A DNA stretch of 63,916 nucleotides from an uncultured Eubacteriales bacterium (lineage in GTDB: Bacteria; Bacillota; Clostridia; Christensenellales; UBA1242), in the NCBI GenBank assembly GCA_949841245.1, contig CATKYT010000004.1, positions 1 to 63,916 on the forward strand. Reading direction: 5' to 3'. Numbering within the stretch: the first letter of the stretch is position 1; each line of letters opens with the position of its first letter. The notes beneath the pieces were generated by a model, which did no database searches, was not told where the DNA came from, and saw only the letters and a list, made by a program, of their open reading frames with translations. The position numbers and the translations under genes are program-made. This document shows, piece after piece, positions 1-63,916 of this stretch.

Positions 1-132
1 AAAATCCTGACCTGCACGATAGATCTTCACATTCACTCTTCCTTCATATTCCTTTTCCAGGACTTGAACCAAGTCGCCAAACACTTCGCATCATGCACAT
101 GCGCTGATATATTCGATACAAGGCTTTTTCAT
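1..132 (-). CDS. 5' part of a small Cys-rich (possibly thioredoxin-fold) protein with one in-frame TGA, a candidate selenocysteine codon; truncated by the window edge
   Basis: AGGAGGTG (139-146) lies 6 nt before ATG (130-132). The frame stays open to the window edge except for TGA at 91-93: MKKPCIEYISACA-[TGA]-CEVFGDLVQVLEKEYEGRVNVKIYRAGQDF. It is absent from the ORF track because of the TGA. The product guess is tentative. Confidence 0.4.
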
Positions 133-296
133 ATGTAACACCTCCTATTGATTTTCGGCTCCGTTCTATTATATCTTCCTTTTCTCTTATTTTCCGGTTT
201 TATAAAAAAATACAATATTCGACTCTGATTTATTTTTTTGTTCAATATTTCTATTCTATTTATTAAAATTTTGTTATAATTTTTTATATATATTTA

Positions 297-3200
297 ATGA
301 GAACAGTGATGGCAATTTTTAACAAAAAACCAGACAATCAAAATGACATTTTAGGAGAATCTTACACCCTTGAAGACAAAACTAAACCAGTTTTTCCTTG
401 CCTTGAAATTCAAGAGTTTGAAAAGTTTTCTTCTTATGGTTATAATCTCACTTATTCCACAATCAATGATAACGATTCACAACTTTTTGTTCAAAAAAGA
501 ATTTACAAAAATGGACAAACATTTCTTGACATTGGTTTGCTTAATGATGAAACCAAAGAGTTTAAATATGTAACCGTTAAAAACATCAATGCAATAAAAG
601 ATGATGACGGAACTAATTTGATGGAAATTGAATATTACATCGATTCCTCCAAAGATCTTAAACAAACTGCCAAATGTTTTTTGCCATATAAATTTTCTCC
701 AACAGCAGAAGACCCTGTTGACCATTTAAGTGTGGAACTTAACAAATTACAAAGAAATTTTGAAATTGAACCTTCAAATGTCTATAAAAACAAATTGGAA
801 TTTGGCAGATTAAAGCCAACTGTTTTTCAAACTGTTGAACAGGCAAAAAGTTTCATGACTTTTCAACCTAAAAATTATTGGACCAAAGGTTATACACCTG
901 AATCAAAGATGGTTTATGTTCCTTATAAAAACAACAGCAATGAAACTAATTTTATGAGATTTGAATTAAACAATTCTGGAAAAGTTGACTTACTTTTAAA
1001 TGTCAATGAAAATGTCATTATCAATGTTTCTCCAACAGAATTTGTTGTTGATGCAAAAACTGGCAAGATTGCCATGAAAACCAACTTATCACATGACAAT
1101 AAATTTGACATCCTTCCAATTGACGCCAAAAACAACCCAGAACTCGTTGGCACACTTCAAAGCATTGCAAATGGAAAAGTCACCACTGCAAACTTAGATG
1201 GGTTTGAGTTGCTTCCTTCAAGATTTGTGCAAAATGTGGCAAACCATGCTGTATTTAAAAGAGAAAAAATCACCGAAAACCAACTTATTGTAAAAGAAGT
1301 TGACAGAAATGGTTTTGTTGCTGAAAATGGTGGCAATCCAATGCAACCAACTAATCAAACTGCTGGAAACGCAAACCCTGCTTCTCAGCAGACCGCTCCA
1401 CAGCCACAAACCACACCTGTTGCACCTGCAAATCCACAACCAACTACTGAAAATGAATCAACTCAGCCAGAAAAACCAAAAGGAACGGTAATCGGAGAAC
1501 AATCAAAAGTTTCTTATAATGGCAATTCAGGAATAAATGCACCAAAAATTAACGAATTGGACAATTCAATTTCCATGGATATTTCCATCAGTGGTGGACA
1601 TTTCCAAAATGGTGCAACTCAAAAAATCAAACTTACTGATGAAAAAATTTCATCTGACTATATTGGAAGAACTTTACTTTCAATTTATAAACAAGACAGC
1701 AACAATTCATCCAAAAACATCACATTTGCTTCTGTCACCAAAAATGGAACAAATTATCAACTTCATATTGATAAAGAATCTTTGCAAGCATGTTTAAATA
1801 ATTACGAAATAAGAACAGGAAAGAAATTTCCATTAACAGGAAACATTTTCAACCCACAAACAATCAAAATGTCAGACAGCAACGAACTTCAAGGCGCTGA
1901 AATCAACATTGGAGATGGCAAAACTGTTTCTATATCTTTTGACGCCGCTGGAATGAAAATTGTCAGCACAGAAAAATTGTTTAATGAAGATGGTTCGCCA
2001 AAACTTGATGAAAAAGGAAAACAACAAACACATGATGAAATCGCCTTTTTAAGTTCTGGATCAAGACCACTTGACTTTTCGGTTAACCCACAATTCTTGC
2101 ACGAAGCAGCAACTGTTAATCCAGTTGTTGACAACGAAGGAAATTTAATTGACCCACCACTTCCAAGTGTGAAAATGGAAGGGCATATTGCTGAAAACCT
2201 TATGGTTATGTCAATTTTGCAAGAAAGACAAAAATCTGAAAAGGCAGATGAAAACAAAAAAAGTGCCATTATAACCAGAACATTTGGTGACAACAATGAA
2301 ATTCAAATAAATTCTGTTCCTGTCTATGAAGAAGGTTTGGCTGAACCATATTATTTTAATATCATTCGTGAAAAAAATAAATCTCCACGAATTTTCCTTG
2401 ATATGCGTGCACCAAAACAAGGACAAAAACAAGGTGCCGAACTTGCACCTAAATTCTATGAAATCAAAGAAATTGGCATTGAAGCAAAAAGTGTTGAAGG
2501 TGCAAAAAATGCCAGTGAAAAAGGAAAAGCCGAAGGCTTTGGTCTTTATTTGGGCATTAAATCTGACAACAATAAAGTTCGCTTAAACCTTCCAAACCTT
2601 GCCTATGAAAGTTTTGCAAAAAATGGCATTATCGACTTTCTTGACAACATTCATGAAGGTAATGATGGTTATGTTGGATTTCCTTTCAATGAGTTAAAAT
2701 CAAACATAATCGGTTACAGACAAAAAGGCACTGGAACATATTTTTCAACTTTGCCAAAACCCCTTCCTGCTGGAACAACCGTAAAAGATTTCATGGAAAT
2801 TCATTCCCGCAGTAAAACCAACACAAACACAATTAAAGGCACAAACACAATTGCCAACTTACGCAACAACATAAGTGACATTGTGGAAGAAGAAATTGAA
2901 GAAGTTAAAGATTTCCTTTATCAACCAAAAATTTCTTACGACACCCGCAAAGGACAAAGACTTGAATTTGACAAAAACGGAACGACATCCATTGCCCTTC
3001 CTATGGACAAAAAATTTAATTTTGAAGAAAATACCGCTCAAACAATCACTTTAATCAATGATAAAGAAATCAATGCTGGAATAAACGACACTTACCCTGC
3101 AAATCCAAGTGAAGAAAAAATCATTTCAGTCGCCGACCCTAAAATTGGTGGAGAAACAATCAGTTTCACAAGAACAGTCAATAATGGCGAAACTTCTTTC

Positions 3201-5255
3201 TCTATGAATTTTGATGCAAAATTGTTGCAACAAATGGTTCAAGACTATAAAACCTTAAACAATCAAGATTTTGATTTAGATTTAAGCAAACTTACAGCCG
3301 AAGAAGGAAAAGTAAAATTTGATGTAGATAAAATTCTCATTTCAGATGATTTAAAAATTCAAGGTGTTGAAATCAAGGCCGCAGGGAAAACACTTGCAAT
3401 CGACATTACTGCTGCTGGCTATATGATAAGCAATGGAAAACAAGTTGCCCGCCACAGAATGGAAAAACAACCACTTGATTTCACTTTTAATTCTTCCATT
3501 TTAAATGATGCCGAAACAAACACAAACTTTGAATTAAAAGACGGCAAAATCAAAGATGAGCTTCAAGTTATGGCCATTCAACAAGCTCGCTTTAAGGCAA
3601 GTCAAATGGCAACAAATGAACCTGTAATTCTCAACTATGGAGAAAACTTGACATTATATTCCCTTCCAGTAAAAGTTGGAGATTCCATTCAAAACTTCGT
3701 TTTCAGACAAGAAAAAGGAAAAACACCAGAACTTTATGCAGACTTGGAATCACCAAAAGGTGCTGCAAAACTTGCCCCTAAATTCTCTAAAATAACCCAT
3801 TTGAATATGGAAGCAATGTTTGATGAAGCAGGAAATGTCATTTCATCTGGTTTATATTTGGGAGAAAGAAAAAATCAAAACAACAGTGAAAGCATAAGAA
3901 TTGAAGTTGGAAATGTTGACTTAACTGATAAAACAAGCCAGAATTTACTTACTGTTTTAGAGCAAATTCAAGACAATTCAAAAGGAAATTTCCACTTAAA
4001 CGAATTTATTTCTTCAAATGACAAACAACAAGTTGCTATTCAAGGTTATCGTCAAATTGACACCAACCCTGAAACAGGCGAAAAAACCATTAATATTGTT
4101 AAAAACATTCAAGAAGAAGATGGAGATCCTGAAAAACCAAAAACAGCAGGCAGAGAATATCAACCAGTGTATTCAATCGGTGGAGAAAAATCTTATCATA
4201 TAAATTGGGATAATGTGGCTAAACTTCAAAATAATGCACAAAAAGAAATTGTTGAAAAAGAAAAGCCAGTTGAAAAGAAAGAGCCCGTTTATGATATGCC
4301 AAAAGTTCCTAAAAGAAGAAAGAAAAAAGTCAACGAATACATTTCTACACTCGGGCTTATCGGACTTGGAGTGTTGGCAGCAATTCTTGGAATTATCAAT
4401 CCATTCTTCCTTATTGTTTCAAGTGCTTTATTTGCAACAGTAGTTCTAAAAGATACAGGATTACTTAGTGCCATAGTTGAAGCGTTTGGACCAAGAGATG
4501 AAGATGCATTGGACATTCACAACAATATTGTAAAAACTCGTTCTAAAATTGTGGAAACAGACAAAAGTATCTCTGATGTTCAAGCAAAAATAGATGAAAT
4601 CTTACAGCGTGCTGGAAAAGTTGATGCCAAATCAGGCAAAATCAATTGCAACAAACTTTTGGGCATAAATGGCAATTCTGTAAACATTATGGATGCCAAC
4701 GGAACCCCTGTTGACTTGAAAGACATTAACTTTGATGCAAGTGGCAATCCAATAGACAAAAATGGCAACCCATTGCAAATTAAAGATAAATGCGGATTTA
4801 CTTCAAAGCAAATTCAAGATATTGTTAAAATTCAACAAGATTTAATTGCAAAGCAAGAAGAAATCAAACTTCAAAAAGATGCAAAAAAACAGGCTAAACT
4901 TAAAGAAGATGCCCAATTGCTTGAAGAAGAACAAAGAAAAATCTTTGACCAAAATTTCAACGACATTCAAGAACTTGAAAAAAGAAAAAAACAACTTGAA
5001 AATAAAATTAAAAAACAAAGAAATAAAGCAAGTTCCTTGATTGAAACAGGAGAAGTTTTGTATAACAACGGAACGCCATATGACTTAGATTTAAGAAACG
5101 AATACACAGATGAACAAGGAAATCAGCATACAGGCACAGAAGCATACTATAATCAAAACAACAAGGAAAAATATGATGCCGCTGTTCTTGCAAACAAAAA
5201 TTACAAGGGTAACGCTTCAAATGTTACAGTAAAAAGTGAAGGACCTTCAAAATAA
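297..5255 (+). CDS. Giant hypothetical protein (1652 aa) with an internal duplication, a C-proximal hydrophobic hairpin and a coiled-coil tail
   Basis: Single uninterrupted ORF. No N-terminal signal peptide. P/Q/T-rich linker at aa ~347-395. Two homologous modules at aa ~425-812 and ~943-1253. Hydrophobic stretch at aa ~1348-1384. K/E/Q-rich C-terminus. No family recognised. Confidence 0.85.
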   Translation: MRTVMAIFNKKPDNQNDILGESYTLEDKTKPVFPCLEIQEFEKFSSYGYNLTYSTINDNDSQLFVQKRIYKNGQTFLDIGLLNDETKEFKYVTVKNINAIKDDDGTNLMEIEYYIDSSKDLKQTAKCFLPYKFSPTAEDPVDHLSVELNKLQRNFEIEPSNVYKNKLEFGRLKPTVFQTVEQAKSFMTFQPKNYWTKGYTPESKMVYVPYKNNSNETNFMRFELNNSGKVDLLLNVNENVIINVSPTEFVVDAKTGKIAMKTNLSHDNKFDILPIDAKNNPELVGTLQSIANGKVTTANLDGFELLPSRFVQNVANHAVFKREKITENQLIVKEVDRNGFVAENGGNPMQPTNQTAGNANPASQQTAPQPQTTPVAPANPQPTTENESTQPEKPKGTVIGEQSKVSYNGNSGINAPKINELDNSISMDISISGGHFQNGATQKIKLTDEKISSDYIGRTLLSIYKQDSNNSSKNITFASVTKNGTNYQLHIDKESLQACLNNYEIRTGKKFPLTGNIFNPQTIKMSDSNELQGAEINIGDGKTVSISFDAAGMKIVSTEKLFNEDGSPKLDEKGKQQTHDEIAFLSSGSRPLDFSVNPQFLHEAATVNPVVDNEGNLIDPPLPSVKMEGHIAENLMVMSILQERQKSEKADENKKSAIITRTFGDNNEIQINSVPVYEEGLAEPYYFNIIREKNKSPRIFLDMRAPKQGQKQGAELAPKFYEIKEIGIEAKSVEGAKNASEKGKAEGFGLYLGIKSDNNKVRLNLPNLAYESFAKNGIIDFLDNIHEGNDGYVGFPFNELKSNIIGYRQKGTGTYFSTLPKPLPAGTTVKDFMEIHSRSKTNTNTIKGTNTIANLRNNISDIVEEEIEEVKDFLYQPKISYDTRKGQRLEFDKNGTTSIALPMDKKFNFEENTAQTITLINDKEINAGINDTYPANPSEEKIISVADPKIGGETISFTRTVNNGETSFSMNFDAKLLQQMVQDYKTLNNQDFDLDLSKLTAEEGKVKFDVDKILISDDLKIQGVEIKAAGKTLAIDITAAGYMISNGKQVARHRMEKQPLDFTFNSSILNDAETNTNFELKDGKIKDELQVMAIQQARFKASQMATNEPVILNYGENLTLYSLPVKVGDSIQNFVFRQEKGKTPELYADLESPKGAAKLAPKFSKITHLNMEAMFDEAGNVISSGLYLGERKNQNNSESIRIEVGNVDLTDKTSQNLLTVLEQIQDNSKGNFHLNEFISSNDKQQVAIQGYRQIDTNPETGEKTINIVKNIQEEDGDPEKPKTAGREYQPVYSIGGEKSYHINWDNVAKLQNNAQKEIVEKEKPVEKKEPVYDMPKVPKRRKKKVNEYISTLGLIGLGVLAAILGIINPFFLIVSSALFATVVLKDTGLLSAIVEAFGPRDEDALDIHNNIVKTRSKIVETDKSISDVQAKIDEILQRAGKVDAKSGKINCNKLLGINGNSVNIMDANGTPVDLKDINFDASGNPIDKNGNPLQIKDKCGFTSKQIQDIVKIQQDLIAKQEEIKLQKDAKKQAKLKEDAQLLEEEQRKIFDQNFNDIQELEKRKKQLENKIKKQRNKASSLIETGEVLYNNGTPYDLDLRNEYTDEQGNQHTGTEAYYNQNNKEKYDAAVLANKNYKGNASNVTVKSEGPSK

Positions 5256-5258
5256 TTA

Positions 5259-5288
5259 AAAAGAGAGAATTTTTCTCTCTTTTTTGTT
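5259..5288 (+). terminator. Rho-independent terminator after the 1652-aa gene
   Basis: AGAGAGA / TCTCTCT stem followed by a T-run, directly after the TAA stop. Confidence 0.8.
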
Positions 5289-5374
5289 TTTCAAAAATTT
5301 GTTTAAATATGTGGACGAAATGCTTTATTTTATGCTATTATATATAGAGTATTATTAAATTATATGGAGTTTAT

Positions 5375-6469
5375 ATGAAAATAGGTATTGTTGGATTGCC
5401 AAATGTCGGCAAAAGTTCACTTTTTAATGCCATCACAGAAGCAGGTGCAGAAAGTGCAAACTATCCTTTTTGCACCATTGAACCAAACATAGGAGTTGTC
5501 GATGTGCCTGATGAAAGATTGCAGGTTTTGGGAAAAATGTATAACACACAAAAAATCACACCTGCAAGCATCGAATTTGTTGATATTGCTGGATTAGTTG
5601 CTGGTGCAAGTCATGGCGAAGGTCTTGGCAATAAGTTTTTAAGTCACATCAGAGAAGTTGATGCCATCGTGCATGTTGTTCGTTGTTTTGAAAACGAAAA
5701 AATCATTCATGTCAGTGGTTCGATTGACCCAAAAAGAGATGTAGAAACGATTGAAATGGAACTTGCCCTTGCCGACCTTGAACAAGTGACCAAAATTTTA
5801 GATAAAAACGCAAAACTTGCCAAACAAACTGGTGATAAATCTCTTGTGTTAACAGTAAATATGTTGACAAAAATTAAAGAAACTTTGGAAGTTGGAAAAC
5901 AAGCCAGATGTTTAGATTTTTCTGATGAAGAACAAAAACTTTTGAAAAACTTTGCATTGCTTTCTGCAAAACCAGTCATTTTTGTGGCAAACATATCCGA
6001 AGATGAAATTGGAAAACCTGAAAACAACTTTGTCAAACAAGTCAGAGAAATTGCCGAAAGTGAAAAATCAAAAGTTGTTGTTTTGTCTGCCAAAATTGAA
6101 GAAGAAATTGTCGGACTTGATAAAGAAGAACGAGATATGTTTAAAGAAGAACTTGGCATAACTGAAAGCGGACTTGAAAAACTTGTTGTTGCAAGTTATG
6201 ACCTTTTAGGTTTACAAAGTTATTTAACAGCAGGCGAAAAAGAAGTAAGGGCTTGGACAATCAATAAAGGAACAAAAGCACCTGCCGCTGCCGGAAAAAT
6301 TCACAGTGATTTTGAAAAAGGCTTTATTAAAGCAGAAATTGTAAGTTACAATGACCTTATTGAAGCAGGCTCTTTCTTAAAAGCCAAAGAAAAAGGAAAA
6401 GTCAGAATGGAAGGAAAGGAATATGTCGTTCAAGATGGTGATGTCGTTCTTTTCCGATTTAACAATTAA
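5375..6469 (+). CDS. ychF: Ribosome-binding ATPase YchF
   Basis: 364 aa. P-loop GIVGLPNVGKSSLFNA, conserved YchF C-terminal region (KGFIKAEIV, DGDVVLFRFN), GGAG RBS. Confidence 0.95.
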   Translation: MKIGIVGLPNVGKSSLFNAITEAGAESANYPFCTIEPNIGVVDVPDERLQVLGKMYNTQKITPASIEFVDIAGLVAGASHGEGLGNKFLSHIREVDAIVHVVRCFENEKIIHVSGSIDPKRDVETIEMELALADLEQVTKILDKNAKLAKQTGDKSLVLTVNMLTKIKETLEVGKQARCLDFSDEEQKLLKNFALLSAKPVIFVANISEDEIGKPENNFVKQVREIAESEKSKVVVLSAKIEEEIVGLDKEERDMFKEELGITESGLEKLVVASYDLLGLQSYLTAGEKEVRAWTINKGTKAPAAAGKIHSDFEKGFIKAEIVSYNDLIEAGSFLKAKEKGKVRMEGKEYVVQDGDVVLFRFNN

Positions 6470-6481
6470 AATGGAGTCACA

Positions 6482-6850
6482 ATGAACGAATTTGAAAAAC
6501 TGTCACCGCTTGCATTGGCTTTTATGGGTGATGCTGTTCACACCGCTTTTGTGCGTAAAGAAGTTTTGAAAGGACAAGCAAACACTCAAAAAAATTATCA
6601 CAACACAGCAAAAAAATTTTGCAATGCACAGGCTCAGGCCGAAACCTTGGAAAACATTATGCAAAGTTTGAATGATGAAGAAAAGAACATAATCCGCCGT
6701 GCAAGAAACAGTCATCCGAAACATAATGCCAAAAATTATGATGAAGAAACATATAAAAAAGCCACTGCTTTTGAAGCACTTATTGGATTTTTGTTTCTTT
6801 CAGAACAAACAGAAAGATTGAATGAAATCTTAAAGATTTCTTTAAAATAA
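6482..6850 (+). CDS. mrnC: Mini-ribonuclease 3
   Basis: 122 aa. LALAFMGDAVHTAFVR RNase III-like signature. Sits before rlmB and sigH, as in the Bacillus mrnC-rlmB-sigH region. Confidence 0.9.
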   Translation: MNEFEKLSPLALAFMGDAVHTAFVRKEVLKGQANTQKNYHNTAKKFCNAQAQAETLENIMQSLNDEEKNIIRRARNSHPKHNAKNYDEETYKKATAFEALIGFLFLSEQTERLNEILKISLK

Positions 6851-6904
6851 CAAAAATTTAAAATAATTTGCAATTTTATTTTGCACTTGAAAGGAAATTT
6901 ATAT

Positions 6905-7630
6905 ATGAATATTGAAGGAAAAAACCAAGTTATTGAAGCAATTAAAAATGACAAAACAATCAACAAAATTTTTGTTGACAAAAACTTTGTTACACGCAAA
7001 GATGATGTCATTTCACTTGCAAGAAAAAATCAAATTAAAGTGGAATTTTTGCCTAAAACGGTTTTAGATAAAATCAGCGTTACGCAACATCATCAAGGAT
7101 ATATTGCTGAAACCGTTGAATTTAACTATTGCAATGTTGAAGACATTTTGCAAAATGCCAAAGACAAAGAACATTCCCCTTTTGTTGTGCTTCTGGACGG
7201 CATTGAAGACCCACATAACTTAGGTGCAATCATCCGCACCTGTGAATGTGCTGGTGTTGACGGAATAATCATCCCAAAAGTGCGTGCTTGTCAAGTAAAT
7301 GAAACAGTTGTCAGAACAAGTGCTGGCGCAATTTCCAACATTAAAATTGCAAGAGTTACCAATTTGAAAAACGCTATTGACACCTTGAAAGATGCCGGAC
7401 TTTGGATTTATGCTGCTGAAACTGGCGGCGAAATTATTTATAATCAAAATCTTACTGGTCCAATAGGCATTGTTGTTGGCAGTGAAGGAGCAGGCGTTAA
7501 ACAATCACTGAGAAGTTATTGTGATGGAATTGTCACCTTGCCACTTTTTGGCAGTGTAAATTCTTTAAATGCCAGTGTGGCAACTGCTGTTGTAATTTAT
7601 GAAATTGTTAGACAAAATTTAAAAAAATAA
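6905..7630 (+). CDS. rlmB: 23S rRNA (guanosine-2'-O)-methyltransferase RlmB (SpoU/TrmH family)
   Basis: SpoU motifs (LDGIEDPHNLGAIIRT, GSEGAGV, SLNASVA). Start placed at the ATG at 6905, preceded by AAGGAAA; the ORF track starts at 6881. Confidence 0.9.
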   Translation: MNIEGKNQVIEAIKNDKTINKIFVDKNFVTRKDDVISLARKNQIKVEFLPKTVLDKISVTQHHQGYIAETVEFNYCNVEDILQNAKDKEHSPFVVLLDGIEDPHNLGAIIRTCECAGVDGIIIPKVRACQVNETVVRTSAGAISNIKIARVTNLKNAIDTLKDAGLWIYAAETGGEIIYNQNLTGPIGIVVGSEGAGVKQSLRSYCDGIVTLPLFGSVNSLNASVATAVVIYEIVRQNLKK

Positions 7631-7687
7631 AGAAAAACAATTAAAAACAGCCAAAATATCGCTTATTTTGGCTTAAAAAAGGAAAAA

Positions 7688-8278
7688 ATGAACACAGACG
7701 AAGAACTTATCAAACAAATAAGCACAGGCGATGAACAGGCTGAAAATGAACTTTTGACAAGATATAAAGACCTTGTTGTAAAAATCAGTCGTGGATATTT
7801 TCTTGTCGGTGGCGACATTGAAGACATAATTCAAGAAGGAATGATTGGGCTTTACAAAGCAATTAAAAATTATTCCGACCAAAAAAATGCATCATTCAAA
7901 ACTTTTGCAATAATTTGCATTAAGCACCAAATTCAAACTGCAATTAAAAAAGCAAACACCAACAAAAACAGTCCACTTTCAAATGCTGTTTCACTTCAAA
8001 GTTATGACACATTAAATGAAAACATGGACTTTCTGCCTATTGAGTTGGTGCTTGACATTACCCCTGCGGAAAAAGCGATACACAAAGAAAATCTTGCCGA
8101 TTTAAAGCAAAAAATTAAGTCATCTCTTTCTGATTTAGAATTAAAAGTTTTAAAACTTTATTTGCAAGGATATTCATATAAAGAAATTTCACAAACACTT
8201 AATGTAAATAGTAAAAGCATTGATAACAGTTTGACAAGAATTAAAACAAAACTTCGTGAAAAATTGCAAGAAAAATAA
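7688..8278 (+). CDS. sigH: RNA polymerase sigma factor SigH-like (sigma-70 family)
   Basis: 196 aa. Region 2 (DIEDIIQEGMIGLYKAIKNY, FKTFAIICIKHQIQTAIK) and a region 4 helix-turn-helix. Position after mrnC-rlmB. Confidence 0.85.
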   Translation: MNTDEELIKQISTGDEQAENELLTRYKDLVVKISRGYFLVGGDIEDIIQEGMIGLYKAIKNYSDQKNASFKTFAIICIKHQIQTAIKKANTNKNSPLSNAVSLQSYDTLNENMDFLPIELVLDITPAEKAIHKENLADLKQKIKSSLSDLELKVLKLYLQGYSYKEISQTLNVNSKSIDNSLTRIKTKLREKLQEK

Positions 8279-8297
8279 AGGCTTTGGTTGCATTTAA

Positions 8298-8326
8298 TTG
8301 ACAAAAATTTGCTTTAAATTTAAAAT
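8298..8326 (+). promoter_or_regulatory. Sigma-A type promoter for glnS
   Basis: TTGACA (8298-8303), 17-nt spacer, TAAAAT (8321-8326). Confidence 0.65.
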
Positions 8327-8344
8327 ATTAAACAGGAGAAAAAT

Positions 8345-10018
8345 ATGCTTAAAATAGAACCATCAAATTTTATTGAAGAAGAAATAAATAAAGACTTAGA
8401 AAGTGGAAAAGCAAAAGAAGTTATCACCCGCTTCCCACCAGAGCCAAGTGGCTATTGGCACATTGGACACATCAAAGCCATAACAATAGATTTTGAAACC
8501 GCAAAAAAATATGGTGGCTATACTTATCTTCGTATGGATGACACCAACCCAAGCAAAGAAGATGGCGATTTTGCAAACAGTTATTTGGCTGATCTGAAAT
8601 GGTTGGGTTATCAGCCAAAAGCGCTTATCTATGCCAGTGAAGCATATTTTGACAAAATTTATGAATTTGCAGAACAACTTATACAGACCGGAAATGCTTA
8701 TGTTGATGAACAATCAGCGGAAGAAATTTCTCTTTCTCGTGGAACATTGACCACAGCAGGAAAAGAAAGTCCTTACAGAAACAGACCCGTTGAAGAAAGT
8801 TTGCAAATGTTTCGTGATATGAAAGCAGGAAAGTTTGCTGATGGAAGCGTTGTTTTGCGTGCAAAAATTGACATGGCTCATCCAAATATGAACATGCGTG
8901 ACCCAGTAATTTACCGTGTTTTAAGAGCCCATCATTATCATGTTGGAGATAAGTGGTGCATTTATCCTATGTATGACTTTGCTCACCCACTTGAAGATGC
9001 CTTGGAAGGAGTAACTTTCAGTCTGTGTGACATGAGTTTCGAAGACCATCGTCCACTATACAACTGGGTGTTGGAAAAATGCTGGAAAAAGCCATATCCA
9101 CCAAGACAAATTGAATTTGCCAGACTTAACCTTGAAAATGTCTTGCTTGGCAAAAGATTTTTAAAACGACTTGTAAATGAAAAGAAAGTGGTCGGTTGGG
9201 ATGACCCACGCTTTTTGACAATCGTAGGGATGAAAAGGCGTGGTTATACAGCACAAGGCATTAAGGACTTTATAAAAAGTGCAGGTGTAACAAAATCAGA
9301 CGCCATTATTCCCCTTTCAGCACTTGACTTTCATATAAGAAACGACCTAAACATGATTGCAAATCGTGCAATGGTTGTGCTTGACCCGCTTAAAGTGATT
9401 ATTACAAATTATTCAGGAAATGAAGAAATTGAAGTTGACAACAATCCAAACATTGAAAATGCAGGAACTCATAAAGGCACTTTCAGCAATGTCATTTTTA
9501 TTGAAAAAGAAGACTTTTCACTTAATCCACCACCAAAATATAATCGTCTTGTTGAAGGCGGAATCGTTCGCCTTAAAGGTGCTTATATAATTAAGTGCAA
9601 CAAGGTAGTTATGGCTGAAAATGGTGAAATTGACCACTTGGAATGCGAATATTTGCCAAACACGAAAAGCGGACAAGACAACAGTGGAATTAAATGCAAA
9701 GGCACCATACATTTTGTTTCTGCCGACAATTGTTTTGAAGTGACAATCAGAGAATTTGAAAACTTGATTAAAGATGAATACATTGACCCAATTAAAGCAC
9801 TTGCTGATGGCGTTGAACTTGATGAAATGCTTACACCAAATTCAATGAAAGAATTTACAGCACTTGCTGAAAACTTTTTAAAAACAGCAAAAGTTGAAGA
9901 TAAATTTCAGTTTATCAGAAAAGGATATTATTGCGTTGATAAAGACACAACAAATGAAAGAATGGTGTTTAACAAAACAATTTCCTTGAAAGACAGTTTT
10001 AAACTGCCAAAAATGTAA
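8345..10018 (+). CDS. glnS: Glutaminyl-tRNA synthetase
   Basis: 557 aa. Class I motifs (PEPSGYWHIGH as HIGH; LGKRF in the KMSKS region) and GlnRS-type N- and C-terminal domains. Confidence 0.93.
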   Translation: MLKIEPSNFIEEEINKDLESGKAKEVITRFPPEPSGYWHIGHIKAITIDFETAKKYGGYTYLRMDDTNPSKEDGDFANSYLADLKWLGYQPKALIYASEAYFDKIYEFAEQLIQTGNAYVDEQSAEEISLSRGTLTTAGKESPYRNRPVEESLQMFRDMKAGKFADGSVVLRAKIDMAHPNMNMRDPVIYRVLRAHHYHVGDKWCIYPMYDFAHPLEDALEGVTFSLCDMSFEDHRPLYNWVLEKCWKKPYPPRQIEFARLNLENVLLGKRFLKRLVNEKKVVGWDDPRFLTIVGMKRRGYTAQGIKDFIKSAGVTKSDAIIPLSALDFHIRNDLNMIANRAMVVLDPLKVIITNYSGNEEIEVDNNPNIENAGTHKGTFSNVIFIEKEDFSLNPPPKYNRLVEGGIVRLKGAYIIKCNKVVMAENGEIDHLECEYLPNTKSGQDNSGIKCKGTIHFVSADNCFEVTIREFENLIKDEYIDPIKALADGVELDEMLTPNSMKEFTALAENFLKTAKVEDKFQFIRKGYYCVDKDTTNERMVFNKTISLKDSFKLPKM

Positions 10019-10172
10019 AATAACATTTAAAATTTGTGCCGAAGTTTTGTAATTAATTAATCTATTACGCTTTGCTGACCCAAAGAAATGTATTTTGTTA
10101 CGGGCAGAAACCTGCAAAATGTCCCAAATTTTATTTTGTCCGCCTTGCAATATTTCCTGCCACATAAAAATC

Positions 10173-10197
10173 AAAGCAAGTTAATCTTGCTTTTTTT
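10173..10197 (+). terminator. Rho-independent terminator about 155 nt after the glnS stop
   Basis: AAGCAAG-TTAAT-CTTGCTT followed by T7. Confidence 0.8.
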
Positions 10198-10245
10198 GTC
10201 TTATTTTTATTGGACAATTTGTTTATAATTGTTTATAATAATTTT

Positions 10246-10947
10246 ATGTTAATGCTGATTCCAATCATATTGTCGCTTGTCGGCACAATAATTTTGATTG
10301 TTTTAGGATGTTTTTATAAAAGCAGTCCTGTAAGTTTATTGTTGAAATCTTTGGCTTTGATTGGGACTCTTGCTTTGGCTCTCTCATGTGCCATTTATGA
10401 AGGAACATTTTATGGATATTCCATCTTTGTAATTTTAGCAGTTGCACCACAATTTTTGTCACTTATAAATTTAAAAGAAATATTTAAACCAAAACAAGAT
10501 GTTGCTTTGGAAAATAATGAATCAAACAGCCTGCCAAATCATGGCATTATGTCAAGCAACAACTCTTTCATGACCAGCATTGCCATTTTTTTAACTGCAA
10601 TTTGTCTTGGATTTTGTGCTTTATTTTTGGGAAAAGAAACAGTTTACGGCTTCTTAATTGGACTTGGCGTTGGACTTGCTGTTACATTCTTGCTTTTGGC
10701 ACTTAAACGCATTACAAACTTGTTTGACATAGCAAGTTGTTTCTTAATGTTTACTGGTGCTGGAATTGCTTTTGGACACATCATTTCAGTTTTAATTTAT
10801 TCATTCACTCTTACAAACATATTGTTTGCATTAGGTGCTTTGATTTATGTTGTCTATGTTGCCCTAACATACTTTTGGAAAAACAACTACACTCAAATCG
10901 CCTATTTTCTGTCTATGTTTGTAATTTTTTCAACACTTATCATTTAA
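10246..10947 (+). CDS. Polytopic membrane protein, unknown function
   Basis: About 6-7 hydrophobic segments. Start set at the ATG at 10246; the ORF track uses the TTG at 10210, which lies inside TATAAT-like sequence. No clear RBS. Confidence 0.7.
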   Translation: MLMLIPIILSLVGTIILIVLGCFYKSSPVSLLLKSLALIGTLALALSCAIYEGTFYGYSIFVILAVAPQFLSLINLKEIFKPKQDVALENNESNSLPNHGIMSSNNSFMTSIAIFLTAICLGFCALFLGKETVYGFLIGLGVGLAVTFLLLALKRITNLFDIASCFLMFTGAGIAFGHIISVLIYSFTLTNILFALGALIYVVYVALTYFWKNNYTQIAYFLSMFVIFSTLII

Positions 10948-10954
10948 AACAAAA

Positions 10955-10981
10955 CAGCAACCTTACGGTCGCTGTTTTTTA
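10955..10981 (+). terminator. Rho-independent terminator
   Basis: CAGCAACC-TTAC-GGTCGCTG (one mismatch) followed by T6. Confidence 0.7.
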
Positions 10982-11049
10982 ATATACTTTTTCGATTTAC
11001 TGTTTGTGAACCTTCGGAAGAAAGTTTAACTACTTCTTTTGCAAAACCT

Positions 11050-11415
11050 TCAATTTTCTTTTGTAAAACGCCATTGTTTAAAATAAGTTAAAAGGTTATT
11101 TTCATTTAATTTGATTTCAAAAACACCATCAATATTTTGAACAATATTAGTTTGGGTCATGGTTCTTGTCATAATGAAATGAACCATACACCTTTCTTCA
11201 TCTTCTGCCAAAATGTCAAATCTATAAGAAATATCTTTTTGATTTTGTGGAACAATTGCCCATAATGGTTTAATATCTTCTTTTCGAGTGAGAGGTTTGT
11301 CAATAGGATTTTCGTAATATTCTATTTCATCTGCAAAAAGTTTACAAATCTCCCCCCCCTCAAGGTTTTTCCATGACTCCATAAATTGATAAGTAAATTT
11401 TTGATAATTTTTCAT
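11050..11415 (-). CDS. NTF2/SnoaL-like small protein
   Basis: 121 aa with a pattern typical of the NTF2-like fold (tentative). TGA stop. Contains a G8 tract on the coding strand (C8 at 11352-11359). Confidence 0.65.
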   Translation of the reverse strand: MKNYQKFTYQFMESWKNLEGGEICKLFADEIEYYENPIDKPLTRKEDIKPLWAIVPQNQKDISYRFDILAEDEERCMVHFIMTRTMTQTNIVQNIDGVFEIKLNENNLLTYFKQWRFTKEN

Positions 11416-11516
11416 AATGTCTCCTTAAAATAATATAACATAAATATGCAAAGCGACCAAATAAATTAATAAAATTTGTCTAAATGTCTTAAATTTAAAA
11501 TTTTTCAATATTTTGC

Positions 11517-11545
11517 TTGACAAACACATAGAATAAGCATATAAT
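11517..11545 (+). promoter_or_regulatory. Consensus sigma-A promoter for the initiator tRNA
   Basis: TTGACA (11517-11522), 17-nt spacer, TATAAT (11540-11545), 11 nt before the tRNA 5' end. Confidence 0.8.
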
Positions 11546-11556
11546 AAACAACATGA

Positions 11557-11633
<77 letters not shown>

Positions 11634-11635
11634 AA

Positions 11636-11667
11636 ATAAGGCTCAATCGCAAGATAGAGCTTTTTTT
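11636..11667 (+). terminator. Rho-independent terminator after tRNA-fMet
   Basis: AAGGCTC ... GAGCTT stem followed by T7. Confidence 0.7.
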
Positions 11668-11785
11668 ATTTTATGTTATAAATAATAAAATAAAGATTTT
11701 TTATAAAACTCTTAAATAAAATTTCAAATTAATTATTGAAATGTAAAAACTTTTATGTTAAAATAGAAATAACTAGGAGGTAAAA

Positions 11786-12862
11786 ATGGATTTTCAATTT
11801 GAAGGATTTGGATTAGGTCAAAGAATAAACTCACATTTCAATAACTGGTTACCACTTAATCCTGATGTATATCTCATAAATAAACCAACTGTGCTTGTAG
11901 TTGGAGGCAATGCAACAACTGGGTCTTTTGGTGCAAATGGTAATGCAAAAATTATTCAGAGTATGCTTGACAGCACAAAAACAAAAGCAGAACTGCTTTC
12001 AGTTTATTATAATGGAAAGGTATATACTGATGGACTGTTTGAATACTATTGCAGAAGATTTACCAGAGATTTGTTTACCCCACTGCTTTGTTCAGGGAAT
12101 AAAAAATTGCCAGTTGAAGAAGCATGCAAAAACATGCGCAACGTTACTATATTTGCGCATAGTTTGGGTGGAAAAACTGTTGAAAATATTATTTCTGAAA
12201 TGCAAGACATTATGAAAAAGTTTAACTATAAAGACGATGAAATAAGCAAAATTACAAAACAAGTTTTTGTTGTTTCATATGGAATTACAATGGTTCAACC
12301 ATATATTAATCATCTAAGCATTGTTTCTCCATCAGATGAACATTTCTTCCATTCTGGAGAATTTTTCTGGAATAAAATGATTTGGAAATTGATGGCTTTG
12401 GAAAAGTTAACACCTTCTGACAAAGCAAAATTAAAACCAGAAGATATAGTCAATATTCCACAAAAAGATATGGAAGCGTTATTAAAATTAAGTTATCCCC
12501 TGGACTCTCCACGCCTTATAAAAGAATTTTATAACAACAATGAACGCTGTTATGTTATGCAGGAAAGTGAAAATCAACTTCAACTTGTAACATCTCCACT
12601 GCGTTTCAACCACCAAGATCACGAGATAACACAGTTTACCCGCACAAATGATGGAACACAAAATATTAACGCCACAAAAACTGGTGATTATGTAAGCAGA
12701 TGTATAGCTGATGCTTTAAAATATTCAGTTGATAACTCAAATATAAACGCCACATCAGATAAGTTTATCCCATTCAGCATTTCAAGACTTAGAACAAATT
12801 TGGAAGCGATTGTTCAACCACTAAACGAGAAAACTCTGAATATGCCACGAGAAAAAATTTAA
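11786..12862 (+). CDS. Putative serine hydrolase (alpha/beta-hydrolase-like), unknown substrate
   Basis: 358 aa with a strong RBS (AGGAGG). Nucleophile-elbow-like FAHSLGG motif. No further family recognised. Confidence 0.6.
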   Translation: MDFQFEGFGLGQRINSHFNNWLPLNPDVYLINKPTVLVVGGNATTGSFGANGNAKIIQSMLDSTKTKAELLSVYYNGKVYTDGLFEYYCRRFTRDLFTPLLCSGNKKLPVEEACKNMRNVTIFAHSLGGKTVENIISEMQDIMKKFNYKDDEISKITKQVFVVSYGITMVQPYINHLSIVSPSDEHFFHSGEFFWNKMIWKLMALEKLTPSDKAKLKPEDIVNIPQKDMEALLKLSYPLDSPRLIKEFYNNNERCYVMQESENQLQLVTSPLRFNHQDHEITQFTRTNDGTQNINATKTGDYVSRCIADALKYSVDNSNINATSDKFIPFSISRLRTNLEAIVQPLNEKTLNMPREKI

Positions 12863-12920
12863 ATTTCAAGTTTAATAGGTTTGTTCATATATTAAAGTAA
12901 AAATTAAAAAAATAAAATAT

Positions 12921-12946
12921 AAAGATAAGGATTCCCTTATCTTTTT
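12921..12946 (+). terminator. Rho-independent terminator
   Basis: AGATAAGG-ATTC-CCTTATCT followed by T6. Confidence 0.8.
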
Positions 12947-13016
12947 TGTTTTATATACCTAATTTCTTAAAAAATTTTGTTTTTTCGCTTCCTTTATTGC
13001 CTTATATATGATATAA

Positions 13017-15026
<2,010 letters not shown>

Positions 15027-15076
15027 TAAAGTTAAAGCCAGATTATTTAACAAATTAATGTAAGGAGAAATTATAC

Positions 15077-15409
15077 ATGTTGGATAAACAGTTTTACAAT
15101 GAAACTTTTGACAAATTTATTTCTGCTTGGGGCGAAGAAAGCGAATACAGAATGTGCATTGAAGAAATGAGCGAACTTACAAAAGAACTTTGTAAGTTTA
15201 TGAGATATTCAAGAAATGATAAGTCTAAAGAAAACGACCAAAAACTTGAAGAAATTAAGAAAAACATCATTGAAGAAACCGCCGATGTCTTAATTTGTGC
15301 AAGTCAAATAAAAAAATTGTTTGGCGAAAAAGAAGTTGAAAATGTTATGGATTTTAAAATTCAACGCGGAAGAAAAATTGTAGACAAATATATTGAAGAA
15401 CATAAATAA
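15077..15409 (+). CDS. MazG-like all-alpha nucleotide pyrophosphohydrolase family protein
   Basis: 110 aa. Paired acidic helices ([11 protein letters not shown] ... [10 protein letters not shown]) typical of MazG-like NTP-PPases. AAGGAGA RBS. Lies between gyrB and gyrA. Confidence 0.6.
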
Positions 15410-15438
15410 TTGCGACAAAAACCAAAAAGGAAAAAGAA

Positions 15439-17967
15439 ATGAATAAAAAAGAAGAAAACAAGAAAAATTTAAAAGAACTTTTGGAAAACGAAAGAGTTCA
15501 GCCTATTGAAGTTGTTGGAGAATTAAAAAAATCCTTCATCTCTTATGCCATGGCTGTCAATGTAAGTCGTGCCATTCCAGATGTTAGAGATGGTTTGAAA
15601 CCAGTTCATAGAAGAATTTTATATTCTATGGGCGAACTTAACAATTTCTTTAACAGCCCACACAAAAAAAGTGCGCGTATTGTTGGTGAAGTTATGGGTA
15701 AATATCACCCACATGGCGACAGTTCAATTTATGACGCTTTGGTGCGTTTGGCACAAAATTTTTCAATAAGATATCCCCTTGTCGATGGACATGGAAACTT
15801 TGGTTCTGTCGATGGTGACCCTGCCGCTGCCATGCGTTATACAGAAGCAAGACTTTCCAAGATTGCTGGGCTTATGTTGAGCGACATTGAAAAAGAAACA
15901 GTTGATTTCTATCCAAACTTTGATGACACCCTTATGCAACCAACTGTGCTTCCAGCAAGATTTCCAAACCTTTTGGTTAATGGTGCTGACGGCATCGCTG
16001 TCGGTATGGCAACAAACATTCCGCCACACAACCTTACAGAAGTTATAAATGGTGTTCAGGCACTTATTGACAATCCTGACATTGACATAGATGAACTGAT
16101 TAAAATCATTCCTGCACCTGATTATCCAACAGGCGGCATAATTATGGGAAGAACTGCTGTTAAACACGCTTACAAAACAGGCCGTGGTGGAATTTTGGTG
16201 CGTGGACGCGCTGAAATAGAAGAAACTTCTTCCGGCAGACAAAGAATTGTTATTACCGAACTTCCTTATGGCGTCAACAAGGCTCGTTTTATTACACAAA
16301 TTGCTGACCTTGTTAAAAACAAAAAAATTGAAGGAATAAGCGATCTTAAAGAAGAAAGTGACAGAGATGGACTTAGAGTTGTAGTTGACATTAAAAAGGA
16401 TGCAAATGCACAAGTCGTTTTAAATTCTCTTTATAAACACACAATGCTTCAACAAAGCAGTGGAATTATTATGCTTGCTTTGGTTAACCGCGAACCTAAG
16501 GTTTTAAACCTTAAAGAAATGCTTTATTATTACCTTGAACACCAAAAAGAAGTTGAAGTAAGAAAAACTAAATTTAACCTTGCAAAAGCCGAAGAACGCG
16601 CACATATTGTTCGTGGGCTTGTTACCGCTCTTGCAAGCATTGACGAAGTAATTAAAATCATTAAACAGTCAAAAGATAAGCAAGAAGCATGCGTCAACTT
16701 GACCACAAACTTCGAACTTGATGAAATTCAAGCAAATGCTATTTTGGAAATGCGTCTTTCTAAACTTACAAGTTTGGAAGTGGAAAAACTTAAAGAAGAA
16801 CTTGCCGAACTTGAAGCATTAATTGCCGACCTTAAAGACATATTAGAAAAACCTGCAAGAGTATTAAAAATCATCAGAGATGATTTGGAACAAGTTAAAC
16901 TTTCTTTTGGCGATGAAAGAAAGACAGAAATCAGCATGGAAATGGGTGGAATTGACATAGAAGACCTTATTCCAGAAGAAAATGTAATCATTTCCATGAC
17001 ACATATGGGATACATCAAGCGTATGTCAACAGAAGAATATCGTGCACAACGCCGTGGTGGTGTTGGCATAACTGCTCATAAAACCAAAGATGAAGATTTT
17101 GTTGAGAAGATGTTTGTAACATCGACTCATGACACTTTGTTATTCTTCACAAACCTTGGCAAAGTTTACAGTGCAAAAGCATATGAAATTCCAGAAGCAC
17201 AAAGACAAGCCAAAGGCAGAGCAATCATCAATCTTCTTCAATTAAGCCTTGGAGAAAAAGTAAACACAATTATTGCAATGAAAAGCGAAACAGAAAACAA
17301 CTTCTTAATTATGGCAACAAAAAATGGTCTTATTAAGAAAACACCATTAAGTGAATATTCAAACATCAGAAAAGTTGGCAAAATTGCCGTTAAACTTGTT
17401 GAAGGAGATGAACTTATTGGCGTAGACATTACAAACGGAAAAGACGACATCTTAATTGCTTCACATGACGGAAAATGTATTCGTTTCAATGAAACAGATG
17501 TCAGAGTGGTTGGTCGTGACAGTCAAGGTGTTCGAAGCATGAAACTTTCATCAAAAGACTATGTTGTCGACATGGCAATAATAAAAGAAAATTCCACAAT
17601 TATAACTATTTCAGAAAATGGTTATGGCAAAAAGACAAATGTTGATGAATTCAGAGTTCAACAACGCGGTGGTTCAGGCGTTAAGGCAGGAACATTCAAT
17701 GATAAAACAGGCAAACTGGTTGCCCTTAAACAAATCGTTGAAGATTGTGACCTTCTTCTTATTGCAGACAGCGGAGTTATCATAAGAACACCAATTGATG
17801 ACATCAGTCAATTTTCAAGAACAAGCCAAGGTGTAAGAATTATGAAACTTAAAAATGAAGCAAAAATCACCAGTGTGGCAATTACTGAAAAAGAAGAAGA
17901 TGAAACTGCTGAAAAAGAGCAAGAAGAAGCAACTGAAAATATAGAAACTGCTGAAAAAGAAGATTAA
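15439..17967 (+). CDS. gyrA: DNA gyrase subunit A
   Basis: 842 aa. AMRYTE active-site Tyr region, quinolone-resistance-region-like [14 protein letters not shown]-terminal beta-pinwheel repeats, acidic tail. Confidence 0.97.
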
Positions 17968-18018
17968 ACCTTTTAATCTTCTTTTATTGCATTAAAACAC
18001 TATGCTTGGGAGATAAGA

Positions 18019-20055
18019 ATGGATAAAATTGTCAAACAGCAAGAAAGGGAATATCTTGCAAGAGTTATCAAGGAAATAGATAACATTAAAATTAAAAACA
18101 ACAAAAAAATCAGAGATAACAACAAAAACATTGAAGGTTTAAAAAAATATTTCTCCGATAACTATTATGACATAGGTCATACAAACAAAGATGAATATGC
18201 CAGCATAAACATTCAAATTGAAAACACGCAAATTCAAAATGACAATCTGCACAGAGAAATAACTCGTCTTGATAAACAGAAAAAAACACCCTATTTTGGA
18301 AGATTTGATTTCAAAGCAAATTCAGAAAAAAACAGCAGTCCATATTACATAGGACTTGGTTTCGTCAAAGATAAAGAAAACACCAATTTAGTCTATGATT
18401 GGCGTGCTGATGTCTGTTCGCTTTATTATGATGACAAAGTTGGCAAAACATCTTACACCTGCCCTGATGGCGAAATCAAAGGAGAAGTAACTTTAAAACG
18501 CCAATATAAAATTGAAAATGCCGAACTTTCTTATTACATTGACAGCTCTATGCTTATTGATGATGACATCTTAATGGAACAACTTTCCAAAAATGCCACC
18601 ACTAAAATGCACGACATTGTTTCCACAATTCAAAAAGAACAAAATATAATGATTCGTGATAACGATTTTGTAAACACCATCGTTCAAGGCGTTGCCGGTT
18701 CTGGAAAAACTTCCATTGCGATGCACAGAGTTTCCTATTTGCTTTTTAAATATCGACATTATCTTAAAAGTGAAGACATCTTAATTTTGTCACCAACCGA
18801 ACAATTTTCAAACTATATAGATGAAGTTTTGCCAGCAATTGGCGAAGAAAGTGCTTTCACAACCACTTTTGCAGAAATGGCAAAAAGACTTTTAGGAGAA
18901 AAGTTTGAAAATCGAGAAGAACTGTTGGAAAAAGTTGTGGCAAATCAAAATCAAAAAGACTTTGAAAACATTGCCATTAAATCCAGTTTTGAATTTTTGG
19001 AAGAAATAAAAAATTTCTTAAACAATGACATCTGCAATTTATTTATTCCTAAAACCATGGTCTTTGGTGATATTACAATTGAAAAAAATGAAATTCATGA
19101 CATTTATTTTAATCGTCTTAAAAACTTACCTGTTCATAAACGAATTGAAATCTTGGCAGAAAACATTGTTGACAGATTCAAGATTCCTGATTTTGAACGA
19201 AGTGACCTTGTTAAGCGTGCCAAAAAACTTTTATACAACAAATTTATAACAACCGACTTACTTAAAATCTATAACATGTTTTTGCGTGCTTCCGAACTTG
19301 AAGAAGTGGATAAGATTGGAGCCTATGACATTGCCCCAATTTTGCTTATAAAAGAAAACCTGTTTTCGTTGAACAACAACTTTGATGCCAAATATGTCAT
19401 TGTCGATGAAATGCAAGATTACACACCATGCCATTTCTATCTGTTTGACAAAATTTGGAAATGTTCAAAACTTTATTTAGGTGATATAAACCAAAGCATA
19501 GACAAAACTTTGCCACTCTCTTACATCAACAACTTGGCAAAATTGACAAAAAGTAAAATTAAATTTTTGACAAAATCTTACAGAAGCACTTTGCAAATTT
19601 CTTTATTCTCTCAAAAGATTTTAGGCAAAAAGATTGCCGACAATGTAAACAGGCAAGGCGAAGAAGTGGAATGTATAACATCTCGTGACTGTGCAAAGAC
19701 AATTGAAAAGATTGTGGAATTACGCAAGAAAAATCCACACTATAAAAATCAAAGCATTGCCATTATTTGCAAAACAAATGAAGAAATTAAAGCACTTCAA
19801 AAAGCAAGTGCAATAATTAAGAAGTTTAAACCGCTTAATTCTTCAACAAAAACACAATTGTTTATTTCCACCCCAGCAAAAGCCAAAGGTGTGGAATTTG
19901 ACTGCGTTATAATGCCTTTTGCCACAGAAAAGAACTTTCATAACGAACTTGACAGAAATTTACTTTATGTGGCAAGCACTCGAGCATTGCATAAACTTTA
20001 TTTCATAAGCAATGGAAAACCAAGCAAATTCTTAATGAAAAACACATCTAAATAA
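18019..20055 (+). CDS. helD: HelD-type (helicase IV-like) UvrD-family ATPase
   Basis: 678 aa. N-terminal coiled-coil plus PYFGRFDF...YYIG motif, Walker A GVAGSGKTSIAMHR, DEMQD Walker B, C-terminal GVEFD motif. Confidence 0.85.
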   Translation: MDKIVKQQEREYLARVIKEIDNIKIKNNKKIRDNNKNIEGLKKYFSDNYYDIGHTNKDEYASINIQIENTQIQNDNLHREITRLDKQKKTPYFGRFDFKANSEKNSSPYYIGLGFVKDKENTNLVYDWRADVCSLYYDDKVGKTSYTCPDGEIKGEVTLKRQYKIENAELSYYIDSSMLIDDDILMEQLSKNATTKMHDIVSTIQKEQNIMIRDNDFVNTIVQGVAGSGKTSIAMHRVSYLLFKYRHYLKSEDILILSPTEQFSNYIDEVLPAIGEESAFTTTFAEMAKRLLGEKFENREELLEKVVANQNQKDFENIAIKSSFEFLEEIKNFLNNDICNLFIPKTMVFGDITIEKNEIHDIYFNRLKNLPVHKRIEILAENIVDRFKIPDFERSDLVKRAKKLLYNKFITTDLLKIYNMFLRASELEEVDKIGAYDIAPILLIKENLFSLNNNFDAKYVIVDEMQDYTPCHFYLFDKIWKCSKLYLGDINQSIDKTLPLSYINNLAKLTKSKIKFLTKSYRSTLQISLFSQKILGKKIADNVNRQGEEVECITSRDCAKTIEKIVELRKKNPHYKNQSIAIICKTNEEIKALQKASAIIKKFKPLNSSTKTQLFISTPAKAKGVEFDCVIMPFATEKNFHNELDRNLLYVASTRALHKLYFISNGKPSKFLMKNTSK

Positions 20056-20230
20056 TTAACTCTTATGAATTTATATGCAAAACTTATGCATAAAAAACGA
20101 CAATTTTCTTCCGCTTGGTATTTTTAGTTACTATTGCTGAATTTTTAATATTTTGTAATTTATTTTAACTCAAATTTATACACATCATAAAGGTCTATTT
20201 TAATAACTTTCTTATCAAAATTTGAAAAAT

Positions 20231-20368
20231 TTATCCACAAAAATGTGGAAATGTGGATAACTTATGCACTTTTTACACATTTTACCCCCATTTTAGCAAC
20301 TTTGTATAAACATAAACGGATTTGTATATTTATAAATTTGTGGATAAGTGGAAAATCAATGTGTAAAA
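20231..20368. promoter_or_regulatory. DnaA-box cluster
   Basis: Perfect TTATCCACA at 20231-20239. Perfect reverse-strand boxes TGTGGATAA at 20252-20260 and 20339-20347. Boxes matching TTWTNCACA at 20271-20279 (TTTTACACA) and 20360-20368 (reverse). Weaker boxes at 20244-20252 and 20262-20270. Confidence 0.75.
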
Positions 20369-20396
20369 CTTATGTTACATTATATGTGCTTTTTTA

Positions 20397-20426
20397 TTGA
20401 CAAATTTGCCGAATTTGGTTTAAAAT
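20397..20426 (+). promoter_or_regulatory. Sigma-A type promoter for hisS-metG
   Basis: TTGACA (20397-20402), 18-nt spacer, TAAAAT (20421-20426). Confidence 0.6.
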
Positions 20427-20483
20427 TAATGTATTATATACTTTTGATAACTTATTAACGACTGAAATTTTAAGGAGAACCCA

Positions 20484-21821
20484 ATGAACAAACAAAATCT
20501 TATAACTCCAAGAAAATTGCAAGGATTTTGGGAACTTATGCCTAAACAGCAGATGCTTTTTTCCGGCCTTTTAAACAAGATTGAAGAAGTTTTCAAGGCA
20601 AACTGTTTCCTGCCATTAGACACCCCAATTTTGGAATATTCTGAGGCACTTTTGGCAAAAAGTGGTGGAGAAACCGACAAACAAGTTTTTCGCTTTACAA
20701 AAGGCGAAACGGACATGTGTATGCGTTATGATCTTACTGTTCCACTTGCCAGATTTGTTTCCATGCATAAAAACGAACTTACCTTTCCTTTCAAACGCTT
20801 TCAAATTGGAAAAGTCTATCGTGGCGAACGCCCACAAAAAGGTCGTTTCAGAGAATTATATCAATGCGATGCAGACATCATAGGACATGAAACATTGTCA
20901 GAAGTTGCAGATGCAGAATGCATCAATCTTTTCGAAAAATGCTTTGATGCACTTGGGCTTGATGTAAAAATCTTGGTTTCAAACAGAAAGATCTTAGCAG
21001 GATTCATTGAAGAACTTGGTTTTGAAAATAAGTCAACAGAAATTTTTATTGTTTTAGACAAACTGGCTAAAATTCCTGTTGAAGAAGCCCTTTGCGAACT
21101 GAAAGAGATTGGACTTTCAGAAACTGGAAGTCAGCAACTTATTAAACTGACAAAAACCAATGGAACTTTTAAAGAAGTTAAGGATTCAATTTCAAAACTA
21201 AGCCAAAATGAAACTTTTGTTTTGGGTTTGGAAGAATTGGAAAAAACTTCAAACTATTTAAAACTTTTTGGAAACAAATCGGTTGTATATGACCTTTCAA
21301 TCATTCGTGGACACAATTATTACACTGGAACAGTTTTTGAAGGTTTCTTGAAAAACTCAGAATATACTGGTGCAGTTGGTGGTGGTGGACGCTTCGAAAA
21401 TTTGTGCAGTTATTTCTCTGAAACAAAGATGCCAGGCGTTGGAATGAGTGTTGGTATTACGCGTTTGTTTGATGTTTTGCTTGCAGAAAATTATTTTGAT
21501 TTGTCAAAAGCAAATGAAATTGATTGTGCAGTTGTCACCTTTGATGAAACTTTTAATGCAGGATTAGAACTTATGTCAAAATTGCGTCAAAATGGCATCA
21601 AAGCAGAAAGTTTCTATGAAAACAAAACTTTTAAATCACAAATGAAAGAAGCAAACCGCCGTCAAGTAAAATATGTTTTAATTGTTGGAGAAGATGAAGT
21701 TAAATCTGGAAATTACACTTTGAAAAACATGAACTCAGGCGAACAAATTTCCCTTGATTTCAATCAAGTTGTCAAGCAATTAAAAGATGACCGAATGGCA
21801 TCTTTGATGCCTAACAATTAA
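20484..21821 (+). CDS. hisS: Histidyl-tRNA synthetase
   Basis: 445 aa. Class II motifs (RYDLTVPLARF, FQIGKVYRGERPQKGRFRELYQCDADIIG, GGGRFENL). AAGGAGA RBS. Confidence 0.92.
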   Translation: MNKQNLITPRKLQGFWELMPKQQMLFSGLLNKIEEVFKANCFLPLDTPILEYSEALLAKSGGETDKQVFRFTKGETDMCMRYDLTVPLARFVSMHKNELTFPFKRFQIGKVYRGERPQKGRFRELYQCDADIIGHETLSEVADAECINLFEKCFDALGLDVKILVSNRKILAGFIEELGFENKSTEIFIVLDKLAKIPVEEALCELKEIGLSETGSQQLIKLTKTNGTFKEVKDSISKLSQNETFVLGLEELEKTSNYLKLFGNKSVVYDLSIIRGHNYYTGTVFEGFLKNSEYTGAVGGGGRFENLCSYFSETKMPGVGMSVGITRLFDVLLAENYFDLSKANEIDCAVVTFDETFNAGLELMSKLRQNGIKAESFYENKTFKSQMKEANRRQVKYVLIVGEDEVKSGNYTLKNMNSGEQISLDFNQVVKQLKDDRMASLMPNN

Positions 21822-21849
21822 ATAAAACAAACATAAAAAGGAAAAAATT

Positions 21850-23541
21850 ATGGAAAAGAAAAAAATATTAGTCACAGCCGCACTGCTTTATGTAAATGGG
21901 TTGCCACATCTTGGCCATGTTGTTGGATGTTGGCTTCCTGCTGATGTTTTTACCAGATTTAACAAAACTTTTGGAAATGATGTTGTCTATGTAAGTGGAA
22001 CAGATGATCACGGAACAACAAGTTATATCTCTGCAAAAGAAGCAGGTTTGGAACCATCTGCTTACATCAAACAAATGAACACCAAAATGAAAGAAATTGC
22101 AAGTAAACTTTCCATAGGCTTTGACATTTTCAGTGGAACAAACACAAAAACTCATGAAGAAGTAACAATTGATTTCTTCAACGAAATATACAAAAATGGC
22201 TATACACAAGAAATGGAAAGCCAAATGCTTTTTTGCGAACACGATAATGTTGCACTTGCCGACAGATTTGTTTATGGTGTGTGTCCTTATTGCGGTTATG
22301 ATAAGGCTTATGGCGACCAATGCGACAAGTGCGGTAAAACATATGAACTTGACGAATTGAAAGACCCTAAATGCTCTTTTTGCGGTCAAAATGCCGTTAA
22401 AAAGACAACTAAACATCTTTATATCTGTTTAGATAAACTTCAACCAAAACTTCAAAAATGGGTGGAAAGCAAAAAAGATATTTGGCGTCCACATGTTTAC
22501 AGCATGACAAATAAATGGTTTAAGGAAGGACTTAAACCAAGATGTATCACTCGTGACATTCCTTGGGGAATTAAAGTTCCACTTAAAGGTTTCGAAGACA
22601 AAGTTTTTTATGTTTGGTTTGATGCCCCAATCGGTTATATTTCAATCACAAAAGAACTTGGTGGTGAAGAATTGGTTAAAGACCGTTGGCAAAATAAAGA
22701 TTGTGAAATTTACAACTTTATTGGAAAAGACAACATTGATTTTCACGCTGTTTTCTTCCCAAGCATGGAACTTGCTTGCGAAAAATATAACTTGGCACAA
22801 AATGTTGTTGGTTTCAATTTCTTAAACTTTGAAGGTCAAAAATTTTCTAAGTCAAAACACATTGGAATTTTCTGCGACAAACTTTTAAACAGTGATGTTG
22901 ACATCGATGCTTTGCGTGCTTATTTGGTTTCAATTTTCCCAGAAAATAAAGACAGCGATTTCACATACGAAGGATTTAAACTCAACACAAACGCCGAACT
23001 TGTAGGTAAATATGGCAATTTCTTTAACCGCACATTAAACATGATCAACAAGAATTTTTCTGGCGAACTTGGAATTGATTTTGACGACATTAAAGACAAC
23101 CTTGATGACAATGATAAAGAAATGGTTAACGCCATCTCCACTTGTCCAGATGAAATTGCAAAACTGTTTGCACAAACCGAATTCAGAGCAGGCTATAAAG
23201 AAATTTTAAGATTTGCTTCCATTGGAAACACATATCTTGAAAAAACTGCACCTTGGACACTTATTAAAAATGGCGATTTAAACAACGCAAAAAAAGTGCT
23301 TTATCTTTGCCTTAACATGGCAAAAGCCCTTGCCATTGTTGCCAGCCCTATTATGCCAAACAGAACAGCCGAAATTTGGACAGAACAATTAAACTTTGAT
23401 GGAAATCCTGCTGATATAAATAGGTGGCAAGATGCTTCAAAAATCAATATTTCAAAAACACATAAAGTAAATCTGCCTAAACCACTTTTTGCCCGTCTTG
23501 ACGATGAAACAATCGAAAGATATAAAACCGAACTCGCATAA
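21850..23541 (+). CDS. metG: Methionyl-tRNA synthetase (short form, no C-terminal tRNA-binding domain)
   Basis: 563 aa. HLGH motif, zinc knuckles CPYCG / CDKCG, KFSKS motif. Confidence 0.95.
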   Translation: MEKKKILVTAALLYVNGLPHLGHVVGCWLPADVFTRFNKTFGNDVVYVSGTDDHGTTSYISAKEAGLEPSAYIKQMNTKMKEIASKLSIGFDIFSGTNTKTHEEVTIDFFNEIYKNGYTQEMESQMLFCEHDNVALADRFVYGVCPYCGYDKAYGDQCDKCGKTYELDELKDPKCSFCGQNAVKKTTKHLYICLDKLQPKLQKWVESKKDIWRPHVYSMTNKWFKEGLKPRCITRDIPWGIKVPLKGFEDKVFYVWFDAPIGYISITKELGGEELVKDRWQNKDCEIYNFIGKDNIDFHAVFFPSMELACEKYNLAQNVVGFNFLNFEGQKFSKSKHIGIFCDKLLNSDVDIDALRAYLVSIFPENKDSDFTYEGFKLNTNAELVGKYGNFFNRTLNMINKNFSGELGIDFDDIKDNLDDNDKEMVNAISTCPDEIAKLFAQTEFRAGYKEILRFASIGNTYLEKTAPWTLIKNGDLNNAKKVLYLCLNMAKALAIVASPIMPNRTAEIWTEQLNFDGNPADINRWQDASKINISKTHKVNLPKPLFARLDDETIERYKTELA

Positions 23542-23566
23542 CTTAAATAAATTAAAAATTTAAATC

Positions 23567-23597
23567 AAAAAAAACACATCAAATGATGTGTTTTTTT
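23567..23597. terminator. Bidirectional terminator between the convergent metG and 1503-aa genes
   Basis: A7-ACACATC-AAAT-GATGTGT-T7. Confidence 0.85.
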
Positions 23598-23598
23598 G

Positions 23599-26500
23599 TT
23601 AAACAATTTTGTTTAAATATTGTTTTCTGTAATAATCATTGGAATAGATTGTTTTTCCACCTGTCGTAACATAACTTTCACCAGTTACAGAATTTAATTT
23701 TAAAGGTATGGAAACTGTGTCATTCTTGATTCCAATCTTTGTTGAAACAGTCTCAATAAATCTGTATTCTTTGCCATTTACAACATAGGCATCACTTAAA
23801 TCAATTTGAACATTCATATTATCAAAGTTTGCATCACCAGTAAGTGATTTACCTTCTAAGCCCATGCTGAAGCCTGTAAATACTTCTTTCTGGTTTACAG
23901 TTGTAAATATTGGAGCATAACTCATGATTGTTTGTTCCAAACTTGGATTTGGATTCATGCTTGCAATAAGGTCACCAATTTTGTTGTAAACAGTGTCAGT
24001 TAATCCCAACATATAAGCAAAGATTTCCATGATATGACTTCCGATTTCGTCTGCTCTCCAAGATTTAGTAATTTTTTCATCACGCTTCTTCCAAGCAGCC
24101 CAACCTGTATACTTGTTTCCATAAGTGTTTTGAACAAGATTTAAAACGCCATCTTTATATTCCAAAGTGGAAACACGCTTATCAAAACCATATGCAGAAT
24201 AAACTGTATAGGTATTTCCAAATCCGCCAGCATTGTAAGTAACATCAACAAAACTTGGAACAACCATTTCAAGATAAAGTCCAACATCTCCGCTGTCACT
24301 TAATTCAACCAACAAGTCATAGTAAACAGTAATTGCGTCTATGCCAATAATACCAATGCTTGTGCTGCCATTGAAAGCAATGTTCTGTGTGTTAAGTGTG
24401 CTTACAGCAACATCCATAAACTCAGTTATTGAACTTAAATCTATGTGTGCTTTTGTTGTGTCATAGTCAAATTTTTCATCTGTAAATTGGTCAAACTTAA
24501 TTTCAAGATTGATTTTGTTGTCACCAACACAAACACCTGAAATTGCCAGTTTGTTAAGTTTTGAAGTTGTGGTGTCTGCAATTTTATTGTTGGAAATAAC
24601 CAAACTAATTGAAGCATTTTCCCCAAAAGTTTCTTTCAAGTTGATTTTAAGGGTGGTTGTAAAGTTACCAAAAACATCTTCTTCACTTGTTTCCAATTCA
24701 ACTGCACTTAAAACATTTGTAATGTTTGTAATTGATTGCAACATGTCATCAATGTTTGAATTATCATTGTTTTGATTTACATCAATATTCAAAAGTTTTT
24801 GCAAATAAGTGAAATCTGTTTTGCAAGGTTCAAGTCCCCAAGAAATCATTGTTTGTTCGTCCAATTCCATGCCCATAAGCGAAAGAATCATAGAAACCAA
24901 TGTGCTTAAATTAGAATTTTTAACTTTGCCATTAAATTCTTTATTTCCAACCAAATCTCCGTGAGAATAAGAGAGATAAAGTTCACCTGAATCGTTACTT
25001 TCATAGAAAACAGACATTTTATGTTGAACATCAGTGTCATCAATTAAAGACTGAATGTTGATGTCAACATCACCTAAAACTTTGATATAATTATTGTCAA
25101 ACCAAGACAAAACTTGTTCACCCAATTCTTCATCTTTATCAAAGACAGGAACATCTGTAAGTTGATTTATTTTTAAAGTTAAATCTGAACCTTCATTAAT
25201 TTTAATAATTTGACTTTCACTTGCCACACTGCCAGAAAGACCCAATTGATAGTTGAAACTTGTAAGATAGTCATAAGCAGAAAGAAGTGGCAATAATTCA
25301 CTGTAATGATGGAAATCTGAAATATTCAATACAACATCATTTGCTACAAAGCCTGTAAGTTCACCATTTTCAATGACAAAATTGTCAGAAATTTGAGATG
25401 CATTTCCAGCAGTCAAGTTGTAAATGTAAACCGCAAAATTTTTGTTTCCAGTAAGGTCATAATCTTCAATTAATTCTCCATTTACTGTAAGCAAATAATC
25501 TTTATAACCATTTTCATTAAGTGTTGTGTTTTTATCGTCAATGTTCGCACCAAGAGTTATTGCACTTGGAAGCAATTTGCTTCCATCTTTTTGAACAATC
25601 ACTTTTGCAACAATGTCATAGAAACTTGCTTGACTTGCGTAATAGAAATTATCTTTAATGTTTATTTGAACACCAAAATTTGTTTCATTTTCTTCTGTAA
25701 GTTCAAAAATCCATTGTCCATAAATTTCTGTCAGACTTGGCAAAACCATTTTAAAGGTTTCAGCAGTTTCAACAAATGAAATCGCATCCGAAGAAGTAAA
25801 TTGGTTGAAAATTTCCATTATTTCAGAAATAGTTTGTTCATTTAAGTCAGCATAAACTTGAAGACCAGTGATGCTGATGTAAACTGTGTTGTCAACCAAG
25901 AAGATGTAACTGTCAAGTCCCAAAGAACTTGTATAGAAAGCAACAGCAGGAACATAACCATCAATCAAACCTTTGTGGTCATCATCTTTAATAAGAATTC
26001 CAACCAAACTTCCAAAGAATTGGTTTGTGCTGTAACGAACAGCAAGGTCTGTGTTGAAAGAGTAAATTCCATCAGTTATTTTGAAACTGTCTAAAATTCC
26101 TTCAACAATGTCAGTTGTGTAAGTTTCATAATCACCAGAATTTATGACATCAATTGTGGATTTTTCAACATAATTAACCACAACTTTTCCGCTTAAAACA
26201 GAACAATCAATTTGTGCTTCTGTCAACTTATTTTCTTCATTGCTGAATGTCAATTTTGCCACAACTTTGTTGTTGTAATAGAGTTCCAACGCAACACAAG
26301 TGCTGTTTGCAGACAATTTTAAATTCTTGAAAAAGTCTTGAACAGTGTAGTTTTGAAGCACATCAATCACCGGTTGCAAATCTCCAAAGTCAATGTCAAC
26401 ACCAAGTTTGTCTGATGTCAATGAGTTTAAAATTTCAATCAAATCAAAATTTGAATTTCCCTGATTTTGTGGAACAGCAACTTTAAATTTCATGTTGGCA

Positions 26501-28110
26501 TAATTTACAAAAATGTAACTATCTTGAATATTAATTTTCAAATTTTCGCCAAATAAATTTAAAACTGAAATTTCCATTTTTCCATTGAAATATTTAAATG
26601 TTCCGTTTAAATCCAAGCCATTAAAATTCACAACAAAGTCAAACTCATAAATTCCATTTTCAATATACATCAAGAAATTTAATACAGGAAGCAAGTTTAC
26701 AGCATCACAATATCCAGTATCATCAAACACAATTACTTTGCCGTCATAAATGTTTGCACTTAAATTTACATTTTCAGAGTTTACTGAAACTCCATTAAGC
26801 ACACCTGCATCTTGAGTTAAAACAATTTCAAGTCCAGCATTCCAAAGTATGCTATATTCGTTTTCAGTCATGACTGCTTGGTCTGGAAGATAAGAAAGAA
26901 TTTTATTTAAATCCAATTTTTCAGAAACATCAGAAATAATGTCATTAAAGTCAAATTCACCATTATCTGAACCATTGTTTTTCAAAAGTTTTTCAATAAT
27001 GCTTACAATAAATTCTTTTGTTGTCAATGATGTTGCATTTTGAATTGTTTTATCCAACGCGTCTTTAAACTTGTTATAATCTTCAACATTAAACTTAACT
27101 TTAATATTTTCAAGTTGAACATAAACAGTTTCATCAGCATAAACAACGCAAGCATTTACCCCTTGGTTGAAATCAAACTTAACTTTAAGTCCATCAGTTC
27201 TGTCAACTGTAAGCAAACCACCGTAACTTTCACCATTAATTTCAAAATCTAAATCAGCAGAAACAATTTCTTTATTGTTCAATTCTTTTGCATAAGAGAT
27301 ATAATCCATAATGCCGTCAAGTTCAATTTCATTTTCAGGTTTTTCATATTGAACTTCGAAATCTTCACTGTTCATAGCATTTACATTTGCAATTAAACTG
27401 ATTCCGCCAAGTGTGCTGTGATGCGCTTTTGCAGATGTTATGTTAAAGTTTTCATCACAATAAACAAGTGCTTCAAGTTTTCCAAATTTAATATTAAATT
27501 TATATGTTCCATCATCCAAAATTTCTTCCTTTGTTTCTAAACTTGAAAGAATAGTTGTGGAATCAATCTTTGACAAATCAACACCAATTATGGCTGACAC
27601 TTTGGATAAAATGGCATCAGTATTGATGTTGACATTGTTAAACACAAAATCTAAAACTGCTGACATGTCCATGTCAGTTGCTTTTGATATGTCAAATTTA
27701 TAGTTTTTTCCATTCAAAGAAAGGTGCAAACACGAATTCACATAACCAGCAGACACAGCAAAACTTTGACCATTATAAGCCAAAAGCGTTTCAAAGGCAA
27801 ATTCTTGTTTTTCCATGTCAAAAGCAACCTTGCTGTTTTTGGCAGAGAAATCAATGTTTCCATTTTTCACATTAAGATCAAAATTCACATCAATGTTTTT
27901 AAATTTGGAAAAACTTTGCACAAATTCTGCAAAATAATTTTCTTCTTCGGCGCTTGCTCCCAAAACTGGCAAAGTGATTGGTCCTGACTCAATCTTACCA
28001 AAAATTTGAATATAGCCAAAGAAAACAAGCAAAGTCATTATAATATAAAGGGAAAATGCTTTAAACATTTTTGGAACAAGGTTTCCAACTTTTTTAATTG
28101 GTCTTTCCAT
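23599..28110 (-). CDS. Giant N-terminally anchored hypothetical protein (1503 aa)
   Basis: Start set at the ATG at 28110-28108 behind GGAGGTGA (MERPIKK...); the ORF track starts 7 codons earlier. One N-terminal TM (FSLYIIMTLLVFFGYIQIF), then about 1450 aa rich in N/D/S/V/I and predicted beta-rich. No family recognised. Confidence 0.85.
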   Translation of the reverse strand: MERPIKKVGNLVPKMFKAFSLYIIMTLLVFFGYIQIFGKIESGPITLPVLGASAEEENYFAEFVQSFSKFKNIDVNFDLNVKNGNIDFSAKNSKVAFDMEKQEFAFETLLAYNGQSFAVSAGYVNSCLHLSLNGKNYKFDISKATDMDMSAVLDFVFNNVNINTDAILSKVSAIIGVDLSKIDSTTILSSLETKEEILDDGTYKFNIKFGKLEALVYCDENFNITSAKAHHSTLGGISLIANVNAMNSEDFEVQYEKPENEIELDGIMDYISYAKELNNKEIVSADLDFEINGESYGGLLTVDRTDGLKVKFDFNQGVNACVVYADETVYVQLENIKVKFNVEDYNKFKDALDKTIQNATSLTTKEFIVSIIEKLLKNNGSDNGEFDFNDIISDVSEKLDLNKILSYLPDQAVMTENEYSILWNAGLEIVLTQDAGVLNGVSVNSENVNLSANIYDGKVIVFDDTGYCDAVNLLPVLNFLMYIENGIYEFDFVVNFNGLDLNGTFKYFNGKMEISVLNLFGENLKINIQDSYIFVNYANMKFKVAVPQNQGNSNFDLIEILNSLTSDKLGVDIDFGDLQPVIDVLQNYTVQDFFKNLKLSANSTCVALELYYNNKVVAKLTFSNEENKLTEAQIDCSVLSGKVVVNYVEKSTIDVINSGDYETYTTDIVEGILDSFKITDGIYSFNTDLAVRYSTNQFFGSLVGILIKDDDHKGLIDGYVPAVAFYTSSLGLDSYIFLVDNTVYISITGLQVYADLNEQTISEIMEIFNQFTSSDAISFVETAETFKMVLPSLTEIYGQWIFELTEENETNFGVQINIKDNFYYASQASFYDIVAKVIVQKDGSKLLPSAITLGANIDDKNTTLNENGYKDYLLTVNGELIEDYDLTGNKNFAVYIYNLTAGNASQISDNFVIENGELTGFVANDVVLNISDFHHYSELLPLLSAYDYLTSFNYQLGLSGSVASESQIIKINEGSDLTLKINQLTDVPVFDKDEELGEQVLSWFDNNYIKVLGDVDINIQSLIDDTDVQHKMSVFYESNDSGELYLSYSHGDLVGNKEFNGKVKNSNLSTLVSMILSLMGMELDEQTMISWGLEPCKTDFTYLQKLLNIDVNQNNDNSNIDDMLQSITNITNVLSAVELETSEEDVFGNFTTTLKINLKETFGENASISLVISNNKIADTTTSKLNKLAISGVCVGDNKINLEIKFDQFTDEKFDYDTTKAHIDLSSITEFMDVAVSTLNTQNIAFNGSTSIGIIGIDAITVYYDLLVELSDSGDVGLYLEMVVPSFVDVTYNAGGFGNTYTVYSAYGFDKRVSTLEYKDGVLNLVQNTYGNKYTGWAAWKKRDEKITKSWRADEIGSHIMEIFAYMLGLTDTVYNKIGDLIASMNPNPSLEQTIMSYAPIFTTVNQKEVFTGFSMGLEGKSLTGDANFDNMNVQIDLSDAYVVNGKEYRFIETVSTKIGIKNDTVSIPLKLNSVTGESYVTTGGKTIYSNDYYRKQYLNKIV

Positions 28111-29054
28111 TAAATCACCTCCCCATTGCAAACTGCATCATAAGAAGGCAAATTGTCATATTGGAAAGTTTCAACAAAATCATCAGTAACACCCATGTAA
28201 CCAAGCCCAGAAACATACATCTTATATTTTTCTGTGTATTTAATGGAAACAAAACGGAAATCACTTCCAACTGTGACAGTCATCTTTAAACTGTCCCACT
28301 TAGGCAATTTTTCAAAACCACTGGAAAATCTGATTTCATAAGAATAATACAAAGCGGAAAAAGCCAAATAATCTCCGCTTAAATTGATGTCAAAAGAATA
28401 TGTGTCATCACTGTTTTTGACAACTTTTGAAACAGCAGATGCCGGACACACTTTGGATGAAATAATGTAAGGCAGATAAGATGTAGGTTGAGTGTTAAAC
28501 GCTTCTACATATTGTTTATTGTTGAAAGTTTGAAAATCTGCTTCATTAAAAGTAAATCTGTAACCATTTTTAGGGTCATCATATGGATTGGTAATGTTTA
28601 AGTTTGAATTCAACTTGACTTCATCTAAATTGTCAAGATTAAATCTTACTTGTGAATGAATTGGTGGAGACATAGAATTTGTAGAAGGGCTTAATTTGTT
28701 GTAAACAAACTTGCCTTCTGTTTTCAATTTTTCGCCTCTCATATTTTGCTTAATGCCCATAGGAGCATTAACAAGCCCAACCATAACTTTAAAGAAATCA
28801 TTTTCAGCAAGATAATGTTCGGCAATTTGAAAAAGTTGAACACCCGAAAAAAGTGAAACATCTTTTCCGCCAAGCGCTTCATTAATCAGTTTTTCAATGT
28901 CTTCTGGCTTATCTCTTAAATCGCTTTCATTTGCAGAGATGTTTGGATTGGCTTCAAGAGTTCCGACATAGATTTGTCCCACAGAAACACCTGTCACCAA
29001 GGCAATGGCGAAAATGACAATAAAACTCATTATTTTCCTATAATTAAGTGCCAT
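28110..29054 (-). CDS. N-terminally anchored hypothetical protein (314 aa), translationally coupled to the 1503-aa gene
   Basis: TM segment IMSFIVIFAIALVTGVSVG. Its TAA stop overlaps the downstream ATG (TAATG) at 28110. GGAGA RBS. Confidence 0.85.
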   Translation of the reverse strand: MALNYRKIMSFIVIFAIALVTGVSVGQIYVGTLEANPNISANESDLRDKPEDIEKLINEALGGKDVSLFSGVQLFQIAEHYLAENDFFKVMVGLVNAPMGIKQNMRGEKLKTEGKFVYNKLSPSTNSMSPPIHSQVRFNLDNLDEVKLNSNLNITNPYDDPKNGYRFTFNEADFQTFNNKQYVEAFNTQPTSYLPYIISSKVCPASAVSKVVKNSDDTYSFDINLSGDYLAFSALYYSYEIRFSSGFEKLPKWDSLKMTVTVGSDFRFVSIKYTEKYKMYVSGLGYMGVTDDFVETFQYDNLPSYDAVCNGEVI

Positions 29055-29136
29055 GTAATCTCCACAACAACTGTAAAACGACTTTTAAAGACAACCAAAT
29101 AAGACGATAATCTCCACTTTAATTATCTTTATAAAT

Positions 29137-29165
29137 AATATAACACAGCGGGCGAATTTTGTCAA
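29137..29165 (-). promoter_or_regulatory. Sigma-A type promoter for the 314-aa/1503-aa operon
   Basis: Minus-strand TTGACA (29165-29160), 17-nt spacer, TATATT (29142-29137). Confidence 0.6.
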
Positions 29166-29237
29166 TTAAAAAATAGTTAAATATTTTTAAATATCTATAT
29201 TCAAGCATTCGCCTTTTTACAACAAAAATCGCCAAAT

Positions 29238-30503
29238 TTAATTACATTTATTTGACAACAAAACAACAGTTTCCATGTTGGCAGTGCAAGGAAACATGTC
29301 AAACATCAAAACTCTTTCAATTTTATAATTTTCTTTCAAAATTTTCAAATCCCTGACCAAGGTGGCAAAATTGCAAGAAACATAAATCACCTGTTCAATC
29401 TTAGAATTAAGAATGGAATTTAAAACCGATTTTTGACAACCCTCGCGTGCAGGGTCAAGCACAATAATGTCAATTGCATCTCTAAGTAAAACTACATCCA
29501 AACATTCTTCCACTTTACCGCAAATATTTTCAAATTTAAAATCATCACTTAAATTTTTCAACTTTTCAGCACTTTCATGAGCGGAAACTTGAAATTCAAT
29601 CCCATAAACAAACTTGGCCTTTTGTGAAATCAAAAATGTCAAAAAACCCTGCCCTGAATAAGCATTTACAACTCGCTTATTTGCTGTGTTGTCAACAATG
29701 CATTCATATAATTTTTCTGCTGTTTCATCATTTATTTGATTAAAACTTGAAACATCAACTTCCAAATCTAAACCTTTAAGGATTTGGTGTAATTTGGCAC
29801 TTCCAAACACACAAAAAACATCTGTTTTATTGCTTTCTAAAACATCACCATAGGCAAAATAAACAGAATTTTCACCAAACAACTCAATCTTTTTAATGTT
29901 ATTGAGACTTTTCTTGCCATTTTTTTCAAACAAAAAACAAACCCCAAGCCTTTTATCCACTTGTTTTATGTAAACATTTTTTAATGCCTTAAAGTTATTT
30001 AAATCTATAAATCGCTTTACCACAGGCAGAATTTCGTTTATTGCTTCACTTGCAACAGGACATTGTTCAATTTTAAAGAAATCATGCGATTTTTGCCTGA
30101 AATAACCAATTTCTCCGTCCTTTACTTCCAACTTAATTTTGTTTCTGTAATTTTTTCTTTTATCACTTAAAACAGTTTCAATTTCTCCATTAAATTCTGC
30201 TTTGCCAAGTTCTTTTGCCAAAATTTGCTTCTTAATTTGTATTTCTTGCAAATAATCACAATGTTGAAAATCACATCCGCCACAAACATCAAAATACGGA
30301 CAAAAAGGTTTTATTCTTATTTCACTTCCTTTCAAAATTTTTTCCAACCTGCCAATAAGAAAATTCGAATTCCTTTTCACAACAGAAATTTCCAGTTGTT
30401 CTTTTGGCAAAGTCTTAGGCACAAAAACAATCTGCCCATCAAGCTTTCCCACACCAGCACCTTCATAGGAAATGTCAAAAATTTCAACAATTTTCTTTTC
30501 CAA
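29238..30503 (-). CDS. TRAM-domain 23S rRNA (uracil-C5)-methyltransferase (RumA/RlmCD family)
   Basis: 421 aa. N-terminal TRAM domain, Fe-S Cys cluster CPYFDVCGGCDFQHC, SAM-methyltransferase C-terminus with catalytic Cys region (YVSCN). TTG start behind AAGGAGA. Confidence 0.88.
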   Translation of the reverse strand: MEKKIVEIFDISYEGAGVGKLDGQIVFVPKTLPKEQLEISVVKRNSNFLIGRLEKILKGSEIRIKPFCPYFDVCGGCDFQHCDYLQEIQIKKQILAKELGKAEFNGEIETVLSDKRKNYRNKIKLEVKDGEIGYFRQKSHDFFKIEQCPVASEAINEILPVVKRFIDLNNFKALKNVYIKQVDKRLGVCFLFEKNGKKSLNNIKKIELFGENSVYFAYGDVLESNKTDVFCVFGSAKLHQILKGLDLEVDVSSFNQINDETAEKLYECIVDNTANKRVVNAYSGQGFLTFLISQKAKFVYGIEFQVSAHESAEKLKNLSDDFKFENICGKVEECLDVVLLRDAIDIIVLDPAREGCQKSVLNSILNSKIEQVIYVSCNFATLVRDLKILKENYKIERVLMFDMFPCTANMETVVLLSNKCN

Positions 30504-30541
30504 ATCATTCTCCTTATGAAATAAGGATACTGAAAACCAAT

Positions 30542-30571
30542 AAAAAAAGCAAGCCTTTCGACTTGCTTTTT
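30542..30571. terminator. Bidirectional terminator
   Basis: A7-GCAAG-CCTTTCGA-CTTGC-T5. Confidence 0.75.
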
Positions 30572-30587
30572 AAAGTTTTAATTAATA

Positions 30588-33209
30588 TTAAAGTTCACGT
30601 TCGCCACCTGGAACAAATAAATACTTATCACCATTTTCAGCAACTGCAGCTGTTGTAGTATTTTCATTTTCGTCTTCAACTGGTTTAACAGTGCCGTTAT
30701 TGTCTGTTGTCATATTTTTTTCGGATTCACCTTGTCTGTAACCATTATAGTCAGATTTACCAAGAGCAACTAATACTGCTTTTTGTTCATAGTCAGCATC
30801 GTTATTGAACTTTGTTGCAGAAATTTTGCAACTTCCTTGTGTTGTAATAACACCATTTACAGTGTATTCATAAGTGCAAACATTTACATTATATTCAGCA
30901 TCTGGCTTGCTTACAAAAACATAAACTTCGTTAGCATTTTCCATTTCGCCTTCATGAGCACCTGTAAAGAATTTTGTTCCCAAACATGCTTCAGTTGCAT
31001 TTTCTGTCAAAAGCAAATCATTTACATCGTCCAATGTAACCTTTCCATCGTTTCCTTTGTCAGCTCCAACAACTTTATAAAGTTTTTGACCATCTTCTGA
31101 CTTAACAATTACTGTAACTTTTCCGTCTTTAACTTCTGTTACAACGCTTTGTAAGTCTAACTTTTCACCAAACTTATCTTCAAGTTTTTCAGCAATAGTA
31201 GCATTATTGATGCTTACATCACCGTTTGTGTTTACGTTAGTATCACTATTTGTATTACCATCGCCTTTGTTGTTGCCTTCACTATTATTTGTAATATGAA
31301 TACCAAGAGCTACTGCACCTGTAATCAAACCAAAAGCAACAATTGGTGCAAATATTGCTGCCATAATTTTTAATGTTTTTTTAGTAGCAGGAGAAAGTGG
31401 TTTTTTAGTTCTTTTCTTAACCCCACCTTGTTGTGGAACAACTAGTGCGTTTTCTTTTTCTTCCTGAGCATGCAAATCTCTAAGGTGTTTATTTACAATG
31501 TCAACAACTTGATTTTTAACAGGTGGCATTTCGCCGTCATATTTTACTTCAAAATTTTTGTTTTCTTTGTAAGCATTTTCAATTTCAACTCGCCATTCTT
31601 CAACATCTTTCCCACCAAATACATGTTTCATTTCAAGAGCAAGAGTTCTTACAATTACATCATGTTTTTCTTTGTTTGAAGCATATCTCAAAGCATCTTG
31701 AATTGTCCATGAAATCAACTTTTTATTGAGATCCAAAACATAATTTTGAGTTCCTTCTTCCGTAGCTTCATATCTTTTTCCACTATCTATTGCTTTGCGA
31801 ATTTCTGCTTCCCAGTCTGCCTTTTTGAAGTCTAAATTCCATTTTCCAGTTAATGTTTCAGCAAGAGCAGAGATTTCATAATCTCTGTTTTCTTCATAAT
31901 GAATATCAGAAATAAATCTATTCAAATCGTTGACAAGGACTTTTTGTTCTTCACTTATATTTTCAGTAGAAACGGCAGTTTCTTTTCCAGTTTTTCCATA
32001 AACTCTTGTAATTTCAGCCAACCAAGTTTTTACAGTTTTTTTGCCACCCAACTTAGCCAAATTTTCAGCATATACTTCAAAAACAGTCTTCAAATTATCT
32101 TGTGCTTCAACTCCACGAACAGCATTTTTAATTTGCAAATCAATTAAATCTCTGTTTGCATTTAAAAAGGCTTGTTTTTGTGTAGCACTGTAAGGAACTT
32201 GTGAATCAATTACGAATAATTGACCATTTTCTACAAGATTAAGAATTTCTTCTTCCCAACCTTTTTGGTCACGACCAGTATCCAATTTTAAATTAACAAA
32301 TCTTCCTGCAAGTTTAGAAACCAAGTCTTCCACTTCTTCTTCATAATGGAAGTTTTCAAAATGACTGTTAACCAAATCAACAACATTTTGTTGTTCTTCA
32401 GTCAATTCAACTGGTTGTTTGTTTTCATCTATAAAATTGTATTGCAAACCATTATTATAATTTTTTCTAACATTTTCAACAGTTAACAAATTTTCAACTT
32501 CAGGAAAAACTCTTTGCAATTCATATGAAAACAATTTAAACGCAGCGTTGCGTCTTTCATCAAGTGGAATTTTTCTGAAATCATCTGAATATTCTGCTTC
32601 ATCTAAAAGGTACTTAAGATAATTTCCATATTTTAAAGTAAAATCAACATCATTTGATGAATTTACAGGTTTTGGTTCTGTTTTAACTTCTGGTTGTGCA
32701 GGTTGTTGTTCAACAACTGGTGCTTCTGCTGGTTCATTTACCACAGCAGGTTCTGTTTCAACCACTTGTTCTTCAACGACTGGTTGTGTTGGTTGTTCAA
32801 CTGGTTGACCTTCTTGTGCAACAACACCTTGTTTGATTTCATTTTCGTTCATTTTTTCATCCCCCTTTTTGTTTGCCGCTTGATTTATTTTTCTCTTAGT
32901 TTTAAATTCTTTAATTTTTGCTATAATCTGATCGTTATATACATGATCTTCACGGTCTAATGAATCTTTATCTCCTATTTCAACTTGACTTAAACTTGGA
33001 TTATCCAATTTAAATTTGCTGAACTTAACAGCATTTACTTCTCCCGTAGCTGAATTATCACTGAAAGTTCTATAATAAACATTAAGAGTTGATTCGTCAA
33101 TTAAGAAAATGTATTCTGTTCCACCACTTGAACGACCAATAAAAGTTTTATCTTTATTTTCTTCAAGTTGACATAACTCATTAAATCTCTTTTTACTTGG
33201 TTTTGCCAT
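30588..33209 (-). CDS. Single-pass membrane protein (873 aa) with a repeated cytoplasmic module; unknown function
   Basis: GGGAGGTG RBS. E/P/Q/V-rich linker (aa ~128-182). Three copies of a motif ending in ...HYEEE / ...HYEEN / ...HAQEE. TM at aa ~613-638 (31296-31373). About 235-aa C-terminal ectodomain. Confidence 0.85.
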   Translation of the reverse strand: MAKPSKKRFNELCQLEENKDKTFIGRSSGGTEYIFLIDESTLNVYYRTFSDNSATGEVNAVKFSKFKLDNPSLSQVEIGDKDSLDREDHVYNDQIIAKIKEFKTKRKINQAANKKGDEKMNENEIKQGVVAQEGQPVEQPTQPVVEEQVVETEPAVVNEPAEAPVVEQQPAQPEVKTEPKPVNSSNDVDFTLKYGNYLKYLLDEAEYSDDFRKIPLDERRNAAFKLFSYELQRVFPEVENLLTVENVRKNYNNGLQYNFIDENKQPVELTEEQQNVVDLVNSHFENFHYEEEVEDLVSKLAGRFVNLKLDTGRDQKGWEEEILNLVENGQLFVIDSQVPYSATQKQAFLNANRDLIDLQIKNAVRGVEAQDNLKTVFEVYAENLAKLGGKKTVKTWLAEITRVYGKTGKETAVSTENISEEQKVLVNDLNRFISDIHYEENRDYEISALAETLTGKWNLDFKKADWEAEIRKAIDSGKRYEATEEGTQNYVLDLNKKLISWTIQDALRYASNKEKHDVIVRTLALEMKHVFGGKDVEEWRVEIENAYKENKNFEVKYDGEMPPVKNQVVDIVNKHLRDLHAQEEKENALVVPQQGGVKKRTKKPLSPATKKTLKIMAAIFAPIVAFGLITGAVALGIHITNNSEGNNKGDGNTNSDTNVNTNGDVSINNATIAEKLEDKFGEKLDLQSVVTEVKDGKVTVIVKSEDGQKLYKVVGADKGNDGKVTLDDVNDLLLTENATEACLGTKFFTGAHEGEMENANEVYVFVSKPDAEYNVNVCTYEYTVNGVITTQGSCKISATKFNNDADYEQKAVLVALGKSDYNGYRQGESEKNMTTDNNGTVKPVEDENENTTTAAVAENGDKYLFVPGGEREL

Positions 33210-33242
33210 AATTCACCTCCCTGAATTACTTTTCTTGACTAT

Positions 33243-33271
33243 ATTATAATACAATTTCGCAATTCTGTCAA
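33243..33271 (-). promoter_or_regulatory. Consensus sigma-A promoter for the 873-aa gene
   Basis: Minus-strand TTGACA (33271-33266), 17-nt spacer, TATAAT (33248-33243). Confidence 0.75.
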
Positions 33272-33376
33272 TACCCTTTTTCAAAAAATAGTGCTTGTTT
33301 TACAAATAATTACGAATTTTGTCAATATATTTAATCTTTATTGTTTATATGCCAAATGCTTGATAAATAATTACAA

Positions 33377-33973
33377 TTACATATCAACAATTTTTTCATC
33401 TAAATATGTCGCCATATAGTCAGCAACATGAAAGAGAAAAGCAATTGGATAATTAATGAAAACATTTTTCAATAATAAAGGATTGTTTTTGACGCGATCA
33501 TCAAAACTGCCCATATGCCAATTGATTGCCATGGCTTCTTCGCGAGAAAGTCGCATGAAACCAGAAATCATATAAACCGACTTTTCGCCATGACCATAAG
33601 GCAAGGAATCAGCAATTTTATAATATGGTTTTTGCACCCATTGTCCATCAACCTTAACATTTCGCATTTCCACGGTGTAATAATTTGTTTTGCAAACATC
33701 ATGCAAAAGAGCAATTATTGCCACACTTTCAAGCGAAACCACCTTTTGCCAATCTTGACCATATTCACTTTCCAAAATTTTGACAAAGCGTTTAAAAACA
33801 TTGATACTATGTAAACATAATCCACCTTCAAAGTTGGAATGCGACCTTGTGGATGCAGGTGTCGTGAAAAAGTCAGACTTTTCCAAAAAGTTTAAAAGTT
33901 CTTCTGCCCCATCTCTTTCTATGCTGTCATAAAATATATCTAAATATTCCTGTTTAATTTGATCTAAATCCAT
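33377..33973 (-). CDS. HD-domain phosphohydrolase
   Basis: 198 aa. H...HD signature (LHSINV ... ALLHDVCK). AAGGAG RBS. Confidence 0.8.
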   Translation of the reverse strand: MDLDQIKQEYLDIFYDSIERDGAEELLNFLEKSDFFTTPASTRSHSNFEGGLCLHSINVFKRFVKILESEYGQDWQKVVSLESVAIIALLHDVCKTNYYTVEMRNVKVDGQWVQKPYYKIADSLPYGHGEKSVYMISGFMRLSREEAMAINWHMGSFDDRVKNNPLLLKNVFINYPIAFLFHVADYMATYLDEKIVDM

Positions 33974-33993
33974 GATAAACTCCTTGTTTTATT

Positions 33994-34926
33994 TTAACAA
34001 TATAAAATACCAAAAATCAAATAATATAAAGCATTTTCCACTTGCATTTGACCATTTTTAATGAAAAAATCCACATCGTCCAACATTTCATAAATGTTTT
34101 TAAGTTGCAACTTAGAAAAGTTTTTGGCAAGTGTTTTTGCTTTGACAATTGCAAATTCTTTAACCCCTAAAACTTCCGCCAATTCTTTATCAGGCAAATC
34201 CGAGATTGCCACAAAAAATAATCTGCGAAAATGATTCAAAACCAAAGTAAATGTTTTGGTGTCTTTATCCATAAGGTTTAAAAGTGAAACTGCTTTTTGG
34301 CTGTCACGCTTGGAAAGAGCATCTGTAAGTTCAAACACAGTAAACTCAGTTTCTTTACAAACCATGCTTTCCACAATTTTTTCAGTTATTTCAAAATCGT
34401 CACAAGCACAAAGTTTGTCCACTTCATTTTTAATTAAAGAATAATAACTACAACAAGATTCAATCAATTTTTCACAGGCTTCTTTTGTTATGGTTTTTCC
34501 TTGTTTTTTAAGTGCAGAAGCAACAAGTTCTTGCAGACTTTTTTCATCCAGACGCTTGGCCGAAACGACATCACAAATGACGAAATCAAATTTGTTGTAA
34601 AAATCAAAGATGACAAGACAAGTGCTTTCCACCGGCTTTTTCATATATTCTTTCAATTTTTTCTTAAAATTTTCATTCGGTTTTGTCAAATTTTTAAGCA
34701 AGATGATTTTTTTATCACTTGCTATTGGCAAAGTTTCACATGCATCTATGATGGCATCCCCGTCAAAACTGTCATCATCAAAGGAAAGAAAATTAAATTC
34801 TTCCAGTTGCAAATCACATGCCCCTTTAATCAGTTCCAATGCTTTGTCATAAAGCAAAACATCTTCTCCCTGCACCAAATAAATAGGTTGAATTTTTTTC
34901 TGTAATCTTGACTTTAAAGTTTTCAA
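33994..34926 (-). CDS. holA: DNA polymerase III delta subunit
   Basis: Delta-subunit layout (IYLVQGED start, about 310 aa). Start set at the TTG at 34926-34924 behind GGAGGTG, overlapping the comEC TGA as TTGA; the ORF track starts at 34941. comEC-holA adjacency is common in Bacillota. Confidence 0.85.
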   Translation of the reverse strand: MKTLKSRLQKKIQPIYLVQGEDVLLYDKALELIKGACDLQLEEFNFLSFDDDSFDGDAIIDACETLPIASDKKIILLKNLTKPNENFKKKLKEYMKKPVESTCLVIFDFYNKFDFVICDVVSAKRLDEKSLQELVASALKKQGKTITKEACEKLIESCCSYYSLIKNEVDKLCACDDFEITEKIVESMVCKETEFTVFELTDALSKRDSQKAVSLLNLMDKDTKTFTLVLNHFRRLFFVAISDLPDKELAEVLGVKEFAIVKAKTLAKNFSKLQLKNIYEMLDDVDFFIKNGQMQVENALYYLIFGILYC

Positions 34927-37043
34927 TCTAAACACCTCCACTGATAATTTTTCCCGTCTATTGTATATGTAAAATTTCCAAATTGACTGAATGAATAATC
35001 TATGCCTTCCCCTTTATAATAACTTAAAATATTGCTTTTGTCTGAAAAATAAGAAGTGTAACCAATTTTTTTATCCAGAATTACAAAATCATAGTTTTCA
35101 TTTTGCAGACTCTCCAATTCTTGTTTTGTGTGATTTTTGTTTTTCAAAATAAAAACTTTGGTGTCATCAAAACAGATTTCCAGACCCACCAATTTCTTTT
35201 CTTCTCCAAAGAAGATGTATTCATATGAAAAACCAGCAACTGTTCCAGCAGTGCTTAAAACTTCTTCATCATAGCCTTCAAGTTTGTCACATCGAATCAC
35301 CCTTCCATTGCAAACTTTGCGAACAGCATCTATTTTAATTGTTGCCTTTTGCAAAACAAAAGTTGCATCAACATTTTTAATATTATGTGATTTTAAAACT
35401 CTTTGAGTAAAATCAGCATAACTGACATCCACCAACACACTGTTACCCTGCGAATTGGTCAACAGCACAACTTCATCTGTGTAATTATAATTTAAACTCA
35501 ACGCAGATTGCGGAGCAGTTGGAATGTAAAGACACCCAAAAATTACCAGACAAATGCAAGTCAAGGCCGAACAACAAATTGTTCTGACTTTTCTGTTCAC
35601 AATGAAAAACTTACTTAACAAAAACACCAAAAGACATATCAATGCCACAAGTGTGAAATTAACTGGTTTAAGTTCTAAGATTAAATTTGTTTTGGCAAAA
35701 AAATCGGCGATGCCAGTGGACAACGAAAATCCCCATCCGCACATTGAAAGAAGGAAACCCATGAAAGGTAAAACAAGACAGATAAGTGTGCTGACAAACA
35801 AGAATGGATAAACCACAGAGAAAAGTGGAATCACCAACAAATTAGCAAATGGAGTTAAGAAATTTAATGTTGAATAAAACTGCGAAATGAATGGCAAAAT
35901 TCCAATCTGGGCAGAGATTGAAATGGCCAAAGAATTTGCCACGACATTTGGCAATGCTTTGTTAAAAATTTTTGAAAGCCAAGGATAGATAAAGAAAATT
36001 GCCATAACACAGAAGAAACTCATCAGAAATCCATTGTCAAGAGCTGACAAAGGAGAAATCAACAAAATAATTATGCCAGAAAGACCAAGTGAGTTTAAAC
36101 TGTCGTAACATTTCCCCGAAAGTTTTGTGCAAAGAAGCACCAGTCCCATAATTCCTGCTCGCAAAACTGATGGTGCAAATCCACAAAGATAAGCATAAAC
36201 ACCTAAGATTAAGGCACAAGCAAGAAAATTCCAAATCCCCCTAACCTTCAACTTTTTTAAAACGAACCCTATCAGTGCGATTAAAAATCCGACATGTAAA
36301 CCACTGACAGTTAACAAATGTATTAAGCCAGTCAATTTGTAGGTGTCATAAATTTCATCGGACACTTCACTTTTGTCGCCAAACAAAACTGCAAAAGCTA
36401 TGGAACCATTTTCACTGCCCATATTTTTATAAAGTAAATCCTTAACTTTCAGCCTGAACTTTTCATCAAACTTGATGCTTGTTCCATCAACTTCAATTTC
36501 TTTGCAAGAAACTTGACTTGTGTAAGGTGTTCCGTCGCGATAGAACCATAGATTAAAATCATTAAAAGTAAAAAGTTTACTGTTTTCAACTTCTGCTTTA
36601 AAAGTGATGATGTCACCAATATTGATTTTTTCATCTTGTGAAAGATTAATTTTTAAACGAATGTTGCCAGACTTTTCTCCATCAATTTCTACATCTTTTA
36701 AAATGACAGTCACTTGATTGCCATATTGATTGTAAGAAACATCATCTGAAATGCGACCAGAAACTTGAACTTGACTTGAAAATTCCTGAACTTGAAAATT
36801 GGAAATTCCAAAAAAATACCATCCTATACCAAAACCAAAGAAAGCCAGAATGACTAAAAGAAAAATAAATTGTTTTTGAAAGATGCAAAGTCCAGCAAAT
36901 AACGCAAGAAGTGATGCCACCAAAATTATGTATTCAATTTTACCTGAAAAAACAAACCTTGTCGTTGAGATTGCCAACAACAAAGCCAAAAAGCCAAAAA
37001 ACAATGGTCTTGCATGAAAAAACTTCTTATTTTTAGAATTCAT
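34923..37043 (-). CDS. comEC: ComEC/Rec2 family DNA internalization channel protein
   Basis: N-terminal TMs plus an OB-like DUF4131 region. Polytopic competence domain (LTVSGLHVG, LLISPLSALDNGFLMSF). The C-terminal region lacks an obvious HxHxDH metallo-beta-lactamase motif. Start set at MNSKNKK (37043). TGA stop. Confidence 0.88.
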   Translation of the reverse strand: MNSKNKKFFHARPLFFGFLALLLAISTTRFVFSGKIEYIILVASLLALFAGLCIFQKQFIFLLVILAFFGFGIGWYFFGISNFQVQEFSSQVQVSGRISDDVSYNQYGNQVTVILKDVEIDGEKSGNIRLKINLSQDEKINIGDIITFKAEVENSKLFTFNDFNLWFYRDGTPYTSQVSCKEIEVDGTSIKFDEKFRLKVKDLLYKNMGSENGSIAFAVLFGDKSEVSDEIYDTYKLTGLIHLLTVSGLHVGFLIALIGFVLKKLKVRGIWNFLACALILGVYAYLCGFAPSVLRAGIMGLVLLCTKLSGKCYDSLNSLGLSGIIILLISPLSALDNGFLMSFFCVMAIFFIYPWLSKIFNKALPNVVANSLAISISAQIGILPFISQFYSTLNFLTPFANLLVIPLFSVVYPFLFVSTLICLVLPFMGFLLSMCGWGFSLSTGIADFFAKTNLILELKPVNFTLVALICLLVFLLSKFFIVNRKVRTICCSALTCICLVIFGCLYIPTAPQSALSLNYNYTDEVVLLTNSQGNSVLVDVSYADFTQRVLKSHNIKNVDATFVLQKATIKIDAVRKVCNGRVIRCDKLEGYDEEVLSTAGTVAGFSYEYIFFGEEKKLVGLEICFDDTKVFILKNKNHTKQELESLQNENYDFVILDKKIGYTSYFSDKSNILSYYKGEGIDYSFSQFGNFTYTIDGKNYQWRCLD

Positions 37044-37213
37044 TATCGTTTCAAGAAAATAATAACACAAAAACACAAGATTTTGCAAGCAACATCAAAA
37101 AACTTGCAAAATAAAATGTGTTATGCTACAATTTCATTGAAAAAATGATGTTAAAATAAAACATTTCAATTTGAATTGGTTTAATTGAAACAAAATTTTG
37201 CATAAAAAATAAT

Positions 37214-37296
<83 letters not shown>

Positions 37297-37441
37297 ACTA
37301 ATATAAAACGATATTATACATATAAATTTATAAATACAAAACCTTATTAACTTAAAAAACCTTATATAAATTAAGGTTTTTTATCATAAAAATTAAATAA
37401 GGTTGATTGTTTTTTAAATTTTGTTGTGTTATAATTCATCT

Positions 37442-37999
37442 ATGAATTTTGTTATTTCTCAAATTTCTGGCGGTATTGCACTTTTATTGGTTTGCATAAG
37501 TTATTTTCTTAAAAACAAATCCACTTTTTTGATTATTCAAATTATTTCAAATTTGTTTTATGGTGCTTCTTTTATTTTTATGGGATCTTTGGTTGCTGGC
37601 TTAATTACTTTAGTTTCAATCTTTCGATGTTTTTACATCTATTTTTGTGAAAAATTTAATTTTAAATACACAGCATACTATCTTCCAATATTCTTCTGCT
37701 TTTACATTACATTAGGCATTTTGTTTTGGAAATCATGGTTTGACATCATTCCAATTTGCACAAGCATTATGTTTACATTTGGATTTTACATAAAAAATCT
37801 TCAATTGATGAGATTCATTCTGATTTTTCCAAATGCGTTGATTATGATTTATTGCATCCTTTGCAAGACATACACAAATGCGATACTGGATTTTATAGAA
37901 CTCAGTGTCATCATTGTTTCAATTATATATTTTATAATCTTAAACCGACCAAAACAAGATAAAGCATATAAAATCATTAAAAATATATTGTTAAGTTGA
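37442..37999 (+). CDS. YgjV-like inner membrane protein
   Basis: Five or six TM segments resembling the YgjV family and the N-terminal half of the 61437-62813 gene. Start set at MNFVISQ (37442), only about 7 nt after a TGTTATAAT extended -10, so it may be leaderless. Confidence 0.65.
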   Translation: MNFVISQISGGIALLLVCISYFLKNKSTFLIIQIISNLFYGASFIFMGSLVAGLITLVSIFRCFYIYFCEKFNFKYTAYYLPIFFCFYITLGILFWKSWFDIIPICTSIMFTFGFYIKNLQLMRFILIFPNALIMIYCILCKTYTNAILDFIELSVIIVSIIYFIILNRPKQDKAYKIIKNILLS

Positions 38000-38069
38000 A
38001 ACATAACAGCATTTAGTTTCTCAGACATATATAAAAAAGTCGTTGCTGAAATAAAAAAAGACTGCATTT

Positions 38070-39110
38070 TCAGTCTTCTTTGTTGTTTAGTTTTTTCTTA
38101 GTTTTTTCTTGATTTTTATTTGTTTTTGATTCCGATTTATTTTCAATTTTAACCACTTCTTCTTTCTTAGATTTTTTACTTTCTTTTTTCTTATGGTTGA
38201 AAATTTTAGTCAAGGATTCCAAAGAATTTTCTTCTTTTTCAGGTCTTTCTTTTTCCACACGTTTTGGCAAAGATTTACCTGCAACAGGCATCACAACCTT
38301 ATCTTTACGCTCACGAATTTCAAGTTGATTATAAGGCACTGAAATGTTTTTGCGTTTAAATTCATTATAAACATTTTCTGTTACATAATAATAAACATCC
38401 CAATAATCTTCATTGTCACACCAACAATTTGCAGCAAAATCTATACTGCTTGCGTTTAAAACTTTAAGTCTGCAAAATGGAGCAGGTTCAAGATATACTT
38501 TTCCATTGCTTACCATTACATCTGTAATTATTTTCTTAACTGTTTCAACATCACTTTCATAAGCCGCAGAAAACATGAAATCAACTCTGCGTTTTGGAAA
38601 TGCCCCAAGGTTTGTAACGCTGTTGTTTAACAAATCACTGTTTGGCATTGTGATTTTTTTATTGTCATTTGTAATCAAGGTTGTAAACATGAAATTTATG
38701 TCTGAAATTTTTCCTTCCACACCGCTTGTAATTATGTAATCACCTTTTTTAAACATACGGCTGGAAATAATGATTATTCCATTTGCCACATTGGAGATGG
38801 CGTTTTGTAAAGCCATACCAACAGCCAATATAACAGCACTAAATGCAGTTAAAATTCCAGTCACTTCGACCCCAAGTTGTGACAACAGCAACAGAACAAG
38901 CAAAAGCCATAAAATAAATTTCAAAATAGTGCAAATAAATTGTTGAGCAATTTTTTCCATTCTTGTATGCTTCAAAACTTTTCTTATAACAGCCAACAAA
39001 ATTTTAATGACAATTATTCCAATAACAAGAATGGCAAAAAACCAAACTATATTCCAAACATTTGTTTTGAAATAAGTGCAAATATTATCCCAAATTTTCG
39101 CCCAATCCAT
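38070..39110 (-). CDS. Small-conductance mechanosensitive channel (MscS family)
   Basis: 346 aa. Three N-terminal TMs, MscS beta-domain motif (GDYIITSGVEGKISDINFMFTTL...ITMPNS), K/E-rich tail. The TGA stop lies inside the terminator stem. Confidence 0.88.
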   Translation of the reverse strand: MDWAKIWDNICTYFKTNVWNIVWFFAILVIGIIVIKILLAVIRKVLKHTRMEKIAQQFICTILKFILWLLLVLLLLSQLGVEVTGILTAFSAVILAVGMALQNAISNVANGIIIISSRMFKKGDYIITSGVEGKISDINFMFTTLITNDNKKITMPNSDLLNNSVTNLGAFPKRRVDFMFSAAYESDVETVKKIITDVMVSNGKVYLEPAPFCRLKVLNASSIDFAANCWCDNEDYWDVYYYVTENVYNEFKRKNISVPYNQLEIRERKDKVVMPVAGKSLPKRVEKERPEKEENSLESLTKIFNHKKKESKKSKKEEVVKIENKSESKTNKNQEKTKKKLNNKED

Positions 39111-39193
39111 AAGTTTTCTCCTTTGTTTTCAAAAAAATTATACAATTCCAATTTTTATATGTCAAACAAAATAATAAAAAAAAGACTGAATTC

Positions 39194-39874
39194 TCAGTCT
39201 TTTTTTTCACTTGGAAAAAACTTTCTGTCTGCTTTAAATTTTTCACAATCCAAAATGTTGTTTGAAGAAAGAAAATCATAAATTTGATTAAAATTATGTT
39301 GGTTGAAATGTAAAGTTTGCATTCTCCCACTGCCGCACATTTTTGCCGGCTGAATGTCATGTGAATAACTGTCACCAATAACCAACATTTCTTCAGATTT
39401 ATTATTTTCTTGTTTCATAATTTTTTCAAACAAATCTCCTTTTGATTTGTTTTTAATTAAATCCATACAAACAACATCTTTAAAAACACTTACATCAATT
39501 TGATATTTATTAAAATAAAAATTCAAATATTTCTTTTGCGACATAGAAACAACATATAAACTATAATGTTTTGCCAACTCTCTGAAAAACGAATTTGGCA
39601 AAAGTTCAATCTTGTCTTTAATTATATGTTGAAAAACTGACTGCGAAAAATTATCTGACAATTTCTTACCATCAAGACCTTCAAGAAAACATATATCAAC
39701 CAAGTCTTTAATATCTTTTTTGTTTACTTCATATTTTTTTATTAACATTTCATATTTTTGTGCACCATCTTCAAAAGTTTCCATGAACAAAGATTTATCC
39801 CAAATTTTCCCAGTATTTCCAACATTTCCAATATACATTGTTTGGTCAAAATCAAAAATTATAGTCTTTAACAT
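39194..39874 (-). CDS. HAD-superfamily hydrolase
   Basis: Motif I IIFDFDQTMY and motif IV-like VIGDSYSHD. Start set at MLKTIIF (39874) behind GAGGGA. The TGA stop lies inside the terminator stem. Confidence 0.8.
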   Translation of the reverse strand: MLKTIIFDFDQTMYIGNVGNTGKIWDKSLFMETFEDGAQKYEMLIKKYEVNKKDIKDLVDICFLEGLDGKKLSDNFSQSVFQHIIKDKIELLPNSFFRELAKHYSLYVVSMSQKKYLNFYFNKYQIDVSVFKDVVCMDLIKNKSKGDLFEKIMKQENNKSEEMLVIGDSYSHDIQPAKMCGSGRMQTLHFNQHNFNQIYDFLSSNNILDCEKFKADRKFFPSEKKD

Positions 39875-39954
39875 AATTTCCCTCACACATATTATAATAA
39901 CAAATTTTATAATATTTTCAAAATAAAAAAGCAATCAATTTGATTGCTTTTATA

Positions 39955-42279
39955 TTATGCTTGATGAAACAATTTATTTAAACTGTTTTTAATTTCTTGT
40001 AATGTTGTTTCAGAAACTTCATCACCAAGATTCAAAGAATCAATGGCATCAGAAACTGTCTTTTCTGCATCTGGTCCAAGACTTCCAACAATGTCATATC
40101 CGGCATCACCAAGAATATCCATTGCCACATTAACCGCACCAACAAACTCGTCAGCACCAACTTCATTTATAATTGCAGAGAATTCTGTTGCAAGTTCAGC
40201 CACACTTTCAGGAGTAAGTGTTCCTGACAAAATTTCATTTATGGTGTCTTTACGCTTGTTATAAGCATCAGCAACATCTTTTGCATTTTGAAAATCAGCA
40301 AAGAGTTCTGTGTAATTTACTTTGTAATATTTCAAATCAGTTGTTTCGCCATCTGCTCTGTTTGTAATAAGATCATTAAACTTTTGATATTCAGTAAACA
40401 CAGGATTTCCTTCAACATCTTGATATGTGCCATTTAATGCTTTATACATGTTTGTAAACATTGCATTAAACACACCATCACTTGTTAATGTGCTTTCATT
40501 GAAATTGTTTTGAACAACATTTTCTTTCATTACATCAAGAACAGCTCCAACATCTGCTATATTTTCAGACAAATCAGCATTGATTGCAACTCTTGCAATT
40601 CTTATAAAATAATCTGCTTGTAATCCAATTTTTTCAACAAAAGCCATCTTTTCTTCTGGTGTACTTGTTGTTGAAATAGTTCTCAAAAATTGGTCAGCCA
40701 AAACTTCTTTATCACTCATGTCACTAATTAAACTAATAAGTTCGTCATCAACAGTTTGCATGATTGTCACAATGCCTTTTTCCAAAGTCTTAACTTGTGT
40801 CATTTTACGAATTACATTTGCTGCATAATCACTGTTAACAAAAACCTTTGGATCCATTTCTTTTCCGTTAACAAGATCTTGCAACATGTTTGTTGTTGAT
40901 GTTTCACTTTCTTTAATCAAAGAAATTTCTTTAAATACTTCACAGATTTTTGGAAGGTCAGATTTAAAATTGTTGTAATCTTTAAAACTTTCAATTTCAA
41001 CATATTCATCCATTCCTTGCAATGCTTCAACCAATTCTTCATTAATCAAACCATAAAAATCTTCAATAATAGTTAACCCAACAAATTTTTCAACTTGTGG
41101 AACAATTTTTGAAAGTGTGTCGTAAGTCAAAACATCTACAAATTCTTTTGCATTTGCAATTTCATCCAAAGCACCATTTTCATTAAGTGCTTGACTTATT
41201 TCACCTAAAACTTTGACATTATCTTCCAAATATTTAATGAAAGTTGTTCCTGCTTCAATTCTGTTGTTTACATTATCAACAACATTTTCAATTCTTACTT
41301 TAACTTCTTCGTCTAAGTCAGCGTCTTCCAAAATTTTATCAAAGTTTCCAATCATCTCGCTAACAGCGGGAGAAATAACATGTGTTAAAAATTTACCATT
41401 CAACAATTGGTTAGACATATCGGTTAATTTGTTGTAATCTTCTGTGGTCAAATCCCCATCTTTGCTTACAATGACAACAGTTTTGTTGTAAATGTTTACA
41501 ATCAAAGAAACTTCATCTCTCCACATAATTTTTTCGCCATCTAAAACAACATATGACAAACCATTGTAAATAACATGATCAAAACCACCAAGATGACAAA
41601 CTGAACCCATCACACTTGTGTTGTAACCATCCAACAAATCCAAAGCAAATTCTGGCATTGCCTTTCTTATAAATGCACCAGTTGTTGGTGGAACACTTTC
41701 ACTGCCAATTTCAGCTGAACTGTCATAAGATGCTGTTACATAAGCAATTTCGCCAAAAGTGTTTGTCAAAGATGTCAAAGGCATAAACAAGAACACAGCA
41801 AAAACAAGAGCTTCAATTGTTCCAATTAAAGAACCCCAAAGTCTGTGACGCTTAATGCCATTTTTCTTTTCATATTTTTTCGTTTTAAACCAAATTCTGG
41901 CAACAATCATAAAGATTATCCACATAAAGAATTGCACAACCAAAAGCACAACCATGAAAATAATTGGACTAACAAATGCGGTTGGAAGTTGTGTAAAAAA
42001 TTCTGCCATAGTTGGAGAATATTTTGAAACATCCATCATTGAATTTGTAATAAATTGACCAATAGAAATTACATCATCTTCATATGGCACAATTGTAAGC
42101 CCAACAACAAAGTCAACAATTGGTCTTGTGATGAAAAATGCTGTTAAAATAGCCAAACCCACAAAAGCAAGATGAAGTGAAGAACGCTTCAATCCCCTTC
42201 TAAGTCCTGTTAAAAATCCGATTAAAAGAATCACGAAGAAAACTATGTTTATAATTAAAACGATTGTTCCTGCTTCCAT
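39955..42279 (-). CDS. CvpA-like membrane domain fused to a ~550-aa helical domain of unknown function (774 aa)
   Basis: The N-terminal ~170 aa has 4 TMs resembling the CvpA (colicin V production) family (IVFFVILLIGFLTGLRRGLKR...). The remainder is acidic with a helical-repeat-like pattern. AAGGAG RBS. Confidence 0.8.
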   Translation of the reverse strand: MEAGTIVLIINIVFFVILLIGFLTGLRRGLKRSSLHLAFVGLAILTAFFITRPIVDFVVGLTIVPYEDDVISIGQFITNSMMDVSKYSPTMAEFFTQLPTAFVSPIIFMVVLLVVQFFMWIIFMIVARIWFKTKKYEKKNGIKRHRLWGSLIGTIEALVFAVFLFMPLTSLTNTFGEIAYVTASYDSSAEIGSESVPPTTGAFIRKAMPEFALDLLDGYNTSVMGSVCHLGGFDHVIYNGLSYVVLDGEKIMWRDEVSLIVNIYNKTVVIVSKDGDLTTEDYNKLTDMSNQLLNGKFLTHVISPAVSEMIGNFDKILEDADLDEEVKVRIENVVDNVNNRIEAGTTFIKYLEDNVKVLGEISQALNENGALDEIANAKEFVDVLTYDTLSKIVPQVEKFVGLTIIEDFYGLINEELVEALQGMDEYVEIESFKDYNNFKSDLPKICEVFKEISLIKESETSTTNMLQDLVNGKEMDPKVFVNSDYAANVIRKMTQVKTLEKGIVTIMQTVDDELISLISDMSDKEVLADQFLRTISTTSTPEEKMAFVEKIGLQADYFIRIARVAINADLSENIADVGAVLDVMKENVVQNNFNESTLTSDGVFNAMFTNMYKALNGTYQDVEGNPVFTEYQKFNDLITNRADGETTDLKYYKVNYTELFADFQNAKDVADAYNKRKDTINEILSGTLTPESVAELATEFSAIINEVGADEFVGAVNVAMDILGDAGYDIVGSLGPDAEKTVSDAIDSLNLGDEVSETTLQEIKNSLNKLFHQA

Positions 42280-42411
42280 ATCAAACTCCTTTCTTCTATT
42301 TTAATACATTTCCAGCCAAATTACAAGTGCTAAACACAAAAAAAATCGCAAAAGATGCAATTAAATCACAAAATATCAGGTTTTTTATATAATATATAAT
42401 AGGAATTTTAT

Positions 42412-42885
42412 ATGACTGAACAGTTACGAATGAAATTTAAAACTTTTTTACTGGCCAATTACAACCATCAAAAAGAAAATTTTTATGATTATGCACATTT
42501 TGTGACAGAAAAATTAAAACAATTTTTCGACATAAATTTATCCTTAAAAGATGATGAAAATCTTATGAATCATGCACTTTTCAACTTTGCTGGTGGCGAG
42601 CGAACTTACATAAACAAAGATTTCTATCATTTTGGAAAAATGGACATATTGGCAGAAAGAGCCAAAATTGGCGACCTTCTTTTTTTTCAATCAAATGATA
42701 CAGAAAACATAACCAACATTGGATTCTATCTTGGCAATCTTAAAATGCTTTCATTCAACGAAAAAAATAACCATCTTTGTGTAACCGATTTATATAAATG
42801 TCCAGAACTTTCCCAGAACTTTGTCGGCATAAAAAACATAGAAAACTTTTCGCAAATAAATAATAATAAAGAAATATCAAAATAA
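42412..42885 (+). CDS. Hypothetical protein with weak NlpC/P60-like C-terminal signature
   Basis: 157 aa. GDLLFFQ...NIGFYLGN resembles the NlpC/P60 His region, but no catalytic Cys motif or signal peptide is visible. Weak RBS. Confidence 0.5.
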   Translation: MTEQLRMKFKTFLLANYNHQKENFYDYAHFVTEKLKQFFDINLSLKDDENLMNHALFNFAGGERTYINKDFYHFGKMDILAERAKIGDLLFFQSNDTENITNIGFYLGNLKMLSFNEKNNHLCVTDLYKCPELSQNFVGIKNIENFSQINNNKEISK

Positions 42886-42907
42886 AAAACACTAAAATTT
42901 TAGTGTT

Positions 42908-43447
42908 TTATAATTTATATTCTTTTTTCAAAACAGGCAAAATTCTTTCATATTCTTCCCAGTGCGGAAATAAGTTTACATCCTTTTGTTCAATCATTTT
43001 CATAAAATCAGACAATTCAACAAATTTAAAACTCTCAACTTCTTCCTTTTGAAGTGTTATGTCTTTTTCATAAACATCTTTATTAACAATATAAATGTCT
43101 ACAAATTCAGCACTTATGTCTTTTCCTGTTCGCAAAATTTCTTTGTTTGTAAAAACATATTTTGCATTTTCCGGATTGATAAAAACTCCCAATTCTTCTT
43201 CCAATTCTCTATAAAGAGTTGTCAAAGAATTTTCTCCAGCAGAAATATGTCCGCCCATAGAAATATCCCAAACATTAGGATATATATCCTTATCTTTGCT
43301 TCTAAGTTGCAACAAGATTTGTTTCCTATCATTTATAAGATAAGCATGCACCGATTTATGCCAAGTCTTTTGTTTGTGAACTTGATTTCTTGCAATAATT
43401 TCTCCTGTTGGTTTTCCTTGTTCATCCAAAACATCTAAATATTCCAT
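42908..43447 (-). CDS. NUDIX hydrolase (Idi-like subfamily)
   Basis: 179 aa. Nudix box GGHISAGENSLTTLYRELEEELGV. Confidence 0.88.
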   Translation of the reverse strand: MEYLDVLDEQGKPTGEIIARNQVHKQKTWHKSVHAYLINDRKQILLQLRSKDKDIYPNVWDISMGGHISAGENSLTTLYRELEEELGVFINPENAKYVFTNKEILRTGKDISAEFVDIYIVNKDVYEKDITLQKEEVESFKFVELSDFMKMIEQKDVNLFPHWEEYERILPVLKKEYKL

Positions 43448-43462
43448 AACACCCCTACACCC

Positions 43463-44077
43463 CTAATCTTTAAACTTTCCTAAGTTGTATGCATTTTGAT
43501 TGTGTTTTTTAAGATAAAATTCCACATAACCTATATCAACAAACTTAAAATCTTTCAATTTTACAACCTTTTCAAATTGTTGTAGAATTTCTTTTCTAAT
43601 CTTATCCTTTTCTATTACATAATCATCAAAAAAATCTTTTTCAATTTCAATAAATTTACCAATATCTTTTGTGTCGTCAAGACTGATTTCAATGTCATCA
43701 ATTTTATAAGTCTTGCGTTTTTTATCAACTACAGCCAACTTTACCAAATTATTGACTTTTAAAAATTCTTCAAAATTTTTGTAATTGTGATTGTAATTCA
43801 AACCAAGAGATTTAAATATTTGTTTTACATTTTTATTTTCAGCGTAATTTTTTACTAAAAAAGATGTTTCTTTGCAATAAGAGTGCGAGTCATCACCAAT
43901 ATTTAACTTAAAATCAATCTTGTCTTCATTTCTTACACGCAAAAAATTCCCACCAATAAGTAAATCATATTTTTCTGTATCATAATATACATCAAAGACA
44001 CGCTTTTCTTTTACAAAAAACTTCTCATTAATTTCTGGAAACTCATTCACCTGCAATTTCAACTCAAATTCAATCAT
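43463..44077 (-). CDS. CYTH-domain protein (class IV adenylate cyclase / triphosphatase-like)
   Basis: N-terminal EFELKLQV (ExExK) signature and the alternating beta-strand pattern of the CYTH fold. TAG stop. Start set at the ATG at 44077; the ORF track uses the TTG at 44080. Confidence 0.75.
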   Translation of the reverse strand: MIEFELKLQVNEFPEINEKFFVKEKRVFDVYYDTEKYDLLIGGNFLRVRNEDKIDFKLNIGDDSHSYCKETSFLVKNYAENKNVKQIFKSLGLNYNHNYKNFEEFLKVNNLVKLAVVDKKRKTYKIDDIEISLDDTKDIGKFIEIEKDFFDDYVIEKDKIRKEILQQFEKVVKLKDFKFVDIGYVEFYLKKHNQNAYNLGKFKD

Positions 44078-44133
44078 CAATCTTTCCTTTTTATTATTTT
44101 ACACCAATTTAACCTGAAAAGCAATTAATTAAA

Positions 44134-44160
44134 ACAAAAAAACGACTGCATTAGTCGTTT
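44134..44160 (-). terminator. Rho-independent terminator (copy A of a duplicated terminator)
   Basis: Minus-sense ACGACT-AATGC-AGTCGT followed by T7. Near-identical to 44336-44363. Confidence 0.8.
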
Positions 44161-44176
44161 AAGTTTTTTTGTTAAA

Positions 44177-44318
44177 TGGCAGGGGTGGCAGGGTTTGTCA
44201 CAGGTTGTCGCACAACCGCCGACCCATTGTCACTTACCCGCCCTTGGGTCGAGCCTACGCATAAGTAGGTTCAGCAAAACACAGTTTTGCAAAAAGTCTT
44301 TGACTTTTTAATCCTGCC
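44177..44318 (-). ncRNA. Structured element derived from the tRNA-Gln(UUG) T-arm (unclassified). It has an inverted T-arm, a direct T-arm and the acceptor 3' strand with CCA; both T-loops are split by hairpin inserts
   Basis: Minus sense: GGCAGG-ATT-[AAAAAGTC-AAA-GACTTTTT]-[GCAAAAC-TGT-GTTTTGC]-TGAACCTAC-TTATGC-GTAGG-CT-[CGACCCA-18nt-TGGGTCG]-GC-[GGTTG-TGCGA-CAACC]-TGTGA-CAAACCCTGCCACCCCTGCCA. Homologous in architecture to 46709-46839. Whether it acts as RNA is not known. Confidence 0.55.
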
Positions 44319-44335
44319 GTTATAACTTTTTGTAA

Positions 44336-44363
44336 ACAAAAAAAACGACTGCATTAGTCGTTT
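44336..44363 (-). terminator. Rho-independent terminator after tRNA-Gln(UUG) (copy B)
   Basis: Same hairpin as copy A, followed by a T-run. Confidence 0.8.
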
Positions 44364-44379
44364 AGGTTTTTTTGTTAAA

Positions 44380-44454
44380 TGGCAGGGGTGGCAGGATTTG
44401 AACCTACGCATGCAAGAATCAAAATCTTGTGCCTTACCGCTTGGCGACACCCCT
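44380..44454 (-). tRNA. tRNA-Gln (UUG)
   Basis: AGGGGTG/CACCCCT acceptor stem, CAAGA-TTTTGAT-TCTTG anticodon arm, GTAGG-TTCAAAT-CCTGC T-arm, encoded CCA. Confidence 0.92.
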
Positions 44455-44461
44455 ATAAATT

Positions 44462-44537
44462 TGGTGGCTCGCCCGGGATTCGAACCCGGGACCCCTTGAT
44501 TAAAAGTCAAGTGCTCTACCGACTGAGCTAGCGAACC
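44462..44537 (-). tRNA. tRNA-Lys (UUU)
   Basis: GGTTCGC acceptor stem, CTTGA-CTTTTAA-TCAAG anticodon arm, CCGGG-TTCGAAT-CCCGG T-arm, encoded CCA. Confidence 0.92.
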
Positions 44538-44688
44538 GTGTCACAAACATCACTCTTGCTCACTTTCATTTAAAATGAAAATTCTGCTTTTAATGTTTAC
44601 ATCTTATTAAAAAATGTAAACCATGTCCATCTTCGCAAGACCAACAACCATATTCCCCGCATAAGCCAAAATAATCGTAAATTATATT

Positions 44689-44764
44689 TGGCTGGGGTGG
44701 TAGGATTCGAACCTACGCAATGTTGGAGTCAGAGTCCAATGCCTTACCGCTTGGCGACACCCCA
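44689..44764 (-). tRNA. tRNA-Gln (CUG)
   Basis: TGGGGTG/CACCCCA acceptor stem, TTGGA-CTCTGAC-TCCAA anticodon arm, GTAGG-TTCGAAT-CCTAC T-arm, encoded CCA. Confidence 0.92.
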
Positions 44765-44796
44765 TCGAGTCCGCCAAGAGTAAGCGGAAATTTATA

Positions 44797-44873
44797 TGGG
44801 GTGGTCTAAGAGAATCGAACTCTTGACCTCCAGAGCCACAATCTGGCGTTCTACCAACTGAACTAAGACCACC
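44797..44873 (-). tRNA. tRNA-His (GUG)
   Basis: Extra G-1 opposite C73, CCAGA-TTGTGGC-TCTGG anticodon arm, AAGAG-TTCGATT-CTCTT T-arm, encoded CCA. Confidence 0.92.
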
Positions 44874-44933
44874 ACATGTCATGACCTAAATTATTCTTGG
44901 TCATTCCTTTTTCCCAAAAATGTTACACATTAT

Positions 44934-45013
44934 TGGGAGCCCTGTCTTTTCGCACCAGCAATCTTCCAGGAGTAATTGCAAATGCGTAAAATCGCAGATT
45001 GCTGGTGCTCCCA
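44934..45013 (-). other. Long hairpin pairing the 3' end of tRNA-Arg with a downstream inverted copy
   Basis: Minus-sense GCACCAGCAATCT (45008-44996) pairs perfectly with AGATTGCTGGTGC (44964-44952) across a 31-nt loop. After a 10-nt bulge, GCTCCCA (44940-44934) complements the acceptor strand TGGGAGC. Confidence 0.6.
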
Positions 45014-45079
45014 GAAGGATTCGAACCTTCGACCTTTGCCTTAGAAGGGCACTGCTCTATCCAGCTGAGCTATGGAAGC
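45003..45079 (-). tRNA. tRNA-Arg (UCU)
   Basis: GCTTCCA/TGGGAGC acceptor stem, CTTCTAA anticodon loop, GAAGG-TTCGAAT-CCTTC T-arm, encoded CCA. Confidence 0.9.
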
Positions 45080-45083
45080 AGAA

Positions 45084-45157
45084 TGGAGCAGGTGAAGGGA
45101 ATCGGACCCTCGCAACCAGCTTGGAAGGCTAGTGTTCTACCACTGAACTACACCTGC
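45084..45157 (-). tRNA. tRNA-Gly (UCC)
   Basis: GCAGGTG/CACCTGC acceptor stem, CTAGC-CTTCCAA-GCTGG anticodon arm, U73 discriminator, encoded CCA. First gene of the minus-strand array, 4 nt before tRNA-Arg. Confidence 0.9.
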
Positions 45158-45288
45158 AAATGCTTTAATAGATTATCACAACGAAAATAAAAAGTCAAGA
45201 AAAAACAAAAACTTTTTATAAATTTGTCAAACAATTTTAAACAAAACAACAAATTCACCACTCTTGAACATATTATTATTGCATTAAA

Positions 45289-45323
45289 TAAAAAAACATA
45301 TTTGCAAAATAAGCAAATATGTT
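45289..45323 (-). terminator. Rho-independent terminator after the 94-aa gene
   Basis: Minus-sense AACATATTTGC-TTATTTT-GCAAATATGTT followed by T7. Confidence 0.8.
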
Positions 45324-45338
45324 ATAAATTTTGTTATT

Positions 45339-45623
45339 TTAAACTTCCAAATCGGCATTTTCCAGTGTTTTTCTTGGCAATTTTCCTTCCAAAACCCTGA
45401 TTTGATTTAAAAGATTTCTAAATTCTTCTCTTTTATCATCAATATCTGAAACAACAAGTCCCGCTTGCACCTGAGCAAAATCTTTTGTCAGTTCGGCAAG
45501 TCTTTTTTTCATTTTTTCTAAATTATAAATATTTTCAAACTCAAAACAATCCGAATCTTCTCTTTCAATTTCTTCAAAATAAGTTTTGTTAAATTCATCT
45601 TTAATTTGTGCTGTTACTTTCAT
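45339..45623 (-). CDS. Small helical hypothetical protein (94 aa)
   Basis: Start set at MKVTAQIK (45623) behind AAGGAGA, which overlaps the stop of the upstream gene; the ORF track extends to 45716. Charged, coiled-coil-like. Confidence 0.7.
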   Translation of the reverse strand: MKVTAQIKDEFNKTYFEEIEREDSDCFEFENIYNLEKMKKRLAELTKDFAQVQAGLVVSDIDDKREEFRNLLNQIRVLEGKLPRKTLENADLEV

Positions 45624-45633
45624 AAAAATCTCC

Positions 45634-46350
45634 TTAATTAAATTTGTTGAAACCCCCACGGCGTCTAAACACACGAATATAACATTGATTCGGCACAAAC
45701 ACCAAAGAAGTTGCATTGGTGATTTCCAAACTTCTAATGTTTTCTATGCTGTATTTTTCGTCAACAAGTGTTCCTTTATAATGGTAAAACATCTGACGCC
45801 AAATACTATTACTTGCCATATCAACTGAATAAGATAATGTTTTTGTCCCTTTTGAAAGAATACTTGGAATAATTTCCATGACAAAACGAACACCATCTTC
45901 CCCGTCATTGCTGTCAAAACCATAACAAAAAACAGTGTCATTATATTTTGACTTAGCATATCCCCCAGCTGTGACACTTTTTTCAATATTGCTTTCTGGT
46001 TCACAGTTTTCATTCATGTTTATTCTGCACCAATGATTATGAAACTTTAATCTGGTGTTTGCCGAATCCAAAAGATAAACTTGAAAATTGACATTGTTCC
46101 AAGTGTTTCCATTAATGTTATGTGAATTTACGTAAGCGTCAATTTTATAGTCATAATTTTCAAAATCAAATAAATTTTTGTTGATGTAAGTTCTGACTTT
46201 TTGCGTCACCATTGGTTCGGAAATTATCTGTTCCCATTCCATTCCATTTTTTAAAAGAGTGATTTCACTTCTAAGTTTATTAAACTCGAAATCTCTGTCT
46301 ATTGTTTCGTTGCTTATATTTTTTAAAATCTCTTTTTCTCGATTAATCAT
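45634..46350 (-). CDS. Hypothetical protein (238 aa)
   Basis: N-terminal ~40-aa coiled coil, then a domain rich in N/W/Y/C. No family recognised. Forms an operon with the 94-aa gene. Confidence 0.75.
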   Translation of the reverse strand: MINREKEILKNISNETIDRDFEFNKLRSEITLLKNGMEWEQIISEPMVTQKVRTYINKNLFDFENYDYKIDAYVNSHNINGNTWNNVNFQVYLLDSANTRLKFHNHWCRINMNENCEPESNIEKSVTAGGYAKSKYNDTVFCYGFDSNDGEDGVRFVMEIIPSILSKGTKTLSYSVDMASNSIWRQMFYHYKGTLVDEKYSIENIRSLEITNATSLVFVPNQCYIRVFRRRGGFNKFN

Positions 46351-46590
46351 TTTATCCCCCTGAAAATAAAAACCAAAAAGTCTTTTTAACTTTTGGTTTT
46401 CGGTTTAACTTTACAAAATAATTTTAAAACCTAATTCTTCATTTTGCAACAAAGCGTGCCAAATATTTAAAGAAAAGATTTGCAAAAACATAATTTAAGT
46501 GATAAAATAATAAAGCCAAAAAATAAACTAATTTTGTTAAATCAACAATTTCAGTCAAAAATTGGGACAAGTTACACAAAATTAAAACAT

Positions 46591-46683
46591 GGAAACGTAT
46601 CGAAGTGGTCGCACCGAGCCGCACTCGAAATGCGGTTGTCAGGGAAACTTGGCACGTGGGTTCGAATCCCACCGTTTCCGCCA
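46591..46683 (+). tRNA. tRNA-Ser (CGA)
   Basis: Class II tRNA, GGAAACG/CGTTTCC acceptor stem, CCGCA-CTCGAAA-TGCGG anticodon arm, long variable arm, GTGGG-TTCGAAT-CCCAC T-arm, encoded CCA. Confidence 0.9.
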
Positions 46684-46708
46684 TTTCAAAAATTTTAAGT
46701 TAATAAAA

Positions 46709-46839
46709 GGTGGGATTAAATGCAAAGCATTCCACAAACTTTGTTTGTGCGAACCCACGCTCCATGGGCTCAACCCTTGGTCGAAGAAGAAACTATGGGT
46801 TGTCGGCTCCGCCTGAAACGAATTCCACCGTTTCCGCCA
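46709..46839 (+). ncRNA. Structured element derived from the tRNA-Ser(CGA) T-arm (unclassified); same architecture as 44177-44318
   Basis: GGTGGG-ATT-[AATGC-AAA-GCATT]-C-[CACAAAC-TTT-GTTTGTG]-CGAACCCAC-GCTCCAT-GGG-CT-[CAACCC-20nt-GGGTTG]-TCGGCTCCGCCTGAAA-CGAATTCCACCGTTTCCGCCA. Lies 25 nt after the tRNA with no terminator in between. Confidence 0.55.
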
Positions 46840-46968
46840 TTTTAAAAATTTTGTTCTTTTGCTTAATAAAAAGCAACTCTTAAATTTAAAGAAGTTTAAA
46901 CAAAAAAGGCCTGTTGAATTAACAGTTTTTTATTATATCAAGTCAATCTTATCACATACCTAAATTTC

Positions 46969-46998
46969 TTGACATAAGAAGTTTAAAAATGGTATAAT
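46969..46998 (+). promoter_or_regulatory. Extended -10 sigma-A promoter for the WG-repeat gene
   Basis: TTGACA (46969-46974), 18-nt spacer ending in TGG, TATAAT (46993-46998). Confidence 0.7.
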
Positions 46999-47051
46999 GG
47001 CAAAGTCGCGTCTAAAAATTTGATGTGACAAATAAAAAATATTGGAGGAAT

Positions 47052-47828
47052 ATGACAGATTACAGACCAGATTTAATGTTTATTGGCAATGGTTTCCATG
47101 CCCAAAGAACAGAAGATAAAACCGCTTGGAACATTTTGATGCCAAGCAGTAAAGAACGTCTGTTGAAAGTGAAAGAATTGCATGAGTTTCATGAGAAAAA
47201 ACTTTCAATACAAAACTTTGACGAAAGTTGGTCTTTTGCATATGTTAACCCAAATAATGATTATCATGTCCTTGTTTCAGACAAAAAATATAAATATGCA
47301 GACAATTATTGTTTCGGTTTTGCTCGTGTCGATTGCATAGACGAAAGTGGCTGGACCTATGTAAACAAACAAGAAGAAACTATGAAACATCGTTTTGAAA
47401 TAGCCTTTAATTTTTCAAATTATTGGGCTGTTGTTAAACTTAAAAACACCAACTCCAACAATGGTTGGGCACTTGTTAATTGCAATGGGAAAATAATGGA
47501 AACTCAAAGCATTGAAACATTGCAATATGCAACTGACCCACTTAAACTTGCTTTGATAAAAGACCCTAAAAATTTCTTTTTACTTCCAGATTTATTTTTC
47601 TTAAATGGAACAAATTTAGATAAATATTTAAAAATTGCTGATGAATCGGTTGACTCATTTTACAAAGAAAATAATGTTATTTACAATAAGAAAAACAGCA
47701 AAATTATTAAACAAGCGTTTCGTGCGAAGATTGAAAGTGTAAGAAATCCAAATCAAGAAAATCAAGTTTGGGAAGAATTTAAAACTCAGTTTCCATCAAA
47801 CTATGAAAACAAAACATTAAATCAATAA
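47052..47828 (+). CDS. WG-repeat-containing protein
   Basis: Repeated hydrophobic-x-GFA/W-x-V...GW.YVN / NGWALVNCNGK units typical of WG (KWG) beta repeats. Start set at the ATG at 47052 after GGAGG; the ORF track uses the GTG at 47025. Confidence 0.7.
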   Translation: MTDYRPDLMFIGNGFHAQRTEDKTAWNILMPSSKERLLKVKELHEFHEKKLSIQNFDESWSFAYVNPNNDYHVLVSDKKYKYADNYCFGFARVDCIDESGWTYVNKQEETMKHRFEIAFNFSNYWAVVKLKNTNSNNGWALVNCNGKIMETQSIETLQYATDPLKLALIKDPKNFFLLPDLFFLNGTNLDKYLKIADESVDSFYKENNVIYNKKNSKIIKQAFRAKIESVRNPNQENQVWEEFKTQFPSNYENKTLNQ

Positions 47829-47866
47829 AACAAAGACCTTCTTTTTAGGAAGGTCTTTTATTTTTT
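47829..47866. terminator. Bidirectional terminator between the convergent WG-repeat and collagen-like genes
   Basis: AAAGACCTT (47832-47840) pairs with AAGGTCTTT (47850-47858), followed by a T-run. Confidence 0.85.
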
Positions 47867-47872
47867 AAAAGG

Positions 47873-48835
<963 letters not shown>

Positions 48836-48903
48836 TGAAACCTCCAAGAGAGCATTTTGCTCCCAATAACATTTTATGATAAAAATGAAATTCGGTTAAA
48901 AAG

Positions 48904-49434
48904 TCAAACTTTTGTTTTATAGTAATTCAAGTTTTCTTTAACTTTTGCCAAATAATTTTTTGTTTCAGAAAAAGGAATGTTTGAAACCACCTTTCCATCT
49001 TGGCAAAATCTTTCATCTTTAAGCCAATTTTTAACATTTGCAGGACCAGCATTGTAAGCAAGAACAGCATTGTCGAAATCTTGAAATTGTGAAAGCAATT
49101 CAGCAAAATAAGAAGTTCCAAGCAAAATGTTATCTTTACTGTTTTTTAAATCATATTCTTTTAATGAAATTTTGTCAGCCATTTCTTTGGCAGTTGATGG
49201 CAAAATTTGCATAAGCCCCACCGCACCTTTTGAAGAAACAACATCAGTGTTAAAGTGACTTTCAACATTTATAATGGAATAAATTACATCTTCACCTATA
49301 TTAAATTTTTCACCTGCAATTTTTACTTCTTCCTGAAACCTAATTGGAAACAAATATCCATAAAAGCAATTCATGCCAAAAACGGAAAGAAAAATAAAAG
49401 AAACACACAAAAAAACAGCACAAAACCACTTCAT
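48904..49434 (-). CDS. Lytic transglycosylase (SLT domain), membrane-anchored or secreted
   Basis: N-terminal hydrophobic segment. SLT motifs ESHFN, GAVGLMQILPSTA, AYNAGPANV. Confidence 0.88.
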   Translation of the reverse strand: MKWFCAVFLCVSFIFLSVFGMNCFYGYLFPIRFQEEVKIAGEKFNIGEDVIYSIINVESHFNTDVVSSKGAVGLMQILPSTAKEMADKISLKEYDLKNSKDNILLGTSYFAELLSQFQDFDNAVLAYNAGPANVKNWLKDERFCQDGKVVSNIPFSETKNYLAKVKENLNYYKTKV

Positions 49435-49472
49435 AACGCTATTTTATGAAAAAAGAGCATAATTATGCTCTT

Positions 49473-49727
49473 TTAAATTTTGAAATATTGTTCTCTCCCA
49501 TTTGACTTAATAACAGAATAAAATCCATCAAAATTGTTTGGTCGTCTTAAAAAAAGTGACTGCACCTTTGGAAGATAATCCCCTAAAAACTTGACCGAAA
49601 TTCCACACGCACGAGTTATCTGTGCAGGTGTATTTATGATTGCAACAGGAATATTGTTTTCTTTAAGCAGATTGGCAAAATTCAGAGTCGCAAAACGAGA
49701 TTTAAAAACAGCCAAAATATAATTCAC
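49473..49727 (-). CDS. DUF3343-like small protein (putative S/Se carrier-like)
   Basis: 84 aa. Start set at the GTG at 49727 behind AAGGAGGT. Pattern ...AVFKS...A...LKENNIPVAIINTPAQITRACGISVKF resembles the DUF3343 family. Divergent from a class V aminotransferase gene. Confidence 0.6.
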   Translation of the reverse strand: MNYILAVFKSRFATLNFANLLKENNIPVAIINTPAQITRACGISVKFLGDYLPKVQSLFLRRPNNFDGFYSVIKSNGREQYFKI

Positions 49728-49805
49728 GCGTAACCTCCTTATGCACAAATTCTCCCCTTATTTATTATATTTATAATAGACAAATTTTGTCTTAAAGGAT
49801 TTAAT

Positions 49806-50963
49806 ATGATTTATTTAGACAATTCCGCATCCAGCATGTATAAACCTAAAAATGTTCAGAAAGCAGTTTTGAACGCTTTGAATATGTTTACTGGTAACCC
49901 TGGACGAAGCGGACACCAACTTTCAATAAAAACCGCCATGGAAGTGGAAAAAGTCAGGGATTTGGTTGCCAATCATGTCAACACAACACCTGAAAAGATC
50001 ATCTTTACACTTAATTGCACTGACGCACTAAACTTGGCAATTTTAGGAACATACAAATCCGATGGTCATGTGGTTTGCACTGTAAACGAACACAACTCAG
50101 TTTTGCGTCCACTTGAACATCTTAAAAACACTCATTCAGATTTTTCTTACAGTGTGGCAAAACAAAGTTCTTCTTTTGGCATAACTTGGCAAGACATAGA
50201 AAGATGTTTAACAGACAAGACTTATTTGGTTGTTTGCAATCATGTATCTAATGTCAACGGAGATGTGGCAGACATAGAAGAAATTGGCAAACAACTTCAA
50301 GAAAGAAACATTTTGTTTTTGGTGGATGGTGCACAAGGTGGCGGACACTTTCGATATGATATGCAAAAGATGAACATTAATATGTTGACTTTTGCCCCAC
50401 ACAAGGGTTTTTATTCCCCACAAGGCGTGGGCTGTTTGGCAATAAATGGCGATTTTGACATTCAACCAACACGATTTGGTGGAACAGGCACAAATTCCTT
50501 AGAACTTGTAATGCCATCAGAATTTCCAGAAAGACTGGAAAGTGGAACTTTAAACACTCCTGCAATCTTAGGTTTTGGCGAAGGAATTAAATATGTGGAA
50601 GAAAACTTTGACTTTATCAAAGAAAAGATTGAAGATTTAACAACTTTTTTGCATTATGAACTTTCCAAACTTCCAATTGAAATTTATACAAAAACCGAAA
50701 ACACAAATGGCGTGTTTGCTTTTAACATTCCAAACACTGCTTCAAGTGATGTGGCAAACTATCTCAACGAAAAATGGAATATTTGCGTTCGAAGCGGACT
50801 TCACTGTGCCCCTTTAAAGCATAAATCACTCGGCACACAAGATGGTGGCGCTGTGCGTGTTTCCATTTCCTTTGTAAACACTTATCAAGAAATAGAGCGC
50901 TTAGTTTACGCCATAAAAAGATTTATTTCTTTAAATGAAAAAATGAAAAAAGATGACAATTAA
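49806..50963 (+). CDS. Class V aminotransferase: cysteine desulfurase / selenocysteine lyase family protein
   Basis: 385 aa. IYLDNSASS N-terminus, PLP-Lys region FAPHKGFYSPQGVG, active-site Cys region RSGLHCAPLKH. Confidence 0.85.
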   Translation: MIYLDNSASSMYKPKNVQKAVLNALNMFTGNPGRSGHQLSIKTAMEVEKVRDLVANHVNTTPEKIIFTLNCTDALNLAILGTYKSDGHVVCTVNEHNSVLRPLEHLKNTHSDFSYSVAKQSSSFGITWQDIERCLTDKTYLVVCNHVSNVNGDVADIEEIGKQLQERNILFLVDGAQGGGHFRYDMQKMNINMLTFAPHKGFYSPQGVGCLAINGDFDIQPTRFGGTGTNSLELVMPSEFPERLESGTLNTPAILGFGEGIKYVEENFDFIKEKIEDLTTFLHYELSKLPIEIYTKTENTNGVFAFNIPNTASSDVANYLNEKWNICVRSGLHCAPLKHKSLGTQDGGAVRVSISFVNTYQEIERLVYAIKRFISLNEKMKKDDN

Positions 50964-50973
50964 GTCATCTTTT

Positions 50974-51600
50974 TTAGTCAATGTTTCCAAAAAAATCCAA
51001 TCCGTCAGTGTTGTTGTAATTATAGAAATTTTCACAAGATGCTGATGGAACATCATTTGTAATGTTGGTTTCATTAAAAAAACATTCTTTAAAAGTTGCT
51101 TTTTCCATAACTCTTATATTTGAAGAAATAACCGAACAAAAACAAAAACTTAAACATTCTTGTGGATTTATGCAAGTCAACTTAGAATTTGAAACAAAAG
51201 TATTATCAATCTCTACACCATTAAAAATGCGAGAATTTTTTACATAAGAATCATTAACAATCATCGTTCCTTCTGCGTAAACGATGCTTTCATCATCAGC
51301 CCAACATCCTTTTCCAATTTTTGCACCTTCTTCCAGCCAAGCGCCTTTTTGACCTTTTTTTATTTTAATGCTCCAAACTTCGAAATCTCTGATGGCAATC
51401 ATTTGATAAAAAGTTTTTTGAGAACCATTTACAAGAATTGTTTTAGGGTTTGAAACATCAAGTATGTAATCTTGCCTAGCAGAAATACGATCAATAAAGT
51501 TTCGTCCTTCTTTTAGTCCTACTTGTTTTCTTATGAAAGTTTCAACTCCCTTTATGTTTGCTTTTCTTTGTTTTATTTCTTGCTTTGCTTCTTTATTCAT
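50974..51600 (-). CDS. Cys-rich hypothetical protein (208 aa), paralog of the upstream gene; possible beta-helix repeats
   Basis: GGAGG RBS. Shares DFEV, G-x-W and G-x-CW motifs with the 244-aa neighbour. The C-terminal half shows short [IV]-x-[ND]-type periodicity. Confidence 0.75.
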   Translation of the reverse strand: MNKEAKQEIKQRKANIKGVETFIRKQVGLKEGRNFIDRISARQDYILDVSNPKTILVNGSQKTFYQMIAIRDFEVWSIKIKKGQKGAWLEEGAKIGKGCWADDESIVYAEGTMIVNDSYVKNSRIFNGVEIDNTFVSNSKLTCINPQECLSFCFCSVISSNIRVMEKATFKECFFNETNITNDVPSASCENFYNYNNTDGLDFFGNID

Positions 51601-51614
51601 AATACCTCCAAAAC

Positions 51615-52349
51615 CTATTTAACTCTTTCCACAGTAACATTACTACCATGAGTTGCCCCAAATCCTGTTATAGTTTTGTTTGAATGACAACTTTTTCCAC
51701 AAACTGAAATATGTTCTTCGGCAGTTGGATTGATGATACAATTATATAAAATTCCTTCTTCTTGCATTGAAAGTCCACCTACTGCATTTTGGGGATTTAT
51801 TTTAACAATAGTGTGTCTCAACTTAGCCTGATCTCTCATATTCAAATTTGCGTAAACTGTTGATTTTACAACTTGGCAATCATTTATAATTGCAGAAGTC
51901 TTTCCATTTAAACAAATAATATTGCTTTCACTTACAACAGCCCTATCGCTGACCTTTACATTTATAAGATAAATCTCTTTTACAGGAGAAGACTTGTTAA
52001 TTACAATTGCATCACGGTTTACAAAACTTCCGAAACCAATAAAACAATTAGGTCCCACCCAACAATTTCCTTCTTGTGAAAGTCCACCACAAAAATCAAA
52101 ATCATCAGTTGCGATTTTCTTAAAGTCAACCCAAACTCTACCGCCACGAGAATTCTTTGGAATCAAATTTTTATTTGAAATTCCATTTATATTAAGTTCA
52201 ACTTCAAAATCTTTGTCAGCAACTATTTCACAACTCCAATAAACTTTTTTGCCAATTTTATGCATTTTGAGTGTATTTCTGTCATAATGAAATTTTTTAT
52301 TTCTTTCTTCAATTTTAGTTTCAGTACTTTCTAAAAATGTCTGCAACAT
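51615..52349 (-). CDS. Cys-rich hypothetical protein (244 aa), paralog of the downstream gene; possible beta-helix repeats
   Basis: Start set at MLQTFLE (52349) behind AAGGAG. NCWVGPNCFIGFGSFVNRDAIV resembles hexapeptide/left-handed beta-helix sequence (tentative). Confidence 0.75.
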   Translation of the reverse strand: MLQTFLESTETKIEERNKKFHYDRNTLKMHKIGKKVYWSCEIVADKDFEVELNINGISNKNLIPKNSRGGRVWVDFKKIATDDFDFCGGLSQEGNCWVGPNCFIGFGSFVNRDAIVINKSSPVKEIYLINVKVSDRAVVSESNIICLNGKTSAIINDCQVVKSTVYANLNMRDQAKLRHTIVKINPQNAVGGLSMQEEGILYNCIINPTAEEHISVCGKSCHSNKTITGFGATHGSNVTVERVK

Positions 52350-52563
52350 AATTACTCCTTTACTTAAAAAGTATAACACTGGTTTGAAATTTTGTCAATA
52401 CCCCAAATTTAAAAAAAGAACTATTAACTTTTAAACTAATTTTTAATTTTGATTAATGTCTTTGAATTTAAATAGCATTCTTTAAATACAAACATATATT
52501 TTTATTTGTTTTTATGATGCGATTTAGAAGAATTTGTGTTATAATATGATTTAAGGAGTAAAA

Positions 52564-53622
52564 ATGACAAACAAATTAATTGTAGATAAAATTTTAAAAA
52601 TACTAGAAAAAGAACATATTAACCTTTATCACGACGTTTCAAAAGAAAAAATAAAAGAGCATATAGCAAATATTGATAGGTTAAATGAAATGTCAGATAG
52701 TGAATTTGACTTAGAAATGTTAAAACTTTTTGCATTATTTAAAGATGCTCATACTTCGTATAGAATTCAATATATACCATTAGATTACAAACTCACATAT
52801 ATTCACGGAAAATTTTACATTTTAGATAATGATATATGGAAAGAAATATCTAGTTTTGGTAAATTAAAAGCAAGTGAAATGCATGAAAAACTTGAACCAT
52901 TAGTAAATTATGAAACTCAAGAATGGTTAAATAGTAGTATTAAAAATATGATAAATAATGCGTATATTTACAAAATGTTAAAATTGAATGATAATAATCT
53001 GGAAATAACTTTAGTGGATGGAACAAAACTAGAATTACATAAACAAAATATATTAAATAGAAAATACGACAAACCTAAATCACCATATAGTTTTAAGCTT
53101 TTAAATGATAATATTTTATATTTTAAATACGAGAGATGTTGTGAAAATAAAGAATTTCCTTTTTCAGAGTTTTTAAAAGAAATCACAGAAACAATAGAAA
53201 AAAACAAAATTAGTAAATATATCTTAGACTTGAGAGGAAACAGTGGTGGAAATTCTGAAATTCTCAATCCTTTTCAAAAATTAGTAAAAGATAAAAATCT
53301 ATATGGTGTTTTATTGATAGATAATAGAGTCTTTTCTTCTGGCAGATTTGCTGTAGCAAGATTTAAAAAAGAATTTAACACTCCACTTATTGGCGAACCA
53401 ACTGGTGGGGCAGCAAAATCATATGGATATACTAAACCATTGGAAATTGAAGGTAAAAGGTTTTCTGCTTCGATTAAATTATGGGATTTCAGCGATATTT
53501 TTGGTTATAAGGGAGCAATACAACCTGATATCTTAGTAGAAGAATCCATTAAAAATATACAAAATCATGATGATATTATTCTTAAAAAAGCAGTTGATTT
53601 TATTATTAAATCAAAAAAATAA
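52564..53622 (+). CDS. S41-family (tail-specific protease-like) peptidase
   Basis: 352 aa. ILDLRGNSGGNSE and FSSGR...GEPTGG motifs typical of peptidase S41. AAGGAG RBS. No obvious signal peptide. Confidence 0.75.
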   Translation: MTNKLIVDKILKILEKEHINLYHDVSKEKIKEHIANIDRLNEMSDSEFDLEMLKLFALFKDAHTSYRIQYIPLDYKLTYIHGKFYILDNDIWKEISSFGKLKASEMHEKLEPLVNYETQEWLNSSIKNMINNAYIYKMLKLNDNNLEITLVDGTKLELHKQNILNRKYDKPKSPYSFKLLNDNILYFKYERCCENKEFPFSEFLKEITETIEKNKISKYILDLRGNSGGNSEILNPFQKLVKDKNLYGVLLIDNRVFSSGRFAVARFKKEFNTPLIGEPTGGAAKSYGYTKPLEIEGKRFSASIKLWDFSDIFGYKGAIQPDILVEESIKNIQNHDDIILKKAVDFIIKSKK

Positions 53623-53744
53623 GAATCATATTTTAAATCTCTCATATTAAAACTTGGCATTTATTATGGTACTTGCTTATACAAATGGATTAGCTTCGCT
53701 ACGTTAGACAAGCATTTACCTACACAAAAACTTAATAAAAATAA

Positions 53745-53780
53745 AACAAAAAAGAACTCTATGATTTTAGAGTTCTTTTA
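53745..53780. terminator. Bidirectional terminator
   Basis: A-run, AAGAACTCT (53752-53760) pairing with AGAGTTCTT (53769-53777), T-run. Confidence 0.8.
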
Positions 53781-53823
53781 ATAATTCCGCTAGTATCAAA
53801 ATTGAGTGGCAAACCTTTCTTTT

Positions 53824-54522
53824 TTATGCTTTATAAATAAATCTTTTGCAATGTTCGCAAGTTATGACACCATTTTCTTTAAGTCTTGAAATTGCCACCA
53901 TGGATTGTTCAACACGACATCTTCCACAAAAACTGCCTTCAAGTGGCACAATAACAGGAAAAATGTTGTCATTTCTTCTTTTCTTATATTCTGCCATAAG
54001 TGAGCTGTCCACATTTTTTTCAAGTTTTTCTAACTCTTTTTTAATGCGTTCTTTTTCTGGCTCGTATTGTTTCTTTTCTTCTTCCAACTTTTGTTTGCAT
54101 ACATCATATTGTTTTCTGGCTTCATCATATGCCTTTTTTGTCTTGTTAAATTCTGAAAGAATGGCATTAATTTTTTCAGCACTCTTTTGAAGCATTTTTT
54201 CTAATATGTTTAAATTTGACAAAACTTTTCCTTTAAGTGTAAGTGACTTTTCAGCATCTTCCATTGACATTTTGTCAACATCTAAACCAAGCATGTCATC
54301 TGACTTTGCTTTGTTTAAATTATATTTTTCTTTTATGTCAGAAATTTCATTTAAAAGTTTTTCCGCTTCTGTTTCAAGTTCTGTTGACCTAACTTGTGCT
54401 TTTTTTGCAATGTTTGCAAGTTCTGTCGCCTTTTTACGATATGGACTTTCCAAAAGTTTTTGTTCAACTTTAAACAATTCTCCATCCAATTTTTGATAAT
54501 CCAACAAACTTTCTATTTTCAT
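53824..54522 (-). CDS. Coiled-coil protein with a C-terminal C4 zinc ribbon (COG1579-like)
   Basis: Start set at MKIESLLDYQ (54522). Long K/E-rich coiled coil, then CGRC...CEHC ribbon. Confidence 0.8.
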   Translation of the reverse strand: MKIESLLDYQKLDGELFKVEQKLLESPYRKKATELANIAKKAQVRSTELETEAEKLLNEISDIKEKYNLNKAKSDDMLGLDVDKMSMEDAEKSLTLKGKVLSNLNILEKMLQKSAEKINAILSEFNKTKKAYDEARKQYDVCKQKLEEEKKQYEPEKERIKKELEKLEKNVDSSLMAEYKKRRNDNIFPVIVPLEGSFCGRCRVEQSMVAISRLKENGVITCEHCKRFIYKA

Positions 54523-54579
54523 AATTTTTTCTCCATTTTTAAATTTAAGCAAACGCTTTAAGCATTCGCTTGTAAACTT

Positions 54580-55656
54580 TTATTCCACAAAGTCAGCAAG
54601 ACGCTTACTTCTGTTTGGATGTTTAAGTTTTCTAAGAGCCTTTGCTTCAATCTGTCTGATACGCTCTCTTGTGACAGAAAATTCTTTTCCCACTTCTTCC
54701 AAAGTCTTTTGTCTGCCGTCAAGAAGCCCATATCTTTGTCTGATGACTTCTTGTTCTCTTGGCGTAAGTGTGTCAATAACCGCCAAAAGTTGTTCTCTTA
54801 AAAGAGTTTGAGTCGCACTTTCAATTGGTGATTTAGCACTTTCATCCACAATGACATCTGCCATTTTTCCGTCATCTTCTTCACCCATTGGTGTTTCCAA
54901 AGAAATTGGGTCTTGTGCCGTTCTTTGAATTTCCATAACCTTTGCAACAGTCATTTCCATTTCTTTGGCAATTTCTTCAATAGTTGGTTCTCTGCCAAGT
55001 TTTTGCATCAAAACTCTGCAAACCTTGACATATTTATTGATTGTTTCCACCATGTGAACAGGAATTCTTATCGTTCTCGATTGGTCAGCCATGGCACGAG
55101 TTATGGCTTGTCTAATCCACCATGTTGCATATGTGGAGAATTTGAAACCTTTAGTGTAATCAAATTTGTCAACAGCACGAAGAAGCCCCATGTTACCTTC
55201 TTGAATTAAATCCAAAAAAGACATAGATGTTTTTCCTACATATTTTTTTGCCACACTGACAACCAAACGCAAGTTTGCTTCACAAAGCACCGATTTTGCA
55301 TATTGGTCACCTTCCATAACTTTTTTTGCAAGGTCTTTTTCTTGTTCTGCCGAAAGAAGTGGAACTTTGCCAATGTCTTTTAAATACATTTTAACAGGGT
55401 CGTCCACACTTGGCGACATGACAAGGTCAGAGAAGTTGTCTTTGTAAAGATCTTCATCTTCTTCTGCATCAATAATTTTAATTCCGCGTTTGGAAAGAGT
55501 TTCCAAAAACTTTTCCACGCCTTTGGCATCTTCACCAACTTTAAACATGGAAAAATAAACATCTTCCTTGTTGATTGACCCTTTTTTCATTGCAAGTGCT
55601 TGCAATTTGTCATGCATCATTTTAATTTTTTGCAAGTCTTCTTTATCTTCTGCCAT
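54580..55656 (-). CDS. rpoD: Primary RNA polymerase sigma factor (SigA/RpoD)
   Basis: 358 aa with regions 1.2-4.2 ([59 protein letters not shown]). Follows dnaG. Confidence 0.97.
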
Positions 55657-57418
55657 TAAATTCCTCCAAACTCTTATTCTTTATTTCCATCGCAAGTTTG
55701 CCAAGTTTTTTGGCAAGTTCTCCGCGTTTGGTTAAATCTTCACAATTCTTAAATTCTTCGTTAAGTTCGTTTTGCAACTTTTTCAGTTTTTGTTCAGCGA
55801 TCTTCCATAAACATTCATTGAAATATCTTTCTTCATCTTTTTCAAAAGTGGCAAAATTGAAATTTACTATTTCCATTAAAAGCTCATCTTCACTTGCACC
55901 TTCAAAATCATATATTGCCGAAAGTGGTAAATTTTGTTCAATAATGTTTAAATAATTTTCATAACCACTTAAAAGTTTTTTATAATCAATGTTTTTATTG
56001 GCACATTCCCTTTTGTGAAGAAGGGAAGCCAAAACAAACTTAACTGCTTTTTCATCGCCTTTTTCTGATGGCATAACTGTTTGCTTTTCAAACAATGGTT
56101 TCGTTTGAACAGTGCTTTGCAAGTTTATATCTCGCCTTAAAACATCAAGTGGAATCTTTGTCAAGTCCCTTATTTTTTCAAGATAAGGCTCAAACAAAGT
56201 TTCTCTGCCAAGTTTTTTAATTTCAGATAAAATTGCCTTAACAAATCTTCCCTTTTGTTCTGCAACATCAGGATTAAACTTTTGTTTATAATATTCAATC
56301 AAATAATCCATATAAGGCACCGCTTGTTCAATCATCTTCTGCAAAGATTCACTGCCAACATTGTTCAACACTTCATCAGGGTCTTTACCCCCAGTAAGAT
56401 TGACAATTTTTAAATTGACATCTTCATCTCTAAACATCTCTATTGCACGCAAGGTTGCTTTGGTTCCTGCTTCGTCATGGTCAAAACAAAGATAAATATT
56501 GTTGTTGAAGCGTTTGAGTTCCTTAACATGGTCTTTTGTAAGTGCAGTGCCCATGCAAGCCACAGTTGATTTAAAACCACTTCTGTGCATGGCTATGACA
56601 TCCATCTGCCCTTCCACCAAAATAATTTTGTCCAAAAGTTGCTGTTGTTTTTGTGCTTTTAATAAATTTATTCCAAAAACAATTCTACCTTTTTGAAAAA
56701 CCATAGTTTCTGCTGTGTTTTTATACTTAGCTATTTCAGGATTTTTTTCCAGAATCCTTGCACTGAAACCTATACATTCATTGAAAGAATTAAAAATTGG
56801 AAAAACAAGTCTGCCTGCCAAGACATCAAACACACGATTGTTTTTCTTGCCACAAATTCCCGCTTCCAAAAGTTCGTTTTCCGAAAAACCTTTTCCTTTA
56901 AGATAATCAACTATGTCTGTCCAATCTTTTGAATAGCCAATTTTAAAATCTTCCAGTTCTCTCCGAGTGAATTTTCTTGTCTTGATATAATCTTGTGCAA
57001 CTTTTGCATCTTTGTTATAGAGATTTTCCATATAGTGTTTATAAGCAAAATCAAGCGCCAACAAAACTCTTTCTTTAAGTTGCATATTTTGTTTTCTTTT
57101 GTCATTGTTTTCAAGTTCAGGAACTTCCATGCCAGCCCTTTCTGCCAAAATTTTTATGGCATCCATAAACTCGACACTTTCCATTTTTTCAATAAATTTA
57201 ATCACATCTCCTGATTCTTTGCAACCAAAACAATAATAAATTCCATCTTCATTGTTAATGGAAAATGAAGGTGTTTTTTCATTATGGAAAGGACAACATG
57301 CCCAAAATCTTCTTCCTTTTTCAGTGAGTTGTAAATAATTTGAAGCAATTGAAACTAAATCGTTCTTTCTTTTAAGTTCACTCATCCACTCAACAGGAAA
57401 ACCTTTATTAATTTGCAA
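55643..57418 (-). CDS. dnaG: DNA primase
   Basis: 591 aa. Zinc ribbon [12 protein letters not shown]...CFGC, Toprim (EGQMDV ... DHDEAG). TTG start behind AGGAGA. 14-nt overlap with rpoD. Confidence 0.95.
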
Positions 57419-57533
57419 ATTTATCTCCTAAAAACACAATAACACTTTAATATACCACAAAAACAGTGTGAATTCCTTTATTTACAGCAAAAATTTTCTT
57501 TATATATTAAATAACAACAAAATTATATAGAAA

Positions 57534-57562
57534 AATAAAAAAATCCTACAAATGTAGGATTT
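57534..57562 (-). terminator. Rho-independent terminator after groEL
   Basis: Minus-sense AAATCCTACA-TT-TGTAGGATTT followed by T7. Confidence 0.85.
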
Positions 57563-57569
57563 ATAATTT

Positions 57570-59186
<1,617 letters not shown>

Positions 59187-59190
59187 TCAC

Positions 59191-59478
59191 CTACCTTTCC
59201 AAAACTGCCAAAATGTCAGTTTGCTTCATAACTATATATGTTTTGTCATCCAAACTGAATTCTGTCCCACTGTATTTTGCATATAAAACATCTTGTCCCA
59301 CTTTAACTTTCATTTCAACTTCTTTTCCATCAACGATTCCACCATCTCCAACAGCAACAACAGTGCCAATTTGAGATTTGGTTTGAGAAGTGGTTGGAAG
59401 CAAAATTCCACTTTTGGTTTCTTTGTCACTTTCCTTTGGAAGTAAAACCACTCTGTCAAACATCGGTTTAATATTCAT
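59191..59478 (-). CDS. groS: Co-chaperonin GroES
   Basis: 95 aa. IKPMFDRVVL ... mobile loop ... DGKEVEMKVKVGD. Confidence 0.97.
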   Translation of the reverse strand: MNIKPMFDRVVLLPKESDKETKSGILLPTTSQTKSQIGTVVAVGDGGIVDGKEVEMKVKVGQDVLYAKYSGTEFSLDDKTYIVMKQTDILAVLER

Positions 59479-59659
59479 AAGTTTTCTTCTCCTTTTAACA
59501 TTTTAAGTATAAACTTTTGGCAAAAAAAAGTAAAGTTTTTATGACAACAAAAAATACACATAACCCACATTTGTGTCGAAAATACAAATTTTGATTCAGA
59601 TTTTAGTTGAACTTCATGATTGACAAAATAAGTGTTATATGATAATCTTTTAAAGTAAA

Positions 59660-60088
59660 ATGAAGGTGGTTATGGACAAAAAATTTAAAACTGAAAAATT
59701 ATATCTAGTTAAAGTTGCAGAAATAACAAAAATTACAAATTCAAATGGCAAAAAGTTTGTTTCCATGGTAAGACACACTTACAAACTTTTTGCAAAAATT
59801 TACAACAATGAAGGTCAAGAACCTGTTTACAGACTTATGACAGGCAAAAAACAAATTTTAAAAACAAACCGCAAAGACATAAGTGAAATTGGCGACCTTA
59901 TTGTAATTGACATGCAAAAGGCTTCGGAAGTGTTTCCATATTCGACAATGACTTTTTCAGAAATTAAAAATGCTGAATTTAAACTTAATGGCAACAAAAG
60001 GTTTCACCTTAAATGTAAAAGTCCTTCAAACAATTTTCCAATAAATCGTGAAAAATCTGTTGATTTAGATTTTTCTAAACTTAAATAA
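59660..60088 (+). CDS. Hypothetical basic protein (about 138-142 aa)
   Basis: ORF behind a TTGACA-17-TAATCT promoter-like sequence. Followed by the terminator ATCAGC-AAAT-GCTGAT-T7. The start is ambiguous (59660 or 59672). No family recognised. Confidence 0.6.
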   Translation: MKVVMDKKFKTEKLYLVKVAEITKITNSNGKKFVSMVRHTYKLFAKIYNNEGQEPVYRLMTGKKQILKTNRKDISEIGDLIVIDMQKASEVFPYSTMTFSEIKNAEFKLNGNKRFHLKCKSPSNNFPINREKSVDLDFSKLK

Positions 60089-60167
60089 AAAAATCAGCAA
60101 ATGCTGATTTTTTTGATATTTAAATATTTTTGCCCATTTCATAAGCTTGTTTCTCATAGATGCTTCC

Positions 60168-61337
60168 TTATTCAGCAACAGGAACTCTTGCTTGCAATTT
60201 GATTCCTTCTTCTTCTGGCAAATAATCGACTACATTAAAACTGCTTTCAGGGTTCAAAACATATTTTCCAGTTTCCTTATCTTGAACAAGTGGAGATTTA
60301 AACGCATAATAATCTGTCACTTTTTCATCAAGCAAAAGTCGTGGTGTGGCAAACCCAAGAGCAGTTAAAAATTCATGGTTTGCTTCCAAAGTGTTGACAA
60401 TGAAATCAGCACGCAAAAATTGTTTTGTTGAAACAACTCTTTTTGCATATGCTTCATAGTCAGTTGCATTTAATTCAAATTCTCTGGCAATTTTAAGTTC
60501 GCCTTTCATGTCAACTGGATTGTTTAAAATTTTATCTTTAAACTTAATAAATTCTTTTCTTGTCTTTTGGCAAAGAATAAGTTTTTCAATTTTCTTATCT
60601 GTAAGTTTTTTAAGTCTTTGAGTTACTATTTCTGCATGTGACAAACTCATGTCTATAATAAATGGAACATGTCTGTCATAGATGTGACTGTTTGCCACAA
60701 TATGCAAAAGTTTTCCAGGTTTAAGACCATGAACATGGGCAAACATATGAATAAGTGCCGCATACTGAGCAACATTCCAACTTCCAGCAGCCAAAAGATC
60801 ATTAGATCGTTGAGTTAACATTAAATTTAACTTTCCATCTGACACATCAAACTGTGCTCCATGCACGCAAGGATTAAGACCCATTTCATGCAAATCTTTA
60901 TGAACAAAAAGTTCTGTTAAATTGCTTCTGTTTGCTGGTTGGTTTTTAAGATAAAAATGAACACGATCAACTTGATCAAAACTGCCTTCTTTATATTTAG
61001 ACTTCTGAGCAAGTTGCCAACCATAAGCCTTGCCAATGCTTCCTGTTTCGTCTGCCCATTGGTCCCAAATGTGGCTGTTAAGCAAATTTATATTGTTGCT
61101 TTTAAGCACCCAAATCCAAATGATTTCATCAATGGCACCTTTCCAATTGGTGTTTCTCAGACTTATGATTGGAAATTCTTTTTCCAAATCATAAACTTGT
61201 GTCCAACCAAAAATCTTGGCAGTGTGAGCAGATGTTCCGTCTGCCCACTTTGGACGAACAATTTCTTTCGTGTCCCAAACACCTTCTTTTAAAATCTTGT
61301 GTGCATTTTTAAGATAAATTTCATTTGCTAAACTCAT
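60168..61337 (-). CDS. thyA: Thymidylate synthase (ThyA, Bacillus ThyA-like) with a ~100-aa insertion near the C-terminus
   Basis: Start set at MSLANEIY (61337) behind AAGGAGA. ThyA motifs RPKWADGTSAHT, IWDQWADE, NPCVHGAQF (catalytic Cys), TQRSNDLLAAG.WNVAQY, C-terminal ...RVPVAE. 389 aa, against the usual 264-320 aa. Confidence 0.85.
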   Translation of the reverse strand: MSLANEIYLKNAHKILKEGVWDTKEIVRPKWADGTSAHTAKIFGWTQVYDLEKEFPIISLRNTNWKGAIDEIIWIWVLKSNNINLLNSHIWDQWADETGSIGKAYGWQLAQKSKYKEGSFDQVDRVHFYLKNQPANRSNLTELFVHKDLHEMGLNPCVHGAQFDVSDGKLNLMLTQRSNDLLAAGSWNVAQYAALIHMFAHVHGLKPGKLLHIVANSHIYDRHVPFIIDMSLSHAEIVTQRLKKLTDKKIEKLILCQKTRKEFIKFKDKILNNPVDMKGELKIAREFELNATDYEAYAKRVVSTKQFLRADFIVNTLEANHEFLTALGFATPRLLLDEKVTDYYAFKSPLVQDKETGKYVLNPESSFNVVDYLPEEEGIKLQARVPVAE

Positions 61338-61436
61338 TATTTTCTCCTTTTCCAAATTTTATCTTTACAATTAATTGTAACACATTAAGTTTCGCTTTCA
61401 AAATTTTTAAAGAAAAAAATCGCAAAAAAGCGATTT

Positions 61437-62813
61437 TTAAAAATTATTATTTTCCACAAAGTCTTGATATTTTTCAATATCAGTTACATCAAAAGCATAG
61501 CCTTGTCCAATTTCTTTAAAGTTGTTGAACTTATAAAATTCTTCACTTACAGAGTTTTTGTCAGTAACAATAATTATGTCTTGCACGCCTTTTGCTCTTT
61601 GATTGGTAATGCCATATTGTAAAAGTGCAGTCGCCACATTCTTTTGGCGGAAAAGTGGCAAAGTGCCAATTTTTGTTATGAAAGATTCAATGGCATTGTG
61701 CATCAAAATTAAAAAAGCAATTGGTTTTTCTTTATAATATGCCACATAGGCACAGAATTTGTAACCATTCACTTCATCAGTTAAATTGATGTTTTTTAAA
61801 TTTTGAATTTCTGCTTTTTGGCTTTTTGTAAGTTCTTTTTCGCTGTCCTTTTTGAAATAACATTTTATATAAAGTTCAACAATGTCAAAAATCTTAGTTT
61901 CATCAACTTCCTTAAATTCCACTTCTTTAAGCATACATTTGGTATTGTTCATATTGAAACCATAAATCAATTTCATCAAAACATCGTTTCGCTCAATTGG
62001 AAAAAACATGTTTAATGTGTGTGCAAGACTTGTTTCGTTGTTGTAATGTCTGGTGTTAAATGGAAAATAGACAACTTCTTTAATGTTGTTGTTTTTGCAT
62101 TCTTCCTTAATTTTTTGAATAGAGTCAAAAACATTTTTATAATCTTTCAAAACACAATAATTGCAATGTGAAGTTTTGTCACCATTGTTGGAAACAACCA
62201 TGTCAAAAGTGTTGAAATTTGAAATGTTGCTTCCCCATAAATTTTTGTTTGCAGAAATAAATCTTTGAGAAATATGTATAGGGTTTTCTGTTGTGTTGGA
62301 ATATTTAATTAAAGAAATGACAGAAGCAATTGCACAGAACAATTGACATGCTGCACTTGTGTAAGCACCTAATACAATGTAATATGGGAAAAGTAAAAGT
62401 CCGTCAATCACATAACTTACACGCAAAATTGTAACATTGTTTTGCCAAGTTGAAATTGTGATTAAAGACAAACTGAAAAACATAACCAAATCAAGTGGTC
62501 CGTCCCAGAAAACAACGGTTATTACAGTAACATAAACCAGCACCAAAAGCACAATAGCTAAATCAGGTTTTCTGTTCAACTTGCTGTAAACAAAATAAAT
62601 GATTGTTCTTACAGTTGCACCAACAACCAAAAGTGCGCCAGAAAGAGTTCCGCTGAATAACAAAACAATTACAGACAACACATTTGAAAATGTCAACCAA
62701 AGCATTATCTTCCATTTAACTTTAAAAAAGAAAGAAGCAGAAAGAATGACAACTTGAATGATACCAATAGCCTGCACCAACCAAAAAGTAATTGTTGGGT
62801 CTAAATCTAACAT
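61437..62813 (-). CDS. Fusion of a YgjV-like membrane domain and a GNAT-like acetyltransferase domain (458 aa)
   Basis: The N-terminal ~170 aa has about 5 TMs similar to the 37442-37999 product. The C-terminus has GNAT-like beta4-alpha3 (IAFLILMH...IGTLPLFRQKNVATALL). Confidence 0.75.
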   Translation of the reverse strand: MLDLDPTITFWLVQAIGIIQVVILSASFFFKVKWKIMLWLTFSNVLSVIVLLFSGTLSGALLVVGATVRTIIYFVYSKLNRKPDLAIVLLVLVYVTVITVVFWDGPLDLVMFFSLSLITISTWQNNVTILRVSYVIDGLLLFPYYIVLGAYTSAACQLFCAIASVISLIKYSNTTENPIHISQRFISANKNLWGSNISNFNTFDMVVSNNGDKTSHCNYCVLKDYKNVFDSIQKIKEECKNNNIKEVVYFPFNTRHYNNETSLAHTLNMFFPIERNDVLMKLIYGFNMNNTKCMLKEVEFKEVDETKIFDIVELYIKCYFKKDSEKELTKSQKAEIQNLKNINLTDEVNGYKFCAYVAYYKEKPIAFLILMHNAIESFITKIGTLPLFRQKNVATALLQYGITNQRAKGVQDIIIVTDKNSVSEEFYKFNNFKEIGQGYAFDVTDIEKYQDFVENNNF

Positions 62814-62932
62814 ATCATAACTCCTTTAAATCAAAGTTATTTTAAATAATTCGACAAAAATTGTCAAACAAAAAGGATAAATGAAAAAACATATTTATTT
62901 AGCAAAAATTAATAAAACACTAATAAATTATG

Positions 62933-63359
62933 TTAGTTTTTATACTTTTTTCGGCTTTTAAGCCACAAATAACAACCACTCATAACTTTTGGGTTATAAT
63001 CAAATCCACATTTTACATAAAAACTTATATTTTCAGTTGTTGGCAACAATTCAAGAAGAAAAACATCATGTTTGTCAACAAACTCTTGAAGTTTTGCCAA
63101 CAAATATTTAATCATTTGCCTGCCAACACCTTGTCCTTGATATTCTGGCAAAACTGCGACATTAATCAATGTTCCTTGCATTGCTTTGTCGCTGATTATT
63201 CTTGCCATTCCTACAATTACCCCCCCCGCTTATTGCACTCACGAGAAAATGAGATTTTTTTAAAGCCTTTTTTACTTCTTTGTCTTCAATAAATTCCCAA
63301 CCAACAGCAGAACAAATTTTTTGATAATCTTTTACAGAAATTCTATCTATAAATTCCAT
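62933..63359 (-). pseudogene. GNAT acetyltransferase interrupted by a frameshift in a G8 homopolymer (pseudogene, phase-variable gene or assembly error)
   Basis: N-terminal ORF ...HFLVSAISGGG and C-terminal ORF MARIISDKAMQGTLINVAVLPEYQGQGVGRQM are in different frames across C8 at 63220-63227. With 7 G the read-through is ...SGGVIVGMARIISD..., a typical GNAT beta-strand junction. Confidence 0.8.
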
Positions 63360-63369
63360 ATAATCTCCT

Positions 63370-63888
63370 TTATATGTGTTTTTTTAATTCTTTGCAAACC
63401 CAATCTTTATATTCTTTGGAATGATTTACAAATTCATCTGAATAGAAAAGTTTTTCAAATTGGTCATAAGGCAAAAACTGAACTTCGGCAACTTCTTCTT
63501 TTTGAAGTGTAAAGTCTTTTAAATCAGCATCAGTTTTAAGCAAATAAACCTGAGCCAATTCCCAACTTGATTGTGCCAACCATTCTTTAAGAAAAATGTA
63601 ATCACTTTCTTTGGTCACAAGCCCAAGTTCTTCTTTTGTTTCCCTTACACAACCTTGAAGGATACTTTCCCCCGCATTAACATGTCCAGCACTTGGCATA
63701 TCCCATTTATTTGGGTGTTTCTTCTTAGTGGATGCTCGTTTTTGAACTAAGATTCTCCCCCCCCCGCGTATAATCCAAATACAAAAAGGGTTATGATAGC
63801 ACATTGGGTTTTGACTGTGACAAAAACTTTTTGGTTTAACTCCCAAAAAATTGCCATTTAAATCAAATGTGTCAAAAAATTCTTCCAT
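63370..63888 (-). CDS. NUDIX hydrolase (Idi-like subfamily), paralog of 42908-43447
   Basis: Nudix box AGHVNAGESILQGCVRETKEELGL. Start set at MEEFFDT (63888) behind GGAGAA. Contains an in-frame G9 tract (C9 at 63767-63775). Confidence 0.85.
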   Translation of the reverse strand: MEEFFDTFDLNGNFLGVKPKSFCHSQNPMCYHNPFCIWIIRGGGRILVQKRASTKKKHPNKWDMPSAGHVNAGESILQGCVRETKEELGLVTKESDYIFLKEWLAQSSWELAQVYLLKTDADLKDFTLQKEEVAEVQFLPYDQFEKLFYSDEFVNHSKEYKDWVCKELKKHI

Positions 63889-63916
63889 GCTTTTCTCCAA
63901 AAAACTTTAAACAACT

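Follow-up and report, generated by a model that had tools for sequence, protein, structure and literature searches.

Two gene-less blocks lying directly behind tRNA genes in the window (the whole stretch of DNA analysed, 63,916 nt) are best read as members of a family of non-autonomous miniature integrative elements of 156–203 nt, whose targets in uncultured gut Clostridia are particular tRNA genes, each used in its 3' region. This reading is given a probability of about 0.5. Within it, the mobility of the element is well supported, while the mechanism of recombination, namely a folded site mimicking the target and used by a recombinase acting in trans, is one that we infer from analysis of the sequences and their predicted folds. 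Four covarying hairpins form a constant scaffold, between which stand four short arms whose sequence changes with the tRNA targeted, and the tRNA segment from the middle of the T-loop through CCA and into the trailer is carried by the element itself. What is new here is a variant of tRNA-targeted integrative DNA, and possibly more than that.

Layout and folding of the blocks

The first block follows an intact tRNA-Gln(UUG) gene (44380..44454, minus strand), which was called by ARAGORN and scored 62.8 bits with the Rfam tRNA model. The palindrome GCATGC precedes the T-arm in this gene. Re-reading of the sequence bore out the layout given in the initial annotation of this DNA, in which a block of 142 nt (44318..44177, minus strand) consists of GGCAGGATT, hairpin 1 (hp1), hp2, TGAACCTAC, TTATGC, GTAGGCT, hp3, GC, hp4, TGTGA and CAAACCCTGCCACCCCTGCCA. 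All of its modules are given here on the minus strand. An A-rich spacer (the ACAAAAAGTTATAAC region, 44319..44332), of which AAGTTA(A)TAA is common to the Ser copy, leads from the repeat to the inverted arms. The first of these, S1 (GGCAGGATT, 44310..44318), is the reverse complement of T-arm positions 58–66 (AATCCTGCC), and the second, S2 (TGAACCTAC, 44265..44273), that of positions 49–57 (GTAGGTTCA), each complementary to the real tRNA at 9/9 positions. Between them lie hp1 (AAAAAGTC-AAA-GACTTTTT, 44291..44309) and hp2 (GCAAAAC-TGT-GTTTTGC, 44274..44290), both predicted by folding, with 3/8 and 3/7 pairs respectively changed on both sides and with 100% of cells paired in hp2. The terminal loop TTATGC (44259..44264), read from the sequence and the folds, connects the inverted arms to the direct left arm S3 (GTAGGCT, 44252..44258), a direct copy of the T-stem 5' strand plus T54-T55. 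The T54-to-C change reported for this arm is a constant feature, with C found in 4/4 copies. It is followed by hp3 (CGACCCA, an 18-nt loop and TGGGTCG; 44220..44251), the most conserved module (GGCTCRACCC...TGGGTYG), by hp4 (GGTTG-TGCGA-CAACC, 44203..44217), which reads GGC-TYC-GCC in the other copies, and by the linker TGTGA (44198..44202; family consensus TGNRA) ahead of the direct right arm. The insert within the direct copy is 54 nt long and not 53 nt as first given.

The second block (46709..46839, plus strand) follows an intact tRNA-Ser(CGA) gene (46591..46683, plus strand; ARAGORN and Rfam tRNA match) and was matched by the covariance model with 128.3 bits. It had been described as having the same architecture, and it is indeed homologous to the Gln block and collinear with it. 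On the plus strand, S1 (GGTGGGATT) is located at 46709-46717, hp1 at 46719-46731, hp2 at 46733-46749, S2 (CGAACCCAC) at 46750-46758, the loop at 46759-46763, S3 (ATGGGCT) at 46764-46770, hp3 at 46771-46802, hp4 at 46805-46813, the linker TGAAA at 46814-46818, and S4 with the acceptor strand and CCA at 46819-46839. The core common to both, GGCTCRACCC-N18-ATGGGTYG, was found at exactly two places in the window, where shuffling gave an expectation of 0.00. No ORF is contained in the insertions of 156–203 nt. ARAGORN and Rfam at its gathering threshold call the upstream tRNAs only and make no call on the element, by which a tRNA gene or pseudogene was rejected, as the annotation had also judged.

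The proposal that the hairpin stems covary and belong to a conserved structured element held when more copies were aligned. Across 38 stem pairs in four copies, 96.1% of cells are paired and 10 pairs are changed on both sides; none of 500 shuffles was as good, and register-shift controls gave 31–54% paired. Because compensatory changes are seen, the stems are read as still under selection. The helices are almost purely Watson-Crick, with one G-U pair among about 124 paired cells, and ssDNA folds of both strands give the same closed multi-helix structure (z-scores −2.25 to −5.23), in which S1/S4 and S2/S3 are paired at minimum free energy in the three complete copies on both strands. Such folds are compatible with an ssDNA hairpin element, the third option in the initial annotation, and near-pure Watson-Crick helices together with equal folding of the two strands are more typical of a constraint at the DNA level.

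In all three complete copies, S1 and S2 together are complementary to the cognate T-arm at 18/18 positions, so that the real tRNA is a better partner for the inverted arms than the direct arms are. The arm-arm mismatches fall at position 54 (A.C in the three copies with intact S2, T.C in the copy on locus L067) and, in two copies, at 60/61. Given the better match to the real tRNA, it could be the target, and not the opposite arm, with which each arm pairs. The hairpins between the two putative mimic duplexes measure 36 and 54 nt. The split points (55|56 and 57|58) lie 2 nt apart around C56-A57, a stagger that counts among the likenesses to IS110/IS1111 bridge RNAs.

Occupied and empty alleles

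The duplication from T-loop to terminator at the Gln locus was recovered in a repeat search of the window as 44130-44197 versus 44333-44400, 68 nt with 94% identity. Direct reading shows two substitutions, one in the T-loop (T60C) and one in the terminator (C/T), and a difference in the length of a T run (T8/T7). An intrinsic-terminator-like hairpin is present in both copies. The proximal copy (44333..44400, minus strand) runs from T-loop C56 through CCA and the trailer to a terminator of the ACCTAAAC variant with T8, which reads AAAAAAACCTAAAC...T8-GTTTACAAAAAG. The distal copy (44130..44197, minus strand) begins with S4 (CAAACCCTGCC), in which T60C is found, and continues with the 3' strand of the acceptor stem, CCA and the trailer; its terminator (ACTTAAAC, T7) is the one originally present in the chromosome. 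At the Ser locus (plus strand) the proximal copy (46663..46696) extends from C56 to CCA+13, and the distal copy (46819..46852) carries C61T and a T at CCA+4. Every complete copy of the element is flanked by direct repeats of 26–68 nt, and at the Gln, Ser and L077 loci alike the 3' segment of the tRNA is repeated and the tRNA restored.

Both blocks are insertions, as alleles without the element were found for both loci in near-identical strains; both alleles occur together in samples such as ERR3199652. An empty Gln allele (L004) lacks exactly 203 nt and is 100% identical to the window over the 203 nt after the gap and at 58/59 tRNA bases ahead of it, only base 1 being different; the same empty junction lies at the start of L058. 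The empty Ser allele (L070) lacks exactly 156 nt, with flanks differing from the window at about 20/545 positions as counted on the alignment, and the start of L069 has the same empty junction between tRNA-Ser and the downstream sequence. In a related species (L067) the tRNA-Ser gene is likewise without the element.

From CCTGCC on, the distal Gln copy is identical to the empty allele L004, whereas the proximal copy differs from both at two markers in the terminator, in spite of flanks without any difference. This marker analysis against L004 indicates that the tail copy adjoining tRNA-Gln is foreign and represents a replacement tail brought by the element, and that the 3' portion of the tRNA-Gln gene, from somewhere right of T-loop position 60 on, is element-derived. 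The Gln exchange point lies within CCTGCCACCCCTGCCATTTAACAAAAAAAC. By the same markers it is located past the T-loop on its 3' side, anywhere from the 3' strand of the T-stem through the acceptor strand and CCA to nucleotide 20 of the trailer. The inferred crossover thus falls between position 61 and +20 at the Gln locus, and it apparently lies beyond +4 at the Ser locus.

The search for further copies suggested in the initial annotation was productive, with two found behind tRNA-Gln genes in two related lineages of gut Clostridia. All four copies in the three lineages (window Gln, window Ser, L077 and L067) lie directly behind a tRNA, and the inverted arms of the three complete ones are fully complementary to the cognate T-arm, which answers a question raised in the annotation. 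The L077 copy is the same as that in L079, and the L067 copy is truncated at the contig end. L057 contains the Gln block as well as the Ser block, L058 also has the Ser block, which is 100% identical in the two, and the L077 copy is found again in L079; as each element thus recurs in at least one other independent assembly, it is not an assembly artefact. The generality of the family is thin because only four copies are known, three of them behind tRNA-Gln. A further contig (P0051, L109) carries the tRNA array without the element as far as the contig end, contig P0049 is without the upstream region, and in more distant relatives reached through homologues of the CYTH gene the synteny with the tRNA array is lost. 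The two window copies are oriented oppositely relative to the apparent direction of replication.

Proposed mechanism and rival explanations

The modules of the element are arranged in the order anti-R, hp1, hp2, anti-L, loop, L, hp3, hp4, R. In a single strand, anti-R would pair with R and anti-L with L to give a closed six-helix fold, in which two short duplexes would reproduce both halves of the T-arm duplex of the tRNA gene. This folded target mimic would serve as the recombination site of a trans-acting recombinase reading the constant hairpins. The insertion itself results from a single reciprocal exchange between the tail copy of the element and the chromosomal gene, which leaves the tRNA intact and the displaced tail downstream. 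Double-stranded circles of less than about 200 bp cyclise poorly, and a unit of this size would most plausibly move as single-stranded DNA. Several points count against this reading: the crossover seems to lie at or beyond the R duplex and not between the two duplexes, no tyrosine-recombinase core so far characterised resembles the central hairpins of 36 and 54 nt, the inverted arms are better partners of the real tRNA than of the direct arms, the two window copies are opposite in orientation, copies are few, and neither a recombinase nor a circular form nor a longer parent was found. Insertion or deletion may also have taken place by RecA-type homologous recombination through the 26–68-nt repeat. 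A bolder version, which we regard as doubtful, would make this the first self-folding ssDNA micro-element, gene-less and of about 160–200 nt, with a programmable T-arm mimic on a four-hairpin scaffold, retargeted by the rewriting of four arms and mobilised, perhaps with packaging, by a helper such as a filamentous phage or a recombinase.

The first option in the initial annotation, a scar or miniature derivative of an element recombining in tRNA T-loops, is retained in part. A miniature derivative at tRNA genes is the best supported option in view of the empty alleles and the foreign tail, but the Gln crossover is not in the T-loop, and because all four known copies are short, 'miniature mobile unit' describes them better than 'scar'. 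A true scar is rather unlikely; in that case an integrase-encoding prophage or ICE would have lost its interior by deletion, and what is left, its attL/attR ends fused together with the attP arms, would be inert. It would account for the duplicated tRNA 3' segment flanking the insertion, a classical sign of integrase-mediated integration at tRNA genes, and a block of Zot-like and replication-initiator-like genes within the 4 kb that follow the L077 array does imply that mobile DNA visits such arrays. However, 4/4 copies are short, collinear and without cargo, whichever of the two tRNAs they follow and whichever of the three lineages they come from, and as all share this one form, convergence by independent deletions is not expected. 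The compensatory stem changes speak for persisting selection, an inverted copy of the target would be superfluous for an attP, and the core and arm patterns were unmatched in IMG/VR, with nothing relevant in 50,697 phage records searched by blastn with two copies of the element. A local replication accident by template switching at the palindromic T-arm, with no mobility, would suit the direct, inverted, direct order typical of such events and the palindrome ahead of the tRNA-Gln T-arm; this is extremely unlikely, since the same four non-tRNA hairpins occur at two tRNAs and in other lineages and the proximal repeat copy holds foreign markers despite identical flanks. Template-switch duplication was rejected as contradicted by the homology of the Gln and Ser copies.

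Two other alternatives assign a role to RNA. A functional RNA produced by read-through from the tRNA, whose 18 nt of antisense arms pair with the T-arm of the cognate tRNA or pre-tRNA, or whose own tRNA-like 3' half serves as a mimic, so as to regulate tRNA maturation or sequester a tRNA-binding factor, is improbable, and the co-transcribed RNA suggested in the initial annotation is disfavoured for the Gln copy. S1 and S2 are perfectly antisense to the real T-arm in the complete copies while the direct arms are imperfect partners, no strong terminator separates tRNA from element in the Ser and L077 copies, both of which are internal to a transcription unit, and the RNA fold of the Gln copy has a z-score of −3.3. 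Against this, the Gln element sits between two terminators, behind a good intrinsic one and with no promoter-like site in it, near-identical strains dispense with the element, the scarcity of G-U pairs and the equal folding of the strands do not favour RNA, no Rfam family matched, and the RNA fold z-score of the Ser copy is only −1.75. There is also little probability that the block is a guide module whose arms, in the transcript or the single strand, pair with both strands of the T-arm and programme a nucleic-acid-guided recombinase encoded elsewhere, as in hitch-hikers of IS110 elements. The modular design, with constant hairpins and arms rewritten between Gln and Ser, resembles IS110/IS1111 bridge (seek) RNAs, in which short programmable segments against both target strands are set in a constant hairpin scaffold (PMC11208160), and ISPpu9 offers a precedent in ssr9, a small non-coding module able to spread alone, for which an IS110-family transposase produces a separate minicircle (PMC12288879). 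Unlike in bridge RNAs, the two halves of a split copy have one strand as their common partner (the sense strand for S1 and S2, the antisense strand for S3 and S4), and an IS110/IS1111 bridge RNA was rejected on this strand geometry by the criterion of PMC11208160. A direct repeat of 26–68 nt is also foreign to IS110, no DEDD recombinase was found in the window or beside the L077 copy and no other recombinase in the window, and the Gln copy is without a promoter.

Known systems and database searches

The claim that no described family fits this design stood up in all searches. The covariance model, run over the whole window with filters off, returned the two known copies and their opposite-strand mirror images only. 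The pattern GGCTCRACCCN{12,24}ATGGGTYGNCGG gave no family member in 185,579 species genomes, its 51 matches being taken, without inspection, as chance from high-GC hosts. Patterns for the core, the Gln arms, the Ser arms and hp2+hp3 gave no family member in IMG/VR: three scans had 0 matches, and of the 29 hp2+hp3 loci none was confirmed by the covariance model (best two 15 bits), the one that was read (L084) lying in coding-like sequence with no tRNA nearby. No Rfam 15 family matched (best non-tRNA score 18 bits against a threshold of 55 bits), a permissive Rfam scan downstream of each tRNA gave no tRNA match, and the literature searches yielded no description of such an element. No circular form or longer parent element was found. 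The check for a recombinase gene came back empty for the 64-kb window, with no recombinase domain detected by Pfam in the scanned window ORFs of at least 150 aa or in the neighbour annotations.

Tyrosine integrases use tRNA genes at a T-loop or 3'-end sublocation, and integrase-less derivatives are known, such as the cis-mobilisable elements (CIMEs) of Streptococcus thermophilus. Similarly to these, the tRNA here is restored by a 3' segment borne on the element, the displaced tail forms a direct repeat from the T-loop, empty (L004, L058; L070, L069) and occupied alleles coexist, and a recombinase would act in trans. Unlike them, the present elements are of 156–203 nt, gene-less, with four conserved hairpins, no known integrase partner and no integrase gene in or beside them among the same ORFs and annotations, and they contain an inverted copy as well as a second, split direct copy of the T-arm.

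In its proposed folded target mimic the element resembles attP(+) of the CTX phage, a folded single-stranded attachment site that is recombined with dif by XerCD (PMC3442271). In both cases inverted target-like sites can fold back into a duplex imitating the chromosomal target, as seen here in the predicted ssDNA folds, and the integrated CTX attP(+) similarly has an inverted copy, a loop and a direct copy at one junction beside a chromosomal half-site, the order here being anti-R...anti-L, loop, L...R, chromosome. The target, in contrast, is a tRNA T-arm and 3' end and not dif, four hairpins separate the mimic duplexes, and the crossover falls at or beyond the R duplex. A CTX-type dif target with a filamentous-phage genome was rejected, as the target is the T-arm and no phage genome or genes are attached. 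The Zot-like gene in L077 lies about 3 kb from the tRNA array; no link between it and the element was shown, no Lys-type arms surround the Zot-bearing segment, and the Zot-like protein had no relatives in IMG/VR.

Integron attC sites have a comparable topology, R''-L''-loop-L'-R', and are recognised by structure, with conserved mispaired positions and little sequence conservation beyond pairing (PMC4792948). The present elements differ in that the boxes copy the adjacent tRNA and that the window holds no integron integrase, attI or cassette array. An attC site was rejected because the ends GGCAGGATT/AAACCCTGCC and GGTGGGATT/AATTCCACC contain no RYYYAAC / GTTRRRY boxes, GTTRRRY being matched neither by GTTATAA nor by GTTAATA, which lie nearby. 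Palindrome-associated elements (PATEs), which are derived from IS200/IS605 and have subterminal hairpins, insert 3' of a short motif of 4–5 nt with no target duplication, and REPINs too insert beside such a motif without duplicating the target. Both are likewise tiny, gene-less and dominated by hairpins, with presumed single-stranded intermediates and a trans-acting transposase, but differ from the present elements, in which the target is copied into the arms. A PATE was rejected on account of the direct repeats flanking every complete copy.

If the proposed mechanism holds, few known site-specific integrative elements would be as small as these, with the choice of target written in short nucleic-acid arms and not in a protein, and with a target, the T-arm, used by many integrases. 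The principle of the folded ssDNA recombination site, so far described for integron cassettes and phages of the CTX type, would then apply to tRNA genes as well, and in Gram-positive anaerobes of the gut, and the elements would point to a recombinase that reads a compact hairpin scaffold. On a conservative reading too, the element explains small strain-level differences in tRNA arrays. It also accounts for the breaks in short-read assemblies of these genomes at the two loci, since of five Logan contigs four begin within the repeat or a short way downstream of it.

Two structured elements behind tRNA genes

The window (63,916 nt, 32.8% G+C) comes from the chromosome of an uncultured Clostridia bacterium of the gut and contains the housekeeping genes gyrB, gyrA, dnaG, sigA and groEL and several aminoacyl-tRNA synthetase genes, its GyrB belonging to the same 90%-identity cluster as 'Candidatus Caccovivens sp.'. 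A tRNA array, Gly-Arg-His-Gln(CUG)-Lys-Gln(UUG), occupies 45157..44380 of the minus strand and tRNA-Ser(CGA) lies at 46591-46683 of the plus strand, with no recombinase found in the 63,916 nt. It should also be noted that around 23,500 the genes switch from the plus (to 23541) to the minus strand (from 23599) and the GC skew turns from positive to negative, as where replication forks converge. Three very large ORFs of 1652, 1510 and 873 aa (297-5255, plus; 23599-28131 and 30588-33209, minus) had no Pfam match at E<=0.001. The gene at 47873-48847 (minus), within which runs of the 9-mer ACAGGTSCA occur, encodes a collagen-triple-helix repeat protein with an exosporium-type BclA C-terminal domain, which suggests that the host is a spore-former.

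Downstream of tRNA-Gln(UUG), its terminator and a short A-rich spacer are followed by S1 (GGCAGGATT), complementary to T-arm positions 58-66, and, beyond two perfect hairpins (hp1 and hp2), by S2 (TGAACCTAC), complementary to positions 49-57, and TTATGC. S3 (GTAGGCT) then copies positions 49-55 directly with T54 changed to C, and the direct copy is resumed after hp3, GC, hp4 and TGTGA by S4 and the remaining tRNA tail (CAAACCCTGCC-ACCCCTG-CCA), with a second terminator after it. The resulting direct repeat (44130-44197 and 44333-44400) shows 94% identity over 68 nt. Rereading of the sequence confirmed the initial annotation, which had described split inverted and direct T-arm copies with hairpin inserts behind this tRNA; the sole correction to its Gln sequence description concerns the direct copy, whose insert measures 54 nt instead of 53. 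The same architecture, rebuilt from the tRNA's own T-arm, had been claimed for the Ser locus, where the parts are indeed in identical order with Ser-specific arms. A core motif common to both elements occurs twice in the window (0.00 expected).

Occupied and empty alleles

Occupied and empty alleles were found by looking up neighbouring proteins in public assemblies. In contig L004 the distal terminator variant adjoins tRNA-Gln(UUG) with nothing between and the CYTH gene comes next; global alignment to the window leaves a gap of exactly 203 nt, preceded by 58 identical bases out of 59 in the tRNA (base 1 being the only difference) and followed by sequence identical across all 203 nt. The same empty junction starts L058, an NCBI MAG contig. 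L004 and L057 come from one sample, and L057 has the element; both Gln alleles therefore coexist in one community. The empty Ser allele in L070 is shorter by exactly 156 nt, its flanks differing from the window at ~20 of 545 positions counted on the alignment, and its junction recurs at the start of L069; the Ser element itself is identical in the window, L057 and L058. In L067, from a related species whose neighbouring protein is 79% identical, tRNA-Ser is present without the element. Four of the five Logan contigs begin within the repeat or just downstream of it. L001, from a different strain whose CYTH protein is the same, begins in the distal-type tail (1-20); compared with window 44177-44197, its dead T-stem copy reads CCTGTC in place of CCTGCC, an extra change consistent with decay of a displaced tail.

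Identical Gln flanks in both alleles make the three points at which the repeat copies differ informative. At T-loop position 60 the empty allele has T, and its terminator is ACTTAAAC/T7. In the occupied allele T60 is combined with terminator ACCTAAAC/T8 in the proximal copy, beside the tRNA, and C60 with ACTTAAAC/T7 in the distal copy, beyond the element core. A single reciprocal exchange would suffice to explain this pattern if the incoming element carried ...TGTGA-CAAAC-CCTGCC...ACCTAAAC...T8-GTTTACAAAAAG and crossover fell within CCTGCCACCCCTGCCATTTAACAAAAAAAC, a segment 3' of the T-loop, which places the exchange in the T-stem 3' strand, acceptor strand, CCA or early trailer. With these markers and such a crossover, the entire split direct T-arm copy, to at least position 60, is element-owned and not merely a displaced tRNA tail. 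For Ser the markers, read against a diverged reference allele, suggest a crossover beyond CCA+4. In L077, a contig of a relative, the repeat consists of two identical copies that span C56 to CCA+5.

Further copies and conserved fold

The initial annotation had asked whether relatives hold further copies, and whether these follow a tRNA and match its T-arm. One hp3-core scan of 185,579 species-representative genomes gave high-GC matches only, taken as chance. Scanning metagenomes for an hp2+hp3 pattern yielded one additional element, in two independent records (L077 and L079), located 3' of tRNA-Gln(UUG) inside an array and upstream of tRNA-Lys in a relative with 37% G+C; its repeat is 26 nt and its insertion period 162 nt in L077. 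A fourth copy, cut by the contig end, lies at the start of L067, where it follows tRNA-Gln(CUG) and then a small hairpin resembling a terminator. The evidence base is thus four copies in total, all collinear (4/4) and all following a tRNA. A covariance model built from the four themselves returned no copies beyond these in the window, where it was run with filters off, none beyond them across all fetched loci, and no new element among viral pattern hits; no Rfam family matches the element.

In all three complete copies the inverted arms S1 and S2 are complementary to the genuine T-arm at 18/18 positions. The direct arms deviate (C54 in 4/4 copies, with T60C at the Gln locus and C61T at the Ser locus), so it is the genuine target that the inverted arms follow, and both mimic duplexes are flanked by conserved mispairs. 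The split points, 55|56 in the direct and 57|58 in the inverted copy, leave a 2-base stagger around C56-A57. Also conserved are hp3 (GGCTCRACCC...TGGGTYG-NC-GG) and the linker 3' of hp4 (TGNRA).

Across the four-sequence alignment, six helices (S1/S4, hp1, hp2, S2/S3, hp3 and hp4) comprise 38 pairs, with 96.1% of cells paired and both-sided changes at 10 pairs; no shuffle out of 500 reached these values, and sliding the register lowered pairing to 31-54%. The hairpin-stem covariation first noticed between the Gln and Ser loci therefore holds over four copies. In hp1 and hp2 both-sided changes affect six pairs and the loops vary, as expected for a constraint based on structure and not on sequence. 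Either strand of each complete copy folded as ssDNA into the same closed multi-helix structure (z -2.25 to -5.23), and one G-U pair was present among ~124 paired cells. This scarcity of G-U, and the fact that both strands fold equally well, point to a constraint acting on DNA rather than on RNA from one strand. The earlier suggestion of a co-transcribed RNA is disfavoured for the Gln copy, which lacks a promoter-like site and is enclosed by two terminators.

Possible mobility and other tRNA-linked variation

Together the copies form a small family of insertions that contain no genes and are specific to the 3' side of a tRNA gene. Each supplies a replacement tRNA tail and combines a constant, covarying scaffold with arms that match the target. 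Best supported is that they are miniature non-autonomous tRNA-targeted integrative DNA, a new variant. The empty alleles and foreign tail favour the initial annotation's suggestion of a miniature derivative of an element recombining at tRNA genes; the crossover, placed there in the T-loop, would at the Gln locus lie 3' of it. The shortness and collinearity of every one of the four copies suggest that the short form is itself the mobile unit, which would use a recombinase supplied in trans. An ssDNA element is plausible on the predicted folds. The insertion unit measures only 156-203 nt, a length that established DNA mechanics make awkward for a double-stranded circle and that poses no difficulty for a single strand. 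There is a low but real chance that the family is a type of ssDNA micro-element not seen before, folding by itself and programmable through its arms.

The single strand would fold so that S1/S4 and S2/S3 rebuild both half-sites of the T-arm duplex, a topology identical to the R''-L''-loop-L'-R' of integron attC (PMC4792948). The element also matches the order expected after integration of a CTX-type folded attP(+), namely inverted copy, loop, direct copy and chromosomal half-site (PMC3442271), and the ISPpu9 ssr9 case illustrates that a small non-coding module can spread via a transposase encoded elsewhere (PMC12288879). Three features speak against a simple folded-site version: the hairpin-filled centre of the mimic, a crossover at or beyond the R duplex, and inverted arms that fit the target better than their intramolecular partners. 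The arms may therefore act in a guide-like manner by pairing with target strands. The geometry of an IS110-type bridge RNA (PMC11208160) fails, both halves of each split copy pairing with the same strand.

In L077 a Zot-like assembly ATPase, of a type that is a hallmark of filamentous ssDNA phages, is encoded ~3 kb from the tRNA array, and a gene whose product weakly resembles phage replication initiators lies ~11 kb away (coordinates 35-637 and 8020-8868; Zot Pfam 1e-11, PHROG 197 1.4e-16). Numerous small ORFs in the region had no match. An inverted repeat of 20 nt (95%; 7179-7198 and 11748-11767) encloses 4.5 kb, one end being 41 nt downstream of tRNA-Lys, and the Zot segment may be a small integrated filamentous-phage-like element. 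No link between these genes and the tRNA element emerged, as Lys-type arms were absent from the locus and IMG/VR contained no relatives.

Other variation was seen near these tRNAs. In the ~130-nt spacer between tRNA-Arg and tRNA-His (44873-45002, minus), the acceptor 3' end of tRNA-Arg recurs inverted and split (TGGTGC-gaaaagacagg-GCTCCCA) beside an inverted repeat, GCAATCT...AGATTGC, so that a long hairpin could arise between the spacer and the tail of this tRNA. The Arg-His distance is only 4 nt in L077 and L109, and L067 (291-421) has a different ~130-nt spacer, also with TGGTGC; the window spacer may be another kind of tRNA-tail-matching insertion. tRNA-Lys(UUU) (44462-44537, minus) varies in presence between the two Gln genes: it is found there in the window, L057 and L058, is replaced by a 26-nt spacer in L004 (83-108; same CYTH protein), is missing from a window-like spacer ending ...TGTTTGTGACAT-TATAGGGG in L109 (1508-1776), and follows Gln(UUG) and the element in L077. 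Lastly, a repeat family 'B' begins directly after the CCA end of three different tRNAs in three genomes (L109:1508-1650; L067:2106-2290; L077:12045..11890, minus), with the sequence AAAAAATCTGCACTTTTGC...GATTTTTTTGC...(C)CGCCAAAYGAAAA-hairpin-TTTTGCGGTGACTT, in which CCGCCA forms a pseudo tRNA 3' end; its terminal GTAGGC(T/G)CAACC, seen in L077 and L067, equals the motif of the element's S3 and hp3 5' strand.

Follow-up and report, generated by a model that had tools for sequence, protein, structure and literature searches.

Transfer RNA genes are classic landing sites of mobile DNA, and to our knowledge the described elements that target them are kilobase-sized and carry their own integrase. 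A direct repeat spanning the tRNA from its T-loop to its 3′ end is said, on the account given by Williams in 2002, to be the classical mark of T-loop-class integration. Other described systems rely on folded nucleic acid. At the attP(+) site of CTX phage, used by XerCD, and at the integron attC site, used by IntI, one strand folds into a duplex that imitates the partner site. Each loop of an IS110 bridge RNA holds one sense and one antisense guide, paired inside a closed internal loop, and 2 nt is the size of the core dinucleotide of IS110 and serine-type enzymes. The general point that integration into tRNA genes leaves flanking repeats is made in PMC9897764, and ssr9 of ISPpu9 is a small RNA-gene module that rides on an IS110 transposase without encoding one (PMC12288879).

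Here we describe a module of about 130 nt that recurs behind tRNA genes, two copies of which lie in the window, by which we mean the whole 63,916-nt stretch of DNA that was analyzed. These modules form a real, statistically supported family that is apparently undescribed; no account of a comparable element turned up in our literature searches. The conserved property of the unit is a fold that rebuilds the T-arm of its target, with internal segments that track the resident tRNA. The best explanation of the family is that the modules were inserted at tRNA genes within a narrow clade of uncultured Clostridia.

The element behind tRNA-Ser and its counterpart behind tRNA-Gln

The Ser copy consists of a structured core of 110 nt (46709-46818), separated from tRNA-Ser by a 25-nt spacer and followed by a second, partial copy of the end of that tRNA (Table 1). 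A first-pass annotation of this DNA had described the duplicated 3′ block as 34 nt with two mismatches, and a repeat finder returned the same block (32/34 identical, 94%). The repeat behind the core includes the last 21 bases of tRNA-Ser, from C56 of the T-loop, and the similarity of the left repeat extends more weakly to about 46708 (TTAATAAAAG). The annotation had also proposed that an antisense T-arm is split across the core, and both halves, a′ and b′, proved exact; the pattern GGTGGGATT-N25-45-CGAACCCAC has one match in the window and none in 100 shuffles. Its layout of the core was borne out, except that an additional A separates ATT from hairpin 1. The TGGG given for the sense T-stem piece is correct in the window, and strain L007 has GTGGG at this place, where a SNP (46764 A>G) restores the fifth b′/b pair. 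The Ser copy is present in same-species contigs from 7 of 7 other samples, with 0-2 SNPs.

Table 1 Features of the two window copies and of their tRNA genes
Feature	Coordinates	Strand	Support or remark
tRNA-Ser(CGA), intact, T-arm GTGGG-TTCGAAT-CCCAC	46591..46683	+	ARAGORN; Rfam tRNA 54.1 bits
Ser left direct repeat, C56 to CCA plus 13 nt of flank	46663..46696	+	repeat finder
Ser a′, GGTGGGATT, exact reverse complement of tRNA positions 58-66	46709..46717	+	
Ser hairpin 1, AATGC-AAA-GCATT, 5 bp, loop AAA	46719..46731	+	equivalent hairpin in 5/5 copies
Ser hairpin 2, CACAAAC-TTT-GTTTGTG, 7 bp, loop TTT	46733..46749	+	3 pairs double-changed vs Gln copies
Ser b′, CGAACCCAC, exact reverse complement of tRNA positions 49-57	46750..46758	+	
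Ser 6-nt loop GCTCCA, b = TGGG (sense T-stem 5′ strand), CT replacing T54 T55	46759..46770	+	
Ser hairpin A, CAACCC/GGGTTG, 6 bp, 20-nt purine-rich loop	46771..46802	+	
Ser hairpin B (GGC-TCC-GCC; 3 bp, loop TCC) and junction TGAAA, directly before C56	46805..46818	+	
Ser right direct repeat, partial tRNA copy from C56 to CCA (one C>T) plus flank	46819..46852	+	repeat finder
tRNA-Gln(UUG), host of the second copy in the window	44380..44454	-	ARAGORN
Gln core	about 44198..44318	-	covariance model 148.7 bits; nhmmer
Gln a′	44318-44310	-	
Gln hairpin 1	44309-44291	-	
Gln hairpin 2	44290-44274	-	
Gln b′	44273-44265	-	
Gln b	44258-44254	-	
Gln hairpin A	44251-44220	-	
Gln hairpin B	44217-44203	-	
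Gln junction	44202-44198	-	
Gln right direct repeat, C56 to CCA, flank and terminator hairpin	44130..44197	-	partner 44333-44400

The annotation had regarded the modules behind tRNA-Ser and tRNA-Gln(UUG) as two copies of one element. When the duplicated tRNA block was left out, the Ser and Gln cores still matched each other by nhmmer (E = 3.5e-5 to 7.8e-5; 271 kb). The local alignment of the two cores scored 32 against 15.3 ± 2.4 for shuffled controls (z = 7.0), a score that none of 1000 dinucleotide shuffles reached. Together with the three extra copies described below, the nhmmer match and the shuffle-tested alignment agree with that proposal. Pieces made up of hairpins only have no significant similarity in primary sequence (z = 1.0 and 1.9), and their support therefore comes from structure and from the three further copies.

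No terminator-like site was found between tRNA-Ser and the Ser core, which is what the annotation had stated. At the Gln(UUG) copies of the window and of the sister-species genome L024, a terminator-like hairpin intervenes between tRNA and element. The missing site at Ser is consistent with the possible co-transcription of the element with tRNA-Ser. A search for promoter-like sites within or just 5′ of the element found none.

The window is ordinary chromosome, with genes for gyrase, tRNA synthetases, DnaG, sigma-70, and GroEL. Among its ORFs of at least 150 aa, searches with Pfam and NCBIfam found no integrase, transposase, or reverse transcriptase, and no DEDD/IS110 gene was found in the 64 kb. 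A coding reading of the element itself was rejected: the 57-aa ORF at 46710-46883 is not preserved because length differences among the copies do not come in multiples of three. Rfam searches covering the window, L024, and L010, with thresholds set at the gathering level and more permissively, returned only the true tRNAs and chance-level matches. The sole Rfam match over the cores up to E = 10 was a ciliate telomerase RNA on part of the Gln copy, also at chance level (E = 4; 20.7 bits against a gathering score of 52). Several known kinds of RNA were considered and rejected. No Rfam family of ribozymes matches and no hammerhead core was seen by eye; ARAGORN calls only the true tRNAs on either strand, leaving no second tRNA inside the element; no acceptor 5′ strand was seen by eye, and we therefore discount a T-loop intron as well as a split or permuted tRNA; and we judge a group I intron a poor fit to an element of about 156 nt with an intact tRNA upstream. 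Phage records, searched by BLAST with both cores, and plasmid records, searched with the Ser core, gave no match, and neither pattern scans nor BLAST found a full-length relative. An annotated MITE, att family, or Rfam family that could account for the element, which the annotation had named as a competing explanation, was likewise not found.

Further copies, their shared fold, and their match to the target tRNA

Outside the window, three copies were found in two related genomes of uncultured Clostridia/"Eubacteriales", two behind tRNA-Gln(UUG) and one behind tRNA-Gln(CUG), so that the family comprises five distinct full copies in three species and at three target tRNAs. A sister species (L008, L024; a GTDB MAG named 'uncultured Eubacteriales bacterium') has the same gene order and tRNA-Ser, with a neighbor protein that is 59% identical, and in L024 it carries elements behind tRNA-Gln(ctg) and tRNA-Gln(ttg). 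The third organism (L026/L027) has one copy behind Gln(ttg), in a rearranged operon, and L021 holds a partial copy, the right end of a further Gln(ttg) element adjoining a CYTH gene. Every copy lies 25-61 nt behind an intact tRNA and in the same orientation as that tRNA. The inserts are 156-203 nt long with cores of about 110-120 nt, and two of the copies sit inside tRNA operons, between Gln and Lys. The Gln(UUG) copy occupies the same locus, next to the CYTH gene, in the window and in the L024/L021 lineage.

Occupancy differs between the sister species. The annotation had suggested looking for strains that lack the element, and the sister species (L008, L024) indeed keeps tRNA-Ser and its neighboring genes with no element at Ser; conversely, the window has none behind Gln(CUG). 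This implies that individual tRNAs have gained or lost their copies. By eye, the flank to the right of the Ser element is similar to that of the sister species' tRNA-Ser and apparently orthologous to it. In columns that are not tRNA-derived, identity between the Ser copy and each of the Gln copies is about 60%. Within L024, the two copies agree at 82/96 positions (85%) vs 72/96 (75%) for the positional orthologues at Gln(UUG) in L024 and the window, and this closer likeness within one genome suggests copying within the genome. As a separate observation, the 3′ flank of tRNA-Ser is a variable hotspot in this clade, and related genomes contain other mini-insertions in which the repeat likewise begins at C56 and an antisense part of the T-arm is present.

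A covariance-model search of the kind that the annotation had proposed was run with a model built from the five full copies. It recovered both window copies, the L024 copies, and the L026 copy; besides the Gln score in Table 1, the values were 116.3 bits for the window Ser copy, 160.2 and 152.7 bits for L024, and 131.0 bits for L026. With filters off, no weaker further copies in the window rose above noise, and 181 kb of related loci yielded no further members. Strict patterns for hairpin A had no match in GTDB genomes, JGI metagenomes, or IMG/VR, but these were over-stringent, missing even the sister species. Relaxed patterns led to one true GTDB locus (L024) and one true metagenome species (L026/L027), with no match in viral contigs; the matches L022, L023, and L025 were rejected as chance, being without hairpins and without tRNA context. 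A synteny search by the CYTH neighbor gave homologues that mostly are not adjacent to tRNAs, and one by the downstream 267-aa gene gave only one incomplete contig.

To describe the fold, we drew a structure by hand on a MAFFT alignment of the five copies, consisting of helix a′/a, hairpins 1 and 2, a 2-bp link between b′ (positions 56-57) and a, helix b′/b, and hairpins A and B. In this structure, 96.1% of cells are paired, and 13 of the 44 pairs are changed on both sides, compared with 5.2 ± 1.6 in shuffles, none of which (0/500) reached 13. When the structure was slid by 1-3 columns, only 0-1 double-changed pairs and 29-49% pairing were left. RNAalifold predicts the same helices without guidance and adds conserved sense-strand G·U pairs (69-103, in 4/5 copies). 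All four hairpins are preserved through compensatory changes in 5/5 copies. Hairpin 2 differs between Ser and Gln at three pairs, all of them compensated, and hairpin B has three changed pairs. Full compensation in hairpins 1 and 2 around 3-nt loops, which the annotation had noted in two copies, is seen across all five; its switch from G:C to A:T in hairpin A was found again at pair 71-101, which is AU in two copies, GC in two, and A·C in one. Hairpin A has a conserved, purine-rich apical loop closed by C-G, although the loop positions that the annotation regarded as shared form a motif conserved only in part across the wider family. Hairpins 1, 2, and B have loops of exactly 3 nt in 15 of 15 cases, and the loop sequence is free. 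Mismatches in the firm stems, read on the sense strand, amount to 1 G·U and 3 A·C, counts too few to tell the strand or RNA from DNA. These data show that the structure is under selection. We also observed that hairpin 1 reads AAA in one L024 copy and TTT in the other, so that the entire hairpin is flipped.

In the predicted fold, b′/b, the 2-bp link, and a′/a would stack into an 18-bp duplex that replicates tRNA positions 49-66. Of the four T-arm segments in the element, a′ and b′ are antisense and b and a are sense, so that one strand can fold into a T-arm replica. Hairpins 1 and 2 leave the antisense ('bottom') strand between positions 57 and 58, hairpins A and B leave the sense ('top') strand between 55 and 56, and the two hairpin-bearing bulges are offset by exactly 2 nt. 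A cruciform-like alternative, pairing a′ with b′ and b with a, is possible because T-stems are self-complementary.

The annotation had noticed that four T-stem-derived segments switch together with the local tRNA, and we found this again with tools and in the three extra copies. The window Ser copy matches its tRNA exactly in both antisense segments, as do all three Gln(ttg) copies (a′ GGCAGGATT, b′ TGAACCTAC). The L024 Gln(ctg) copy retains the Gln(ttg) form of a′ (GGCAGGATT) with one mismatch and has one mismatch in b′ (CGATCCTAC), indicating that target matching is not strict. The b′ base opposite position 57 tracks the tRNA, being C with G57 and T with A57, and in the Gln(ctg) copy the first b′ base is now C, matching G57; pair 48-126 is UA in three copies and CG in two. 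The replacement of T54 by C (GG-CT-C), first described for the window copies, holds in 5/5 copies.

The direct repeat begins exactly at C56 of the T-loop in 5/5 copies, and the sequence immediately before C56 is CCTGNRA in all of them. A repeat that starts at C56 amounts to insertion between T55 and C56, with a replacement 3′ end either carried in or generated by the event. The repeat is 34 nt long at the window Ser, 68 nt at the window Gln(UUG) (94% identical by repeat finder), 22 nt at the L024 Gln(CUG), and 26 nt at the L026 Gln(UUG), and it has decayed at the L024 Gln(UUG). At Gln(ctg), both repeat copies are of the Gln(ctg) type and a′ appears to descend from a Gln(ttg) element. By eye, what comes after the right repeat of this copy is the module that directly follows the same tRNA in L010, which identifies the right repeat copy as the resident one. 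In L024 and L021, the right tRNA copy is decayed (CCTGAC, ACTCC, and ACA replacing CCA) with the core hairpins intact, which implies that the tRNA-like end is not the conserved part. We read the core, perhaps with a short spacer, as the moving unit, the repeat as made from or homogenized with local sequence, and the partial tRNA copy as a by-product. In linear dsDNA, the right junction has no T-stem-like arm at the crossover; b lies 50-60 nt away and becomes adjacent only when the strand is folded.

A possible mobile mini-element and its alternatives

We tentatively favor, with a confidence that falls a little short of even, a non-autonomous, site-specific mini-element inserted at the tRNA T-loop and moved in trans. 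The folded single strand, either DNA or an RNA copy, would be the substrate, and an enzyme encoded elsewhere would pair this strand with the T-arm. A recombinase or another enzyme may then exchange strands between T55 and C56, as happens at CTX-phage attP(+) and integron attC. By analogy with attP(+)/XerCD or attC/IntI, a single strand exchange would be followed by replication, and the target-matching segments would tie each copy to its tRNA. What speaks for this reading is the start of the repeat at C56 in 5/5 copies, the unequal occupancy of the sister species, the greater likeness of the two copies within L024, the compensated fold, the tracking of the local T-arm by a′ and b′, the other mini-insertions with a C56 repeat in related genomes, and, as regards a non-autonomous unit, the lack of a conserved ORF and the failure to find an integrase, transposase, or reverse transcriptase in the window. 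The variable local repeat could point to staggered nicks, one fixed between T55 and C56 and the other 22-68 nt downstream, with subsequent fill-in. If the element moves, any circular form of it would join ..CCTGAAA to CGAATCCCACC..spacer..GGTGGGATT. The local-type repeats at Gln(CUG), and the fact that the window Gln(UUG) repeat contains the terminator of its locus, are more like a variable target duplication (22-68 nt) than a carried 3′ end, and a variable repeat of local sequence suits a folded-strand recombination mechanism less well. Also against mobility are the failure to find a candidate enzyme in the 64-kb window, the low copy number (2 in the window), the inexact target matching of the L024 Gln(CUG) copy, and a right junction that has a T-stem-like arm beside the crossover only when folded. 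Lastly, the Gln(UUG) locus is kept across at least two species with its stems preserved at about 75% identity, which fits a host function better than a dormant parasite. If it is mobile, the module would be a minimal substrate for T-loop-specific recombination and a route to nucleic-acid-encoded target choice. We regard as unlikely the bolder proposal of a protein-free programmable targeting device, in which a′/b′/b would choose the tRNA gene by pairing with both T-arm strands and a few substitutions would retarget it from Gln(UUG) to Gln(CUG) to Ser. If true, this would be a new kind of nucleic-acid-guided site-specific insertion with a geometry unlike that of IS110 bridge RNAs, and it may act as folded ssDNA.

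The long-term conservation of the Gln(UUG) locus with compensatory changes can also be read as the mark of a functional non-coding RNA made from the tRNA transcript, either derived from the trailer or embedded in the operon, whose anti-T-arm segments would act on the tRNA or pre-tRNA in processing, folding control, or titration. In a variant of this reading, the RNA's own duplex would be a processing site and the duplicated tRNA 3′ end would supply a tRNA-like end. The constant orientation of the element with its tRNA, the two copies within tRNA operons between Gln and Lys, and the failure to find a terminator between tRNA-Ser and the element all agree with such an RNA, as do the sense-strand G·U pairs (69-103, 4/5 copies) from RNAalifold and the conserved C-G-closed, purine-rich apical loop of hairpin A. 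We consider it possible but on balance improbable, since terminator-like hairpins precede the element at the Gln(UUG) copies of the window and L024, no promoter-like site was found in or just before it, and its tRNA-like 3′ copy decays in L024 and L021 with the core hairpins intact. Triloops in 15/15 short hairpins are unusual for RNA, no Rfam family matches, and both the repeat start at C56 and the occupancy differences between the sister species are left unexplained. If it is a functional RNA, the element would represent a new tRNA-linked class with anti-T-arm guides; whether mobile or functional, the module accounts for partial tRNA copies and for assembly breaks at tRNA loci in these genomes.

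The T-arm segments might instead belong to a guide module for a nucleic-acid-guided recombinase, on the logic of IS110/IS1111 bridge (seek) RNAs, with a′/b′ and b/a of the transcript reading both T-arm strands and an enzyme encoded elsewhere inserting at dinucleotide 56-57. Guide-like segments do flank the hairpins, extend over the two strands of an 18-bp target, and vary with it, and their interruptions are offset by exactly 2 nt, but this offset has 5′-overhang geometry, and the pairs here are antisense with antisense and sense with sense, without closing stems. The duplication is 22-68 nt here and 2 nt for IS110, and no DEDD/IS110 gene was found in the window; even though RNA modules that use an IS110 transposase without encoding it have a documented case in ssr9 of ISPpu9 (PMC12288879), we find this reading quite unlikely. 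It is very unlikely, in our judgment, that the copies are ordinary scars, that is, CIME-like attL/attR remnants without present activity, left after near-total deletion of a prophage or ICE with a T-loop-specific tyrosine integrase. Scars would account for the direct repeat from T-loop to 3′ end, the classical signature of T-loop-class integration, and would suit the variable hotspot at the tRNA-Ser 3′ flank. However, five copies at three tRNAs share a 110-120-nt architecture and its end points, which independent deletions would not yield. In addition, the stems are maintained by compensatory change, the internal T-arm segments track the local tRNA, including the unrelated tRNA-Ser, and no phage, plasmid, or viral-contig similarity was found.

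Comparison with described systems

Compared with small transposon-derived repeats, the element is like a MITE or PATE in being small, non-coding, hairpin-rich, and non-autonomous, and its 9-bp a′/a could be read as terminal inverted repeats. Unlike a MITE, it makes a variable duplication of 22-68 nt, has two copies in 64 kb, and contains internal segments that match the target. Hairpins and a fixed insertion point (after ..GGTT) are present together with a long repeat; PATEs, which derive from IS200/IS605, have subterminal hairpins and insert 3′ of a fixed tetra- or pentanucleotide but make no target duplication. IS110/IS1111 bridge (seek) RNAs and ssr9 are also non-coding modules of about 150 nt in which target-complementary segments flank hairpins, and they too can lack an adjacent transposase gene. 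The element differs from IS110 bridge RNAs in the arrangement of its guides, in its long flanking duplication, in sitting at tRNA genes, and in including a copy of the target's 3′ end.

The likeness to attP(+) and attC lies in an imperfect palindrome on one strand that imitates the partner duplex, with an unpaired or bulged center and a structure conserved over sequence, and, as with folded-ssDNA sites, an inverted copy of the site remains beside one junction after integration. Unlike attP(+) and attC, which target dif or attI, the element targets the tRNA T-arm, and its bulges are whole hairpin pairs; by eye, it contains no dif-like or R″/R′ (RYYYAAC/GTTRRRY) motifs. The resemblance to folded-ssDNA sites would be one of working principle only, with a putative enzyme and a putative single-stranded state.

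With T-loop tyrosine-integrase elements, the module shares insertion at the T-loop, an intact tRNA, a repeat from the T-loop past the tRNA end, and variable occupancy, and with CIMEs it shares att-like repeats without recombination genes. It differs from both in measuring about 130 nt rather than kilobases and in carrying no gene; without a conserved ORF, it has no integrase inside it. Unlike T-loop integrative elements, it also carries inverted and direct T-arm halves that track the target, its right junction has no core-type arm in linear dsDNA, and its repeat is seemingly made from local sequence and variable in length. Taken together, we class the element as a variant of the site-specific insertion elements that target tRNA genes.

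Variable DNA behind tRNA-Ser(CGA) and a second conserved module

When we compared the DNA directly 3′ of the same tRNA-Ser(CGA) between two strains or sister lineages, the two sequences were wholly unlike (L024 2888-5308 versus L008 9667..9284, both contigs of the sister species). The L024 flank holds unannotatable ORFs with no Pfam match, and the L008 flank holds a module that we call type X. The 3′ flank of tRNA-Ser is a variable hotspot.

Type X is a second conserved module of ~130 nt, distinct from the T-arm mini-element, which starts 1-5 nt past the tRNA CCA. It carries GCAAAAAATCTGCAC at its start, GATTTTTTGC inside, and CACCGCCAAACGAAAA-hairpin-TTTTGCGGTG at its end, and its host tRNA varies from species to species. 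The window has no copy. A comparison with Rfam gave no family match, the sole weak match being Thr_leader (E = 0.03).

Coordinates of features in the window and at related loci
Feature	Location	Strand	Length	Remark
tRNA operon spacer Arg-His	window 44873-45002		130 nt	
tRNA operon spacer Gln(ctg)-Lys	window 44538-44688		151 nt	
Type X copy	L008 9664..9541	-		
Type X copy	L010 1507-1623			
Type X copy	L024 721..591	-		
Type X copy	L026, just past its T-arm mini-element			by eye
Further mini-insertion	L014 1175-1436			
Further mini-insertion	L016 4431-4677	-		also L018, L019
Very large ORF	window 297-5255		1652 aa	
Very large ORF	window 23599-28131		1510 aa	
Very large ORF	window 30588-33209		873 aa	

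Spacers and coding regions of the window

The Arg-His spacer of the window is only 4 nt long in the related locus L010. A promoter-like block (..AAAATGCTTGCCATTTTT..) is common to both tabulated spacers and to relatives.

On the protein-coding side, ORF 47873-48847(-), of strain-variable length (288-324 aa), holds a dense 9-nt periodic repeat at window 48257-48769. This repeat codes for a collagen-like run of Gly-X-Y units, accompanied by a BclA C-terminal domain. The three very large ORFs yielded no match in Pfam or NCBIfam.

Related loci and further insertions at C56

A distant relative has one strain in which a block resembling a prophage, with genes for two large serine recombinases (L017 1-5500), occupies the place taken in other strains by the tRNA-cluster side of the locus. 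Contig ends of L005, L008, L011, L015, and L021 (metagenome) fall in or beside mini-elements or beside tRNA genes, where the repeats may have broken the assemblies.

At tRNA-Gln(ctg) and at tRNA-Leu(cag), more distant relatives carry further mini-insertions of ~110-150 nt, placed behind the tRNA. Here, too, the direct repeats (36 and 23 nt) start exactly at C56 of the T-loop, and the right repeat pairs with an antisense T-arm piece. Their inner sequence differs from that of the T-arm mini-element family.
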